Shown here: positions 1-64,000 of the stretch, piece after piece
How the letters are laid out: each line of letters begins with the position of its first letter
How positions within the stretch are numbered: position 1 is the stretch's first letter
Source: Mytilus trossulus
Taxonomy: Eukaryota
NCBI RefSeq assembly: GCF_036588685.1
Contig: NC_086376.1
Coordinates: 36,332,001-36,396,000, forward strand
DNA: 64,000 nucleotides
Direction of reading: 5' to 3'
The notes under the pieces: model-generated
The model's database searches: none
Seen by the model: the letters and a program-made list of their open reading frames with translations, nothing else
What the model was told of the DNA's origin: nothing
Position numbers and translations under genes: made by a program

Positions 1-550
1 TTTGACGAGTATACTGTTCTATATTTCTGTCGAAGGAAACAAATAAAACAAGGCAGGAGGATAGACGTCATGAAACTTCCATTGTGTAAAGAATATATAA
101 TATTAAAATGTAAAGCATATAATTTTAACTGCGTCAATCTCAGGACATATGGACAATATTATAACTAGTATTCGACAGATGTCCAAAACTAATATGTAGG
201 TAGGTGTACATGTATGCAACTAGAATGTCAGATCTTTTCGAAATAAGTCAAGACACATGTTAAAATTGAGGGAAATCTTGCCGACTCGTCTATTGAAATT
301 TAAAATACGTTATTAATTATACTACAAAAATATATTGTATTCATTTTTATTTTATACCAATCACTTGTTTAATCTACATGACTAAACTTGCTTAGATTAC
401 CCAATGCATGTTAAATATGTTCTTTGTTCATACAATACTATACTACAAAAACTGTAATAGGGTATACGTAGGACTTCATATACACTGTCTATGTCGATAC
501 AATGAAATAAAATATACGAAAATATAAAGTTTTGTAATAGACATATACAT

Positions 551-699
551 AGACAATAATAGTGCATTGACTTGACATATCAACGATATAAGGATGAGGC
601 TTAGAAACGAGGAAACGCGAGGCTGTGCCGAGCATTTTCCCCGTTTCGGGCCGAATCCTTATATCGTTGATATGTCAAGTCAATGCACTATTATTGTCT
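551..699. repeat. Long palindromic (fold-back) element, probably a non-autonomous DNA element
   Basis: 45-bp perfect inverted arms at 551-595 (agacaataat...aggat) and 655-699 around an imperfectly self-complementary GC-richer core (gaaacgcgaggctgtgccgagcattttc). Confidence 0.8.
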
Positions 700-2855
700 T
701 TATACTGCAATCCAAAAAAACAAACATTTTCAATTGTTGTTTAGTGTGTTAATGGTATTTACTTTATAGACTTCACCACTACATGTGCCATAGTTTTTCT
801 GTTAATAATAACGTTATAAAATAATCATGAAACTCACTGACTTTGTAAAAAGAGAGAATATACTGTTCTACTATATACATTGTAAAATAAGGACAATAAC
901 TCTTATCAGTTATATAAGCAAAACAACTTTGTAGCACTGAGATCATGAGTTTGAGTAAATATCTTTTAAAAGATTTTAGTTGATTCTTGACCATGATAAC
1001 CAATTAATGTGGTTTAATTTTTTACATTATTATTTTTGGAAGTTAACTGATTTCCCCAATATGTTTTATGATATATTTCAAGAATTTGAAGTTGATATAA
1101 AAACAATTATACAATATATTTAGTATTGAATTGAGTTTTAAAATCCAAAGTTTATATGATTTAACATGATATTTGACAAAGCAAGCTATAATACTTAGTT
1201 TGTTGGGGGGATTTGTTTTTAAATTTGCCATTATAGGCTGGTTCTTGTACCTATATGTATCTATGGCATTTAAAATTGACAAAAAAGATAAAATACAACT
1301 TACCATGCCATACATCAAATCAAAATAAATCAACTTTTCAAAATACTACAGGAAAAAACTTAAATTGCATGAAAATCAATTTGTAATTTCACATAATTTG
1401 ATATAAAAAAATACCACAGACACAAAAAAGGAAATCAATGACAATACATGTATATTACAGGCAAGGGATGAGTGATTGGAAATTCAAACATTTCATTAAT
1501 ATATATGATTGATTATTGTTTGCTTAACTTTTAAACGTAGATATTTCATGCACATTTCCGACAACGTCATTATTTTTACACGTTTTTATTAGAACGAAAC
1601 TTAAACACGGGACTCTATTTATTCTCAAATCCAGCAATAAGCCTATAATACAATTTTAATCTTTTTGCTTGTTTACATCGGTTACTGTTATAGTTTTTGA
1701 ATTATAATATTAAAAAAAAATACTGTTTTTACAGCGGATGACCGTTTAGCGCATTCCGGTGTATTACTATCTCCTAAATTTCCATTATACATGTACATTA
1801 GTTTTGGGGTTTTAACCCATCTATATACACATGATAAATACGCCGACATAATCGAGTGCAAATTAACATTCCTTATCGCTTGCTATAAATTTATTTATTC
1901 AATGAATACCCATCAAATATCTTTTTTTATAATATAATTGAATAATATATTATTATTTTACATGTATGTAAGTAAAAAATATCAATATGCAAACGTACAG
2001 AAAATTGTGTTGGCGCATGCGGAAGAATATCACAAGAACGATTGCTATCTCCTACATTTGTATAAAGGAGGTGAAAATTATATACAGATACATGCAGAGT
2101 TATTGGTCCTTGCTCTTTCTGGTTTGCGGGAAAATATGAATGCCTACTCAAATCCAATCTATAAGAAAAATCGAATCATTATAGAAGAGTGTCTACCATG
2201 CACATTCAAATGCACTATTTATAACTAATATAATAGTATGATATACATTTTATTTATTTATCTTCAACACAAGAACTTGTCTCAGAAAAAGAAAAGAAAT
2301 ACATCTGTACATTAACCTCACTTGCAATTATAAAGATATGATTTTTTTAAGACAAGTGTTTGTGACCATCCACAAAAACTTGCGGTCATTCGATGTTCAG
2401 TATTTTAGTACTTTGATTATTTACTGTCAATGCTTCGAAAATATAAACAATAAATAGTTATCTTACTTGTATGTTTGCTTACAAACTTGATCTTGCTTGT
2501 AATACAAAGCAGCATAATTTATTGATAACATTTTTCGTTTGAAACAATCAGAAAAGTTTGATTTAAAACCAAAAAATATCGCTGCTTTCTTGATGTATGT
2601 GAAGTAAGCAGCCGGTTCGTTATTCGTTGCTTTTTGTAGACTAAGGAAACATTTTTTTTGTCGAAACTTGATTTTGTTGATTTAAAAATATTCGACATTA
2701 GTATCTAACGAATCCAGAGGAATAAGTTCCATGCATTGAAATATTGAATCTTTGTATCAAGAAAATTACAAATTTAACTAATATTTACATGCAATCAAAT
2801 AATTTGGATTATTTACACTAGTTATGAAATTTAAAAATACTTTATTCGATTGTTC

Positions 2856-3580
2856 TTATCGGCGACCACCTCGACCTCTACCACGACCCCTGCTTCCACC
2901 ACGACCTCGTCCACGACCACGATATCCTTGATTTCCTCTGTCATGGTAGTCGTCTCCATACCCGTCTGCATTAAATTCTCCATTTCTCCCTTCAGATCTT
3001 CCATTATAATATTTGTAATCTTCCTGGCCATCGACACGTCCAGCCGAACCATTATTATTATTACTACCATCCCATTTATTTCCTCTTCCCCTAGCCGGGG
3101 ACTTGCTTTGAAAACCTTCCTCTGCCTGATGTTTATTTTGGTATCTCTTCGGACTTTTTTCTGCATGGAATTTGGCCGATGACGGTATATGTTGTTTGTC
3201 ATTCTTATTAGGGTTTCTTGTTTTCTCATTTGTCGTCTCCACTTGCATCGCTTTTTCCATACCCTTGTAACGACCTCTACGAGATTGTCCTTGGAAACCG
3301 CGGAAGTTTTCACTATTACTTTTGTTTCTCGCAGGATTCTTTAACTTCTTAAACGAATTCATATCTCCAACGTCTTCACTGAAATCAGCTTGTTTGTCTT
3401 TACAAAAAGTACTTCTTTTACCTCTAACAGTTGTCACCTTGGTCTTTTTATTGGTTTTTGCCGTTGGAAGTCCGTGTGTGACGAAACGTGGTCCATCATC
3501 ATACTGGAACTGTGTTTGTTGATTAACATTTCCCTTACAAATCACACACGAACTGTACATGATCGTTGATACAGCATGCC
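2856..3580 (-). CDS. ZNFX1: Terminal coding exon of the ZNFX1-like gene (second half of RZ-like finger plus RG/RGG-rich tail)
   Basis: Acceptor tcattttcAG|GG at 3582-3581 is phase 1 and matches the donor at 4253. The join reads WTICQNG-HAVSTIMYSSCVIC, restoring the W-x-x-C-x-N-G-H motif of ZNFX1 C-termini. Spliced CDS 6406+725=7131 nt (2376 aa), ending in RGRGRGRGGSRGRGRGRGGRR. Confidence 0.82.
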
Positions 3581-3764
3581 CTGAAAATGACAAACGAATA
3601 ATTTATTGTATGACAGATACATACATGTAGGTATATTTTATTTTAACTGAATTGGTATTTTACAATAGTTAACAATTTCATGAAAACAATTAATCTAAAT
3701 ACAAAACTGATATTAAAGACAAACATTTAAAAAAATCGATTTTCTTTATGGACTCTTTTTGGAC

Positions 3765-3875
3765 AGTTGTTCTCCATTCGTTTGATGTATTTCATTATTT
3801 GATTTTGCCATTTGTCTAGGAACTTTCCGTTTTGAATTTTCCTCGGAGTTCAGTATTTTGTGAATTTACTTTTTG
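3765..3875. repeat. Fragment of a high-copy interspersed repeat in the ZNFX1 intron
   Basis: The ...ccattcgtttgatgt...ttccgttttgaattttcctcggagttcagtatttt sequence recurs at about 29985-30090 and, inverted, at about 39075-39230. Confidence 0.7.
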
Positions 3876-4253
3876 TTATAGCTTTCCAAATATTTATTCT
3901 TATATGGGTATCAAAACATTTGGCTCCAAGTTCTCAAGACATGTAAATAAATTCGAGAAAAGCATATTTGATAAGAAAATACAATAATAATGTTAACGTA
4001 AACGTTGTTTTATGTTTCTGTGAAATTCTTTATCAAATTATAAATTATGCTTTTTTTTTTTTTTAAGAACTTAAGAATAATCTATTGTGAATCGCAAGCC
4101 TAGTCTGCAAAGAATTTGTTGTAAATATCAACTTTGTTGGAGCTTCGAACATGTCTTGTCCGTCCTGGACAATATAATTGCAACATAACCCTTCCAATGG
4201 AGTGCTAAAATAGAGTGTTATTACATAACATGATGTGATAAAAAAAATACTAC

Positions 4254-7200
4254 CATTTTGACATATTGTCCATTCGCTCTTATGTATGCCAAACACATTC
4301 TGTAATTGCGGATATCTTCTGGTATTTGTCAAGTATCCATCTCCCTCCATGTCAGCAATAAACGGTCTTAATATTTTATTTAGCTGCTCCCTTTTTAGAT
4401 ATTTCTTCATCAAGAGTACAACTACAACTATATCATGGCCTGTTATTGATAAATGACCATTAATGTCGGTAAATATGCCATCATTTTCTTCAAAAAAAGT
4501 TTCAATCGACTCCACCAGTTCTGGTGGGAAATCTTCTGATTTTTGTCTCACAGGCTCCCCTATGAATTCCGGAAACCAATCAGCATTATAGAATTTACTT
4601 AATAATTTTGGGTTTGTCGTGAAAAGGCACAATAGCCATTGGATATGCAAACTGAATATATTCTCAGACAATTGCAAGTAATCTTTAAATGATTGTGCAG
4701 TTTCAATATCGTTATGAATGCATTCGGTCAATTCCTCTGCATCTTGAAATTCTTTATCAAACCAATATGTTCGCCGTGTGTGCTGAACGACATGAAGATA
4801 TGTTGCAATGCTTGTTGTATACTCTTCGAATAATGGGAGCATTCCAGCATCACATGCAGGATACAACGTTTTGAAATTGATTCGTACGTTACGAACCACT
4901 TTTTTGGCATCTTCTAGTACCATTTTCTGTCTTTTCAAAATCCGTTCATATCTGGGATGATAATAGATAGTTGCATCACAGCATGGACATTCGGACAATA
5001 AGTCATTCTTCATTTTATCCATACAATCATCGAGAAAACTGCTTTCAAAAGAGTGACGACATTGTGTCAAAGTAACAATTTTACTGTCTTTAGTAACATC
5101 TTTACAAACAAACATTTCCGGTTTACAATCAACACACTTCAGTGGACATGGTTCGCCACAGTAACCAGGACATTGATGGCCGCAAGACAAAGTCTTATCA
5201 CAAACCTTATTGCAGCTTTGGTGATTGCACTCTTCAAAGCATAGTTTGGTACAACTATAATGTTTACATGCCCATGGACATTTTTCTTCACATGGCTTGC
5301 ATGGATCAATGCATTTAGAACGACATTTCGAATGGGCACATACAAATAAGCAAGACTTTTGGCACGGACTGCACTTCATGCACGTTTTACTTTGACAGGT
5401 ATGGCCACACGACATTTTTTTTCTGCATTGGCTTGTACATTCACTATGATCATTCATTCTGCTTGCATGACACGGCCCCGAACAAACATGTCCACATAAC
5501 ATAGTTTTTGCACACTTTTGATCACAAATTTCTTTTTTTGTATTACTGCATGCTACTTTTATAACATGGTTGCAGGAAAGAGTCTTGTCTATGACAACCT
5601 TGCATGGAGATAATTTTGTACTTTCTATTTTCCAACATGGTACAGATACAGTATGTCCACAGTCGTCACGCGTGTGTGTAACATCCTCTAAACATTTATT
5701 ATTTGGTAGAATCATACTTCTTTCCTGCCAGCATTTAACTTTAGCCGAATGCCCACATTTTTCCAATTTTATCTCAACTTCTGTGGTACATTTTACGTCG
5801 GAAACATTTACTGAACATAAAACTATTTTTCTATGCTGACACTCAGGCAAATACTTTAAGACTGCAAATTTACAAGGTACAGTTTCGGGGTTAATATGGC
5901 ATTTCATTTTCTGAGTATGGCCACATGAACTTAGAATTTTCTTCACCATTGATGTACACAGATATACCTTAGGGTCAGCTGAACATGGGATACTTTGTTG
6001 GTGTTTGCAACGTTCTAAAACAATTTTAATAAGCTGTTCGCAATCACAGGAAATTGGGAAATGACATGATTTCTTGCATTGGTGGTCATTTTTGCAAGTT
6101 TTGTTGCATGCGTCAGTACATTTAATTGAACTTCTTTTGTAACATTCGTGTGTCTTGGAATGTTTGCATTCAAAGACAGTTGTAACATTTTCTCTGCATT
6201 TAACCGATTCAACATCCTGATGGCACAGGAGTTTTATTTTATGGCCACAGAATGGGAATTCTTTTTCAACTTTCGCACTGCATTTGTGTTCATTGTGATA
6301 ATTCGTATCAGAACATTTCCTTTCATATTCATGACCGCATTTGACTCTTTTGTCTGGAATAACTACCTGACATGTGTTATTATGGACGTAGTTGGAATCG
6401 TAACAATGTCTTCTGTAGCTATGATCACACGATAACCATTGTTCAGTTACAATATCATTGCATCTATGAACCATCTCATACAATTGGTCATGGCACTGCT
6501 TTTGATATTCGTGCCCACATGATGTTCTTTTCATTGTTACAATAACTCTGCAAATAACGCGAATTTCAAAGGATGTATTATAACATTGCCGTTCAATCAC
6601 GTGGTCACAGGATGATCGTTTTTCGATTATCTGAACTCTACAAGGATTCAGCTTTTCAAAACCTGTATCATAACATTGGCGTTTAAACTCATGACCACAA
6701 TTTGATCGTGTTTCAATTAAGACTGTGTCACATTTGTGGCGTTTTGGATCAACATGACATTTTATGTGTGCTGTATGCCCACACTGTAGTTCTTTGTCAA
6801 CAATGGATTTACAGAGAACAGTACTTGGATCGACGCAGCATTCCATTAAAGCAGGATGCTCACATAATAATGTTCGGGTTACTTTAGTTGGGCATGGATA
6901 TTCAGAATAATCCAAATGGCACTCGAGATTGATCGTGTGATGACATTTAAGCTCTCGTGTCGTTATTGCACAGCATATACAGTCAGAATCAAAATGACAT
7001 CCCTTTGAACACCTATGCCCTTCTATGCATGTCTCCGAGCATTGTTTTAAGCATTCATATGTTGTATGTTCCTTGTCAAATGGATGACAATCGTATCGGC
7101 ATGCATGTCCACATTGTAATCGAAATTCACATGGAAGATCACAACCCCCATTTTTTACTTTCTTGAAGTCGCTAGGTAACTCTGCGAAAATTCCTTCGTT

Positions 7201-10200
7201 TGCTGGATGATTTTGACAGTACAGTGGTAGTGCTTTTCCAAAGGATGTGTATTTATGGAAAGCGTCGTTTTCATTATTGACGTCTTCTTCAATTTGTAGT
7301 TTTCTAATTATAGTCTGCCAGTGTTTAGACCTTGTTGTCAACGTAGAGCTGTTCCCTATTATAAAAAGTCCTTGTTTTGCTCTAGACAAAGCCACGCAAA
7401 TTCTGTTTTCCCGATTTAAGAATCCGATATCGCCTCTCGCATTGCTACGCACTAATGACAAAAGTATGATTTCATTTTCTTCGCCTTGATAGTTGTCAAG
7501 CACACATATATTTACTCCCTCGAATTTTGATCTTGGCATTTTTTCTTTTAAGCAAAACATCTGACCAGTGTATGCCGCAATTATTGTTATATCAGATGGT
7601 TTATATCCCTGCTTTAGCAAATAAAGACAAAGTTCCTTGAGGTATTCAGCTTCGTGTTCATTTGAATAACTTCTGCCTTCATCTTTGAAAGCTTCTTGTT
7701 TGTTATGTGTGATGAAGAATAAGCTCTTACGAATCCCTTTAATCGGTGGATATTCGTATACATTTTCGTTGTCTATAAGAACATCATATATATGGCGTAC
7801 CAATTCAGAAATTTCCGGTCTCATTCGATGCTGTTGCTGTAGACAATGGTAACTTAGGTCGTTCTTCACCATTCTTTCAAACAAAGACACAGATAAATTG
7901 AATTTTATGGCAAGCTCATGCACTGCTGGTTTTGGTTCCAATTGCTTATGGTCACCAATCAAAATTAAATGTTTACATCTTGGACTGATGGCAGTCACAA
8001 TGTGAGCCTCCGGTACTTCTGCCGCTTCTTCTATAATTGTGATTAGAGGTCCAACTTTGTTTAAGGATTCACTGTATCGTGCTGCATTGGTTGTAGTCAT
8101 AGCAATAACCGAAGCCTGTTGCATGATATATTCGTCTACTTCCATACTATTACGTTTGTAGTTGTCAAATACCTCATTAAATTCCTTAACACTGTCCTTC
8201 AGTTGTTCATGTAGTATAACAATGTATTGCCTTAACCAATACCTATACAGTTGCCAACGCTCCTTCATGGACAGTGTCCAGATATTTTGGATTTCCTTTA
8301 CTTGAAATTCTGACAAGTTTTCCCCATAATGCAATTCTTTTGTTGCTTTCTCTTTTTCCAGACGAAAAATAAGTTTAAATTTGTTTTCAAGCTTTTTTTT
8401 CTTTTTAAACTGAAATGAACTTTTGTATTGTTTGTCCAGATCGAGGCCTATTGAGTCTGGTTTACACATTAAGCCAACATCATCAACATCAATGTACCGC
8501 TCGTTGTAAGTATATTCTGCATCAGAAATCACTTTAGTAAACTTTTCTTCGTTAGGTTCAAGCGCCAGAATATTGAGCTGATCGTGGATTTCTTTGTCAG
8601 TTTTTTGGTTTTGATAGTATTTATCCACTTCTTTAAACCAGGAATCCGTTGACACATGTAGCCACTGCAACCATGCAGAACTTGTGTCATCTCCAAACTG
8701 ATTTGCATGATGTTCTGAAAGGACACATTCCACAACATTAAACCACAGAACAATATTTTTGCTTTTTAAGACGTCGATTGTGTCTTTAATCTTCTTTATT
8801 TTTCTTTTAACTGCACCTGCTTTATCAAGTACACCAACTCGATGATCATCAAAGTCCCATCGAACTTTTCTTCGTATGTTTTGTATCGAAAGCTGTTCAA
8901 GCTTAGGATTTTTACATTGGCGTCCAAATCTAACTACTCTGGGGAAACGACCATCAAATAAATTTTCTGGCAAAAAATCAACAATCCCTTCAACAAATTG
9001 ATCTAATGCATGGTTAGTGTAACAAACAACTAACATATATGGCTTCGGTAATGATGAAGGACCTTGATATTTTTCCTGTAAATCGCCATCCTCCTGAATA
9101 TCAGAATCCTCTTGTAACCATCTGTTACTATTATGCAGTAATGCTTTAGCAATTTGCAATCCAAGGTGAGTCTTACCAGTCCCGGGTGGACCTTGGATAA
9201 GCACAAACTCTTTTGTAAGTGCAGAAATAAATGCTTTTCTCTGAGATTCGTCCATTTGCAATATGCTTGTCGAAGGCCAGTCTTCCTGAAACATCTTTAC
9301 ATTAATTTTTGGTGTCTGTTTAGCAATAGTGTTTCTACGATTTAACCCATGTGTGTTTTCTATGTCAATGTGGCAACTTCGAATAATAGGTCTAAGATCA
9401 TACTCACAATCTTGTGATATGTATGATGGTATATTTACTTCTTTTTCACAATCAACAAGATATCGTTGGAAGGGGAAAGTGTCTTCATCTATGCATTGCA
9501 ATGCTTTGAGTACATGCTTGTACGCTTCAAAATATGCTGACGTAGGTTCTATCATCATACCATATGTATTTCGTGGCAGCTTTATGTTGGTTCCAACATT
9601 AAAAACTTGTACAGCAAAGCATCCTGTGTCTTTTAAAGCTTCTCGTTCACTTTCAGCTACTACAACGAAGAAAATTGTATTGAACCGATCAAACGAAACA
9701 AGCAATAATGTACCATAAATAAGTCTCTTTGATTTCATCCAGTTGATGCGTTTACGATGGTCTGGGTCTAGTTTTATTTCAAACACTTCGCCAGATTCTA
9801 TTGAAGTGCTTTGTTTCGTTACCAGCACGTCCCTATATACGAGACCAGTTTCTAATCTAAAAATTCCACTCCTACTTTCTTTATCTTTTTGTTTGAACTC
9901 CGTAAGAGCATCTCGGAGAGGTGACACACAGTCTTCCCTATACAACCTAAACTGTACATCTAAATAATGGTCTAAATACAAATATTTCCCATTAACTTTG
10001 TTTCGTCTTAAGAAATTTGCTGCATTTAATACGTCATTATGGCCAGGAATAACTGACATAGTTCGGAAATCCTCTGGAGGAACACATTTGTCTTCAGCGT
10101 CTTGTTTTGTCAAATGTTTTGGCTTTGGTCGTTCTTCACAAACCTTTAGTATATCCTTTTTCAATTCAGAAACAACGCTAAGCATCTTCTCTTTATCTTT

Positions 10201-10659
10201 GTATTCATCAAATTCGCTCACTTGTTCATTCAAAAAATCTACTAGTCCAATAACGTGTGGAGTTGTACACAAATGAGGCATGCATTGGAATAGTTCTTGA
10301 AGGATTGTTAAATAATCGTTAAGTAGACAATGAAAGTCATGATCACGTGTGTTATTGCATGTCACTCCTACAAGTAATGGAATGCTCCGGTGCTTTATTA
10401 TGGTTGAATCAGACAACATAATCAATAACTGAAAGACTTCCTGTTTTTTATTCGGATTCTCACAAGTAGAAGCCCTTGCAATAATATGGACAAGCAAGGA
10501 TACAAAATCGTCTGATAGTTTCTTCTTGTCTATCAATTTATCAAAAAAGTCCATCCTCTTGACCAATATCTCTAATAACTCCTCACTCTGTAGATATGAT
10601 CTGTATAAATTCACTATGAGATCTTCTGGTTGTATCTTGCCTGGACTTTTTGACGCCAT
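4254..10659 (-). CDS. ZNFX1: ZNFX1-like (NFX1-type zinc finger-containing protein 1) SF1/UPF1-like RNA helicase, main coding exon
   Basis: ORF 4063-10665 has ZNFX1-type motifs: YLDVQFRLYRED, SKRLIYGTL, AYFEAYKHVLKALQ, Walker A IQGPPGTGKT, VCYTNHALDQF, Walker B IIEEAAEV, LIGDHKQL, SLFERM, QHRMRPEI, LDNYQGEE, NRICVALSRAK. These are followed by about 24 CxH/C zinc-finger units and a CRHSF...CPCC...PRY RING-like module. First ATG is at 10659, just downstream of an acceptor at 10688-10687; phase-1 donor G|GTAGTA at 4254/4253. Confidence 0.93.
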
Positions 10660-10843
10660 TGTCAAAGTGTTTATCGGTTTGATTACCTAAAACGACAAAT
10701 AACACATTCTAATTAAAAGACTTTCAAATACTTCTGTGAAGGAGACGAGACTGATTAAAGTCCTTAAGCAATCATTTTGTCAATGAACCTAATTATTGAT
10801 CGTTCCAATAACAAATAGTTCATGCATTTTGAGATTATTAGAG

Positions 10844-12038
10844 AACTAGAGGCTCTAAAGAGCCTGTGTCGCTCACCTTGGTATATGTGACTTAAACAAA
10901 GGAAGCAGACAGTTCATGACAAACTTGTGTTTAGGTGATTGTGATGTGTTTGTACATCTTACTTTAGTGAACATTCTTGCTGCTTACTATTATCTATCTA
11001 TAATGAAATTGTCCGTGTAGTTTCAGTGGAAAATGACCAATTTGGTCATTTTACTTATTTTTGAGTCTTAAATTGCTGTACATTATTGCTGTTTACAGTT
11101 TATCTCTATCTATAATAATATTCAAGATAATAACCCAAAACAGCAAAATTTCCTTAAAATTACCAATTTAGGGGCAGCAACCCAACAACGGGTTGTCCCA
11201 TTCATCTTACAATTTCAAGGCAGATAGATCTTGATCAGATAAACAATTTTACCCCATGTCAGATTTGCTCTGAATGCTTTGGTTTTTAAATAATAACCAA
11301 AAACTGCATTTAATCTCCATGTTCTATTTTTAGCCGTGGCGGCCATCTTAGTTGGTTGGCCGGGTCAAAAAACACAAATTTAAAACTAGATACATCAATG
11401 ATGATTGTGGCCAAGTCTGTATTAATTTGGCTCGATAGTTTCAGAGAAGAAGATTTTTGTAAAAGATCATGGAGATTTACGAAAACTGGTTAAAAATTTA
11501 CTATAAAGGGCAATAACTCCTAAAAGGGTCAACTGACCATTTTGGTCATGTTGACTTATTTGTAAATCTTACTTTGCTGAACATTATTGCTGTTAACAGT
11601 TTATCTCCATCTATAATAATATTCAAGATAATAACCCAAAACAGCAAAATTTCCTTGAAATTACCAATTTAGGGGCAGCAACCCAACAATGGGTTGTCTG
11701 ATTCATCTGAAAATTTCAGGGCAGATAGATCTTGACATGATAAACAATTTCCCCATGTCAGATTTGAATGCTTTGGTTCTTGAGTTATAAGCCAAAAACT
11801 GCATTTTACCCCTATGTTCTATTTTTAGCCATGGCGGACATCTTGGTTGGTTGACCGGGTCAAAAAACACAAATTTTAAACTAGATACATCAATGATGAT
11901 TGTGGCTAAGTTTGGTTTAATTTGGCCCAGTAGTTTCAGAGGAGAAGATTTTTGTAAAAGTTAACGCCGGACGACGGACGACGGACGCCAAGTGATGAGA
12001 AAAGCTCACTTGGCCCTTCGGGCCCGGTGAGCTAAAAA
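10844..12038 (-). mobile_element. Non-autonomous Helentron/HINE-like element with internal ~500-bp tandem repeats
   Basis: Subterminal inverted repeats gctcacc (10871) and ggtgagc (12026). Terminal hairpin gctcacttggcccttcgggcccggtgagc next to an A run. (GACG)-type microsatellite at about 11965-11990. Two related internal units start at about 11035 and 11535. Second hairpin aggctctaaagagcct at the other end. Confidence 0.8.
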
Positions 12039-12304
12039 TCAACAATATAAAAACTATCCAGCAAAATGGGTTGATTTAGAGCATAATTTGCTTACCCCAT
12101 CCGTGGTGCATGAGACCACTCCGGGTTTTGATGGGTTTCGTTTTTCCTCAGTCTTTAGTTTTCTACGTTGTATTTTGTAGTAATATTGGTCTGTTGGTAT
12201 TTTTATTTTTTAGCCATGCCGTTGTCAATCTAAATGGCCCTCTTGTATCTTTCGTCTCTCTTTTTGACAATAATGAGAAACGACATTCGTATCTCATTAG
12301 AAGT

Positions 12305-12545
12305 ACCTTTTGTCAACAAACATTCTTATGACCTTGCAAGTTCGACCATTCAACCGTTCTGAAGTTCGTTTTTATGTTATATTCAATTTCTAATTAATTG
12401 GTATTATTCCATTTATTGCCAACAAATTTCAATTTTAATCGATTAAACGATTTTGAGACATGCCGGACAGTCACTTCCTGTTTGATGGATTATTTTCCCC
12501 CGTTGTCTAAAACCGAGTTGGTTATGTTTTACATAACATGGCGAG
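12305..12545 (-). promoter_or_regulatory. Candidate promoter and non-coding first exon of the ZNFX1-like gene
   Basis: ETS-type site ACTTCCTG (12473-12480), YY1-like AACATGGCG (12535-12543), and a possible minus-strand donor AAAG|GTACTT at 12307/12306, upstream of the acceptor at 10688. Motif matches only. Confidence 0.3.
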
Positions 12546-13302
12546 ATTCATTTGTTGAAACACTGATATGAAGTCATTTGTTTGTTGTGTGAATATCCAA
12601 GCAATAAAGCGATTGTTTAACAGATTGAAGGTTTTAAAACCAACAATGTAATCTAGTGGCAAAATTCCAGATCTTTTTGACAAGTTATACTAAAACATAC
12701 GTTTTAAAACTTGTAACTTGTAATATATTGTCACGTATTGATTTGAAAATAGCAATACAGGATAAAAGTATTAGTCACGGTGTGTCTTTTTAAAAATATC
12801 TCCAAATATATTATGATATACAATTAAAACTGCGTATATTTAGCCACTTACATGCTGTGTAATAATTTGTATCTACTGACATTTTAAGATCTGAACATAA
12901 ATTTGTAACCCTTAATAATAAGTTTATTCAAAAGACCCCACTGAGTGCACATGGATCGTATCTAAGTTTACGAGCCCTATAAGCAACATCGCGTTAAAAC
13001 GTTTTTGTAAAGATCTTCATTAAACGTTGGAAACAATACGTGTAGATATACGAGTAGATCCCGAGGGAATTTGATAATACAAGAAAGAAAATCTCAATAA
13101 TTGTAGCAACAACAAAAAATAATTTTGTCACTCATTTTTGAACACCCTACCCATACTTATTTTAACTTCCCTTCTGAAAAAAAATGTTTTTTTTTAAAGT
13201 ATTTTTGAAGCAAACAATGGAGAAATCTCTATCCCCTGAATTCCAAAACAAGATAGTGATCCTTCTTATGAAAATATCTGGATCCGCCACTGTATATCTT
13301 AA

Positions 13303-14147
13303 TGTCCGCGTCACACTGTCCCGATTTTTATATACGATGGACACCCGAATGCGAAAATTGTTAGTTCGAACGAAGTTGGTCCCGATCTCGTTAAAATACA
13401 AAAAAGTGACCGAAGCAAGTACGATGAATAACAAAGTCTATGCGATGGTGCCGAAATCAAATACGATAGCAAAGGATGGACATACGAAGGAATACCGAAG
13501 ACGGTACTGAAGCTTCATATCTAAGCCGAAGCCTACACGATGGATCACGAAGGCTACACGATGGAGTACGAAGGCTACACGATGGATTACGATGATGGCG
13601 TGATGTCTTAAAGATGTCGTTTACAGCTTACGCATGTTACGATGCATTTAAATTATATGCCGAAGGCATCACACGTTTTAGATTGTTTGATGTGTGCACT
13701 AGTCTAAATAATCACCAATAATTATGCCCATGTTTACTGATCTATCTTAAAGGTAAGGTAATGGGTTGGTTGATCCCTTTTATTCAAAAAGAGCTCTTTC
13801 CAGGAGAATATCTTAATAATATAGTCAAAAAGAAGGATGTGGAAAAAAGCAACAAATGCGGCAAAATATGACATATAGAAAACAAAATGGTTATGGAGTT
13901 CCCGGTGACATTACGATGGTGAGGATGGTGATACGAACTCAATACGAACCCTCAACATCGGACGCACCTTCGGCGATTTTTTGGCATGTTAAAAAAAATT
14001 AGAATCCTTCCCGAAGTTGTCCCCGAAGGCTAGAAAAAGTGGCCGATGGTTAAAGATGGCGCTACGAATAGTCCGATCTTGATACGATCAGTCCCGATTT
14101 TGAAAATGTGCATAATCGTATTGCCATCGGTCAGTGTGACGCAGGCA
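13303..14147. mobile_element. PIF/Harbinger-like MITE (845 bp)
   Basis: Imperfect TIRs TGTCCGCGTCACACTGTCCCGAT and (rc) TGCCTGCGTCACACTGACCGAT, flanked by TAA on both sides (13300-13302, 14148-14150). Internal repeats of cgaaggctacacgatgga at about 13530-13590. Confidence 0.8.
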
Positions 14148-16224
14148 TAAGAAAACATAAAATTTAAAATTGGTTGTTCATTAATGGGACCATTATTTGA
14201 TATTCTTAGGGGAAGGGGGTGGGGGTGGGGTGGGTGGGAAATAAATGTCCTAGTCAGGTATAAGAACCAACATACTATGTTTGCCCAAGACGGGTTGAAA
14301 ATATACATTATACTCCAAAACCTATATAATTGTGTGTAAAAAAGTATAAAAGTAAAAATACAGCCGGCCTAGCAACAGGTTAAAAAGATTTCTGAACACC
14401 TTTTTAGATTTTTCCGAAAATCTAGTGATCATTTCTGCTTTAGACTTAAAAATAACAGCACGCAATTGGTTTCTGCAAAGTTTTCTATTGTGGCATTTTC
14501 CAGTTAGTTATATATTCTATATGGCCAACAAGAACTCAGAATTGGAAATACAATATGTTTATTCAATAGTTAATGTTTTATTTTATTTTTATATGCATCT
14601 ACAATGTACTTCAGTACGTCAATACAATTAAAAATATTCTTACCAGTGATACTGAATACACTAACTCCAAGATAAGTTAGGTTTACCGTAGTTAACTGTC
14701 CGGGACCTGCACACTCTGGCCACATTTAAATCTTTAACGATTTGTTAGAAATCTTTTACTCAAAAAAGAAAGTGAAAGTGGATGTCTTTGATTTTTAGAA
14801 AACAACGTCACCGAAATCAAAATGCACTGAATATACACAAGTAACCAATAGAGTCATAATATTGGATCACACCACTTGTATTGTTCGTGTGCATTATAAA
14901 GCTTTGATATCAAAAGTATCGAGTTGAGACGATGTTTTTGATTTTGTAAACGATTCCTGAACTGTGAACCAAGAACCTATTTTTGTCATCAGGAATTTCG
15001 AATTGTAATTTATTTTGTATGAATCAATATGTCAAAATATTTATTGATTTTTTTATATTTATAGTATATGTAATGGTCTATCATTCATTAATTAATTATT
15101 TTTTGATTTTGTGAAAGGGTCTACAAATGTGGCTTTACCTAAAAGAAACACGAAACCAAAAAAACAAAAAAAATACAAAAATATATCTTTAGTGCAATAG
15201 GTATAATATGTAGTCTTCAATCATAGCATTCATACCATGTCTTATTCACTTTTTTTTCAACCATAGACATGACAGCGTCTGTACAATGTGTCAAGTACTA
15301 ATTTTTCTTCTCTAAAACTAGACCTTGAATTACTTTTACTTTCAATTTGAATAATAGTCTTATAGAACATGATAAATTCATGAGTTGAAATTTAGCGTTT
15401 CCTTAAGGAACTGCGATTACTCGTACTTCAGTGCTCTGTGTCTTTTGTCTTTTTGTTATTTGTTTGTGTGCTTAGTGCTATTCTGCATGGTGAGACAAGC
15501 GCTTTCCAACTGATGTTGATAATGTGTTCTTATTTAAGTGTGGGGATGCAAAAATACGAAAATCCTGCAACAATCTTGATGAGTCTTTATGGACTGTCCA
15601 ACATTATTTGTTCATTGTTGAAGTAAAAATCAGGCCGCTCGTTTTCACCTTTGAAATGTATCAGATTATGTCAAACCGTGTTCTTTATAGTTTACTATTA
15701 TAGTAAACCATAAAGACTGGTATTATACAGTAGTGGTATTGCTAATTTTTGAAGAGCCGTATATGGACCGTAATCGTTCAGCTCTTGTCCTTTTGTCTTT
15801 GAGGATACTAATATGTGTTCTAATTGACAAATTGTGTTTTTTTTCAATTCACTGGTTTTTGACACAATAGAAAGAAAACTATCATTCAGGGGAAATAAAT
15901 GACGACTGATTTGCAAATCTTAATGTCCTGAACAGTTTTGCAAAATCTACAAAAAAATAAAAATATCAGCTATGGCAATAATCATAAAAGGAGTTAGTTG
16001 TTTATTTGTACAGTAGATATCATTTTGCTAAATTTCTTTGCTCGTTACATTATCGCTATATCTGTAATGATTTCTGAAAAAAAAAAAGAACATGGAAAAA
16101 AACAATCTTTCAGAGGTTATAATTTTTTTTTAACTCATCCGAGATGTCTTAAAGTATAATACTTTAAAAAAATGTCTTTTGATATTTTTGTTTAATATGT
16201 AATATATCTATAATTGTTTATAAT

Positions 16225-16960
16225 TTAATTATGGTTGTAACGCGTCTTCTGATTGGTTGACGTTGTTTTGATTATCAGCTCATAGACATAATTAGGTCAT
16301 GTGACCGTGACCGTGACGCCAACGTTTTTTTCATGATTTACTCCGGTTTAAAATGGAATTTAGAATTAAAATTATAAGAAATAACTGTAACATTTTATCT
16401 GACTATTCGAAATAACATAAAATGTGGTGCACACTATAATTTAAAAGGTTGCACTTTGTAAAAACAGCTGTTTCTCAAAACACGCCTCTTTTGGGGAGAT
16501 CTTTAATATTCATAGAAAGTTAATTTTGTTTACATTCTCGATATCAGTTATGCTCTCTGTGTTCCATCTCGTAGAGACAAAAGTTAAGAATGTTACCAGT
16601 AAATTTACATGTGCATATTGTTTACTATGAAATCTGTGGTAACCTTTCATTCGAGGTACGGGTAGTTAAGAAAATTAGTGTTAGTTTAAACTCTGAAGAG
16701 TTTAGGGCATATTAACGTTGAAAATATGCCGCACAGCCCTATATTTTGACCTTTGAAAAATTAATGTGGTGCATATGAACTTTCAATTGTGGGAAAAGAT
16801 TTGTTTCAAAACTTTATAGTAAAAGTGGTACAGTTTCAGCCATAAAAGGAGTTCCTATGTTAAATTGCATTGTCAATATTTACAGAAATGCAATCTAAAA
16901 TAACCCACTACGCGGGTTATTTAGTGTGCACCACATTTTTTATGTTAACAGTCATTCCTT
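16225..16960. mobile_element. Palindromic non-autonomous element interrupted by a ~460-bp insertion
   Basis: Inverted arms taacataaaatgtggtgcacact (about 16413-16435) and agtgtgcaccacattttttatgtta (about 16923-16947); central hairpin aataacccactacgcgggttatt; unrelated sequence at about 16437-16897. Confidence 0.5.
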
Positions 16961-19035
16961 AGATAAATTTAAAACAATTGAATTACTTAAAGATGACCAA
17001 AAAAAATCTTTGGTTAAGTTGATTTATTTGTAGATCTCATTTTACTGAAAGCCTCTTGTTCACATTTCACCTCCTTTCTATTAAAATAAATTACAGTTCC
17101 TATAAAATAAAAACATTATTTGTCTTTCCTGGTCAATAAATCTTATTAGGGGTCAATTGACAATTCATCTTTATCAGTTCATAAGTAGATTTTACTATTT
17201 TGGTTGTTTTTACTGTTTACAGCTTCAGTTTTTTTCTGTTATAGTTTTCAACACACGAACAAAAACTGCGAAGGTGTATATGATCGACCTATGCTTGTTC
17301 TCTTTTGTAAGTGTCATGGTTGTACGCGTTGGGTTTCCAAGTGGATTTTCAACACCTTTATCTTTTATCAAGTACATGTATTTGATATCATGGAATTAAC
17401 GAATTGTTTGAGGGTTTTGACTGCAAGAGTAATCATATATTTGTCATGCAGGCAAGTGCTTAGCAACATTTAAATCTTTAAAACTAGTCTCAGGAGGTAG
17501 TTCTTTATATGTTTTAATGACTTTACAGCCTTAATCTACTCGAAAACTTTAAATTGTAAGATTTGTTTCATGTTTTGTCCATCGAACTGCGTATTACTCG
17601 ACTGAATTCATAAATATTCTTAATTTGCGTTTGAGTTTATGAACCATGGCCCCGTAAGCATAAAAAACACGTAAGTTAAGAAATCAAAACGTAGTAATTT
17701 TTTTGTTTGGCATGTGGAAAATCCGCCCGTTCGGAACAAATTTTCACTCAAGTAGTCTTTCAACTATTTGGCAAACACATTTCTTTAGAAAAGTGTTAAT
17801 GACAATGTGCTTAGATCTGCTTAGGACACCAGTGATAAAGTGGTTAGCTGGATTATGTATGAGTGTTGAATATTATATAACTGCACAATCAATTTAAAAT
17901 GATAAATATTAATTTATAATAAAGAATATTCGGGCAAAAGCCACATTGTTAGATTGAGTTATGAAGAAATTGGACAATAGTTCTGCTTTACTTACTTACT
18001 GTAGGGCAAGGAAAAAGTTCTACTTTGGATAATGAAAATTAATTAAACATTCGAATATATTTGATTCACAATTTGATTGATTGATTATTTGATTTGGTCG
18101 CATAAAGAGCTTAATTATAATAATCAAATAGTTATCTAAAGAGAGTAACTCATTCGGATTACACCAATTTCCCAAAAGGCTCTTTTAATACAATACTAAG
18201 TACCTTTTTCCATCACAGTTGAGACATGCTACACGTATATACATGTACATGCTTATTCAGGTCTAGAATACTATTCTATTCGGTACTAAACAGGTAGAAA
18301 CTTATTTATTTTTTTATTCTTATTTGGATTTTCCATAATATTAGCAAAACCGTGCCTGTTCAATACTTGTCATGTCTAAGACTTCCTTATTTCTTTTGTT
18401 TTTATTTAAATTTAGAACATTAAGGAATAATTACGACCATACCATCAGTACACGTGTAGATATAATTTAAAATAATTACACAGAATTTTAACAGGTACCA
18501 TTGTATTTACGCGTGGTATATCATAATTGTCATTAAAAAGAAATATCGTTTTATGTGAACACAGTGGTATCGTACTCTTTAAAATGCTTTGTCAAAGTCT
18601 ATAGATAATAATGGTCTTTTCGTCGTAATTTTTTCTTAAAGCCATGGTGTTTTCTGTTTTTTTTTCCACCAGCTATGCTACAGTTATATTCTACTCTACT
18701 ACTGTACGACTTGAATTTTATTTAATTTTGATTTATCATTATATGTGACACTTCCTTTATATACCAGTACACATTCACGTGTTAAGGAAATATAAAATGC
18801 ATTTAAAGTAGTGCTTTTTTTGTTAGTTTTCAAAGATTAATTACATGTGGAAGTAGAAAATTCCATACTAGATTATTCTGACCGCTTTATCAATCAATCT
18901 ACAGAAAAAGTTTTATGTGAACACAGTGTTATCGTACCCTTAATTGAACTTTGTAGTAGTTTATCTTCAAATTTGATAAAATTCAATCTCTAAATATTGA
19001 ACAATGGCGTGTTCGTCATAATTCATACAAGGAAA

Positions 19036-19107
19036 ATGGCTGATTTCAAAACAATGTTTCTTCAGTTATTATGGATTCTTCTTGTCATGAAGAGTGTGGA
19101 TTCTGCG
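19036..19107 (+). CDS. Mucin-like type I membrane protein, exon 1 (signal peptide)
   Basis: ATG in aaaATGG context; encodes MADFKTMFLQLLWILLVMKSVDSA (hydrophobic core, V-D-S-A cleavage-like end); phase-0 donor GCG|GTAAAG. Confidence 0.8.
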
Positions 19108-20779
19108 GTAAAGTTTTAAAATAACATAAGTCAAAGTATTTCATTCATATCTACATAAACCACGTGTTATTCTATAAGTTTCAATGAATGTTTATCTGTT
19201 ACATAGTACCATGCTAAAAGTGCATAATCAGTTGGACAGATTTACAAGAAGTGATTGATACAAGTTGTTGTTGGCTATATTTCGATTTAATGGCTTTTTA
19301 TGTATTTACCAAAATGTTTTTACTTCAGGTGTTTACCCTGTTTGCTTACGTTTCTGGCAAAAAAATGAACAAATGTATGTTTGAAATAAACAATCATGTT
19401 GCACGAGATTTCAAAATTATCGATGTTCAAAAGTAGAAAAAAGGCGAATTGACGGCCAATTATAGTTACAACTTACAAATCAAGACACATGTTTACAATA
19501 ACATAATTTAAAATAACCCCTAAAAACAGTTTATTTTCAGTCCCTTCAGAATCAAAACCGTTTAGATTATCAGGTTTGCTATCGCATTTTTTCGTGAGCA
19601 CACATCATTTATGTATTTACGAGTTACTAGTATTTAGAAATATGGATACAATATAATTATGATATGATTGGTATATAAGACAATATTCATATAGATCAAC
19701 GAAAAAGAATGATTTCCGTATGGCCTCCATATCTTGGTATTAAAGATTTTACGTTTTACGTCAGAGCCATTCAAGGACAAAGTAGCCGGGTTCACATCCA
19801 TAGTTTTGTATCAGGAGAGTATGATTTGCATTACACAATTGCTTATGGTGTCATACCACCAATTAAAAGTCCCTATCTGCTCAACCAAATTTTGCCATTT
19901 TCACAGCTTTTAAAATGTTTTACCTTAAGTTTTACTTCATAGAAACCAGGTATATGCATTATCCTGAATAATACATGTATCAGCTTTCTACATACAATTT
20001 GCAACAGATGTTTTAAGTCATATAAAAAAGTAAAAAGGTCTTCCGAATAGAGGTATCACTAAAAATAACCCTTGGTTTTCTGGAAATCTTAAATTAGTAT
20101 ACTATGGAGTGCATTAATCCTCAATTTTGAATGCAAACTCATAAACAAGTAAATTTTAGCTTAAAAGGGTCTTACTATATTTCTCTTTCACCAAAAGTTT
20201 CATTTCTGCCAATTTGTTGGTTAGTTTAAGTAAACAATGAAATCAAATGCACTATTTTTTGTCCGAGTAGGCCTACTTTCACGTTTCTAAATTTGAGGGA
20301 GTAATTGGTGGTGTGATACATATATACCTGCATTTACAAAAACATATCTGAAAAACATGTATTTCAAAAATTATTCTGTCAATTGAGAAGTCTAAGACAT
20401 CTTTCATATTAGTCCAATGATGAGAATTATGTTGAATAATTTTTGTTTTCTTTTGCAAGCACGAGATAACGTGTTGTTAATGTTGGGGTATATTACTTGC
20501 GACACTCATGCTTGAATGATCAAAATAAATGGGAAGCAATCGTCGTTATTTAAGATGTATATTGTAATGTCTTTAAATTCTTTAGATAAATGGCTTGTTA
20601 TATCAGCAACATATGATATGCAAACACTTGCAGACAGAAACCTATTTAGCTTAATACCAATGAGGACGTTATCATCAGATTTGTTTTTAGATGGTCTTGC
20701 TCAAGTTTTTATACTAGGAGTGGGCAGCTCTTAATAAAACACATATAGTTTAAAACATAACATATTTGCTTTTTCTTAG

Positions 20780-21241
20780 GATACTACAGGAAAACACACA
20801 GGGTCGCCTAAACCACCAATGATTAATACAATAATTAACTCGTCAACACCCGTACTAACAACAGTACCAGCAGCAACACCAACAACACCACCGACAACTC
20901 TAATTACCAAATCAACAACCATTCCATCGACAACTATAACAACCGTTCCATCGACAACTTCAACAATAAAATCAACAAAAGTACCATCTACAACTTCCAA
21001 AATAAAATCAACAACCGTTCCATCAGTAAGTTCAACAACAAAATCAACAACAGTACCATCGACATCTTCAACCACGGTACCATCGATCACTTCACCAACA
21101 ATAACAGCAACTGTACCACTGACTAATACAGAAACAAAAACATCAATAACTGTACCAGATTCAACTTCTGTACCAACTATAACAACAGTAAACAAATCAG
21201 ATATACCACCAACGACAGCAACGTCAAAATCTGAGCTAACG
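20780..21241 (+). CDS. Mucin-like type I membrane protein, exon 2 (Thr/Ser/Pro-rich ectodomain)
   Basis: Acceptor ttttcttAG|GAT, in frame with ORF 20819; degenerate KSTTVPS-like repeats; phase-0 donor ACG|GTAAGT. Confidence 0.85.
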
Positions 21242-23974
21242 GTAAGTTTATCTTTATTCTTTGTCATGTACGCAATTGTGTCGCAGAATCTTATACCAAA
21301 AGTGTTTTCGACCACCTTCGATCGCTTTAATTTTGTAAAAATCTTATAGTACATAAATTCAGCTGCGATACTTTAATGTATTTATAGATTGATAGTCTTC
21401 TTTTTTCGAAATAATCTTACTGTGATAAATTCGGTGAAAATCGGATACTAAATATTAAAACAAGTTGCTTTCTTTAAAAAAAAAAAAAAAAAAGAAAAGC
21501 AATACATGAACCTAAGACGGCTGACTGCCGGGTCACAAAAAGAGTGTTGCTGAATTTGTTTTTTTTCTTTTGCATTTAAATAATTGACTGTGAATAGAAG
21601 AAGCCAGTTGAAAGTATATATTTACAGCTTCTATTTGAATGGGCCGATTTGAATAGTCATTTTAAAGCCTAGACTATTATATTTATTACTTGGGAATGTA
21701 CATAATTTTTCCAATTATAACCCTTTGGCAAATTCTAATTTCTACTTACCGGATGACTTATGCAAATTACACAAACCTATCGCAATATAAATTTATGCTC
21801 TCAGTTTGTTTTATAATCTGGAATTCTGGATGCATTTATTTTATCTATCCTATCTTTATATTTTGTTTCCTACATGAATGCCTTTATACCCAACTCGTAT
21901 TTGAAGCTGTCTTTACTCATGGTAGATGTTTTATATGTGGTGAAACCTGTAGCATGCAATTTATTCGGACCTCTTGCGAACAGACTTATTTTGGTCTCAT
22001 AAAACATCTCAAATTTTAAGGATTTCCTGATTTTACTTAAATCAATTCAAACATTATACAGGGAAACTTAGTTTTGCCGAAGAATTCCTTAATTCAGAAG
22101 TTTATTAATACCTGTATACACTTTCAAAATAACCAATTTATATAAAAAGGTATGTAGATATAAAAAGATACCAGAATTAAAATGATGTACACAAGACACG
22201 AGTTAAGTCTAAAAAAAGCAACAGTGACGCTCGAATGAAAAAAGTTAAAAGGCTAAATACATAACAAAGTTTAGGAATCTATTCCTTGGGTAGATAATCC
22301 TTAGCTTTTCAAAAAGGTCAAAGTTTATAATAGGACAGTGACTCAAAAAGAAACAAAAGAGAAACAACTCGAGGTCAGAATACCTTTAGTAATGATGATC
22401 ATGCTTGAAAGTCACAATGTAAATCTCTTTCTGCCGTGTCTTGAATTTAGATAACAAAAACGAAAATAAGCTTTCACGAGTGAATCTAATAGTATTGCAT
22501 GCCAGTAGTATTTTAGAGCACGAAATAGTAAAAAGAAAGCATCTCACTGATACCCAGGAAAAGAATACGCATTTGCGTCAACACATATCTTAATATAATA
22601 GTTGAATTCGAATTGACATTTTATCCGGAATTTTTGACAACGCAAAACGATAGTGTGCTTTTGAAATGTGATCTATAATGTGAATGAATCAAGACGTGTA
22701 AGATAGTAGGTCAACACAATGAATACAATATTCAAAACCGTACCATAGTAAAAATATGTAGATGCTATAATGTTAAACTATTTTTATACAAACAAACAAA
22801 AATTGAATTAAAGTTTTTTAATGAACTAACGTTAGTTTTTCTTTTTCAAATTCTTTTGAATATATATAACATTAATAAACACGAACGTCAAGTATTTACG
22901 GATGGACATTGTATTTATCGAATGAATCTATTTCTAAATTATTACATTCCACTATGTGAATATATTACTATACAAAATATAAGCAAAATCAACTAAATCC
23001 ATACTAAAACAATATAAAATAATCAACATTATGGTTGTAATTAAATTTTGTTGTGAATATTGTAAATTATTTTTATGGTTGTTGTGAGCAGCAAGGATTT
23101 AAAATAATGCTTTATGAAATAAGAACACACAAGTGTTTTTATTCACGACCGTTTAAAATCTAAATATTTGATAAATTCATCTTACTTTCCGTTTTATGAT
23201 TATATTACAATACAAAAAAATAAAAATTATTACTAATCAAACCTAAAAACTAAAACGGTATGAGATAATAAACGTAAAAATATAATAATTATTGTTTGTA
23301 AACATTTTTTTTTGTAGGATGCAAGAATTTTATAAGATTTTATTTTTATTTTTCCTTTACAAATGAATATTTAAAAATACCAAAGCAGAGTATATTGTCA
23401 TATAAAATACTTATTCCTTAATTGCAACTCTGAAAATATTCTGATTTCAATCATTGTTAGTTTCTTCAGAAACATAAATACAGTTTATATTATATATATA
23501 TTTCTTTCATTCCGATTAAATTAAATACGTTTGATAAGAATATTATCTTTCTGTTTTCCGATCTAATATTAATAGTTTAACCAGTATGTTCTCCACGTAA
23601 GTCTATAATGAAATACACAGTCAGTATCCCGTGGTTAAATCTTCAAACATAATTAGTTAACATGTTATCGAGACAACGTTATAATTGACCCAGATACACA
23701 CATCGTACAGTAGTCGTTTTAAAACAGATATAATTGCGTCGTCAAGGGACATCACGGGACCATATCAAAGCCGTAGATAACAACCTCTTTAGACCTGTAT
23801 AAATGACAGAAAACTTTCGAGACGTTCCGAGAATTTTATTCTGACTTCCGGCTGAGAGATATCGAGTGGCCCATAGACACATCCAAAACTCACCAATATA
23901 TAAGCATGAACCCCTCAGGGGGTTCATGAAAAAAAAAAACCGGAATTACATAAAGGTTTGTTCTGATCGATCCA

Positions 23975-24890
23975 TTTTTATACGCCCATCAAAATATTTA
24001 CGGGACGTATTATGGTCTACAAATGTCCGGTGTCTGTCTGTCTGTCTGTCCGTCCGTGCGTCTGTCTGTCTGTCCGTCCATCTGTCTGTCTGGCGTAAAC
24101 ATGTCGCACCGTAACTTGAGAACGACTTTTCTAAATTTCATGAAACTTACTATATTTTTTTCTTATGATGGTCAAATGATCTGTTAACTTTTTGGTGAAA
24201 ATCAGATTTAAACTTGCTGAATTACGGCACTTTGTAACTAAAACAGGGGTGTGTTTTTTTAACATGTCGCACTGTATCTCAAAAACGATTCTTGATTATT
24301 GCTTAAAACTTTGCACACTTCTTAGTTATATTAATCTTAATATCTGTATACTTTTTTGGTGATATTTCAAAATTTCATTTTTGAGTTATTAAGTATTTTG
24401 TAAAAAAAAGGGCGAGGGGTTTTACACATGTCGTGCCGTATCTCAAAAACCATTTATGATTATTGCTTAAAACTTTACACACTTCTTTGTTATATTAATC
24501 TTATTAATAAGATCTGTATACTTTTGGTGATGACTCAAAATTTGATTTTTGAGTTATTGAGTATTTTGTAAAAAAAGGGGAGGGTTTCTTTTACATGTCG
24601 CGCCGTATCTCAATTTTTTTTTTATGATTATTGCTTAAAACTTAACACTTTTTTGTTATAGCTATCTAAATATCTGTATACTTTTTGGTTTTGATTCAAA
24701 AAATTATTTAAGTGATCATATTAAGTTTTTTGAGAAAAAAAAGATGTATGAGGGGTTTCATTTGTCCCTCCGTATCTCAAAAACAATAAATGGTTATTGC
24801 TTAAAACGTTCTCAGAAACTATTTAGGATTTTTGCATAAAACTTTCACACAAGACGACGGGCGTATCATGCGATTATGGCGCAGCTGTTT
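23975..24890 (+). mobile_element. Non-autonomous Helentron/HINE-like element with ~165-bp tandem core (in mucin intron 2)
   Basis: T-run start, subTIRs atacgcccatc (23980) and gacgggcgtat (24856), (GTCT/GTCC)n microsatellite at about 24025-24090, about 5 repeats beginning acatgtcgc-like (about 24099, 24262, 24427, 24593, 24760), 3' hairpin tgcgattatggcgca before ttt. Confidence 0.82.
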
Positions 24891-26057
24891 ATTTACGAAG
24901 TACTAGCACTTTGATTAGTTACAATCGTAATATTTCGGTCGCAGATTTTACAAGCTTGAATTATGCCCAACAAGCCAATTTCCTTGGTGTTCACTTTAGG
25001 GTAAATTATAGCCTTGAAATTCAACTATAAAAAAAACCTTAAGGGGTTCTCCTGAAATGTGTCTCGACTACGGTTTGTTGATGTCAGTGTAAAAGTGTAA
25101 TGTTTATTTAAAAAGTGAGCCAATCTATAAGAAAAATACATAATTTTAAACAAAATCAAATTCTTTATATAGATGCTATTTCTTTGTCTTGAATATATTT
25201 TAAAAGCTTTTGTCCAAGATTCAAAGCAATCTATGAAGGTTAAAAGAAACTGAAAATGAAAAATATTTTTTCAAAATATAAAAAAAGAAGATGTGAAAAG
25301 TATTTGATAAGTAACAAACTGTATCTCCAGACTTGTTAATTGTTAAATGAAAAAACATATATTTCCATTCATCAGTAAAATACATATTTTTTTTTTTATA
25401 TGAAACACCTCAATTGAGAAAACTATAACGGCAGTATTTATAACAACAATTCATGAAGAACAAACATGACAGACATGAATCACAGGCTTCTAACTTCGGA
25501 CATGTTTGTGAGCACTCAGTTGTAAAAAGCTGAACTTATCATAAAGATACAAATAGATGCTCATCTATCAAAAACACTGAGTGGACGTGTACATCCAAAA
25601 CCTAAAAGACACAACACATGTTTGAAGTCCACTGAAGTTTCGACCGAGTGCGGGATTTTTTCTCGCTGTGTTGAAGACTCTTGTGTACCTATTTTTTGTT
25701 GTTGTGATGTACAAATACCCGTTCACGTACACTTGTATGTTTGTCCATAGATACGTCAAACTTTTTTGAAATGAATTTTATAGTTCGTTTTTATGTTGTA
25801 CGTTGATCTTTAGCTGTTAATTTCTGTGTCATTTTTGTCTCGTGTGGAGAGTTGTCTCATTTGCAATCATACCACATCTTCTTTTTTATATTCGGTTGAT
25901 TTTTGCTCTTTGGTCGGGTTGTTGTCTCTTTGACCCATTCCCAATTTCCATTCTCAAGTTGCTACATTGTGAGTACTGATCTGAGAGTACTCGCAGTTAC
26001 TGACAGCTAGTTCAAAGTCAATAAAAACTAATGACAAAAATCATGTATCTAAGACTA

Positions 26058-26309
26058 ATATATGAGGGAGAGGACAGGGGTAAGGGAGACAGAGAGAAAG
26101 GGGTTAGGAGAAAGGAGAAAGGGGTGGGAGAAAGGAGAAAGGGGGTAGGAGAAAGGAGAGGAAGAAGTTGGAGAAAAAATTAAAATATGAAAATAAAAAT
26201 ATCTTTCTTTTTTCCGGTAAATTAAAAAAAATAAAATAAGGAGAAGAGGGGTAGGAGAAAGGAGAAGAGGGGTGGGAGAAGGATACCCCCTGTCCTCCTC
26301 CTCATATAT
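26058..26309. mobile_element. Small MITE with purine-rich (GGAGAAAGGAGAAAGGGG) interior
   Basis: TIRs atatatgagggagaggacagggg and cccctgtcctcctcctcatatat; appears inserted into another repeat. Confidence 0.65.
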
Positions 26310-27539
26310 CAATCAGTACACATCAAACATCAAACATCCATTAACAGTCAGAGATTTCGTGTCTAATTTTCTGGGCTCAGTTTACAACATCGGATGTGTT
26401 ATTCCGTTTGAAATAAGTTTAATACAGGTACAGGCAAACTTGCAAACCAAATCTTTGTAATTATGAAAGAATATAGTAAAGGTTTTAAGTAATTTGTGGA
26501 AAAGAAATCCTGACTACTTTAAATTACTAGTTATACATAGGTTTGTTAATATTTCTTTTTGGTAGAGTAAAGGCATTTACAAGTAGTGTGTCTTTTTAAT
26601 GTGTAATATAATAGTACTGTTTCAGTTAAAGGTGACGTAAGTTGTTAGATGAGGGTGACAGTTGGCGCCTGTTAAAACGTTTAATCCTGCTGAATTTGTT
26701 TGCACCTGTCATGGTTCTTAATTGTTTCTTGTATATCGGTTTCTACATAGATTAGACCGTTGGTTTTCCTGTTTAACATTAGTCTTGTATGGTCCATTTG
26801 TAGTGTGTTGTTCTTTGTGAACCAAGACTCGTGTTTAAAACCAAACTTTAACCGATAAAAGTTCAATATTCTTTGCTTTTATATATAGAACCCATTCATA
26901 CAAACTTAAGAGACAATATCAAATACTAATAAATATTATGTTTATTTTCATCATCTTTACCTCTTTTCACCACTAAATCAACCTGTTAATGTCTGCTTTG
27001 TGGATAGTTAATTTTCTCCAAGCATTCTGGCTTTTTCCAGCGATAAAAAATCACCGCCACGAAATAGCCAGCAGTACTGAATGTAGCGTTTAACATAAAC
27101 AAATTCAATCAACACATCTGCTGGGTGTGCATACTCAATTGTAGTCACAGAAGATCTCTGTTTTTATCTTCGCAAATTGTTACAAAACATAACTGGAATA
27201 TTGCAATTTACTAGTATACATTTTGTATTTCAAATGATGAGACAAAATCAAAGTATTTGAAACCAAAAATCCGAAAAATAACCTGTTTGGAATAAAAATG
27301 ACAAAGACAATTTAATTTATGAAGAGGGACGAAAGATACGAGAGGAACATTCAATCTAATAAGTCGAAAACAAACTGACATCGCAATGGCTAATAGGTAA
27401 AAAGACAAACAGACAACAACAAAATAGTACACAAAAAACAACATAGAAAAATAAAGACTATGCAACAAGAACCCCGCCTATACTAAATGCATATACCTGG
27501 TTCATAATACTTTTTTTTATTTTTTCACATTCGAATTAG

Positions 27540-28046
27540 GTTAGTGCAACTATTACTGGTTCTACAAACACTCCATCACCAACACCAATGAAAATTCCGA
27601 CCCCTATCACTTCTCAAAGACCCCAAACAACAGATGGTACAGAATCAAGTGGAACAAGTACAGAAGAAACAAATAGCACAGTGGCAACTACAAGTACAGA
27701 AGAAACAAATAGCACAGTGGCAACTACAAGTACCAAGACAGCAACACTCAAACCAAGAAAAACAACTCATAAGTCGACAGTAACAGAAACGTCACATAAA
27801 CCGACAATGCCTACTAAAGGAACAACTGAAGCACAAAATGGGAGTAAGAGTAAATCTAAATCGTACGACAGAGAACTTGTTATAATATTCGGTGTTATGT
27901 TAGGACTAATGTTTGTTGTCATTGTTATTTTTGGAATACATAAGTGTCGCCATAGAAACAAAGAATCGGACGATTTACCAATGTCGTCTGCGGACAAATA
28001 TAGAAACGGTGGAGAGGACGTTACCATAGCAGCATCTTCGTTTTGA
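27540..28046 (+). CDS. Mucin-like type I membrane protein, exon 3 (Thr-rich stalk, TM helix, short cytoplasmic tail)
   Basis: Phase-0 acceptor AG|GTT at 27538-27540, in frame with ORF 27588; 36-nt tandem repeat TSTEETNSTVAT x2 with NST sequons; TM LVIIFGVMLGLMFVVIVIFGI followed by HKCRHR; ends AASSF-stop. Three-exon product is 346 aa. Confidence 0.85.
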   Translation, partial: VSATITGSTNTPSPTPMKIPTPITSQRPQTTDGTESSGTSTEETNSTVATTSTEETNSTVATTSTKTATLKPRKTTHKSTVTETSHKPTMPTKGTTEAQNGSKSKSKSYDRELVIIFGVMLGLMFVVIVIFGIHKCRHRNKESDDLPMSSADKYRNGGEDVTIAASSF

Positions 28047-28406
28047 TATTTGAGGATTAAGCTGATGTGTTCACTTTTTATTGAAACATTATACGTTATT
28101 GTTTATTGAAATGCATTGTTCATGTACTTGATTTAGTATTATCTCAATGGGCAAATCATTCATGTATATTATTTACTTTTTTTCGCACGAATTTCACTAT
28201 TTACCTTATCATTAAATTCATAATCATAAATTATGATCATAAATATCTAAAATGTGAATACAAATGAAATACTATTCTGACACAAATTGAGAAATATTTT
28301 ATTCGATGTGTTTAATTAATAATTCCTTTGATTTTTCTTAATCAAATTGATGTATATGATTTGAAAAACGGAACGCTATTTTCAACACCAACACTGCATC
28401 GATCAA

Positions 28407-28986
28407 AGGAGTAGGTTCAGTAAGACCCCTTTTTGGTCCCAAAATGTAGCAGATTTACAAAATTGTTAAAAGGTTAAACTTTTAGTTTTTTAATGCACAG
28501 TAGAATGCTTCTGCTACATAAATATGGGCTGTTTTTGACAATACAATGCACATGTATCGGATACGAGCACCATTAAGTCATGCTAAATTACTGAAATCTT
28601 CACAATTCTAGCATTTTAGTTAAATTTTAGACGGTTTACGTGTAAAACTAAAGTGGCCGCATTCGTGTTCATCCTTTATATTGAAATGTAAGTTGTATTT
28701 TATGATAAGACATGACATATATCAAGGTTGAGGATGAACACGGATGCGGCCACGTTCATTTTTGACAAAAACTATATGAAAAGTGATATTTTTCGGCATA
28801 TTTGATAGATTTTTCATATTTGAGCCAGAATCGGATCGTTTTTAATGACTAAATCAGTTAAAATCTTTCCCATTAACTAATTGATTCAAATGAAATAAAC
28901 ACTTAAGTGTTTAAAAAGTGGTCTAAATCTTTCGTCAGATGAACCTAAAATTTGAGGCCAAAATCGGTCCTTACCGGACGACTCCT
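28407..28986. mobile_element. TIR-bounded MITE (~580 bp)
   Basis: Termini aggagtaggttcagtaagacc and (rc) aggagtcgtccggtaaggacc; internal inverted pair gtggccgcattcgtgttcatcct and aggatgaacacggatgcggccac. Confidence 0.7.
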
Positions 28987-30889
28987 TTGCCAGACATTGG
29001 CATGTCAAGTTTCCATTACATAAAAAGTCCATTTTACTACAATGTATCCATTGACTGATCCGTTGACGATTTACGAATCTCTCCATTGCATAAACATACC
29101 TACAGTTCTAAAAGAAACCAATGTTTAGGAAAGACGCGTGTCTCAAACTGAATTTGTATTGTGCAGTTTGTTCTCGCATTATCATATTAACTCTTAACAG
29201 CATATATCTTTTAACGTTAACTTTGTTTAGAAATGCATTTTGTATGCTTTTAAAAATTACAGTACAAAATGTGTACACAGTGAAATTGAATACTAGTATT
29301 ATATAAGTAATAAAATAACATATTTACATTGTTTTTTTTCATTATCCATGATTTCAAAAAATCTTTTAATCCCACACAGTTTTGTTGCATAAAACATGTT
29401 TGATAGAACTTTGCACGCTTTAATATTTTGTAAGTGTATTGAAGAACACCGTAAACGATCTTAAACGAAAAACGAACTTCGAAAACAACACAATGAAGAT
29501 GCACATTTGATACCTTATCCTTTCGTTTCAGATAATCACTCAGAATGAAAATATAAAAAAAACCAATCTGTAAATGTAGTATGTATTATCTTTTATCACT
29601 TATGATTTAATAACAAGATTACAAAATAAAGGTCTGTTTCTGTAATTACTTCTAACATAACTTTTGATTTTATAATCCTGCATACCACCGGTCTCCACTA
29701 GATTTGAATAGACATCGAACGACAAAATTTCTTTTGATTTGATCTATATACTTTTTGTGTTTTTTGTATATGTTTGTTTTTCTTGAGATTGTAACGCAGC
29801 GATGACTGCTCTAACCATATTTTGACTATTTAACCGATTAGTTCTGTTTTGTTCGCGCATCGTTTTAAAAATAACAGAAATTTGATGCGACTGTCACAAA
29901 AGTGAGACGTTAAGCGCTATAAAACCAGGTTCAATCCACCATTTTCAACATTTGAAAATGCCTGTACCAAGTCAGGAATATGATAGTTGTTGTCCATTCG
30001 TTTGATGTGTTTTCTCCTTTGATTTTGCCATTTGGTTAGGGACTTTCCGTTTTGAAGTTTCCTCAGAGTTCAGTATTTTTATGATTTTACTTTTTTCGTT
30101 ATAACGACATCAAAATAAAACTCCACCCTGACACTCACAAGCCGCACCGTACGATCGCGCTTGACTCTAATCTTAAATGACTTGGGATTGTATGTTTTCC
30201 TACCAATGGTTGTGGTTCTCTTTAGGCTCTGACTTTCTGCCAACAATAAAAACTGTCTGTTACGTAATAGCACAAAACTGCGTAGGGCATTGAACTACAA
30301 TAATCAATCAATCTAGATCTGGATACAATCTAACTTTTAATGTTATTGGCTCACAAGCTATTTCATGCTTTCATTTTTTTCCCCTAATGTTAGGTTTTTA
30401 TGAAATGTTAAAAAATATATAAGTAGTGCAATGAAACATGACACATTGGCAACATGAATTTATTTTAATTTTATATACAAAAATAGTATGTACATATAAT
30501 AGTATGCAATATGATTGTCTTTTTATTGTTGCTTTTGGTATCGTATAAATATATTCAATCTGCTTCATACTGGATATTTAATTATATATATTTTGGCCAC
30601 TTTTGCCATCGCTGCTAAAACTGACTAGGAACATTACATGTACAGCGCAGGCCAAGTCATAACTACACAAAGATTAACCTGAGTATATCAAACTGTTTTG
30701 AAAATAACATACATGCACCAAAGATCGTCTTTTGAAAATATAAACATGCATGTGTCACACAATAAGTTTTTATCTAAATTAAATTATCTTCAACATTCTT
30801 CCTACTACATCTATTATATTCGGAGGTATGCACCAAAGATCTTCATTTGATAATATGAATCGTATTTTTATCAAACAATCAGAATGTTG

Positions 30890-33800
30890 TTAATTTTGGG
30901 AGTCTGGTGGATTGTTATTTTCATCCATTTTTATTCGATATCGGTTACGTCTGGCGTTTGATGTTTTTGGTTTTGGTGCATTTGGTGGCATAGGATTAAA
31001 TTGTGCAGGTGACATATGAATAGTTTGTGTCTTGATATTCGTTCCAGAAAGGACTTTTATAATTTGCCAATTTGAAGACAGAGTTTCTGTTGGTTGACTT
31101 TGGTTTCCGTTCGTTATGCAATCTGGAATAAGTTTTTTCACAAATGTTTTCATGGCTGATTTCAATGTACCACCATTTTCTCCTGCACCTTCAAAATCGC
31201 CTATTGTACTTTCTGAGCTCGAGCTTTGAATGTCATCTAAGGTATCACTTATGCTTTGAATGACTGCAATATACTTATCATGCAGTTTCTTAAATACTTC
31301 TATCGCTTTGCTGTAACTCATATTTTCGATGACAGGAAACAGATCTTTTTCTTGCACCTGATAAAACCCAATCAGTTCGTTATCATCCAGTTTGTTAAAG
31401 ATGTCTTCAGTTGGATATGTATCACCCACTGCAATATCCATCATAGTACGATCATATTGGTCTTCTTCACTGTTGCTGACTGATTTTTCTCTTTCTATCT
31501 GCTCTCTTATATTCTCAAAAATCTGCTCTGGTTCTGGTTTTGACATTTTATTGGAAGCTATTGTCTCATTGGCCTGCTGTTGTTTTGATTTAGACATTTT
31601 ATGTGACGCTGTTGTCTCATCAGTCTGCTCTGGTGATGATAAAGGCACTGATTTCACAACTTCACTTTTATCTTTCTTTTCATTACTCATCTTTTTTACA
31701 ATTAACATCTTTTTCAAATTTAGTGACCAAGTATGAACTTGATCTGGTTCTGGGTAGCTGTCCGGGTTTTCTATATATGTTTGCTTTTTGACATCCTTTT
31801 TCTGTCTTTCTCTGGCACAATATTTTCCAGTAACGATTTTGCATACTTTTTCAATTTTGCTTTTAGGTATATAGCAACATTTATCAGATGCCTTATGTAG
31901 CCTGGAAAATCGGTACTTTCTCTCAGAGATGTAGCGATCTTTACTAGATGTCTTTTGCAGCCTAAAAGTTGGAAACTTATTCTCCCAGTTTATCCTTTTC
32001 AAAGCTAATTCTGAGTTCATATCTAAAGCTCCACCGTTTGTTGTTGTCTCATTGGTTTTCTGTGGAGCTGATATTGACGTTGATTGCGTTGGAATAACTT
32101 CACTTTTCTCTTTCTTTTCATTATCACTTTTGCTTTTAGGGATAAAGCATTTTTCATCAGATGAAAGATGCAGTCTTGAAAATCGGTACTTTCTATTACT
32201 GGCGTAGTTAATTTTACGAGATGTCTTTTGCAGCCTAAAATTTCTATATTGATTTTTCCATTTTGGCCTTATAGAACCTAATTCTAGGCTCATATCAAAA
32301 ATTTCATTGGAAGCTGTTGTCTCATCTGGTTGCTGTGGTGCTGGTTTAGACATTGATTCTGTTGACATATGTTTACTTTTATCTTTCTTTTCATCTCTGA
32401 TCTTGTTTACAATTAATTTCTTTTTGGAGTTTTGTGGCAAGTGCTGCAATGGTGGAAGCAGTTTGTGAGTACCAGGGCGATTAGTGAAGGGGTGTTCTTG
32501 CACGCATGTTTGCTCTTTGTCAGGAAACACTGGTGGTAGTTTAAGAGTAGTTTCATGTAGTTCTTTCGCGTATATCATCTTCTTGTTAGGTAACAATGGT
32601 TGTCGTTTTAGAGTCTCTGAGTATAACTCTTCCACGTATTTAAGATTCTTGTTTGGTAGCAGTAGTGGTAGTTTTACTGGAGTAGAGGGATACTTTTCCT
32701 CGTATTTCATTTTCTCCTTACCTAGCAATTGTGGCAGTTTTACTGTAAGAGAAATTTTCGATCTCTTAGCATGCTTTTGGAGCTCGTTCCTTTGTGTCTC
32801 CTCCTTTCTAGAATAATTTTCAGTTTCCTTGCTTTTCATAGATAGTTCAAACATCTCATACTCAACTTCAAGTTCATGATTCAGGAAACTCAGTTCTGAC
32901 TCGGATCTACGCAATGTGCAGCAAGAGTCAACACACTCGCCTGTAATGCACTTGTCGGATTCTAGTATATTTTCATGGATTGGTGTCATTACACGTGTTC
33001 TACCAGTTCTCCCAATATATAATGTGGTGTCATCAATAATGACAGCGTTGGCTTCGGTCATTTTTCTTTTATACTTGTTTAAGCTACCATTTGAAGAAAT
33101 CAGAAGTTCCTCGTTGAACAGTTGGTTATGTTCGCGTTTCACGTGAAGAAGGAATTTTGAAAAAGGATTTTGAATTCTTGAGCGGTTGCTCCTTTCAATT
33201 GTTTTGTAAACATTTTTCAGGGTTTTCTGTTTATCAAGAAAAAACTGTTTCTGTGTCCTTAAGTAATGAAGCCTTTCTTTCATGGAGATTTGTAAATTGT
33301 GCATGCATCGCTTCATGACATGTCTGTCAGCCTCAATAAAATCGATCCATTGCTCTATTTCTTGCCTCAGCCTATTCTCGGAAAGTTTGCTTGGTTGCAT
33401 GTTTTGTAGCTTGTTGGAGGTTGTATGGATTGCTTCCTCTTTTTCTTGAATTAAACACTTCCAGTTGGCAAGCAATCTGAAATCATGTTTTATTTTCGTT
33501 CTTAATGTAATGTATAACGATTTGCTACATAAAATAGAGCTCCTAGTATATAACATTATTTCCTCACATAAATCAGTTGTATATATAGAACTGGACTATT
33601 ATCATAACACCAAAATGTAGTTGCTAAATTTACTAACCCATTAAAAACAAAAAGTATGGGCATTTCTAATTTACGATTCTAAAGTAGTGATAATACAAAT
33701 ACGAATGCCAAACCATTATATAATTTTACGTCTTTCTGTGCTGGAGGTATATATCAGTGTCTCTTTTTTTAAGTTTTTGTAAATTTCATTTACATTGACA

Positions 33801-36653
33801 GGAACTACAACGACTAATTAGCACTTATTTATAACCCGGGGAGCTCAGTAGAAAAGATATGGAAACTGACTAATTAGTATGTTATCGTTAATAGCCCTTT
33901 GTGACCATGTGCGATGCCGCCGTCATAAACTGACCAGACATACTTCTTATCAATCACGTGGTTTTAATCGAGACAGCTTAACAATATTACCTGTCGGAAA
34001 ACACTTTTACTTATGTCAATCGCGTCGGTAGACCTTTATTCGTGAACAACTTATTTAAGCAAATCGACTTATGCATAAAAAATGAAAATCGGCCCAGAAT
34101 TAACTAGTCTACAACGATTTGAAATAGTGAGTGACATTATTTTATTATTTTGTGGGTGAAGTTTAAATCGCGATTAAGGTGTGTTCCGGTTACCGCCGGT
34201 TAACAATAAATATATTTGATCAATATTAAGACTGTGAAGTTTATAGTAATATATATGGTTAAGTTACTGGATAATCCTGGAAAGTAGAAATTTCCAGTTT
34301 ACAATACGAAAATTAATCGACCAAGTCGAAAATTTATCGAACAATAAAATACAGCAGAGGAAAACAGAGAACTATAACTACGTTATATAGCTAATTATGC
34401 AATTATACATTTATTTTCCATAAAATATGTTATCACTATCCGACCAAATGAAACCGTCCAAATGATACTGGTAAATAATAAGTGGACAGTCGCACAAGAA
34501 TTTGCATAATGTCACCATACAAATCCTCGAGTACCATTACTAAAAAAAAAATCAACACATCGGGGTTCGCCGCTGAACATTCGTATATACTAACCTATGA
34601 TCTTACCCTGGATTTAGAGCAAAGCTTAATAATTCCTACATTTATCTAAAATCTCTTTGATCTTTTTATTTTATCAGAACGATTATTTACAATCGTCTTA
34701 AATATGCAGGAAATGTGTGCCACTCGATCAGTGGTGTAAACACGGTAGTTATCATATAAACACAACTTATCGTCAAAATTCTACCGAACAATAAATCAAT
34801 TAAAATATGGGCATTTATTCAATAAATTTGATACAAATTTCCATCGTAAATGTGTTTTATTAAAGAAATAATGATGACTCGCATTAATCCATCAGTCACT
34901 CAATCGGCACACATATGCAGATGTAAGGTAACGGAATCTGCCGAGGTTTTCCGATTGCTGTTTCCTGAGAATTTATAACAACTTTCGATTTCCTCGTTTA
35001 TTTCCGTAATCCCGAAAGCAGCCGATAATGACAATATTGTTGGCCACCAAACACTGGTATGTAAAGAACGTGCCATGTTTCAAGCTAATTAACATGTCAT
35101 TAAATTGCGCGCGGCATCGCAGATGAAACGTTTGAAGTCGAGTCGTAGTAGTTCCTGTCAATATAATACTTCCATGGTTTGACATTTCATATCCGTTTTG
35201 TTAGGGTTTTGTTTGTCGAAGATATATCATTGTCGTAAGGATGTGGCAATACGGTACATATTGCTGTACTTTATGGTTTTGGGACTACTTTTTTTCACAG
35301 ATAATTAAATTTGATATTGTCTCATATTCTGTATTTGTTTAAAGATAAACTATACTTACTCATTCCCTGTCCTGTTTACGTATTCCACTGTGTCATACTC
35401 TATCTCGAATTTTTGGCTTCTTCTTGATCCGACTACAAAATACACAAATCTTTGTATTAGTTAATGATGTGGTGTGATGATCTACATTAGACAATCCACA
35501 TTTTGCAACCAGTCTGATACATTGTCATCGTTTATTTCTGTTCGATTTTGCAATTTGAATAAATGAGTTGGAAATATATAATAATGACCCTTCCTTTTTT
35601 AGATCTGCCAATGCAGGTTATAGGAATGGGGATATCCATGCTGTTCTATATTGTAATTCTTTTCGTCCTTTCGAAAAGTTATGACTAATTGTAATTTTTT
35701 TTATGATTGTCACATTTAAACTACTTGATCGAAATCAAAACACATAAACGCATCGGAATTCCGTTCTCATTAAATGGTCATCTAAACGAACCAACAGTTA
35801 CTGTATTCAATTAAAACAAATAGTCCGTTGTTAAATGTACCGAAAAGGGAATAACACGCTACGAAGTGGCTCCTTAAACTTACTTCTTTCTGTTCTCTTC
35901 TTGTGCACAGTCTGCTTTGTAGGTGCCATATTTTCGACTTTCTCACTACAAAAGATAGAAAAAATAAGTTTTCACATTTTCTCAGCTAAAAAAGAAAGCA
36001 ATCACCCGTATAAAGGAAAGATGTTTTGTATAACGGAGGCATTATGTTTTAATATTGGGTCAAAATAGACTGTTTGCTGGACAAATACGGAGATATAGTA
36101 CCTCGTTAATCAAAAGTTCCAGATTTCTTTACAGTACTTTATATTCCTTATCAGGCATGATTATATTAATTATTATGTTTTAATAAATTTCTGTTTTATA
36201 ATCATGCCAATAAATTACTTTGGGCCACAGCTTTAAAAAACCTACAATTTACAACGTATTTATTTTTTTCGTTCAAATCTTTTTTTTATTAAATCCCATC
36301 ATTATACTAAGATCCAGTAGTAGTGGTTTCTGAATTTCAAATGTCACTTTGATTTAGTTGCGGTCAACGTTTAAAGCGCTGGGTTTGATTTTTTTTTACT
36401 AGTTACTAGAGTGGCATCCTTATGTTGCAATATTTTGATTCGTTTTCTAGCAAATTAGATAACTTTAATCCAACTACCCTTGTTAGGCTGCATATGGTTC
36501 TATTTATACAAATAATAATGGTAATAAAGTTTAAACTAAACATTTCGAACATTAAAGTACAGTTCTATATTTCTTAAATATGTATACATTATTAAAATTA
36601 GCATAAATTAATGTTAGATATGCTTACCGATCCTTCTTCGTTCTTTCTCCCAT
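30890..36653 (-). CDS. Uncharacterised Lys-rich repeat-containing protein, paralog A (4 coding exons: 36653-36628, 35945-35884, 35432-35360, 33476-30890; 915 aa)
   Basis: GT-AG introns with matching phases 2,1,2 give MGERTKKDR-EKVENMAPTKQTVHKKRTER-IGSRRSQKFEIEYDTVEYVNRTGNE-LLANWKCL...; in-frame TGA upstream of the ATG; exon sizes 26, 62, 73 nt conserved in paralog B. No family recognised. Confidence 0.85.
33793..35163. mobile_element. TIR DNA transposon derivative (~1.37 kb, TA-flanked) in intron 3 of paralog A
   Basis: TA|CATTGACAGGAACTACAACGACT ... AGTCGTAGTAGTTCCTGTCAATA|TA; absent from the matching site in copy B (about 48620); no transposase ORF. Confidence 0.85.
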
Positions 36654-38836
36654 AATTTCTCGTATTCACTGATTAAAATAGTTAGATATTTGTTCTCTTC
36701 TTTTATAATCACTGCTTACTGCGACAGATAAAACTGTGTAGTGAGGAATATGAGGTGCCGTCACTTTGACAACGTTTCTTCTATTATGACGTTGCGCTAC
36801 CGCGACCTTTACAATACATGCAATCTGTTGTACTGCAACGCACATATTAGATTTTACGTTTGTCAAGTAAATTTTGTAAATGTTGTACATTATTGCAAAA
36901 GTTTTTATCTGCGGACAATTCACCTATCAGTGATATAAAGAAAATACGAAAATCGGTCGCGGATTCAGACATTTAGGAAAGGGGGAATTAATCCCCGAAC
37001 CCCCTAATTCATCCGCCAATAAAAATGGACACTCGCAAACCATAACTCTATTAAAACAGACAATGCCATGAGAAAACGAAAACCAATTACAAGTAAATAA
37101 AAGTTGAAAACATTACAAAGAATGCTAAAGGAACAGCCCGAATTCCACAAAAACTTAATTGGTGCCGTGGTATTACTGTAATTTTCATCGGTTCCGAATT
37201 TTGATAAAGATACACAAATGTTTTGATTAATTTTATTTCTTTTACTTTTTCTTTTATTTAGGTTAAAAATTTGATTAAAAACTAACGTTGGTTCGTAAAC
37301 AAAATGCGTCTTTCATATTTCATTCTTGCAAAATAATAATTTAGTAGTATATTTGCCGCATACGGTCATTGCGTAAATATAAAACTATGTTATTCTTGCA
37401 TAATTTATCTTGGCATGATACTTTATAACGGGAGGCTGGTACTTGATTTTCATATGAAGAAGTCATAATCTTTTGATCAGTTAAATTGAGTTCTTTTTAG
37501 AGCTGGCATGTCAGTAACTGCCAGTAGTCCTTTAATAGTTCATGTCGATTCATGTTGATCATTGTCATTTTGGTAAGTTACTTCCGTTACATATTTTAAC
37601 ATCGGACTCGGACTTCATTTAAAAAAAAAGAGTTTTACTATGTGTATTTCTGTGTGTTTGTTTACTAAGTATTCCACATTGGCTAGAGGTACATGTATAC
37701 GAGTGGGTTGAGATGTCATAAAACCCGCCTTTTTTTTGCCTGTTCCAAGTCAGGGACCTCTATCCTTCGCTAGTCTTGTGTGGTTTTAGATTTTTGTTCA
37801 TTTAAGATTCGGAGTTTAGTGTTGCGTCCTTTCTGTGAATTAGTATATAATATTTTAGGGGTAGCTGTAGACCGCATCTGGATGCTTAATTTGGTCGCTG
37901 CATTGAAGACCCTCTGGTGACCTTGGGCTATTTTGTGCTCTTTCGTCGGGTTGTTGTCTCTTTGAAACCTTCCCCGTTTCCATTCTTGATTCTATAAGAA
38001 GATGTGTGTCAATTTGACAATCTTTAAACCAGAAACAAATGATGTTATAGTTAACAACGAAAGACCTTCAATAATGAGAGCAAAACACAATATATTCAAG
38101 GACCCGGGATGAAAAATGCAAAATAAATTATAACTAGAAATCTTACTAAAGCTAAAGTTTTAAACGAAAGTATATTAAATTTGATATATTAGAGAAATCT
38201 GTATTTTCATTTCTTTGAATTTTGATGAAAATAAGAAATGATACTTAATTTATTATTCAAACAAGTGTGGACACAGATAAGTTTGACTAGTACGTTTAGG
38301 TGTTTTCCGGTGTTTTCTGTTTCTCTGCCCCACCAATAGCGTTCTATAATAAACTGGTTTGCCAAGTGACAGTCAACTTATACTAAACACTGAAAGTTGC
38401 GTTTTATTATTCAATATATATGAGAAGATGTGGTATGAGTGCTATAAAATTACAGTTTGTTCTTTTACTTTACGTTACAATTTCATTAAGCTAAATATTT
38501 TATAACGTATGTCATGGTTGGTATTCTGGTATCGGTAATGATATTCTGGCATAATGTTGAGATCTTCTGTTGAATCAATCTTTCAGCTAGTTAAGGGAGA
38601 ACATAGGTATATATATTTCCCGAGATTGAATTTTCTATTACTTTGCCAAAGTGAAGATTGTGCTATGTTTTTTTTCAAAAAATATAATCAGTAGTATGGG
38701 TCACCGTGCTTTTTGGCAAGCTATGAGTCGTTGAAAATTTTCTAGATTTGGTTAGATCAGGAACATTTATATTGACCTGGTTAGATTGTTCATTAAAACA
38801 CATTATATTGTGAGAAGATATGTTATAAGAAAGTAC

Positions 38837-39300
38837 GAAACAACTAAACGAACGACAACAATTGCATCAACAACAACTAAAGAATTGACAACTTCAGTAT
38901 CGACAAAACCAAGTACAACAACTAAACAACCGACAACTTCACCAACGACTAAACAATTGACAACTCAAGTACCAACAATATTAGCGACAGATACTAAACA
39001 ATCGACAATTTCGTTACCAACAACACCAACGACAGTTATATTATCAACAACAAAAGATGCATCACTGACATCAACTAAAAAGTAAAAACACAAAAATACT
39101 GAACTCCGAAGAAAATTCAAAAAGGAAAATCAAAAATCAAAAGGCAAAACCAAAAGTCCAAACACATCAACCGAATGGATAACAACTGTCATGTTCCTGA
39201 CTTTGTACAGGCATTTTTAATGTAGAACATGTTCACCACCGATTTAACTACAACTGATACTACAGCAACGACAACAACGATACCACTAACTTACCCAAAG
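38837..39300 (+). pseudogene. Disrupted Thr-rich mucin-like exon
   Basis: ETTKRTTTIASTTTKELTT...TSTK is stopped by a ~155-bp repeat insertion (about 39075-39230), then resumes FTTDLTTTDTTATTTTIPLTYPK to a phase-0 donor AAG|GTAAGT at 39300/39301; the 5' side abuts a transposon fragment. Confidence 0.6.
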
Positions 39301-39679
39301 GTAAGTTATTGTACATTGATTAATACTTGTTTAATACAGATAATTATTTCACCGTATTAATGCAAAAGGAAATTATGATAAAAGCCTTTGAATAAAAGAA
39401 AGGGAGATGTGGTATGATAAGAAATGAGTCAACTATGATCCACTGAAGTTCAAATGAAGTGGACGGACGCAATTACAGGCTACCGTACGACCTTCAACAA
39501 TGATAAACACACAATTTGAAGTTCAAAACAATGCTTAGTGTCAGTTAGTATCCCATGATTAAAGGAAGTACTATACAAAAAATAGACTTGTAGTTGTAGT
39601 TGTATATATTTTACAGTGAATTTGTAAAATTTGGAATTCAATATCACCGTACAAAAGTTTTAACTAATATTGCTTTTAA

Positions 39680-40272
39680 GTTGGCATGGGAGTCTAAAAA
39701 AAAAGAAGGTTGGAATTGTTCATACTTTGCCAAAACGTAGTATCTATTGATATATGTTGATAAATATAATAAAAATGATAGGTCACCGCACATTTTTTCA
39801 AGCTACAGGACGTGACAAAATGACACAGTTTGTATGGATTATACAGGGAAAAACACCATTTTGTTATTAGAAATTAAACAAAATGATAGAATTGTTAAAT
39901 ACTTAAGGAAAAGATAGCTTTCAGACAATGCTTTGAGAATATCAACAGAAAAGATAGGGTCACCGTACGTTTTTTCCGGCTAAAATACAAAATAGGAAAA
40001 TTCAATGTAGAATCCTTCAGAAAATGCACTGTTTAAGAGTTACTTCCCCTTAAAATGCCAATTTAAAAAAAATTAAAAACCACCAGAAATAATCAACATT
40101 TGCAGAGATATTTAATAATTATAAGTTATTTTCTTATAAATTGGTTTATTTAAATGAACAATCAATTTAAAAACTTCATTTCTGCATCAAATTTTGCTAA
40201 CTTAATAGAAAATCTGGATCATTGGTTCTCTGTTTTTTACAATCCAAGATGGAGGAAGACACCCATACCACC
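39680..40272. mobile_element. Kolobok-like MITE (TTAA target site duplication)
   Basis: TTAA|gttggcatgggagtct ... agacacccataccacc|TTAA; a related left-end fragment starts at ttaagggag 38591. Confidence 0.7.
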
Positions 40273-40669
40273 TTAAAAGATATATTTCAAACTCGTTGAT
40301 GTATTTTTAGGAACAAATATATTTCTTATATCAAGTTTGTATTCAGGGATTTTACAAAATCCCATGTAATATCACTGAAATTTCATGAATTGTACAACAT
40401 CACTAATTTTAGTCCAGGGATACATTTTCATCTCAAGTTTTCATTACATGTAAATGAAAGTCCATTCTATAACAATGTTTCCATTGACTGATCAGTTGAC
40501 GATTTACGAATCTCTTCATTGCATAAGTATACCTACAATTCAAAAAGAAAACGGTTATTTTTTTTTAGGAAAACGAATGTCTCAAACTGAATTTGCATTG
40601 TGCAGTTTGTTCTTGCATGATCATAATAAAATCATACATCTTTTAAAATTACTGTACAAAAACATGCAT

Positions 40670-41210
40670 AGTTCCTGTTGTACCACTGTCCCAGGTTAGG
40701 AGGAGGGTTGGGACCCCGCTAACATGTTTAAACCCACCACATTATTTATGTATGTGGCTATCCCAAGTCAGGAGCCTGTAATCCAGTGGTTGTCTTTTAT
40801 TTATGTGTAACATATTTGGTTTTAAAAAAAAAATGTTTTTTACATTTTACATAAATAATGCCGTTAGTTTTCTCGTTTCAGTAGTGGCGGATCCAGAACT
40901 TTTCCTAAGGGGGGGGGGGGGCCCTCTGACTGACCTAAGAGGGGGCCCGCTCCTGTCATGCTTCAATGATTCCCTATATATTCAACCAAATTTTTCCCAC
41001 AAAAGGGGGGGGGGACGGGCCCCCCAGGATCCGCCTATGGTTTGAATTGTTTTACATTGTCTTGTCGGGGCCTTTAATAGCTGACTATGCGCATGGGCTT
41101 TGCTCATTGTTGAAGGCCGTTCTGTTACCTATAGTTGTTAATGTCTCTGTAATTTTGGTCTCTTGTGGGTAGTTGTCTCATTGGCAATCATACCGCATCT
41201 TCTTTTTTAT
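40670..41210. mobile_element. High-copy interspersed repeat (ending ...ggcaatcataccacatcttcttttttat) with a nested MITE
   Basis: Same sequence family at 43135-44327, about 25800-25890, 58985-59175 and 63695-63890; interrupts the region homologous to about 29275. Confidence 0.75.
40879..41039. mobile_element. Short CAGTGGCGGATCC-type MITE nested in a repeat
   Basis: Termini cagtagtggcggatcc and ggatccgcctatg; GTTT is duplicated on both sides relative to the host consensus tctcgtttgaattg. Confidence 0.75.
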
Positions 41211-42383
41211 ATAGTGAAATTGAATATAAGTAATAAAATAACATATTTACATTGTTTTCTGATATTTTTTTGTTGCAGGGTTAATATTAGATACAACATT
41301 GCACACTTTGATTTTATATAAGTGCGTTGAACAACACTTAACCCGAAAACGAGTCTATTCGAACATCTGAAATGAAGATGCACATTTGATTAATTTAAAT
41401 AGTTTTACATTTTCCGTTCATACATAAATCTTTAATGTGAATGCTAGTTAAGGTAAAAACTAGAGTGCACACGCTGAATTGTCTCACTTGCTCTATTGAC
41501 CATAGATTTTATGTTGATAGTCCTAGATTTTTATACAAGTATCACATTTACTTAATAACATGATCCAAGAAAATGAGGTCAAGTTCAGATACACCAACCA
41601 AGAAATACATGTTCACAATTATAATCATTCCATACACTGTATGCTTATAATATACTAGGAACAGACCAAGCCATAGAAACTGTATACACATAAATGAAAA
41701 ATGAAAATAAGGTCAAGGTCAGATGAACCCTGCCATACAGACATGCACACATTACAATCGATCGATCGATTATTTAAGTTGACTTATTACATAATTTATC
41801 GAAAAAAAACCTTGTACATTAAAACTCAACATTGATCGATAAACCATGAGAATGAGGTCAATGTCATATGATATCTGCTAAACAGTCAAAGAAGACAAAT
41901 CATGTCTTCTTTGACTGTTCGCAACGTTAAAATACTGAATCCAAGGGATGTGTTTTAGTTGATTTTAGTTTCTGATGCAAGATTTTTTAATTATTAATTG
42001 TTCTGTTTTTTGGCTTTTAAGTAGCTGTAAGTAACTGTGGATACTCTCAAATCTTACTTTTGGATCTTATCTATATACACGCTTTTATATTTTGGAATTG
42101 CTACAATTTTTCACTTCTTCGTACTATGAACATCAAAGAAAGGGGGGGACCTCGAAGCATATTTTTTTCTAAGCCATAATATTCATTTTCAAAATCTGTT
42201 GCCTCACTTACTCCATACGTATTATGTGTTCCCCGTTTAACATTTATTGAGACATGTGTAATCGCTTGCTTGAAACTTTTTTCAAGTCCTACTATACAGT
42301 TTATAACCTCGCTTGCTTTCGTTCACAAAAACTATCTGCATTGCAATGTAGATTTATCCCTCTTCGGTTGCTTTCTTTAACGG

Positions 42384-42841
42384 TTAGAATCATATTCAAA
42401 ACAGTGTGGTCCTGGCCATTGATTGACGACCTAAATTATCCCATTGACTGGGACAGATTAGGTGAACGTTTGCTGGTAACAATCACTGCTCACTATGTAC
42501 TTTTTAAAGACACTGAATCTGTGGGGTCACCAAAGGTTCTTAACGCCTAAATAAAGCAATTCGAAAAACGAATCCGGAATAATACGATGTGTTGATTTAT
42601 ATCAATAATATCAATAATATAAATCAAAACATAAAGGTTATTCCTGAATATTTTTTTCAAATTATTTTATTATTAAAGGCGTTAAGAACCTTTGGTGACC
42701 CACACAGTTTAAATTCTATAATAAGTAAGAAGTGAGCAATGGTCGTTACAGACAAACGTTCACCTAATCTGTCACAGTCAAAGGGATTCTTAAGGTCGTC
42801 AATCAATGGCCAGGACCACACTGTTTTGAATATGATTCTAA
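42384..42841. mobile_element. Fold-back MITE with ~170-bp TIRs
   Basis: ttagaatcatattcaaaacagtgtggtcctggccattgattgacgacct...ggtcaccaaaggttcttaacgcct is mirrored at about 42676-42841. Confidence 0.85.
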
Positions 42842-43134
42842 TTCCGTTTTTTAAAATGGTGTTAATTTCTGTTCATCTTGTTTCTCCGGAGCACTTAGGG
42901 ACAAGATTTGTCCGAATTTCAACCCATTATATACCTTTACTGGTACTTGTGCTATATTTGCTTTATGGAAAGAAATATAGATATATACATGTATGTATTG
43001 AAATTCTCAGTTTGAAGAATAGAAAAATAAGCATGCCTTCTTCTCCGCTCAGCAGAGGCTGTATTTTGCACTAGGAGTAAACGACTGAAAAAAAAGAAGT
43101 TGAAGCAACTACGTGCTCGGGCAGAACATTACGT

Positions 43135-44327
43135 TCCTGTAAATTGTTAACTTGTGAACTAGCGATCATACCACTGCGAGTACTCTCAGATCTGTTCATT
43201 GTGTCTTCTTGTGTCGGGATGTATAAGTACCCAGCCACGTCCACTTTTAATTTTTGTCTATCTGATGTATGTGCTTGTCCCAAGTCAGGAGCCTGTAATA
43301 TAGTGGTTGTCGTTTGTGTATGTGTTACATATTTGTTTTTCGTTCATTATTTTACAGAAATAAGGCCGTTAGTTTTTTCGCTTGAATTGTTTTACATTGT
43401 CTTATCGGGGCCTTTTATAGCTGACTATATGCGGTATGGGCTTTGCTCATTGTTGAAGGCCGTACGGTGACCTATAATTGTTAATGTTTGTGTCATTTTG
43501 GTCTTTTGTGGATAGTTGTCTCATTGGCAATCATACTACATCTTCTTTTTTATAGTATTGTTTCGTCTTAGAGGCATGATTTTTTTTATTAGTTGTTAGT
43601 GCCTTTGAACTAGCTGTCAGATAACTGCGAGTGCTCTCATATCTGTTCATTGTGTCTTTTTGTGTCGGGATGTATTAGTACCCGGCCATGTCCACTTTTA
43701 TTTTTTGTCTATCTCATGAGTTAAGCCGTTTTCAATAGATTTTTATAGTTTGTTTCTTATGTTGTACTGTTATACCACTGTCCCAGGTTAGGGGGATCCC
43801 GCTAACATGTTTAACCCGCCTGATTAATGATGTATGTGCCTGTCCCAACTCAGGAGCCTGTAATTAGTGGTTGTCGTTTGTTTATGTGTTACATATTTGT
43901 TTTTCGTTCATTTTTTTACATAAGTAAGGCCGTTAGGTTTCTCGTATGAATTGTTTTACATTGTCTTATAGGGGCCTTTTATAGCTGACTAGCGGTATGG
44001 GCTTTGCTAATTGTTGAAGGCCGTACGGTGACCTATAGTTGTTAATATTTGTGTCATTTTGGTTACTGTTGATTCATTAATATTCGTTGTATACCAATTT
44101 TCGTGGATTTAGTGGGTACAGGAGAACCACGAATTCAAATGTTCAACGAAATACAAATTTTGTAAAGGAATGAGTGTAGACTTTGCCAAAACCACGAAAT
44201 TAAATATCCACGAATATGCTAGTTTTCCTCAAACCACGAAAATTGGTACCCACGAAAATAAATGAATCCACAGTATTTGTGGATAGTTGTCTCATTGGCA
44301 ATCATACCACATCTTCTTTTTTTATAT
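43135..44327. mobile_element. Two head-to-tail copies of the high-copy interspersed repeat
   Basis: Near-identical blocks (gaactagc...actgcgagt...gtcccaagtcaggagcctgtaa...ggccgtacggtgacctata...catcttcttttttata) at about 43135-43553 and 43570-44327. Confidence 0.8.
44066..44273. mobile_element. Tc1/mariner-type MITE nested in a repeat
   Basis: TA|ctgttgattcatt...aatgaatccacag|TA, with internal ccacgaa repeats. Confidence 0.8.
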
Positions 44328-45836
44328 AGAATGTTAAAATTTGTATTTATTGGAAATGAATAAAGACTACACTTTACAAATTGTGTGTCCGAAACGCTTT
44401 TCTATGATTGCCGTCATAAACGCTCAAATCCAAATATTTTGAAGCCAAGGACGTATAAGTAAAACACACAAGAAGAGCACTTTGAATTAATAGGACCAAA
44501 CTATACTAACTAATATCCAGCACAGGTCATGAGGAAGTTGGAATGTGACGGTGTAGTACAAATCAATTCAGGACAAAAACAGATAGTTTTCTTTGCACAA
44601 TAAAAATATGATGTCCGCTCCAAGTACGAGGAATCAGATTTAAAGTTACGTGGTAACATATATTGACAAACCATAACATAGGCAACACGGATAGGCAGAC
44701 ACGTGCAAACTCACGAGGAGGTCCCTTAGTAAAGGTGCAACATGAAAAGTTTGTGCATTAACCACATATGAAGACCCTCAAGGGAAGCCCGAATTCCGTC
44801 CTCATAGCCCCCGTACATTGTAATCTGCCTCTTGAAGGTTATTGTATTTATAAACTCCAGTCATGCAACCCTTGTATTCTGATGAAAGATGAATATTCAT
44901 ATGACCTGAAGTTCATAACATGGAGAAGTATGTATCCCTCTGTTAACAACTGATATATTTTCATATGAAAAAAGATAAATATGCTAGTAAGTTGTTTCAA
45001 CAACTTAGCTTATAACAAAGCTAAGTCATTATAACAACTTACAATAAAACTCCATCCTGACACTAGTCGGCTTCCGTACAACTCCAATCTTATATGACTT
45101 GGGATTGTATGTTTTCCTAATAATGGTACAGGGTTTCTGGTTTTCTTCCACCAATAAAAATTGACTGTTACGAAATAGGACAAAACTGCTGAGAGGAGCA
45201 TTGAACACTAATCAATCAATCAAGACCTGCATTCAATGTAAGTTTTAATGTTATTGGCTCATAAGCTATTTCATGCTTTCATTATTTTTCCTAATATTAG
45301 GTTTCTTATGAAATGTTAAAAAATATCTAAGTAGTGCAATGAAATATGACACATTGGAAAAATAATTTTATTTTAATTTTATGTACAAAAATAGTATGTA
45401 CATATAATAGTATGCAATATGATTGTCTTTCTATTATTGCTTTTGGTATCGTATAAATACATTCAATCTGCTTCATACTGGATATTTTATTATATATATG
45501 TTGGCCACTGCAATTTGGTCCTTGGACTGTGTTACAGCCAACTTTTGCCATTACTGCTAAAACTGACTAGGAACATTATACATGTACAGCGAAGCCAAGT
45601 CATAATTACACAAAGGATTAAACTAAGTATATCAAACTGTGTTGAAAATAACATACATGCACCAAAGATCGTCTTTTGAAAATATGAAACATGCATGTGT
45701 CACACAATTAGATTTTTTTTAAATTATCTTCATCCTTTTTCCTGCTACGTCAATTATATATGGAGGTATGCACCAAATATCTTCTTTTGAAAATATGAAT
45801 TGTGTTTTTATCAAACAAACAGAATGTTGTTACTTT

Positions 45837-48800
45837 TTAGGAGTCTGTAGGATTGTTATTTTCGTCCATTTTTCTGCGATATCGTTTACTTCTGGCGTTT
45901 GATGTTTTTGGTTTTGGTGTATTTGGTGGCATAGGATTAAATTGTGCGGGTAACATAGGAATAGTTTGTGTCTTGATATTCGTTCCAGAGAGGACTTTTA
46001 TAATTTGCCAATTTGAAGACAGAGTTTCTGTTGGTTGACTTTGGTTACCGTTCGTTATACAATCTGGAATAAGTTTTTTCACAAATGTTTTCATTGCTGA
46101 TTTCAATGTACCACTATTTTCTCCTACACCTTGAAAATCACCTATTGTACTTTCTGAGCTCGAGCTTTGATTGTCATCTAAGGCATCACTTATGCTTTGA
46201 ATGACTGCAATATGCTTATCATGCAGTTTCTTGAATACTTCTATCGCTTTGCTGTAACTCATATTTTCGATGACAGGAAACAGGTCTTTTTCTTGCACCT
46301 GATAAAACCCTATCAGTTCGTTATCATCCAGTTGGTGAAAGATGTCTTCAGTTGGATATTCATCACCCATTGCAATATCCATCATACTATGATATTGGTC
46401 TTGTGCTATGTTATTGACCGATTTTTCTCTTTCTGTCTGCTCTCTGATATTCTCAAAAATCTGCTCTGGTTCTGGTTTTGACAAAGGCATTGATTTCACA
46501 ACTTTACTTTTATCTTTCTTTTCATTACTCATCTTTTTCAAATTTAGTGACCAAGTATGAATTTGATCTGGCGCTGGGTAGCTGTCCGGGATTTCTATAT
46601 ATGTTTGCTTTCTGGCATTCCTTTTTTGTGTTCCTTTGGCACAATATTTTTCAGTTACGATTTTGCATACTTTTTCACTTTTGCTTTTAGGTATATAGCA
46701 ACTTTTATCAGATGCCTTATGTAGCCTGGAAAACCGGTACTTTCTCTCAGAGATGTAGCGATCTTTACTAGATGTCTTTTGCAGCCTTAAAGTTGGAAAC
46801 TTATTCTCCCAGTTTACCCTTTTCAAAGCGAGTTCTGAGTTCATATCTAAAGCTCCACCGTTTGTTGTTGTCTCAGCAGTTTTCTGTGGAGCTGACATAG
46901 ACGTTGATTGCGTTGGAATAACTTCACTTTTCTCTTTCTTTTCATTATCACTTTTGCTTTTAGGGATATAGCATTTTTTATCAGATAAAAGATGCAGTCT
47001 TGAAAATCGGTACTTCCTATTACTGGCGTAGTTAATTTTACGAGATGTTTTTTGCAGTCTAAAAGTTCTATACTGATTTTTCCACTCTGGCCTTATAGAA
47101 CATAATTCTAGGCTCATATCAAAAATTTCATTGGAAGCTGTTGTCTCATCTGGTTGCTGTGGTGCTGGTTTGGACATTGATTCTGTTGACATATGTTTAC
47201 TTGTATCTTTCTTTTCATCTCTGATCTTGTTTACAATTAATTTCTTTTTGGAGTTTTGTGGCAAGTGCTGCAATGGTGGAAGCAGTTTGTGAGTACCAGG
47301 GCGATTAGTGCAAGGGTGCTCTTGCATGCATGTTTGCACTTTGTCAGGTAACACTGGTGGTAGTTTAAGAGTAATTTCAGGTAGTTCTTTCGCGTATATC
47401 ATCTTCTTGTTAGGTAACAATGGTTGTCGTTTTAGAGTCTCTGAGTATGACTCTTCCACGTATTTAATCTTCTTGTTTGTAAGCAGTAGTGGTAGTTTTA
47501 CTGGAGAAGAGGGATACTTTTCCTCGTATTTCGTTTTCTCCTTATCTAGCATATGTGGCAGTTTTAGTGGAAGAGGAGTTTTCGATCTATTAGCATGCTT
47601 TTGGAGCTTGTTCCTTTGTGTCTCCTCCTTTTTAGAATGATTTTCAGTTTCCTTGCTTTCCATAGATAGTTGAAACATATTATACTCAACTTCAAGTTCA
47701 TGATTCAGGAAACTCAGTTCTGACTCGGATCTACGCAATGTGCAGCAAGAGTCAACACACTCGCCTGTAATGCACTTGTCGGATTCTAGTATATTTTCAT
47801 GAATTGGTGTCATCACGTGTGTTCTACCAGTTCTCCCAATATATAACGTGGTGTCATCAATAATGACAGCGTTGGCTTCGGTCATTTTTCTTTTATACTT
47901 GTTTAAGCTACCATTTGAAGACATCAGGAGTTCCTCGTTGAACAGTTGGTTATGTTCGCGTTTCACGTGAAGAAGGAATCTAGAAAATGGATTTTGAATT
48001 CTTGAGCGGTTGCTCCTTTCAATTGTTTTGTAAACATTTTTCAGGGTTTTCTGTTTATCAAGAAAAAACTGTTTCTGTGTCCTTAAGTAATGAAGCCTTT
48101 CTTTCATGGAGATTTGTAAATTGTGCATGCATCGCTTCACGACATGTCTGTCAGCCTCAATAAAATCGATCCATTGCTCTATTTCTTGCCTCAACCTATT
48201 CTCGGAAAGTTTGCTTGGTTGCATGTTTTGTAGCTTGTTGGAGGTTGTATGGATTGCTTCCTCTTTTTCTTGAATTAAACACTTCCAGTTGGCAAGCAAT
48301 CTGAAATCATGTTTTATTTTCGTTCTTAATGTAATGTATAACGATTTGCTACATAAAATAGCGCTTCTTAAACATGATCCTAGTATATAACGTTATTGTC
48401 TCACATAAATCAGTTGTATATATAGAACTGGACTATTATGAATATCATAACACCAAAAAGTAGTGGCTAAATTTAAAAACAAAAAGTATGGGCATTTCTA
48501 ATTTACGATTCTAAAGTAGCGATAATACAAAAACGAATGCCAAACCATTATATAATTTTACGTCTTTCTGTGCTAGAGGCATATATCAGTGTCTCTTTTT
48601 TAAGTTTTTGTAAATTTCATTTAGTTTGACATTTCATATCCGTTTTGTGAGGGTTTTGTTTGTCGAAGATATATCATTGTCGTAAGGATGTGGCATATGA
48701 TTACGGTACATATTGCTGTACTTTATAGTTTGGGACTACTTTTTTGATATTGTCTCATATTCTGTATTTGTTTAAAGATAAACTAGACTTACTCATTCCC

Positions 48801-50373
48801 TGTCCTGTTTACGTATTCCACTGTGTCATACTCTATCTCGAATTTCTGGCTTCTTCTTGATCCGACTACAAAATACACAAAGCTTTGTATTAGTTAATGA
48901 TGTGGTGTGATGATCTACATTAGACAATCCACATTTTGCATTCAGTCTGATCTATTGTCATCGTTTAATTCTGTTCGATTTTTCAATTTGAATAAATGAG
49001 TTGGGAATATATAATAATGAAATGATGAAATAGCATCAAAACGAAAATTAAGAAGAAAGAAAAGACATACAGAAGTCAAGTATATACAGTTTAAAGAATA
49101 TAATTATGAACAATGTCAAGCTCCGAGAAGAAAAGTTGCTCACAAAAAAGATACGCTTAGAACTGTGATCAACACTTTTTCGAAAGGACAGAAACATGAA
49201 GTATAGATGACCATTACCTATTGCTAGGTTTTAGACATAGAACAGACATATCAGTGGTGGTTCGAAAAGAGGGGAGGGTACGGGAGTTTGAACCATCCCT
49301 TTTTTCGGCATTGGTCGTAAAATAAAAGGGAGTTCCAACCCTAGACCCTTCCCTTTTTGGAGCAGGTTAAAGGAACAGGGATGACACACTGCTGTTCTAT
49401 AGTGTAATACTTTTCGTCCTTTCGAAAAGTTATGACTAATTGTATATTTTTTTTTAGGATAGCCAGATTTTAACTACTTTATCAAAATCAAAACACATAA
49501 ACGCATCGGAATTCCGTTCTCGTCAAGCTCTCTCTAATTGTTTTCTAAACGAACCAATAGTATTCAATTAAAACAAATAGTCCGGTGTTAAACAAACCGA
49601 TGAGGGAATAACACGCTACGGAGTGTCTCCTTAAACTTACTTTTTTCTGTTTTCTTCTTGTGCACAGTCTGCTTTGTAGGTGCTATATTTTCGACTTTCT
49701 CACTACAAAAAAAGAGAAAAAATAAGTTTAAGTTTTCACATTTTCTCAGAAAGAAAAGCAATCACCCGTATAAAGGAAAGATGTTTTGTATAACGGAGGC
49801 ATTATGTTTTAATTTGGGGTCAAAATAGATTGTTTGCTGGACAAAAACGGAGATATAGTACCTCGTTGACAAATAGTTCAAGATTTCTTTACAGTACTTT
49901 ATATTGCTTATCAGCCATGATTATATTACTTATTATGTTTTACCATAGTTTTATATAACCTACAATTTACACCGTATTGTTTTTTTCGTTTAAATCTTCT
50001 TCTTTTTTTTAAATCCCATCATTATATTAAGATCCAGTAGTAGTGGTTTCTGAATTTCAAATGTCACTTTGATTTAGTTGCGGTCAACGTTTAAAGCGCT
50101 GGGTTTGATTTTGATTTTTTTTTTACTAGAGGGGCATCCTTATGTTGCAATATTTTGATTCGTTTTCTAGCAAATGAGTTAACTTTAATCCAACTACCCT
50201 TGTTAGGCTGCATATGGTTCTATTTATACAAATTATAATGGTAATAAAGATTTAAACAAAACATTTCGAACATTAAGTACAGTTCTATATTTCTTTAATA
50301 TACATACATTATTAAAATTAGCATAAATTAATGTTAGATATGCTTACCGATCCTTCTTTGTTCTTTCTCCCAT
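45837..50373 (-). CDS. Uncharacterised Lys-rich repeat-containing protein, paralog B (4 coding exons: 50373-50348, 49702-49641, 48865-48793, 48300-45837; 874 aa)
   Basis: Same splice sites and phases as paralog A; CDS 2625 nt open; all length differences from A are in frame (6, 32 and 1 aa, plus a stop 2 codons earlier). Confidence 0.85.
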
Positions 50374-51009
50374 AATTTTTCGTATTCACTGATTGAAATA
50401 ATTCAATAATGGTTCTCTTCTTTTATAATCACTGCTTACTGCGACAGATGAAACTGTGTAGTGAAGGATGGGAGGTGCCGTCACTTTGACAACGTTTCTT
50501 CTCTTGTGACGTTACGCTACCGTCGCAGCCTTTACAATACATGCAATATTTCAACGCACACATTAGGTTTTACGTCTGTCAAGACAGTTTTGTAAATTAT
50601 GTACAGTACTGCAAAAGTTTTCATCTACGGACAATCCACATATCATTAATATACAGAAGATACGAAAATCGGGCGCGGATTCAGACATTAGGAATGGGGG
50701 AATTCATCCCCGGACGACATAATTCATCCGCCAATAAAAATGAGCACTCACAAACCATAAGTCGATTAAAACAGACAATACCATGAACAAAAAGAAACCT
50801 ACAAAAAATACAAATTAAAGTCGAAAACATTACAAAGAATGCTCAAGGAGCAGCCCGAATTCCACAAAATTTTAATTTGTGTCGTGGTATTACTTTTATT
50901 TTCATCGTATCCGAAATTTTATAAAGACGCACAAATTAACTGATTTGATTTCACACAACCGTTTTGATTTGATTTGATTTCTTTTACGTCTACAATGCTT
51001 TGTTTTCGT

Positions 51010-51112
51010 AGTTGGTTCGTTCGTTCGTTCGTCGGATGGTTGGTTCTTTGGTCGGTTCGTTCGTTGGATGATTGGTTCGTACGTTCGTTCGTTCGATCTT
51101 TGTTTGTTCGTT
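51010..51112. repeat. Imperfect (GTTC/GTTG)n microsatellite
   Basis: gttcgttcgttcgttc tracts, more extensive than at the matching position in copy A. Confidence 0.75.
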
Positions 51113-52094
51113 CCTTAAAAATTATGACCTCTTCATAAAAAAAAATGATCATTTAGTAGTAACCTATTATATTTAAGTACAGCACACGGTCATTTTTATA
51201 TAAATTTCTTTCTTTCTTGTACAATTTATGTTGGCATGATACTTAAGCTCTAACGAGAGTATTGTACTTTATTATCATATGATGAAGTCATGATTTTTCG
51301 GTCAGTTTAATTGAGGTCTACGGCTGGCATGTCAGTAACTGCTAGTAGTCCTTTGTAATTGCAAGTAAATTCATGTTGGTCATTGTCATTTTGGTAAATT
51401 ACTTCCGTAACATATTTTAACATCGGACTCAGACTTCATTTGAACTGAGTTTACTGTGCGTATGTCTGTGAGTTTGTTTATTCCGCATTGGCTAGAGGTA
51501 CATGTATATGAGTGGGTTGAGATATCACAAAACCCGCATTTTTTACGCCTGTTCCAAGTCAGGGACTTCTTTCTATTGCTAGTCTTGTGTGGTTTTAGAT
51601 TTTTGTTCATTTATTATTCCGGGTTAAAACTTTTGTGTTGCGTCCTTTTGGTGAAAAAAGTATAAATTATTTTGGGGGTAGGCTGTAGACTGCATCCGGA
51701 TGCTTAATTTGCTCGCTGTATTGAAGACCCTTTGATGACCTTGGGCTTTTTTCTGCTCTTTTGTCGGGTTGTTGTCTCTTTGACACCTTACCGGTTTCCA
51801 TTATCAATTCTATATAAGAAGATGTATGTCAATTAGACAATTAAACAATTGTGTAGGTCAACGAACAACCTTAAATAATGAGAGCAAACCCCAAGATATT
51901 AGAGGACCCGAAATGAAAAGTGCAAAATAAATTATAACTAAATAATCTAACTAAAGTTAAAGTTCTTTAAACGAAAGTTTATAAAATTTGTGAATATAAG
52001 CGAAAATTGTATTTTCATTTCTTGGAACTTTGATGATTGATCCGCCACTGAGTAGCCAAAAAATAACGTAGCTCTATGAAGCAGCTACCGATAT

Positions 52095-52212
52095 CAGTGG
52101 CGGATCCAGAAATGTTCATAAGTGGGGGCCCTTTCAAGTCATGAGCCCCCTTCAGCCATGCTTCAGTGAATCCATATTTAAGCAACCCTGACATCCCCCA
52201 AATCCGCCTCTG
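52095..52212. mobile_element. Short CAGTGGCGGATCC-type MITE
   Basis: cagtggcggatcc...aatccgcctctg flanked by GATAT on both sides. Confidence 0.7.
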
Positions 52213-55200
52213 GATATATAACGCAACCCTGGGACACTAACACTGATCAACACTAGTATGGTACTTTGTATCTATGACTTCTGATCTGTAATACCTGCTA
52301 ATAAACACACGGGGTTCTGTGAATCACATTAGTTGTACAACCCTCCTTACTTGTGCCATATTATGGAACTTCTGTTCGCGAAAATTAATATTTTTATTAT
52401 AAAGTATAGTAATCACATTTCATCACCCTAATGTATATCAATTTATGCATGTAAACTAATTTACACAACTTTCAGCATCTATAATTAATATCGATTCACC
52501 AATCGATCATATCTGGGTGTGCAGCATAATATATATAGCGTGCTTTGTATACATGTGCAAGAAACTTATAACACTCAATTTATGGCTGGTTGTTTCTATA
52601 TTTGTGTTTAATGAATCAAATTAGTTTGTCTAGAAAGACTTTTAGCCAATACATAATTGCATAACATTTAAATGGGAATATATTTCAAAATTAATTGAGG
52701 ATATTACCATCGAGAGCCTTCTAACACTGTCTGCAGGCCTATGTTAAAGTGACCTAATTAAAATCGATAAACCAATCAAAATCCGTATTCTTGATTTTGG
52801 ATGTGTATTAAAAATTATGACTATAAACATGCTTTTAAAATGACTTTTTCAAAGTTAATACAACGATTCTGACCAAGTGGAATTCGTTAAACATAATATA
52901 AAGTGGTGACGGGACAATTCTACATAATACACACTTCGCAGGTAAAATCCAGGTAAGTTATCAATGTAAACAAATAAGATTATTATTATTTTAGTACAAA
53001 CATCTAAAGGTGAGAGTCTCTTCTTTTTGTATATTCACCCCACATTTCGCATGTTTGTCCTGGTATAGATATTTACTTATTTCACAAGCGACCATTTTGG
53101 TCAACTGGATTAACAAACAAACAAAAGTTATGCACTAGTAATATGTTTTGTGTTTATGTATAGCCATGTAAAACTACTACCATTGATTTTAGTCGAGATC
53201 AAAAATGCGACTACCGTAAATATTAAATCAATAGAGTAAATTTATATTGATACACACAAAAGGTGGAATTCTCATATGGGATTGTTTTACAACTGTGATG
53301 TATGAAAGCTAAAACACGTGAGAAAAAAACTCTTGTGACTATTGGAAGCATTTGCTGAATCCTTAAAAGATGTACTTTTTATTGGATGCTCATTAAACTA
53401 GTCCCGACAACACAGCCAATCTCCGATCTACGTGCACTCAACTGTTGTTGATATAAGACATACACTTTCTCTAAGTCTATATATGTCTATTAACTATCTA
53501 GTATAAAAAAATTATATTATTTCCTACAATAATTCGGATTAAAAGGATGGTCCGTTGGCAGTGTTTAAAAAAAATGCCCTAGACAAAAAAGTCAACATAT
53601 TTTATGTTTAACACCCTTCCCCCAAAAAGAATAATGTCTATCTATAGATCATGTTCATAAACATGCAAATCGAAATTACATGTAGGTATGTTGAAAACCA
53701 GACTAAGTATTAATCTTATAAATCAATAAAATGGTATTATATAGTGTGTAGTGTTTTAAATTTATGTCAGTGTATGAATTTACGTTTACTGTATTGAATG
53801 GTCTTTTAAATCGTATATTACAAACAATCCAGCTAAAGATGAACAGCATTTCTGTTCCCGATAACTATTGAACCACATATTACCACATCTTCTTTTTTAT
53901 ATTGAACAATTGTTATGGAAAAGATATCTGTAAGATACCAATGTACAATGTATTTCAAACTCGTTAGTTTATGAAAATCTGGGATCGTCATTGCAAAAGA
54001 CCACAGCATTCAGAAAAACTAAAGACAGCAAAACCTAAGGTGATTTGAAGTGCCCCGGTAAGGTGGGCAAAATCTGCTAAATATGTTGTACCCGTTGTGT
54101 AGTTCTTACAGACTCGACAATAAGTTGTACTCGATGATGCTACAAACAAGGAAAAGTGGACAATTGGAACATATGGTATTAGTATACCGCAGATTTATAT
54201 TTGTATTACCAATTGTTATACCCGTTCCTATAACCGGTAAAAAGAATGTGCTATAGTTTTTGACAATCACGAATACTTTTATTCAAACAATTTTTTTTAA
54301 GATGGTCGTCTTGTGTTGAAATTTGTTTCTGTCGAAAAAAAGTATTTACTAGTATAATATCCACCTCGATTATTTTCTGATTTCATTCTTTTCCATCTCG
54401 ATCTTGTGATGATCTTATTTTTTTCTCTCAAGAGTTCTCTCATGAGTAAATGATAGAAAGATCACGAGGTGGAGGTATTATCCATGGTTAAATTTAATCC
54501 TCGACATTATATTTGAATAATATGTCTTATTCATATACATTATTTCCAGTCAAGAAGTGATGTTGACCGTTGTGTTCTGTAAATTATTGTTATTTACCTT
54601 TACCCAAGTTGTACGTCTGTCGTCTTTAAAGCAATGAGGTACCGTCAGCAACATTCACTCAAACTGTTGTTCGGTGGAACCAGTTTGTACACGGTTTGTT
54701 TCGAGCTATGATCGTTCCGAACTGAAGGTCTCATTGTGACTTTACATTGGCGGATCCAGATAACCTTTTATAAAGGTATGGAACTGACTGCCTTAAGACT
54801 GAGGTGGCCGCTACAGCCATGCTTCAGTAATTCATATATATATATATTATCAACCGAATCCCCCCCCCTTTTGATCAGCAGCTATGATAGATTTGACAAT
54901 GTGTTAAAGAAACGTAACTTGGCCTTTGTTCATCAAGTGCATGTAATAACTTCTAACCTGAATTGATAAATAACTTGTTTCTTGTCTATTATTATGAGAT
55001 TTTACTATTAAAAAATATATTTTCTTTACATGAATGCACACACAGTACATGTTTTATATATATATGTATACTATATCACATAAAAGTACATAATCCAGTG
55101 GACATTTTTATGTGAAGGTGTGTCACTTTTTTGCATGTGATTTAAATTTGTGTTTACGTCATCTCCTAAAACCAGAGGCTGAGTTTCTAAAAAAAAGTTG

Positions 55201-55440
55201 TATTCGTGATACCTTTTACACTCCATAAAGTTTTTAATGGATGACAAATACTTCAAATATTTGTAAGTCACATTATAAAAATTTAAACACAACCTTTTCA
55301 TCCCATTTGGACCCCTTTCTGTCCCTTTCGTTCTCATTTTTTTTTTTTTTTTTTTTTATCTTTTTAGAATATTTTATATACTGACAAACATTTAGATCAG
55401 AGAAAATATGAGATTCGCTACTCGGTAAACTAATGAATCT

Positions 55441-55540
55441 AGATTCTTAGAAATGCTCTCGAGATCTTCTTTGTATTAAGTTATAAGTCTAGATTCTTAG
55501 AAATGCTCTCGAGATCTTCTTTGTATTAAGTTATAAGTCT
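55441..55540. repeat. Perfect 50-bp tandem duplication
   Basis: agattcttagaaatgctctcgagatcttctttgtattaagttataagtct x2. Confidence 0.9.
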
Positions 55541-55671
55541 CGGGATTTTCAGGTTTAAGCATTCAACAATTGTGCTGAACACATATGATGTTTTAAAAAG
55601 CACTAGGCATTCAGATGACCAAACCTTTCTAGCTTCTAAATACAATACATGTAAATCCTTCCATGCTGTAA

Positions 55672-55888
55672 TAATGAAGGGGCATCGGATGGGTGTTGAT
55701 CCCGAAATCTCGGGCTTAAAAGTGTGAAATCCCGACGTCCCGAATTTAAAGAAATTCAAATCTCGACATCTCGAAAACCGAAATAAGCCAGAATTCCCGG
55801 ATCCTAGAAGGATCAATCCCGAAATCCCGAGCTTAAAAACACCCGATCCCTACGTTCTGAAAAAGGTCCTGCCCCGTCCCCCTTAATA
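55672..55888. mobile_element. Small MITE with atcccga repeats
   Basis: Degenerate termini taatgaagggg and ccccttaata; multiple atcccgaaat motifs. Confidence 0.5.
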
Positions 55889-58166
55889 ATGACAAATCAA
55901 TTTATCTTGATATAATACAAGTAAATGATTAATCTTACCATGACCAACGAAGAGAATAACAGACTACAAGTTAATGAGTTATATTAATAGAGGCATGGTT
56001 ATATATTGCTTTTTAAAAGAATATTTTTTAACGGAACATGTCACAGGAATACATGGATTTTTATGAGGCTAGACTGAAGTATGATAGGTATCAGAAACTC
56101 TGATGCAAACTGGCGAAGATAAAAAAAAAATACACATACCGACCCCAACTGATAAATGTGCACATGTTATTTAGCTTTTTTCTTATATTGTTGTACATTC
56201 GTTTCAACTAATAGAAATGTAACTATCATTTCCTACTTTAAACGAACTTTTTAAACTTTAAACTCAACGCTGTCCAAACAAATGTCTTAATCAAAAGATG
56301 ATAAATACTTTTAAATCAATATACCGACTTTTATTTCTAAATAAAATATATTTTATATCCTTGTGGGTTAATAACAGATAATGACGATAATATCCCCAGG
56401 GTGAAGTTAAAAGTAGAACTTCTAATAGTTAAGCGAGGGTAACACCTTTTTTATTTTGACACAATTTTGGCACACTTCTTTAGATCATGTCCCCTCAAGT
56501 CTTGTCCGCATTTTTACTGTATCATTTTATTTACATACTGGCAATTAAACCATCACTTTGATAGCGGGTTATGTGAAGAAGGGACCTATGTAATAAGCAA
56601 GGTGTATTTGGGAATAAAGGACACGAATTAAGGTAGGGTTGGTCATGAGCAAATTTGTTTTGAGATCGAATTAATGACTGAAAGTTTTTGTGGTTTTGTT
56701 GACCACAACGTTTACCCCTTCGCATGTATCATACTGATGATTTATAGGAATTAAGCCATTTGATTTAAATGAGTTCTTATATACATTTATACATGATTAT
56801 TTAAAGGATGTGATAGAAATGTGAAAAACAATAATGTAATATAAATGGTCTTGTATATGTTTTTTTATATAAAGATAATTTTCTGTTGCTTTTTGTCTGA
56901 ACATTTTGCAGGATTATTTGTTTGTCCATCGACCACCATTACAAAGAACTATGTAAAACGCACGCTTGTTTACAAGGTTTTAAAAATCTTAATAAGATAT
57001 GCCTTCAACTATTATTATGTAATAATCTAGATACATGTACAAGCTTAACTGTATAGTATCGTAAAAATCGCCATAACGAACACGTGTTGTTTACATCAAT
57101 TTCATAAAACAAAATGTAAACTATATTGTCTGAAACATTATTCAACATGCATTGCTCACCATAATTTTTGCAATAAAATACGATGTAAGATATGTATATA
57201 CATAATGGCTTTGCGAACTTTTAGAATCGAGGGATGATGCTCGATGTGTATCCAAGGATAATTGTTTTTTCTATCCTACTTTGAGCGGGAACAGGATGAT
57301 TTCGAAAATGAGATGAGAACGAACCAGTTTTTAAAAAAAGCCAAAAGCGACCACTCACTTTAGTTTGGAAGAATATGCTTTATTTTTAATTGGTTTTGAA
57401 CAAGCTTTCATTATCTGCGATTACTCCTATATCTTGCATGTGTGTGCTCTGTATCGATCTATTGAGTTCAACTATTTGTAACTGATTGTTACATGCAGTT
57501 TGTAACTTCTTATGATATAGTATTACATCACTTTTCGGAGTTCCGAAGCTTTAGTGCTCACAAAGTGTCGTCGGTTCTTAATGTTATATTGATTTATGGC
57601 TTTAGTTTGGAATTGTTTTATTTATCGGATTTCGGGACCATTTATTGTTGTCAATGCTATATCATGGGTTTTCTGATTGTGTTATTTTTTCTTTTTGAAT
57701 TGTAGTCAATAGTTGTCTGATGTCATCTTTTCCATTGCTTTCGTTTGGTCATAGTATTGTCTGCCATTTTTTTCAGCTTCCTTTTCGAATAAAAAGATGG
57801 ATATGTTTTTACTTTTAAAATAGTTTTTTTGAACTATTAATTTATTTGATCATAAAACATCAAAACCATTTAATATATATATACATCTGTATAAAGTAAA
57901 TACACATATACAATGAAAAACGTTTTGTTTATGAGGTTCAGGACAAAAGTCTGCATACTTTCTGCCCCGATTTGGGAGTGATGTCACAAGTTAAAACATT
58001 AATGTGCACGTATTTATACTTTAAATCTTATTAAATGTTAATCTTCCGTTGTCCAATCTGATACATTCATTGTATGAGTAATGTACGCCATTTAATAATG
58101 TCATATTTGTAACAAACCTTTGTTGTGTTCATATCTTACCCCGGAGCTTAGTTGTGGCCAGTTATT

Positions 58167-60914
58167 ATGCCGTATAGGACGTACTATGATTTGTGGTAAG
58201 TCCCTTTAACATCAAAACGCATCTAGAATATTTTTACTTCGAAATATTGCAGAACTGTCTTTGTATTTATTTTCAAATTTAGCGTAAAATCTTAGTACTA
58301 AATTTCTTCAGCGATGTGACCTTGGCTTAGAATGTTCAAGGACAGGTTAAAGGATTGAACATTCCGAACTGAGACTATGTTACTATGTGAAACAACACAA
58401 AATGGCCGAATATTCACTGTATTTAAACTAAACTGTACAGATAGTATGGCCAAACTTTCAGCGTATCAAACCTCAACTAAACTTGTAATCCAGCACATAA
58501 TGGCTGAACTTTCAGTGAAATAAAACTAAATTGAATTTATAATCCAGTAAATATGTCTCTGTCTGCTCTTTTTTCCATTCAGCATACGTCTGCTTACTTT
58601 CAGTTAATCGTTTTTGTTCTGTATTAATATTATAATCTGTGAATGTTTTGAACTTTGCTAAATTGCTTGAACATAATATATTAATAAGTAAAGTACAGAA
58701 AGATAGAAACTTCAAAATTAGTAAATTTCAGTAAATAAGAGTATTCCCAAATTTTAGAACTATAAACAATGCCCCACGCCTCACTTTGAATACAGACCTT
58801 TTTTCACTGAAACTGAAACATTGGAGGACGTTTTTCTATGCACAGACCCTAATAAATGAGTTCCTCTATTTCTTTGTCCATTTCTAATTTAAAATAGACT
58901 TTTGTAACACTTGTTTTTTGAAACTGTGTGAATATTGTTTGCCTGGGGTTAAACATCAAAACATATAATATTGTGAAAATCGAGACAGTTATTTTTCTCA
59001 TTTGAATTTTTCATATTTTTCATGACGGGGCATTTTAATAGCCGACTATATACGGTATGGGTTTTCCTCATTGCTGAAGGCCGTACGGTTGCCTATGATT
59101 GCTTACATCTACTTTATTTGACCTTTGGTGGATAGCTGTCCCATTGGCAATCGTACCACATGTCCTTTATATTTTTATAGAGATGAATAACAGATATTTA
59201 TAAACTTTTCTTTACAGGAGAGGACAAAATCCGGAGGACGAAATCGTCGAAGAAATGGGTGAAGAAGAAGATTTAGAAGAAATGCAGAAACTAGACGAGA
59301 AGTTGAAACAGTTTGAGGAAGATGAGTTAACCACTTACGGTAATTTGATAAAAATAAACTAAACTACAAACTAACCCCTATCTTATACAATGTAGTTAGT
59401 TTTAATAAAACAACGCCACATAATGTGAATGTGAAAAATCAGTACAACATAATTTAATTGTGAAAAATCAGTACAAGTATTCTTGTAGTAAGTCAAATTA
59501 CATACGCCTATAACATCAAAAGAGAAGCAAATGTATTGATATACTATCAAACAGTTGTCAAGTAGGAAATATTAATTGTTAAGAAAGGACATTACATAAT
59601 GGTCTGCAGTTGAATACCCATAATAGGTAGAATGTCAATACTATGTTGTAGCAATGGGAGAACAAATGATGAAGTGTTAAATGTTTTACATATATTTAGA
59701 TAATGATCCTCCTCCAAAAAACAACAACAAAAAACCCAAAATACATAACAAAACAAAACAAAACAAAAACAACAAAAAATAACAGAAAATAACAGAAAAT
59801 AACAGAAAAAAGAAAACCAAATGAAATTTGTTTGAAGTTACAAAAATGTAGCTGTGGATTACAATTACTACATTTTTCCTTTACAGGTTCTTCAGAAAAT
59901 ACACCAATTGACGACGATATCCCAAAGGCAACCCGAAAACGAAACATAGTTTTTGATGAAGAAAGATTTGAAGAAACTTTCTTAAAATGCATGATTTGTC
60001 GTGAAGTATACGATGAAGATGAAAAGGCACCGAAAATGTTGCCTTGTCATCATACATTTTGCCTCGATTGTTTGAATCAGATGTTCCGAGTCGAAGGCGA
60101 GTATCGACAGTCTTTAACATCTGCCTTTCGAAGTATGCCGATGGCAGTCAAAATTTGTTGCCCAACTTGCCGTGATGGATTAATATGTTCTGATCAAGAC
60201 ATTAAACGCCTTCCAAATGACACAACAATACTCGAGCTTCTAAATTACATAAAACTAACCGGGAAATCTGATGTCCAATATTGTTCAAAACACAAGATGC
60301 AACCTCTGAATTTTTTCTGCGAGCCTTGTATAACACCTGTTTGTTGTGATTGCACGGTGCTTGATCACAAAGAAAAGAATGGTCACATCGTAATGAACGT
60401 AGAAGAAGCTTTGAAAAAATACACACCAGTTTTGGATGAAACTATAACTGAAATGGACAAATCGATCAAAACCGTTGAAGAAAAGAAACAAGCACTTGAA
60501 AAGGCGGCAGAAAATATTGAACAAATTCAAAAAGAGCTTGCAGTCCAGGTCAGACAAACGTTTGATCGAATCAGAGATGCCATTGATGAACGTGAACGTG
60601 AACTTTTTAATATGTCAGAGCATGAAATAGATAAGAAACGAAACGAAATTGGCGATCAATTGGCTATTGTTCATGATCGAGAAGCTCTATTAGCAAAGGA
60701 CAGGAACAATCTTAAAAGTGCAAAAGACACTAAAGATATAAGTGCCATGTTTACCCATCATCAGTCAGCCAGAGAGGCATTAGGGAGGAAGGTAGAAATC
60801 CCGGGACCTTCTCGTGCTACTAAAGACTTTGCTGTCAGTTTTCAGTTCAATAGTAGAGCAGAAAACAATATACGGTCAACTATAAGTGTATTCGGAGATG
60901 TCAGTTTCAAATAA
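58167..60914 (+). CDS. TRIM (RING/B-box2/coiled-coil) E3 ligase-like protein without C-terminal domain; exons 58167-58195 (putative), 59218-59339, 59887-60914; about 392 aa
   Basis: RING CMIC...LPCHHTFCLDC...CPTC; B-box CSKH...FFCEPCITPVCCDC...H...GH; long coiled coil. Acceptors tttacAG at 59217 and ttacAG at 59886; donors TG|GTAAGT (phase 2) and G|GTAATT (phase 1) keep frame. The first exon is less certain than the other two. Confidence 0.88.
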
Positions 60915-62210
60915 TCTTTGACAATATAAATTTTCAATGTATTATCATCGCAAAATGCTTTAAATTTGCCTATAGTCAATTAGTTTTTGAATATGTTTGA
61001 TTCAGTGTTACAAAACGACACACATATTCTTTTTAGTTGCTATTAATGGCGTTTTTTTTTTTTGCTTAAAAAATACAAAAACGAACAAACTGTGGATTGG
61101 AGAGGTTTGGAGCAACGTAATGACATTTAATAGAACGGCTTTAATAATAGCATGTTAACTTCAACAATACTGTCTTCAATTTATTAAGGAATAGTAATAC
61201 TACAAAAACAAGCGTGAACAATTTCTTTAATATGTGTAGTTGTATCCGAAGAATTTTATGAATCAATTTGAAATTTGTTTACTCTCTAGGAGTGTTGTAA
61301 CAAAGTTTAACGGCCCACGTAAAAATTTAAATCTGCATGATATAAGATTATTATTCTTACTTATTACATGTATGTCAAGGGAAACTATTAGATACGCTTT
61401 ATACCTTTAACTTATTATTTATTCATTCATATTTACGCATGGTCTCTTGCCGATATTTATTTATATATTAAAAAATCCATGAATTTTTCTTTATATATGG
61501 TGCGGATATGAAAACTTCTGTGAAGTAAAATGTTCATTCAAATTTTATAGTTTATTAGTTTCCAGTTGTGCCATTGTAAATATACTCCATACTTGAATAT
61601 TTGATCTTCTGTAATAACATAACCCTGACCTAGATAGGGAGTCATGAGGTTCCTAACACAAATGTTAGGAGTCTTTCTTACTTCATTTTAAGCATATTTT
61701 GAAACTGGTACTTCAAGAGTTGTTGTAATTACATTTAATGTTCGCAATTGCAAGTTTTCTTTTACCTGAAAAAGGGTGTCGCACTCCCTTCGCGAGGCTT
61801 TGGGTTTGATGTTCACATATTTAACTTTTCCCGTCTTGCTGTGAAACCTATGCTGAAGAGGGCGTCAGTTTTTGCGGGATGTATGAATATACAGTCACCA
61901 CCGGTCATAATGTGAGCGTTAACTTATTTAATAAGACAACCCACTTTGCACGTTAAAGAATGTTGGCTTGCATCAAATATTTGCGGAGTCCGAAGGTTAA
62001 CGTTAGTAAGGCAAAATGTCTGCCCTATTCAAAATAACTTTTATTCCAGGGACAGTCCTAAACCTGTTTGACTCCCTTTGCAGAAACTAGTACTTCGATA
62101 GTTAATTATCTTTTCCAAATCCTCTACCCTTAATTATCTGCTACGTATTTCTTTTCGAAGTATTGCTCTTGTCCGGAATATGTATGACACATATGTCTCT
62201 AGATGGTAGG

Positions 62211-62798
62211 CATCTTCGCTAGCCAAGGGTTACGATCCACTCCCGCTCTCTTCACCCTTGGCGGATTGAGTTAAAATTTCGGAGACACAACGTAAGGATT
62301 TTATTGGTTGCAGTCAAAACTCGCTGCATCCAATCAAAAAGCGCCTATAACATGATCACGTGTAAATGTATAAAGTGTTTGTAAACAATTACCACGTGTT
62401 TATTGTGCAACAAGTCTTTACACCCCTAAACATACGACTATACTTAGTGACAACTTGAAGGTTTTTAATCAACAAACAGAAGTTCTTGTGTATGTTTTAT
62501 GCACAAATGCATGAATGTTGACTTGTATTTTCATTTCCGGCTTTACCAAGTGTGTAGAATCTAGACGCTACCGTGTTTTTACCTCCAAAATGAAGAGTTC
62601 AAGTGCTACCATTGGTCAAGAATAATGTATTCAGAATGGGCGTGATTTTTATCTTCCGATAGATGGCGCAACATTGTTATCACAAATGTTGGCTCAATCC
62701 GCCAAGGGTGAAGAGAGCGGGAGTGGATCGTAACCCTTGGCTAGCGAAGATGAGTCAAGAGAGCGGGAGTGGATCGTAACCCTTGGCTAGCGAAGATG
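62211..62798. mobile_element. Mutator (MULE)-like MITE with a 9-bp target site duplication and a doubled right end
   Basis: TSD GATGGTAGG at 62202-62210 and 62799-62807; perfect 60-bp TIRs at 62211-62270 and 62693-62752; outer 42 bp of the right TIR repeated at 62757-62798. Confidence 0.88.
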
Positions 62799-64000
62799 GA
62801 TGGTAGGTAAACAACAGTCAATCAGACAAAGCTTGGTTGTGTATAAATACAATCGGCATGCACATTCAAACCGATGCCAATCAGCATAGATTTTTTCTGC
62901 ATGACAGAAGCGAATTCAATTCTTGTGAACACCTATACCCAATTTAACTTTTCAAACAGAGATTCCCAAACATATTCGTATAGTCCTGTTATTTATATTT
63001 TACATGACAGTGGAAGTCATGTGTTTTACGTCTTCTTTGGTCTCTAAATTACAGTGAAAGAGAGGCGAATGGTAACAAAGAGACTTTCAAACTCACAAGT
63101 CGAAAATAAACTAACAACGCCATAGCTAAAAAAGAAAAAGACAAACAAACAAAACAATTATAAAATACAAAACAATATGGAAAACCAAAAACTGAGTAAC
63201 ATATCTAATGGACAGGCACATACTTATCTATAAGACAGAATCTTACCCTCGCATTAAATTTTAATGACTTTTATCTGCAAATAGCATATGAACACTCGTA
63301 ACATATTACAATCACACGGGGTCGTTTAAACGCCAAAATTAATGTATACACTCCACTTTAAAAAAATATATTCCAACCACACTGGGCCGTTTAGCTGTCA
63401 TAAGCATGTGTACACTCCACTGAAAATGAGATATTATAACCACACTACGGTAGACCAAGTAATTGTTTTCCCATAATCAGCAACTTTGGTTTTTAGGGGA
63501 AAAAAATGAAATATTAGAGTATATTCTATGTTTTTCATTTTTTTCTCTTCGTGTATATAATATGATGCATTTAAAGTTAACTTATCTGTCGGTCAATTTT
63601 GTGAAAAGCAACCCAAAGACAAACTTTTATGTTCCGCAAAACCAAAAAATCAAAAACAAGGTTCATCTGAAAGAATAAATACTGAATCAGGAAACTGATG
63701 TTCAGTGGTTGTCGTGTGTTGGTGTTTTCTTAGTGTTTATCATTTCTCGTCTTTTCATAATAATTAGACTGTTGCCGGTTTTCTTATTCAAATGGTTTTA
63801 TACCAGTCATTTTTAGACCGTACTTTGACCTATAATGGTTAACTTTTGGATAGATAGTTGTCTCATTGGAACAATACCATCTTCTTATGTCTAAATAAAA
63901 AGTCCAAACAGTTACTAGAGTTATTTATTCAAATTCGTAGTAGTATCCAAAGAGCATTGCATCGATCAAACACACAGTAAGTCGACTCCTGAAATACGAA

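Follow-up and report, generated by a model that had tools for sequence, protein, structure and literature searches.

Can a ZNFX1 helicase whose RZ finger has lost its catalytic loop still transfer ubiquitin, and what might it do otherwise? The question is raised by a minus-strand ZNFX1 paralog in a 64,000-nucleotide stretch of the Mytilus trossulus genome (hereafter the window). Three studies from 2025-2026 link the antiviral action of ZNFX1 to ubiquitin transfer activated by RNA, but differ over the share contributed by the Z-RING alone. Human ZNFX1 (PDB 9q9z; bioRxiv 10.1101/2025.09.05.674436 and 10.1101/2025.10.14.682297; PMC13710534) has a second ligase module, the Z-RING/Miz, which stays active in vitro in C1860 mutants and in an RZ-free fragment. 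Removing the RZ favors the K63 route; in cells both modules are needed, and turnover is driven by the RZ. C. elegans ZNFX1 has no RZ, remains functional and, in germ granules, works alongside a Tudor/LOTUS partner protein.

The window ZNFX1 paralog is an expressed gene. Its large coding exon (4254..10659, minus strand; residues 1-2135 and base 1 of Gly2136; delimited by ORF, Pfam, PDB match and the RefSeq protein) is separated from the terminal exon by a phase-1 GT-AG intron of 673 nt (3581..4253, minus strand), with the GT donor at 4253 directly after base 1 of the Gly codon and the AG acceptor ending at 3581. Joining 10659-4254 to 3580-2856 yields an open frame of 2376 aa, identical to the existing M. 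trossulus RefSeq model XP_063433330.1. Exactly this 673-nt stretch is skipped in the contigs of 8/8 runs (4/4, then a further 4/4), evidence that consists of assembled contigs rather than raw reads and comes from six studies, with one run recorded as RNA-Seq and the others guessed to be RNA or unlabelled. Among the contig pieces listed for these eight runs, none spanned the whole intron. The sequence-only reading had thus placed the intron correctly and had rightly noted that the ORF track conceals it; the splice is hidden solely from that track, because the RefSeq model already includes it. A pseudogene or mis-splice is ruled out by the 2376-aa frame, the junction in all eight runs and a helicase dN/dS of about 0.1. 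A high-copy repeat piece lies within the intron at about 3798-3859.

Building the finger across a splice junction, which that reading had treated as a special feature, proved to be the family norm, and the splice position was discarded as a novelty. The intron interrupts the same codon in 12/12 ZNFX1 loci found in the M. trossulus genome, and 29 contig-called proteins, both RZ-intact and degenerate, break at the same W-x2-C-x2-G (31 pattern matches, 29 of them true). Nor did we find an alternative exon restoring the catalytic loop: of 20 genome-wide PF20173 matches none lay on contig C4, and a six-frame scan of the window returned eight loose H-[IV]-Y matches, none with a catalytic Cys or CxxC-IGG.

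The encoded protein has the features of the ZNFX1 family, namely a UPF1-like SF1 helicase and a ZNFX1-specific domain. It matches the Pfam families ZNFX1, AAA_11 and AAA_12 (PF25396, 71 bits; cut-off 27), and its best PDB match is human ZNFX1 9q9z (E 4e-189). The large exon encodes, in order, an ARM region, the helicase, an NFX1-type finger stalk, the Z-RING, a helical bundle and the first RZ half, an order shared with the human protein. The Cys/His-rich stalk (about residues 1160-1830; 5170..7182, minus strand, boundaries approximate) is expanded and longer than in human ZNFX1, and the whole protein contains 135 Cys vs 80-95 in five RZ-type paralogs of the same genome. Stalk and Z-RING/Miz fold are recognizable by their Cys/His repeats and by C-x-H...C-P-x-C, and the structure model of an ortholog is confident there, including the Z-RING. 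Searches with this 804-residue model used methods insensitive to small zinc modules: Foldseek returned no matches at E 0.001 or better, and a wide structural aligner retrieved generic helical bundles alone (best Z 9.1). A single-sequence fold of the region from the Z-RING to the junction was unusable (mean pLDDT 39.8).

The RZ finger reads W-x2-C-x2-G/H-x9-C-x2-C, the slash marking the junction. Its first half (4254..4311, minus strand) comprises the clade-specific Pro2117 and His2126 followed by W2130-x2-C2133, and its second half (3537..3580, minus strand), recognized by profile-profile matching, is H2137-x9-C2147-x2-C2150. The four putative zinc ligands C2133, H2137, C2147 and C2150 (human C1849, H1853, C1869 and C1872) are kept, whereas equivalents of the nucleophile C1860 and of the general base H1881, which follows IGG in the human protein, are absent. 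The loop has 9 residues and no Cys, against 15 residues in RZ-intact paralogs, and no IGG-x2-H follows the window finger, all as first read from the DNA. At the position of human I1835, in the ubiquitin-binding helix, lies Leu2119, and the preceding E-R motif is replaced by Y-P. In the alignment to RZ profiles proposed at the outset, the clade finger matched intact RZ fingers by profile-profile comparison (probability 93%, E 2.6e-7), whereas the window finger failed the Pfam PF20173 model at E 1e-4. Compared with the PF20173 family (RNF213, ZNFX1), it retains the position, the W-x2-C-x2-G-H...C-x2-C frame and the intron position, but lacks the nucleophile, the general base and IGG and has a newly invariant Pro and His upstream. 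Judged by these residues, the window RZ site cannot carry out Cys-based transfer.

This is, as the sequence-only reading had supposed, a subfamily rather than one broken gene. The degenerate finger occurs in 6/12 M. trossulus ZNFX1 paralogs, which are tandem-expanded, and the degenerate paralogs form one clade (SH-aLRT 98) with members in mussels, scallops, oysters and an ark clam, a taxon range that rests on the best 120 of 3011 homolog matches. Every one of the 29 scorable clade sequences combines the four zinc ligands and a loop of 9-10 residues with loss of the catalytic Cys and His; 17 further sequences, truncated or unspliced at the RZ, were left unscored. In two Saccostrea proteins the loop does contain a Cys, which lies at positions 3-4 and is out of register.

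Loss of the RZ alone does not make a pseudo-ligase, the conclusion first drawn from it, because the human Z-RING/Miz is still active without it and an RZ is missing from C. elegans ZNFX1; the idea becomes plausible because the E2-facing residues of the Z-RING are degenerate as well. In the window copy (residues 1835-1905; 4945..5157, minus strand) the single zinc site is kept (C1867, H1869, C1891 and C1894 for human C1591, H1593, C1619 and C1622), with Val at the position of F1575, Cys at the RING-Trp position and Asp1895 at the linchpin (human Q1623), where R, K or Q would be permissive. The F1575 region, an E2 contact, was mapped by counting: Val lies at -16 and Phe at -17 from the first zinc Cys, Phe occupies -16 in one M. 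edulis ortholog (P0266), and an aromatic residue lies between -19 and -14 in 31/46 clade sequences; the register is uncertain because the clade loop is about four residues shorter. The [FLW]-G-x-E loop containing the F1575 equivalent was found in 0/46 clade sequences, against 35/35 RZ-intact proteins and 8/12 RZ-less proteins outside the clade. The RING-Trp position is W/Y in 10/46 clade vs 33/35 RZ-intact sequences, the linchpin K/R/Q in 17/46 vs 30/35, and both together in 6/46 vs 28/35, counts in which near-identical orthologs are not collapsed and a few genes appear twice, as genome locus and as database record. The six include two M. trossulus paralogs, one of which has Tyr and Arg at these positions. 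These marks are not absolute, because a second RZ-intact set has the loop motif in 18/24 and K/R/Q in 18/24.

Could the clade nevertheless be a RING-only ligase, in which the Z-RING activates a possibly different E2 and K63-biased chains cluster RNA without self-degradation, a mode proposed for C. elegans ZNFX1? We regard this main rival as possible but doubtful. The human C1860 and RZ-free results and the shift toward the K63 route argue for it, as do the six sequences with both permissive residues and a Z-RING core that is kept in 45/45 aligned clade sequences (zinc ligands, C-P-x-C, L-D and R-Y invariant or nearly so) together with a new invariant His-Pro. However, clade sequences vary freely at the E2-facing positions but not in the core, the loop motif expected of such ligases and kept by most RZ-less outsiders is missing throughout the clade, and the linchpin is Asp or Gly in the window copy and most orthologs. 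In RNF38, the R454D substitution weakened E2-Ub binding 28-fold, and trace activity remained with R454E (PMC12326332); XIAP with a Glu linchpin was only marginally weaker than wild type. The window Z-RING is likely weak or dead.

Within the SF1 (UPF1-like) helicase core (residues 468-1104; 7348..9258, minus strand; motifs and Pfam), Walker A K496, catalytic E878 and the RNA-binding F1080 and R1086 are all present. Together with Y315 they are identical to human K625, E1007, F1210, R1216 and Y450, and His914 occupies the position of human Y1043; the mapping was made by hand from the alignment, F1210 and R1216 by motif spacing. The EEAA Walker B is also shared with human ZNFX1, and an acidic segment lies where the plug helix is expected. 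Helicase motifs are near-invariant across the clade, and pairwise dN/dS among tandem paralogs is 0.09-0.14 in the helicase and 0.28-0.73 in the Z-RING. As far as sequence can tell, the helicase motifs of the window protein are intact and under strong purifying selection, in agreement with the initial description of an intact helicase.

We considered whether the clade serves as a brake or, as the sequence-only reading had suggested, a decoy, co-assembling through its ARM with RZ-intact ZNFX1 to damp ubiquitin transfer in trans or to absorb viral antagonists. Degenerate and RZ-intact paralogs do coexist in the M. trossulus genome, but clade members share about 30-35% identity with RZ-intact proteins, only 2/5 human ARM-ARM interface residues are identical (by hand on the human alignment), and strong helicase constraint would be needless for a mere decoy. 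We consider this unlikely.

Our leading reading, held at roughly even chances, is that the window protein, its RZ dead and its Z-RING weak or dead, binds and collects RNA as a helicase and attaches no ubiquitin of its own. Such a protein would bind RNA in an ATP-dependent manner, as human ZNFX1 does, and its remaining finger and Z-RING may cap the helical bundle structurally. It would escape the K48 chains that human ZNFX1 builds on itself, the turnover route of that protein, and may be long-lived.

What could hold RNA together in place of ubiquitin chains? The window protein ends in a basic, low-complexity tail of 226 residues with 14 RG dipeptides, the last of its sequence being an RG repeat just before the stop codon (2856..3536, minus strand). 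This tail, encoded in the exon of the second RZ half, had been overlooked in the first reading. The RG-rich region is C-terminal rather than N-terminal, and the N-end of the window protein is short; both short N-end and long tail set it apart from human ZNFX1. At least 10 RG occur in the tails of 17/21 full-length clade proteins, with at most one at their N-ends, and RZ-intact proteins have at most one RG in the tail (30/30). The tail is covered by transcript-type contigs and, in the ortholog model, is predicted to be disordered (pLDDT under 50, residues 584-798). It may provide multivalent RNA contacts, as K63 chains do in human ZNFX1 condensates.

RG repeats are Tudor ligands. The tail could dock Tudor-domain proteins in a small-RNA or germ-granule helicase that has left ubiquitin-based antiviral defence, much as the RZ-less C. 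elegans protein acts in germ granules. However, tandem expansion to six copies and dN/dS of 0.3-0.8 outside the helicase appear more immune-like, and mussel contigs named at the level of NFX1-type respond to Vibrio in hemocytes; we hold this reading to be very unlikely. C. elegans ZNFX-1, compared by description rather than sequence, is likewise naturally devoid of RZ catalytic capacity, but its RZ is wholly absent and its Miz activity is thought to be kept, whereas the window protein keeps the zinc knuckle and has an eroded Z-RING face.

Extending the ubiquitin-free helicase reading, we tentatively propose, at well below even chances, an ancient bivalve ZNFX1 branch in which both ligase routes are off, the zinc modules are re-tuned as a new surface, the RG tail replaces ubiquitin chains as RNA-trapping glue, and the gene has expanded beside a ligase-active form. 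The re-tuned surface would comprise the invariant His-Pro in the Z-RING and the Pro and His before the finger. We found no description of RZ-degenerate bivalve ZNFX1 in the literature, where Blasi et al. 2022 (metazoan ZNFX1) and a Cell 2025 split-site paper may bear on it. With a dead RZ, a constrained helicase and RZ-intact paralogs in one animal, the clade offers a natural experiment. Its Z-RINGs range from near-canonical (two M. trossulus paralogs) to strongly altered (the window copy), and a comparison of these paralogs would reveal which abilities of ZNFX1 are independent of ubiquitin. This bears on the antiviral immunity of farmed mussels, oysters and scallops, in which all ZNFX1 copies are annotated alike.

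RZ-degenerate ZNFX1 proteins that have lost the catalytic Cys and kept the zinc ligands also occur in frog and ray-finned fish, unionid mussels and abalone. Tree tests rejected a single origin of all RZ losses for the vertebrate group (AU p 5.5e-5) but did not reject common ancestry with the unionid group (p 0.68). With the unionid constraint the tree gained 10.9 log units over the free quick tree, so the quick search was incomplete. The data suggest repeated RZ inactivation with a retained zinc knuckle among animals, a vertebrate paralog included. Unlike members of the clade described above, most of these other proteins retain the Z-RING loop motif, and their tails are short.

The minus-strand open frame of 2207 codons carries Pfam ZNFX1 and SF1 helicase domains, has human ZNFX1 as its closest solved structure and is a member of the ZNFX1 family. 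A search of 1.8 billion representatives returned 7 matches at E ≤1e-30 and 371 at 0.001, the strongest being sequences of the RZ-degenerate bivalve type discussed here. A phase-1 intron of 673 nt (minus strand, GT donor 4253, AG acceptor 3581) is exactly skipped in contigs of 4/4 runs and 4/4 further runs from six coded studies; this evidence consists of contigs throughout, with only one run recorded as RNA-Seq, and carries no measure of expression level. The spliced product of 2376 residues is identical to the Mytilus trossulus RefSeq protein XP_063433330.1 and contains a finger of the pattern W-x2-C-x2-G/H-x9-C-x2-C (slash, splice point), followed by a C-terminal tail of 226 residues with 14 RG dipeptides. 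The sequence-only reading described splice and finger accurately. It had also singled out the finger as built across a splice junction; the junction is real, but its position is ordinary for the ZNFX1 family. When the other 11 of the 12 ZNFX1-domain matches in the genome were retrieved and compared with the window locus, 12/12 had the donor in the same Gly codon, after its first base; downstream exons began at the His, and 29 database proteins called on unspliced contigs, intact and degenerate alike, end at the same break point. An acceptor-like site 27 nt 5′ of the start codon makes a further upstream coding exon, so far unseen, possible; a Met at the same place in six paralogs speaks against it. 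A high-copy repeat lies just upstream of the gene (10844-12021) and within the intron (3798-3859).

The available text of three reports (10.1101/2025.09.05.674436, 10.1101/2025.10.14.682297, PMC13710534) describes zinc binding in human ZNFX1 by C1849, H1853, C1869 and C1872, with C1860 as nucleophile and H1881 as base. Equivalents of the four ligands are present in the window copy, whereas those of C1860 and H1881 are missing, so Cys-based ubiquitin transfer by its RZ finger is almost certainly gone, judging by these residues. The proposed step from a dead RZ finger to a pseudo-ligase is insufficient alone, and the Z-RING had to be examined, because the same sources report human C1860 mutants still active in vitro through a second module, Z-RING/Miz, and a C. 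elegans ZNFX1 without RZ. As described there, human Z-RING/Miz contacts the E2 through F1575, with Q1623 as linchpin, and its chains are K63-biased, while RZ chains are K48 and drive turnover. One study found that auto-ubiquitination in cells required both modules; in the other, C1860A retained half of the antiviral delay.

Six of the 12 genome loci have the degenerate finger: four clustered on contig C4 (including the window copy), one elsewhere on C4 and one on C14. The remaining six comprise four apparently intact loci, one without the distal His and one broken. The sequence-only reading had also offered a decoy subfamily, and the genome does hold apparently intact copies; we nevertheless consider a decoy role towards intact ZNFX1 paralogs improbable. 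Three loci on contig C3 are notable. At L039 the catalytic Cys remains, but the distal His is missing and Ser occupies the F1575 position. L040 carries both a frame break and an in-frame stop within the finger. L037 (74064695-74067181) is an RZ-intact gene followed by two candidate last exons; both encode the catalytic Cys and His, and they may be alternative terminal exons or the result of a partial duplication. L047 and L048 (C4, 36.27-36.31 Mb) differ at synonymous sites by 0.20-0.27 in the gene front but by 0.04-0.07 from helical bundle to tail, a drop suggestive of gene conversion between these tandem copies.

Judged from helicase trees, the degenerate finger marks a clade. A helicase-core search found 3011 proteins, and the analysis covered the best 120; 51 rows cluster with the window copy on a 139-row tree (FastTree support 0.98), and in a 55-row subset a single branch sets 21 selected members apart (SH-aLRT 98; quick search, no bootstrap), with a Solemya protein as sister (support 88). 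Among the best 120 of 3011, named clade hosts are five Mytilus species, four scallop genera, Saccostrea oysters and the ark clam Tegillarca, bivalve orders that separated several hundred million years ago. The catalytic Cys is absent and the loop is 9-10 residues long in 29/29 clade sequences with a scorable finger, a further 17 being truncated or unspliced at that place. Pfam PF20173 has no match at the window finger. A profile of intact fingers matched the degenerate site best in 23/25 clade proteins, with weak scores, and profile-profile comparison of clade and intact fingers gave a probability of 93% (E 2.6e-7). In an alignment-based structure prediction for a clade ortholog, the finger is folded (pLDDT 84-93) and the tail disordered. 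The window finger is RZ-derived yet outside the catalytic RZ definition.

Within the clade the Z-RING keeps its zinc ligands and core, but its putative E2 face is not conserved. The [FLW]-G-x-E loop occurs in 0/46 clade sequences, 35/35 RZ-intact proteins and 8/12 RZ-less proteins outside the clade, a count that excludes 21 proteins without a parsable Z-RING. At Z-RING position +12, which we take to be the RING-Trp position, W or Y is found in 10/46 clade versus 33/35 RZ-intact sequences, a K/R/Q linchpin in 17/46 versus 30/35, and both together in 6/46 versus 28/35, the rows behind these Z-RING counts being non-independent. The window copy has Val at the F1575 position, Cys at the RING-Trp position and Asp at the linchpin. 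Glu is tolerated at the linchpin of XIAP, which counts against Z-RING inactivity. In RNF38, by the available text of PMC12326332, linchpin Asp lowered E2-Ub binding 28-fold and linchpin Glu left trace activity. Several observations speak against an altered E2 face: the loop register is uncertain, with an aromatic nearby in 31/46 clade sequences, and one M. edulis ortholog has Phe exactly at the F1575 position. The loop motif is also weakened as a discriminator by its presence in only 18/24 of a second RZ-intact set. A ligase working through the RING only is conceivable but rather unlikely; the window copy probably has little or no ligase activity. An intronless, full-length UBE2D-type E2 gene (contig C1, 71286938-71287348) would suit assays as cognate E2.

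Helicase motifs are near-invariant in the clade, and the window copy has equivalents of K625, E1007, F1210, R1216 and Y450 and an acidic segment at the expected plug-helix place. Among the four clustered paralogs, the helicase has pairwise dN/dS values of 0.09-0.14, the Z-RING 0.28-0.73, the finger region of 43 codons 0.29-1.27 and the tail 0.59-0.82, short regions being noisy. New invariant residues have arisen in the clade: His1901 (45/45), Pro1902 (44/45), Pro2117 (43/43 ungapped sequences) and His2126 (42/44). Clade tails span 129-395 residues. At least 10 RG occur there in 17/21 full-length members, with no more than one RG at the N-ends of these proteins; RZ-intact proteins have at most one tail RG in 30/30 and at least four near the N-end in 15/30. 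We infer every functional step of the following mechanism and give it an even chance: the window protein would bind and move on RNA as other ZNFX1s do and add little or no ubiquitin, would hence be stable, and would use its RG tail for RNA-dependent assembly. A small-RNA granule helicase seems improbable, slightly more so than the decoy.

Loss of the catalytic Cys with all four ligands kept recurs in a frog and ray-finned fish paralog, unionid mussels, abalones, a beetle and others. The AU test assigns the vertebrate group an origin separate from the clade (p 5.5e-5) and is compatible with a common origin of clade and unionid group (p 0.68). The vertebrate paralog (P0012, frog; P0110, bowfin; P0128, halosaur) combines a degenerate RZ finger with an intact Z-RING loop and is a candidate natural RING-only ZNFX1. 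The available text of PMC11959080, PMC9334734, PMC7773633 and 10.64898/2026.05.15.723513 holds nothing on domain loss, and we found no description of the RZ-degenerate bivalve clade in literature whose scope left aside the one metazoan ZNFX1 review covering bivalves. Mussel NFX1-type contigs, paralog unnamed, are among Vibrio-responsive genes in the available text of PMC6697025.

Elsewhere in the window, a segmental duplication (30164-38228 versus 45081-52036, identity 82-94%) carries a long minus-strand open frame in each segment (30893-33595, 45840-48392) with no convincing Pfam match. On the plus strand, 59793-60911 holds an exon of a TRIM-like gene with RING, B-box and coiled-coil, and two mucin-like Thr/Ser-rich frames (20780-21349, 27540-28046), each with a hydrophobic segment at its end, resemble membrane-protein stalks.

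Follow-up and report, generated by a model that had tools for sequence, protein, structure and literature searches.

By sequence comparison, the RG-rich C-terminal tail of the ZNFX1-like protein encoded in the window (the whole 64,000-nucleotide stretch of Mytilus trossulus DNA analysed here) marks an old ZNFX1 subfamily, which forms one clade across four orders of pteriomorph bivalves and in which the residues required by human ZNFX1 for transferring ubiquitin are missing. We propose that this protein is a ubiquitin-independent RNA-granule helicase, in which RNA would be gathered by the helicase with the RG tail binding RNA and granule partners, and we give this reading a probability of about one half. 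The preliminary description of this DNA had presented the tail as the best candidate for an undescribed system in the window; we assign it instead to a subfamily of a known protein.

The ZNFX1-like gene is carried by the minus strand of the window, where open reading frames and Pfam matches delineate a 2207-codon frame (10686-4063). The tail exon is contained in a 248-codon frame of the same strand (3602-2856), in which we located all the peptides quoted initially; the protein ends with RGRGRGRGGSRGRGRGRGGRR, followed by a stop codon. The exon 3580-2856 is spliced in frame to the ~6.4-kb exon by way of a GT donor at 4253 and an AG acceptor that precedes 3580, and across this joint the protein sequence reads ...WTICQNG followed directly by HAVSTIMYSSCVIC... 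The features of the gene are as follows:

2856..3536, minus strand: RG tail with its TAA stop, residues 2151-2376, basic and predicted to be disordered (composition, AlphaFold2, pN/pS 0.30)
2859..2924, minus strand: terminal RG run, YRGRGRGRGGSRGRGRGRGGRR; the tails of the clade have in common an end rich in RG or Arg
3537..4272, minus strand: RZ-finger remnant, split by the intron (spacing relative to the human residues given in the available text of 10.1101/2025.10.14.682297; low pLDDT)
3581..4253, minus strand: intron of 673 nt, phase 1, GT-AG (splice sites and contigs)
4948..5160, minus strand: Z-RING/Miz-like domain (alignment, with residue roles taken from the human ZNFX1 papers)
5161..7200 (limits approximate), minus strand: zinc-finger stalk of about twice the usual length (771 aa, 23 C-x-H)
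7348..9849, minus strand: SF1 (UPF1-like) helicase core and ZNFX1 1B domain (Pfam and motif reading)
9850..10659, minus strand: start codon (10659) and a helical N-terminal region that occupies the ARM-domain site, devoid of an RG extension (putative ARM, from its position)
10660..10686, minus strand: 27-nt leader, from the predicted splice acceptor to the ATG (comparison with three paralogs)

The joint 3579/4253, which skips 673 nt, was found in one contig per run in 4/4 runs examined, from 4 studies; one of these runs is recorded as RNA and three are presumed to be RNA. The database model P0001 (2376 aa, Mytilus trossulus, named ZNFX1-like by its source) has the same join and is identical over both parts searched. 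Comparison of the tail exon with one divergent contig (run X11), for which 26 of the 27 exon differences were counted, yielded 12 silent and 14 residue-changing differences (pN/pS 0.30, binomial p = 0.0026), showing that the exon is under purifying selection. The splice contigs and this selection rule out that the exon is part of another gene or untranslated, and its initial attribution to a translated ZNFX1 transcript is upheld. Capture of the exon from elsewhere is unlikely, since the position and phase of its intron match those of the canonical RZ intron, being identical in the five clade paralogs and the two canonical C3 genes checked. The tail thus appears to extend the old RZ exon.

At the other end of the gene, the leaders that precede the ATG in three paralogs are 25, 29 and 27 nt long, the 27-nt one harbouring an in-frame stop. 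Because these lengths are out of frame and one leader contains a stop, the 27-nt leader of the window gene is likely to be untranslated, and the same observations disfavour the presence, further upstream, of an undetected coding exon that would supply an RG region at the N-terminus. Judging from contig depth, high-copy repeats lie at about 3780-3875, 10840-12020, 13300-14030 and 16290-16900, one of them falling within the final ZNFX1 intron and another immediately preceding the big exon; the latter makes the RNA contigs uninformative on an upstream exon.

Elsewhere in the window, two minus-strand frames of 901 and 851 codons (30890-33595 and 45837-48392) have no Pfam match and are part of a ~8 kb tandem duplication with 83-94% DNA identity. 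On the plus strand, an exon of a TRIM-like gene (59793-60914) encodes RING, B-box and coiled-coil regions, and two Thr/Ser-rich, mucin-like frames (20780-21349 and 27540-28046) have a hydrophobic stretch at their end, the second with a weak TMEM154 match below the cut-off.

The tail that follows the last Cys is 226 residues long (3536-2859), has a net charge of about +25 and harbours 14 RG and 2 RGG, with 9 of the 14 RG within the last 40 residues. Order-promoting residues amount to 15% in the tail, against a comparison value of 37.5%. AlphaFold2 modelling of the C-terminal 543 residues (alignment of 24 rows, mean pLDDT 52.7) gave pLDDT values <50 (24-38 by block) and no secondary structure for the 226 tail residues; the Z-RING and the helical region are modelled with confidence and the RZ remnant poorly (pLDDT 42-46). 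Composition and model thus describe clustered RG in a low-complexity, predicted-unstructured segment. Pfam found 0 families on the tail exon, a PDB sequence search with the C-terminal 382 aa gave 0 matches at E up to 1, the human entries ending at the stalk, and Foldseek returned no match to the AlphaFold2 model at E up to 0.001, with only weak RING-containing entries. The preliminary description of a disordered, RG/RGG- and aromatic-rich tail of ~220 aa was accurate as to RG content, predicted disorder and approximate length. The RGG label was overstated, as the motif is mostly RG/GRG (7 GRG versus 2 RGG), and aromatic enrichment had to be abandoned, F+Y+W representing 8.8% of the tail versus 8.5% of the rest of the protein and 1.5-9.7% of 24 related tails.

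In PIWI and Sm proteins, dimethylated RG/GRG motifs are read by Tudor-domain proteins. The tail might similarly serve mainly as a docking tag, symmetrically dimethylated on its RG/GRG motifs and read by Tudor proteins in germ-line small-RNA granules, with self-condensation being secondary; we consider this unlikely. The excess of GRG over RGG in 6/6 tails counted and the lack of aromatic enrichment are in line with such a tag, as is nematode ZNFX-1, which has no RZ domain according to the available text of 10.1101/2025.10.14.682297 and which, going by the title of PMC9200344, interacts with the TDRD5/7-like protein LOTR-1. However, one run with a ZNFX1-tail transcript is labelled invertebrate gut metatranscriptome, which weakly suggests somatic expression, and the canonical paralogs carry the same RG motif at their N-terminus.

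We collected 136 homologous proteins by two overlapping searches, of which the first contributed all 23 of its matches and the second the best 120 of its 337. In a FastTree phylogeny of the helicase core (666 columns, 133 of the 136 proteins, P0004, P0035 and P0050 having been dropped as incomplete), the tail-bearing mussel proteins group with scallop and ark-clam proteins with a support of 1.00. A C-terminal profile of the clade run over 1.84 billion representatives gave 669 matches; among the 150 listed, a drop from 110.6 to 88.9 bits separates the top 21, 8 of which belong to the profile or are near to it, from those below. Cluster look-up of 10 top matches retrieved members from Ostrea edulis and Crassostrea virginica, with the same shortened RZ and RG tails, which fall inside the clade with an SH-aLRT value of 100 in a tree of 54 chosen proteins; the C. 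virginica gene LOC111129399 belongs to the clade. All named members, from Mytilus (5 species), Pecten, Mizuhopecten, Ylistrum, Tegillarca, Ostrea and Crassostrea, belong to pteriomorph bivalves of four orders, and many members carry no species name. This pteriomorph group is of deep Palaeozoic age.

The clade proteins with a last exon number 24, two of them assigned by profile score rather than by tree and many of them being Mytilus orthologs and hence not independent; six more models stop before that exon. All 24 have a tail of 186-450 aa and neither the canonical RZ spacing nor its catalytic loop. At least 10 RG are present in 21 of the 24 tails, and the other three are RG-poor (2-4 RG), with a Lys/Arg cluster at the end. 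Canonical RZ spacing was detected in 54 of the 136 homologues, all outside the clade, with tails of 22-154 aa and 0-1 RG, and in 45 of 126 further proteins, with tails of 2-306 aa and 0-1 RG. No RG tail was found among these 99 proteins with an intact RZ (0/54 and 0/45), and such tails are thus not a routine companion of the intact finger. The proposed association of the tail with RZ degeneration holds within the clade, where the Z-RING motif is lost as well, but RZ decay is also common outside it in proteins that have no RG tail, and at least 10 of these, read by eye, combine a decayed RZ with a short, RG-free end.

Individual proteins show other arrangements. The tail of P0284 of Ostrea edulis consists of some ten RG(R)GY(D/E)QGS-like repeats and is, within the clade, the one most similar to FET proteins. 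Outside the clade, the RZ of the scallop proteins P0071 and P0089 has decayed; their tail is long and free of RG, they terminate in a Cys/His motif, and they have kept an N-terminal RG region. The tick protein P0125, also outside the clade, has an RG run at its end after the Z-RING, with no RZ, a possible parallel to the clade tail.

A PF25396 profile search of the Mytilus trossulus genome itself revealed at least 12 ZNFX1 loci, and the tail-bearing clade accounts for 6 of the 12 found. Four loci, including the window gene, are located at C4:36.27-36.53 Mb, with the tail exon in 4/4, and the C4:18.0 and C14:42.65 loci share the shortened RZ and also encode a long tail, which is rich in RG at C14 and poor in RG at C4:18.0. 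The canonical loci, five at C3:73.9-74.1 Mb and one on C12, have PF20173 matches at the last exons of all six, and reading of the exons showed that the five C3 genes keep the RZ catalytic Cys. At locus L009 (G000:C4:36.52 Mb), the model P0024 follows its paralog for 1746 aa and then ends; the genomic frame has 2135 codons and a tail exon, and the end of P0024 is likely to be mis-called or alternative. Two canonical-type loci, L020 and L019 (G000:C3:73.93 and 74.01 Mb), look damaged, one with its big frame in two pieces and the other with a short RZ exon devoid of the catalytic His.

When the last 30 residues were removed, the tails aligned with those of other subclades no better than shuffles in 6/7 pairs, and only a close paralog aligned; no sequence homology of the tail across subclades was thus found. 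The tail has kept its composition and not its sequence, as expected of a disordered interaction region. Divergence of this kind, together with the further decay of the RZ remnant in P0030, P0040 and P0166, could also be taken to indicate a tolerated read-through appendage without function on a decaying paralog. We regard this as very improbable, given the pN/pS of the exon, the open frames of 2,044-2,222 codons in 6/6 clade loci of the genome and the retention of the tail in four bivalve orders.

Lys/Arg clusters (QQKRKKRR, RGRRKTKWKRII) close the tails of the RG-poor members and RG runs those of the RG-rich ones, making a basic C-terminal patch the most constant trait. The Arg-rich or RG patch at the tail end might thus act as a nuclear or nucleolar import signal of a nuclear RNA-surveillance helicase, the remaining tail being a spacer. 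However, many clade tails contain 20-39 RG that extend across hundreds of residues and have expanded repeatedly, which exceeds the needs of an import signal, and we consider this explanation improbable.

The other parts of the protein are those of a ZNFX1 helicase. The window protein matches PF25396 (ZNFX1), PF13086 (AAA_11) and PF13087 (AAA_12) with 71, 98 and 143 bits, against cut-offs of 27. Its Walker A, EEAA Walker B, motifs III and VI and RNA-binding F/R pair are intact, and the helicase motifs and the F/R pair are kept in the clade. Between motif VI and the Z-RING, its stalk comprises 771 aa and 23 C-x-H, with medians of 769 aa and 22 C-x-H in the clade (n=23) versus 362 aa and 10 (n=46); no zf-NF-X1 Pfam match is listed on the window protein. 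The N-terminal region at the ARM place aligns with ZNFX1 homologues, its ARM label coming from position alone. The N-terminal extension has a median length of 2 aa in the clade versus 93 aa in ordinary ZNFX1, and extensions with at least 3 RG are found in 0/24 clade proteins versus 32/43 ordinary ones.

The ligase modules are a different matter. In human ZNFX1, the RZ finger binds Zn by C1849, H1853, C1869 and C1872, and C1860 and H1881 mediate catalysis, according to the available text of 10.1101/2025.10.14.682297. The remnant in the window protein follows the pattern W2130-x2-C2133-x3-H2137-x9-C2147-x2-C2150, which retains the four predicted Zn ligands C-H-C-C (C2133, H2137, C2147 and C2150). 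However, its loop is six residues shorter (H-to-C spacing of 10, not 16) and contains no Cys that would correspond to human C1860, and Gln2159 occupies the place of the catalytic His (human H1881, nine residues after the last Cys), which is a His in 50/54 canonical proteins. PF20173 did not match P0001, P0029 or P0038, and it matched P0053 with 72 bits.

In the human Z-RING/Miz, as described in the available parts of 10.1101/2025.10.14.682297 and 10.1101/2025.09.05.674436, Zn is bound by C1591, H1593, C1619 and C1622, F1575 binds the E2 and Q1623 is the linchpin. The Zn ligands are kept in the window protein (C1867-x-H1869, C1891-P-x-C1894) and, with a clade-specific H-P-R-Y motif, are invariant in 12/12 aligned clade members. 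At the F1575 position, placed 16 residues back from the first Zn ligand by the numbering in the papers and not by the human sequence, Phe or Tyr is found in 0/23 clade versus 43/48 canonical proteins, and the F-G-x-acid-acid E2-binding motif is present in 0/23 versus 45/48. The window protein has a Val at this position and a Phe one residue before. Its linchpin is an Asp, and Asp, Glu or Gly occupies that position in 11/23 clade versus 0/48 canonical proteins. The E2-contact loop varies freely in length and sequence within the clade, whereas it is near-invariant in canonical proteins. Judged by these residues, the link of the tail with ligase decay is stronger than earlier proposed, the E2-binding motif of the Z-RING being gone too.

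In human ZNFX1, the F1575A substitution abolishes all ligase activity and stabilizes the protein, and aggregation needs ubiquitin (available parts of 10.1101/2025.09.05.674436 and 10.1101/2025.10.14.682297). We infer that the clade proteins have little or no ligase activity and hence a slower turnover. Since the Zn ligands are invariant, the domain is confidently modelled and a Phe is found one residue off, the window protein may have a changed E2 interface rather than a lost one. It could then still be a ligase through a divergent Z-RING, with another E2 or a ubiquitin-like modifier, the tail replacing only the RZ as a substrate-recruiting or acceptor arm. The invariant H-P-R-Y motif also fits this proposal, and the human Z-RING/Miz is active in vitro without the RZ finger, as reported in the same two sources. 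However, the free variation of the E2-contact loop and the linchpin substitutions speak against it, and we deem it unlikely.

On these comparisons, the RG region has in effect changed ends, from the N- to the C-terminus, while both ligase modules eroded. Because ordinary ZNFX1 mostly has an N-terminal RG extension already and the clade does not, we prefer to see in the tail a larger RG region that has moved, and not a newly acquired faculty. The original idea that ubiquitin-driven RNA clustering may have been exchanged for a phase-separating tail must be revised accordingly.

The ubiquitin-independent RNA-granule helicase that we favour takes sequence traits as its start, namely the intact helicase and RNA-binding residues, the missing RZ loop and Z-RING E2 motif, the doubled stalk and the C-terminal RG tail. 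Such a protein would load onto single-stranded RNA in an ATP-driven manner, like human ZNFX1, and would ubiquitinate neither itself nor RNA, thereby escaping the ligase-driven turnover described for the human protein. Its basic tail would be held beyond the long stalk, at the end that bears the ligase in ordinary ZNFX1. RG/RGG regions bind RNA, undergo arginine methylation and promote phase separation. The tail might thus interact weakly and multivalently with RNA and, after arginine methylation, with readers of the Tudor type, and the protein and its bound RNA would be concentrated in stress or germ granules. The protein would work alongside the canonical ZNFX1 genes kept in the same genome and would not replace them. 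More tentatively, and in our view doubtfully, the clade might represent a natural ligase-dead ZNFX1 that quarantines RNA in a second way, by condensation through its C-terminal RG arm instead of aggregation driven by ubiquitin, and that serves antiviral or small-RNA defence alongside canonical ZNFX1. All the traits are found on one branch, so that their co-occurrence represents one event and compensation is not demonstrated. In addition, human ZNFX1 polymerizes through ARM, 1C and zinc-finger contacts with neither end involved (available text of 10.1101/2025.10.14.682297), and the tail is therefore perhaps not needed for clustering.

A subfamily that has been retained in four bivalve orders, and whose helicase is intact but whose two ligase modules have eroded, provides a natural test of the function of ZNFX1 without ubiquitin, the canonical paralogs of the same cells being the controls. 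The 2022 paper on metazoan ZNFX1 by Blasi and colleagues predates residue-level work on the ZNFX1 ligase. We did not find the subfamily in the ZNFX1 literature searched, and Blasi et al. (2022) may describe the clade phylogenetically. It was not found either in the available parts of PMC11959080, PMC13710534, PMC9334734, PMC13270118, 10.64898/2026.05.15.723513 and 10.64898/2026.10.06.756944, whose supplementary alignments may show members. As summarized in the accessible portion of PMC13270118, two recent studies reach different conclusions as to whether RNA is ubiquitinated by ZNFX1 or only trapped in aggregates that depend on ubiquitin, and both hold the ligase to be essential. 'ZNFX1' matches in oyster and mussel virus-challenge transcriptomes mix two kinds of proteins under one name; oyster Znfx1 is reported to be induced by OsHV-1, with the paralog not specified in the available text of 10.64898/2026.05.15.723513.

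The closest known system is human ZNFX1 (PDB 9q9z; available parts of 10.1101/2025.10.14.682297, 10.1101/2025.09.05.674436 and PMC13710534), with which the window protein shares its domain order, i.e., N-terminal helical region, SF1 helicase with EEAA, stalk, Z-RING/Miz, helical region and RZ, as well as the helicase and RNA-binding residues and the Zn ligands of Z-RING and RZ. It differs by the lack of counterparts of C1860, H1881 and F1575 and by an Asp at Q1623. Its stalk is about twice as long as that of canonical proteins and a 226-aa RG tail follows the RZ remnant, whereas canonical proteins end ~44 aa after the last Cys. It also lacks an N-terminal extension; residues 1-140 of the human protein are disordered, according to the available text of PMC13710534. 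The canonical mussel genes on C3 and C12 and P0053 have helicase motifs and RG repeats in common with the window gene, but they match PF20173, keep the RZ catalytic Cys and fall outside the clade, and the RG run is N-terminal in the three C3 genes read and in P0053. Caenorhabditis elegans ZNFX-1, a Z-granule protein compared here by description only, is likewise without a working RZ and lives in condensates (available text of 10.1101/2025.10.14.682297). The DDX3X/Ded1/LAF-1, DDX4/Vasa and DbpA-type proteins similarly combine a helicase core with a basic, RG-rich disordered arm. In these helicases, the arm helps RNA binding and condensation. They are SF2 DEAD-box proteins for which we claim no homology with ZNFX1, and the arm of the window protein differs from theirs in that it follows a 770-aa stalk and an eroded ligase module.
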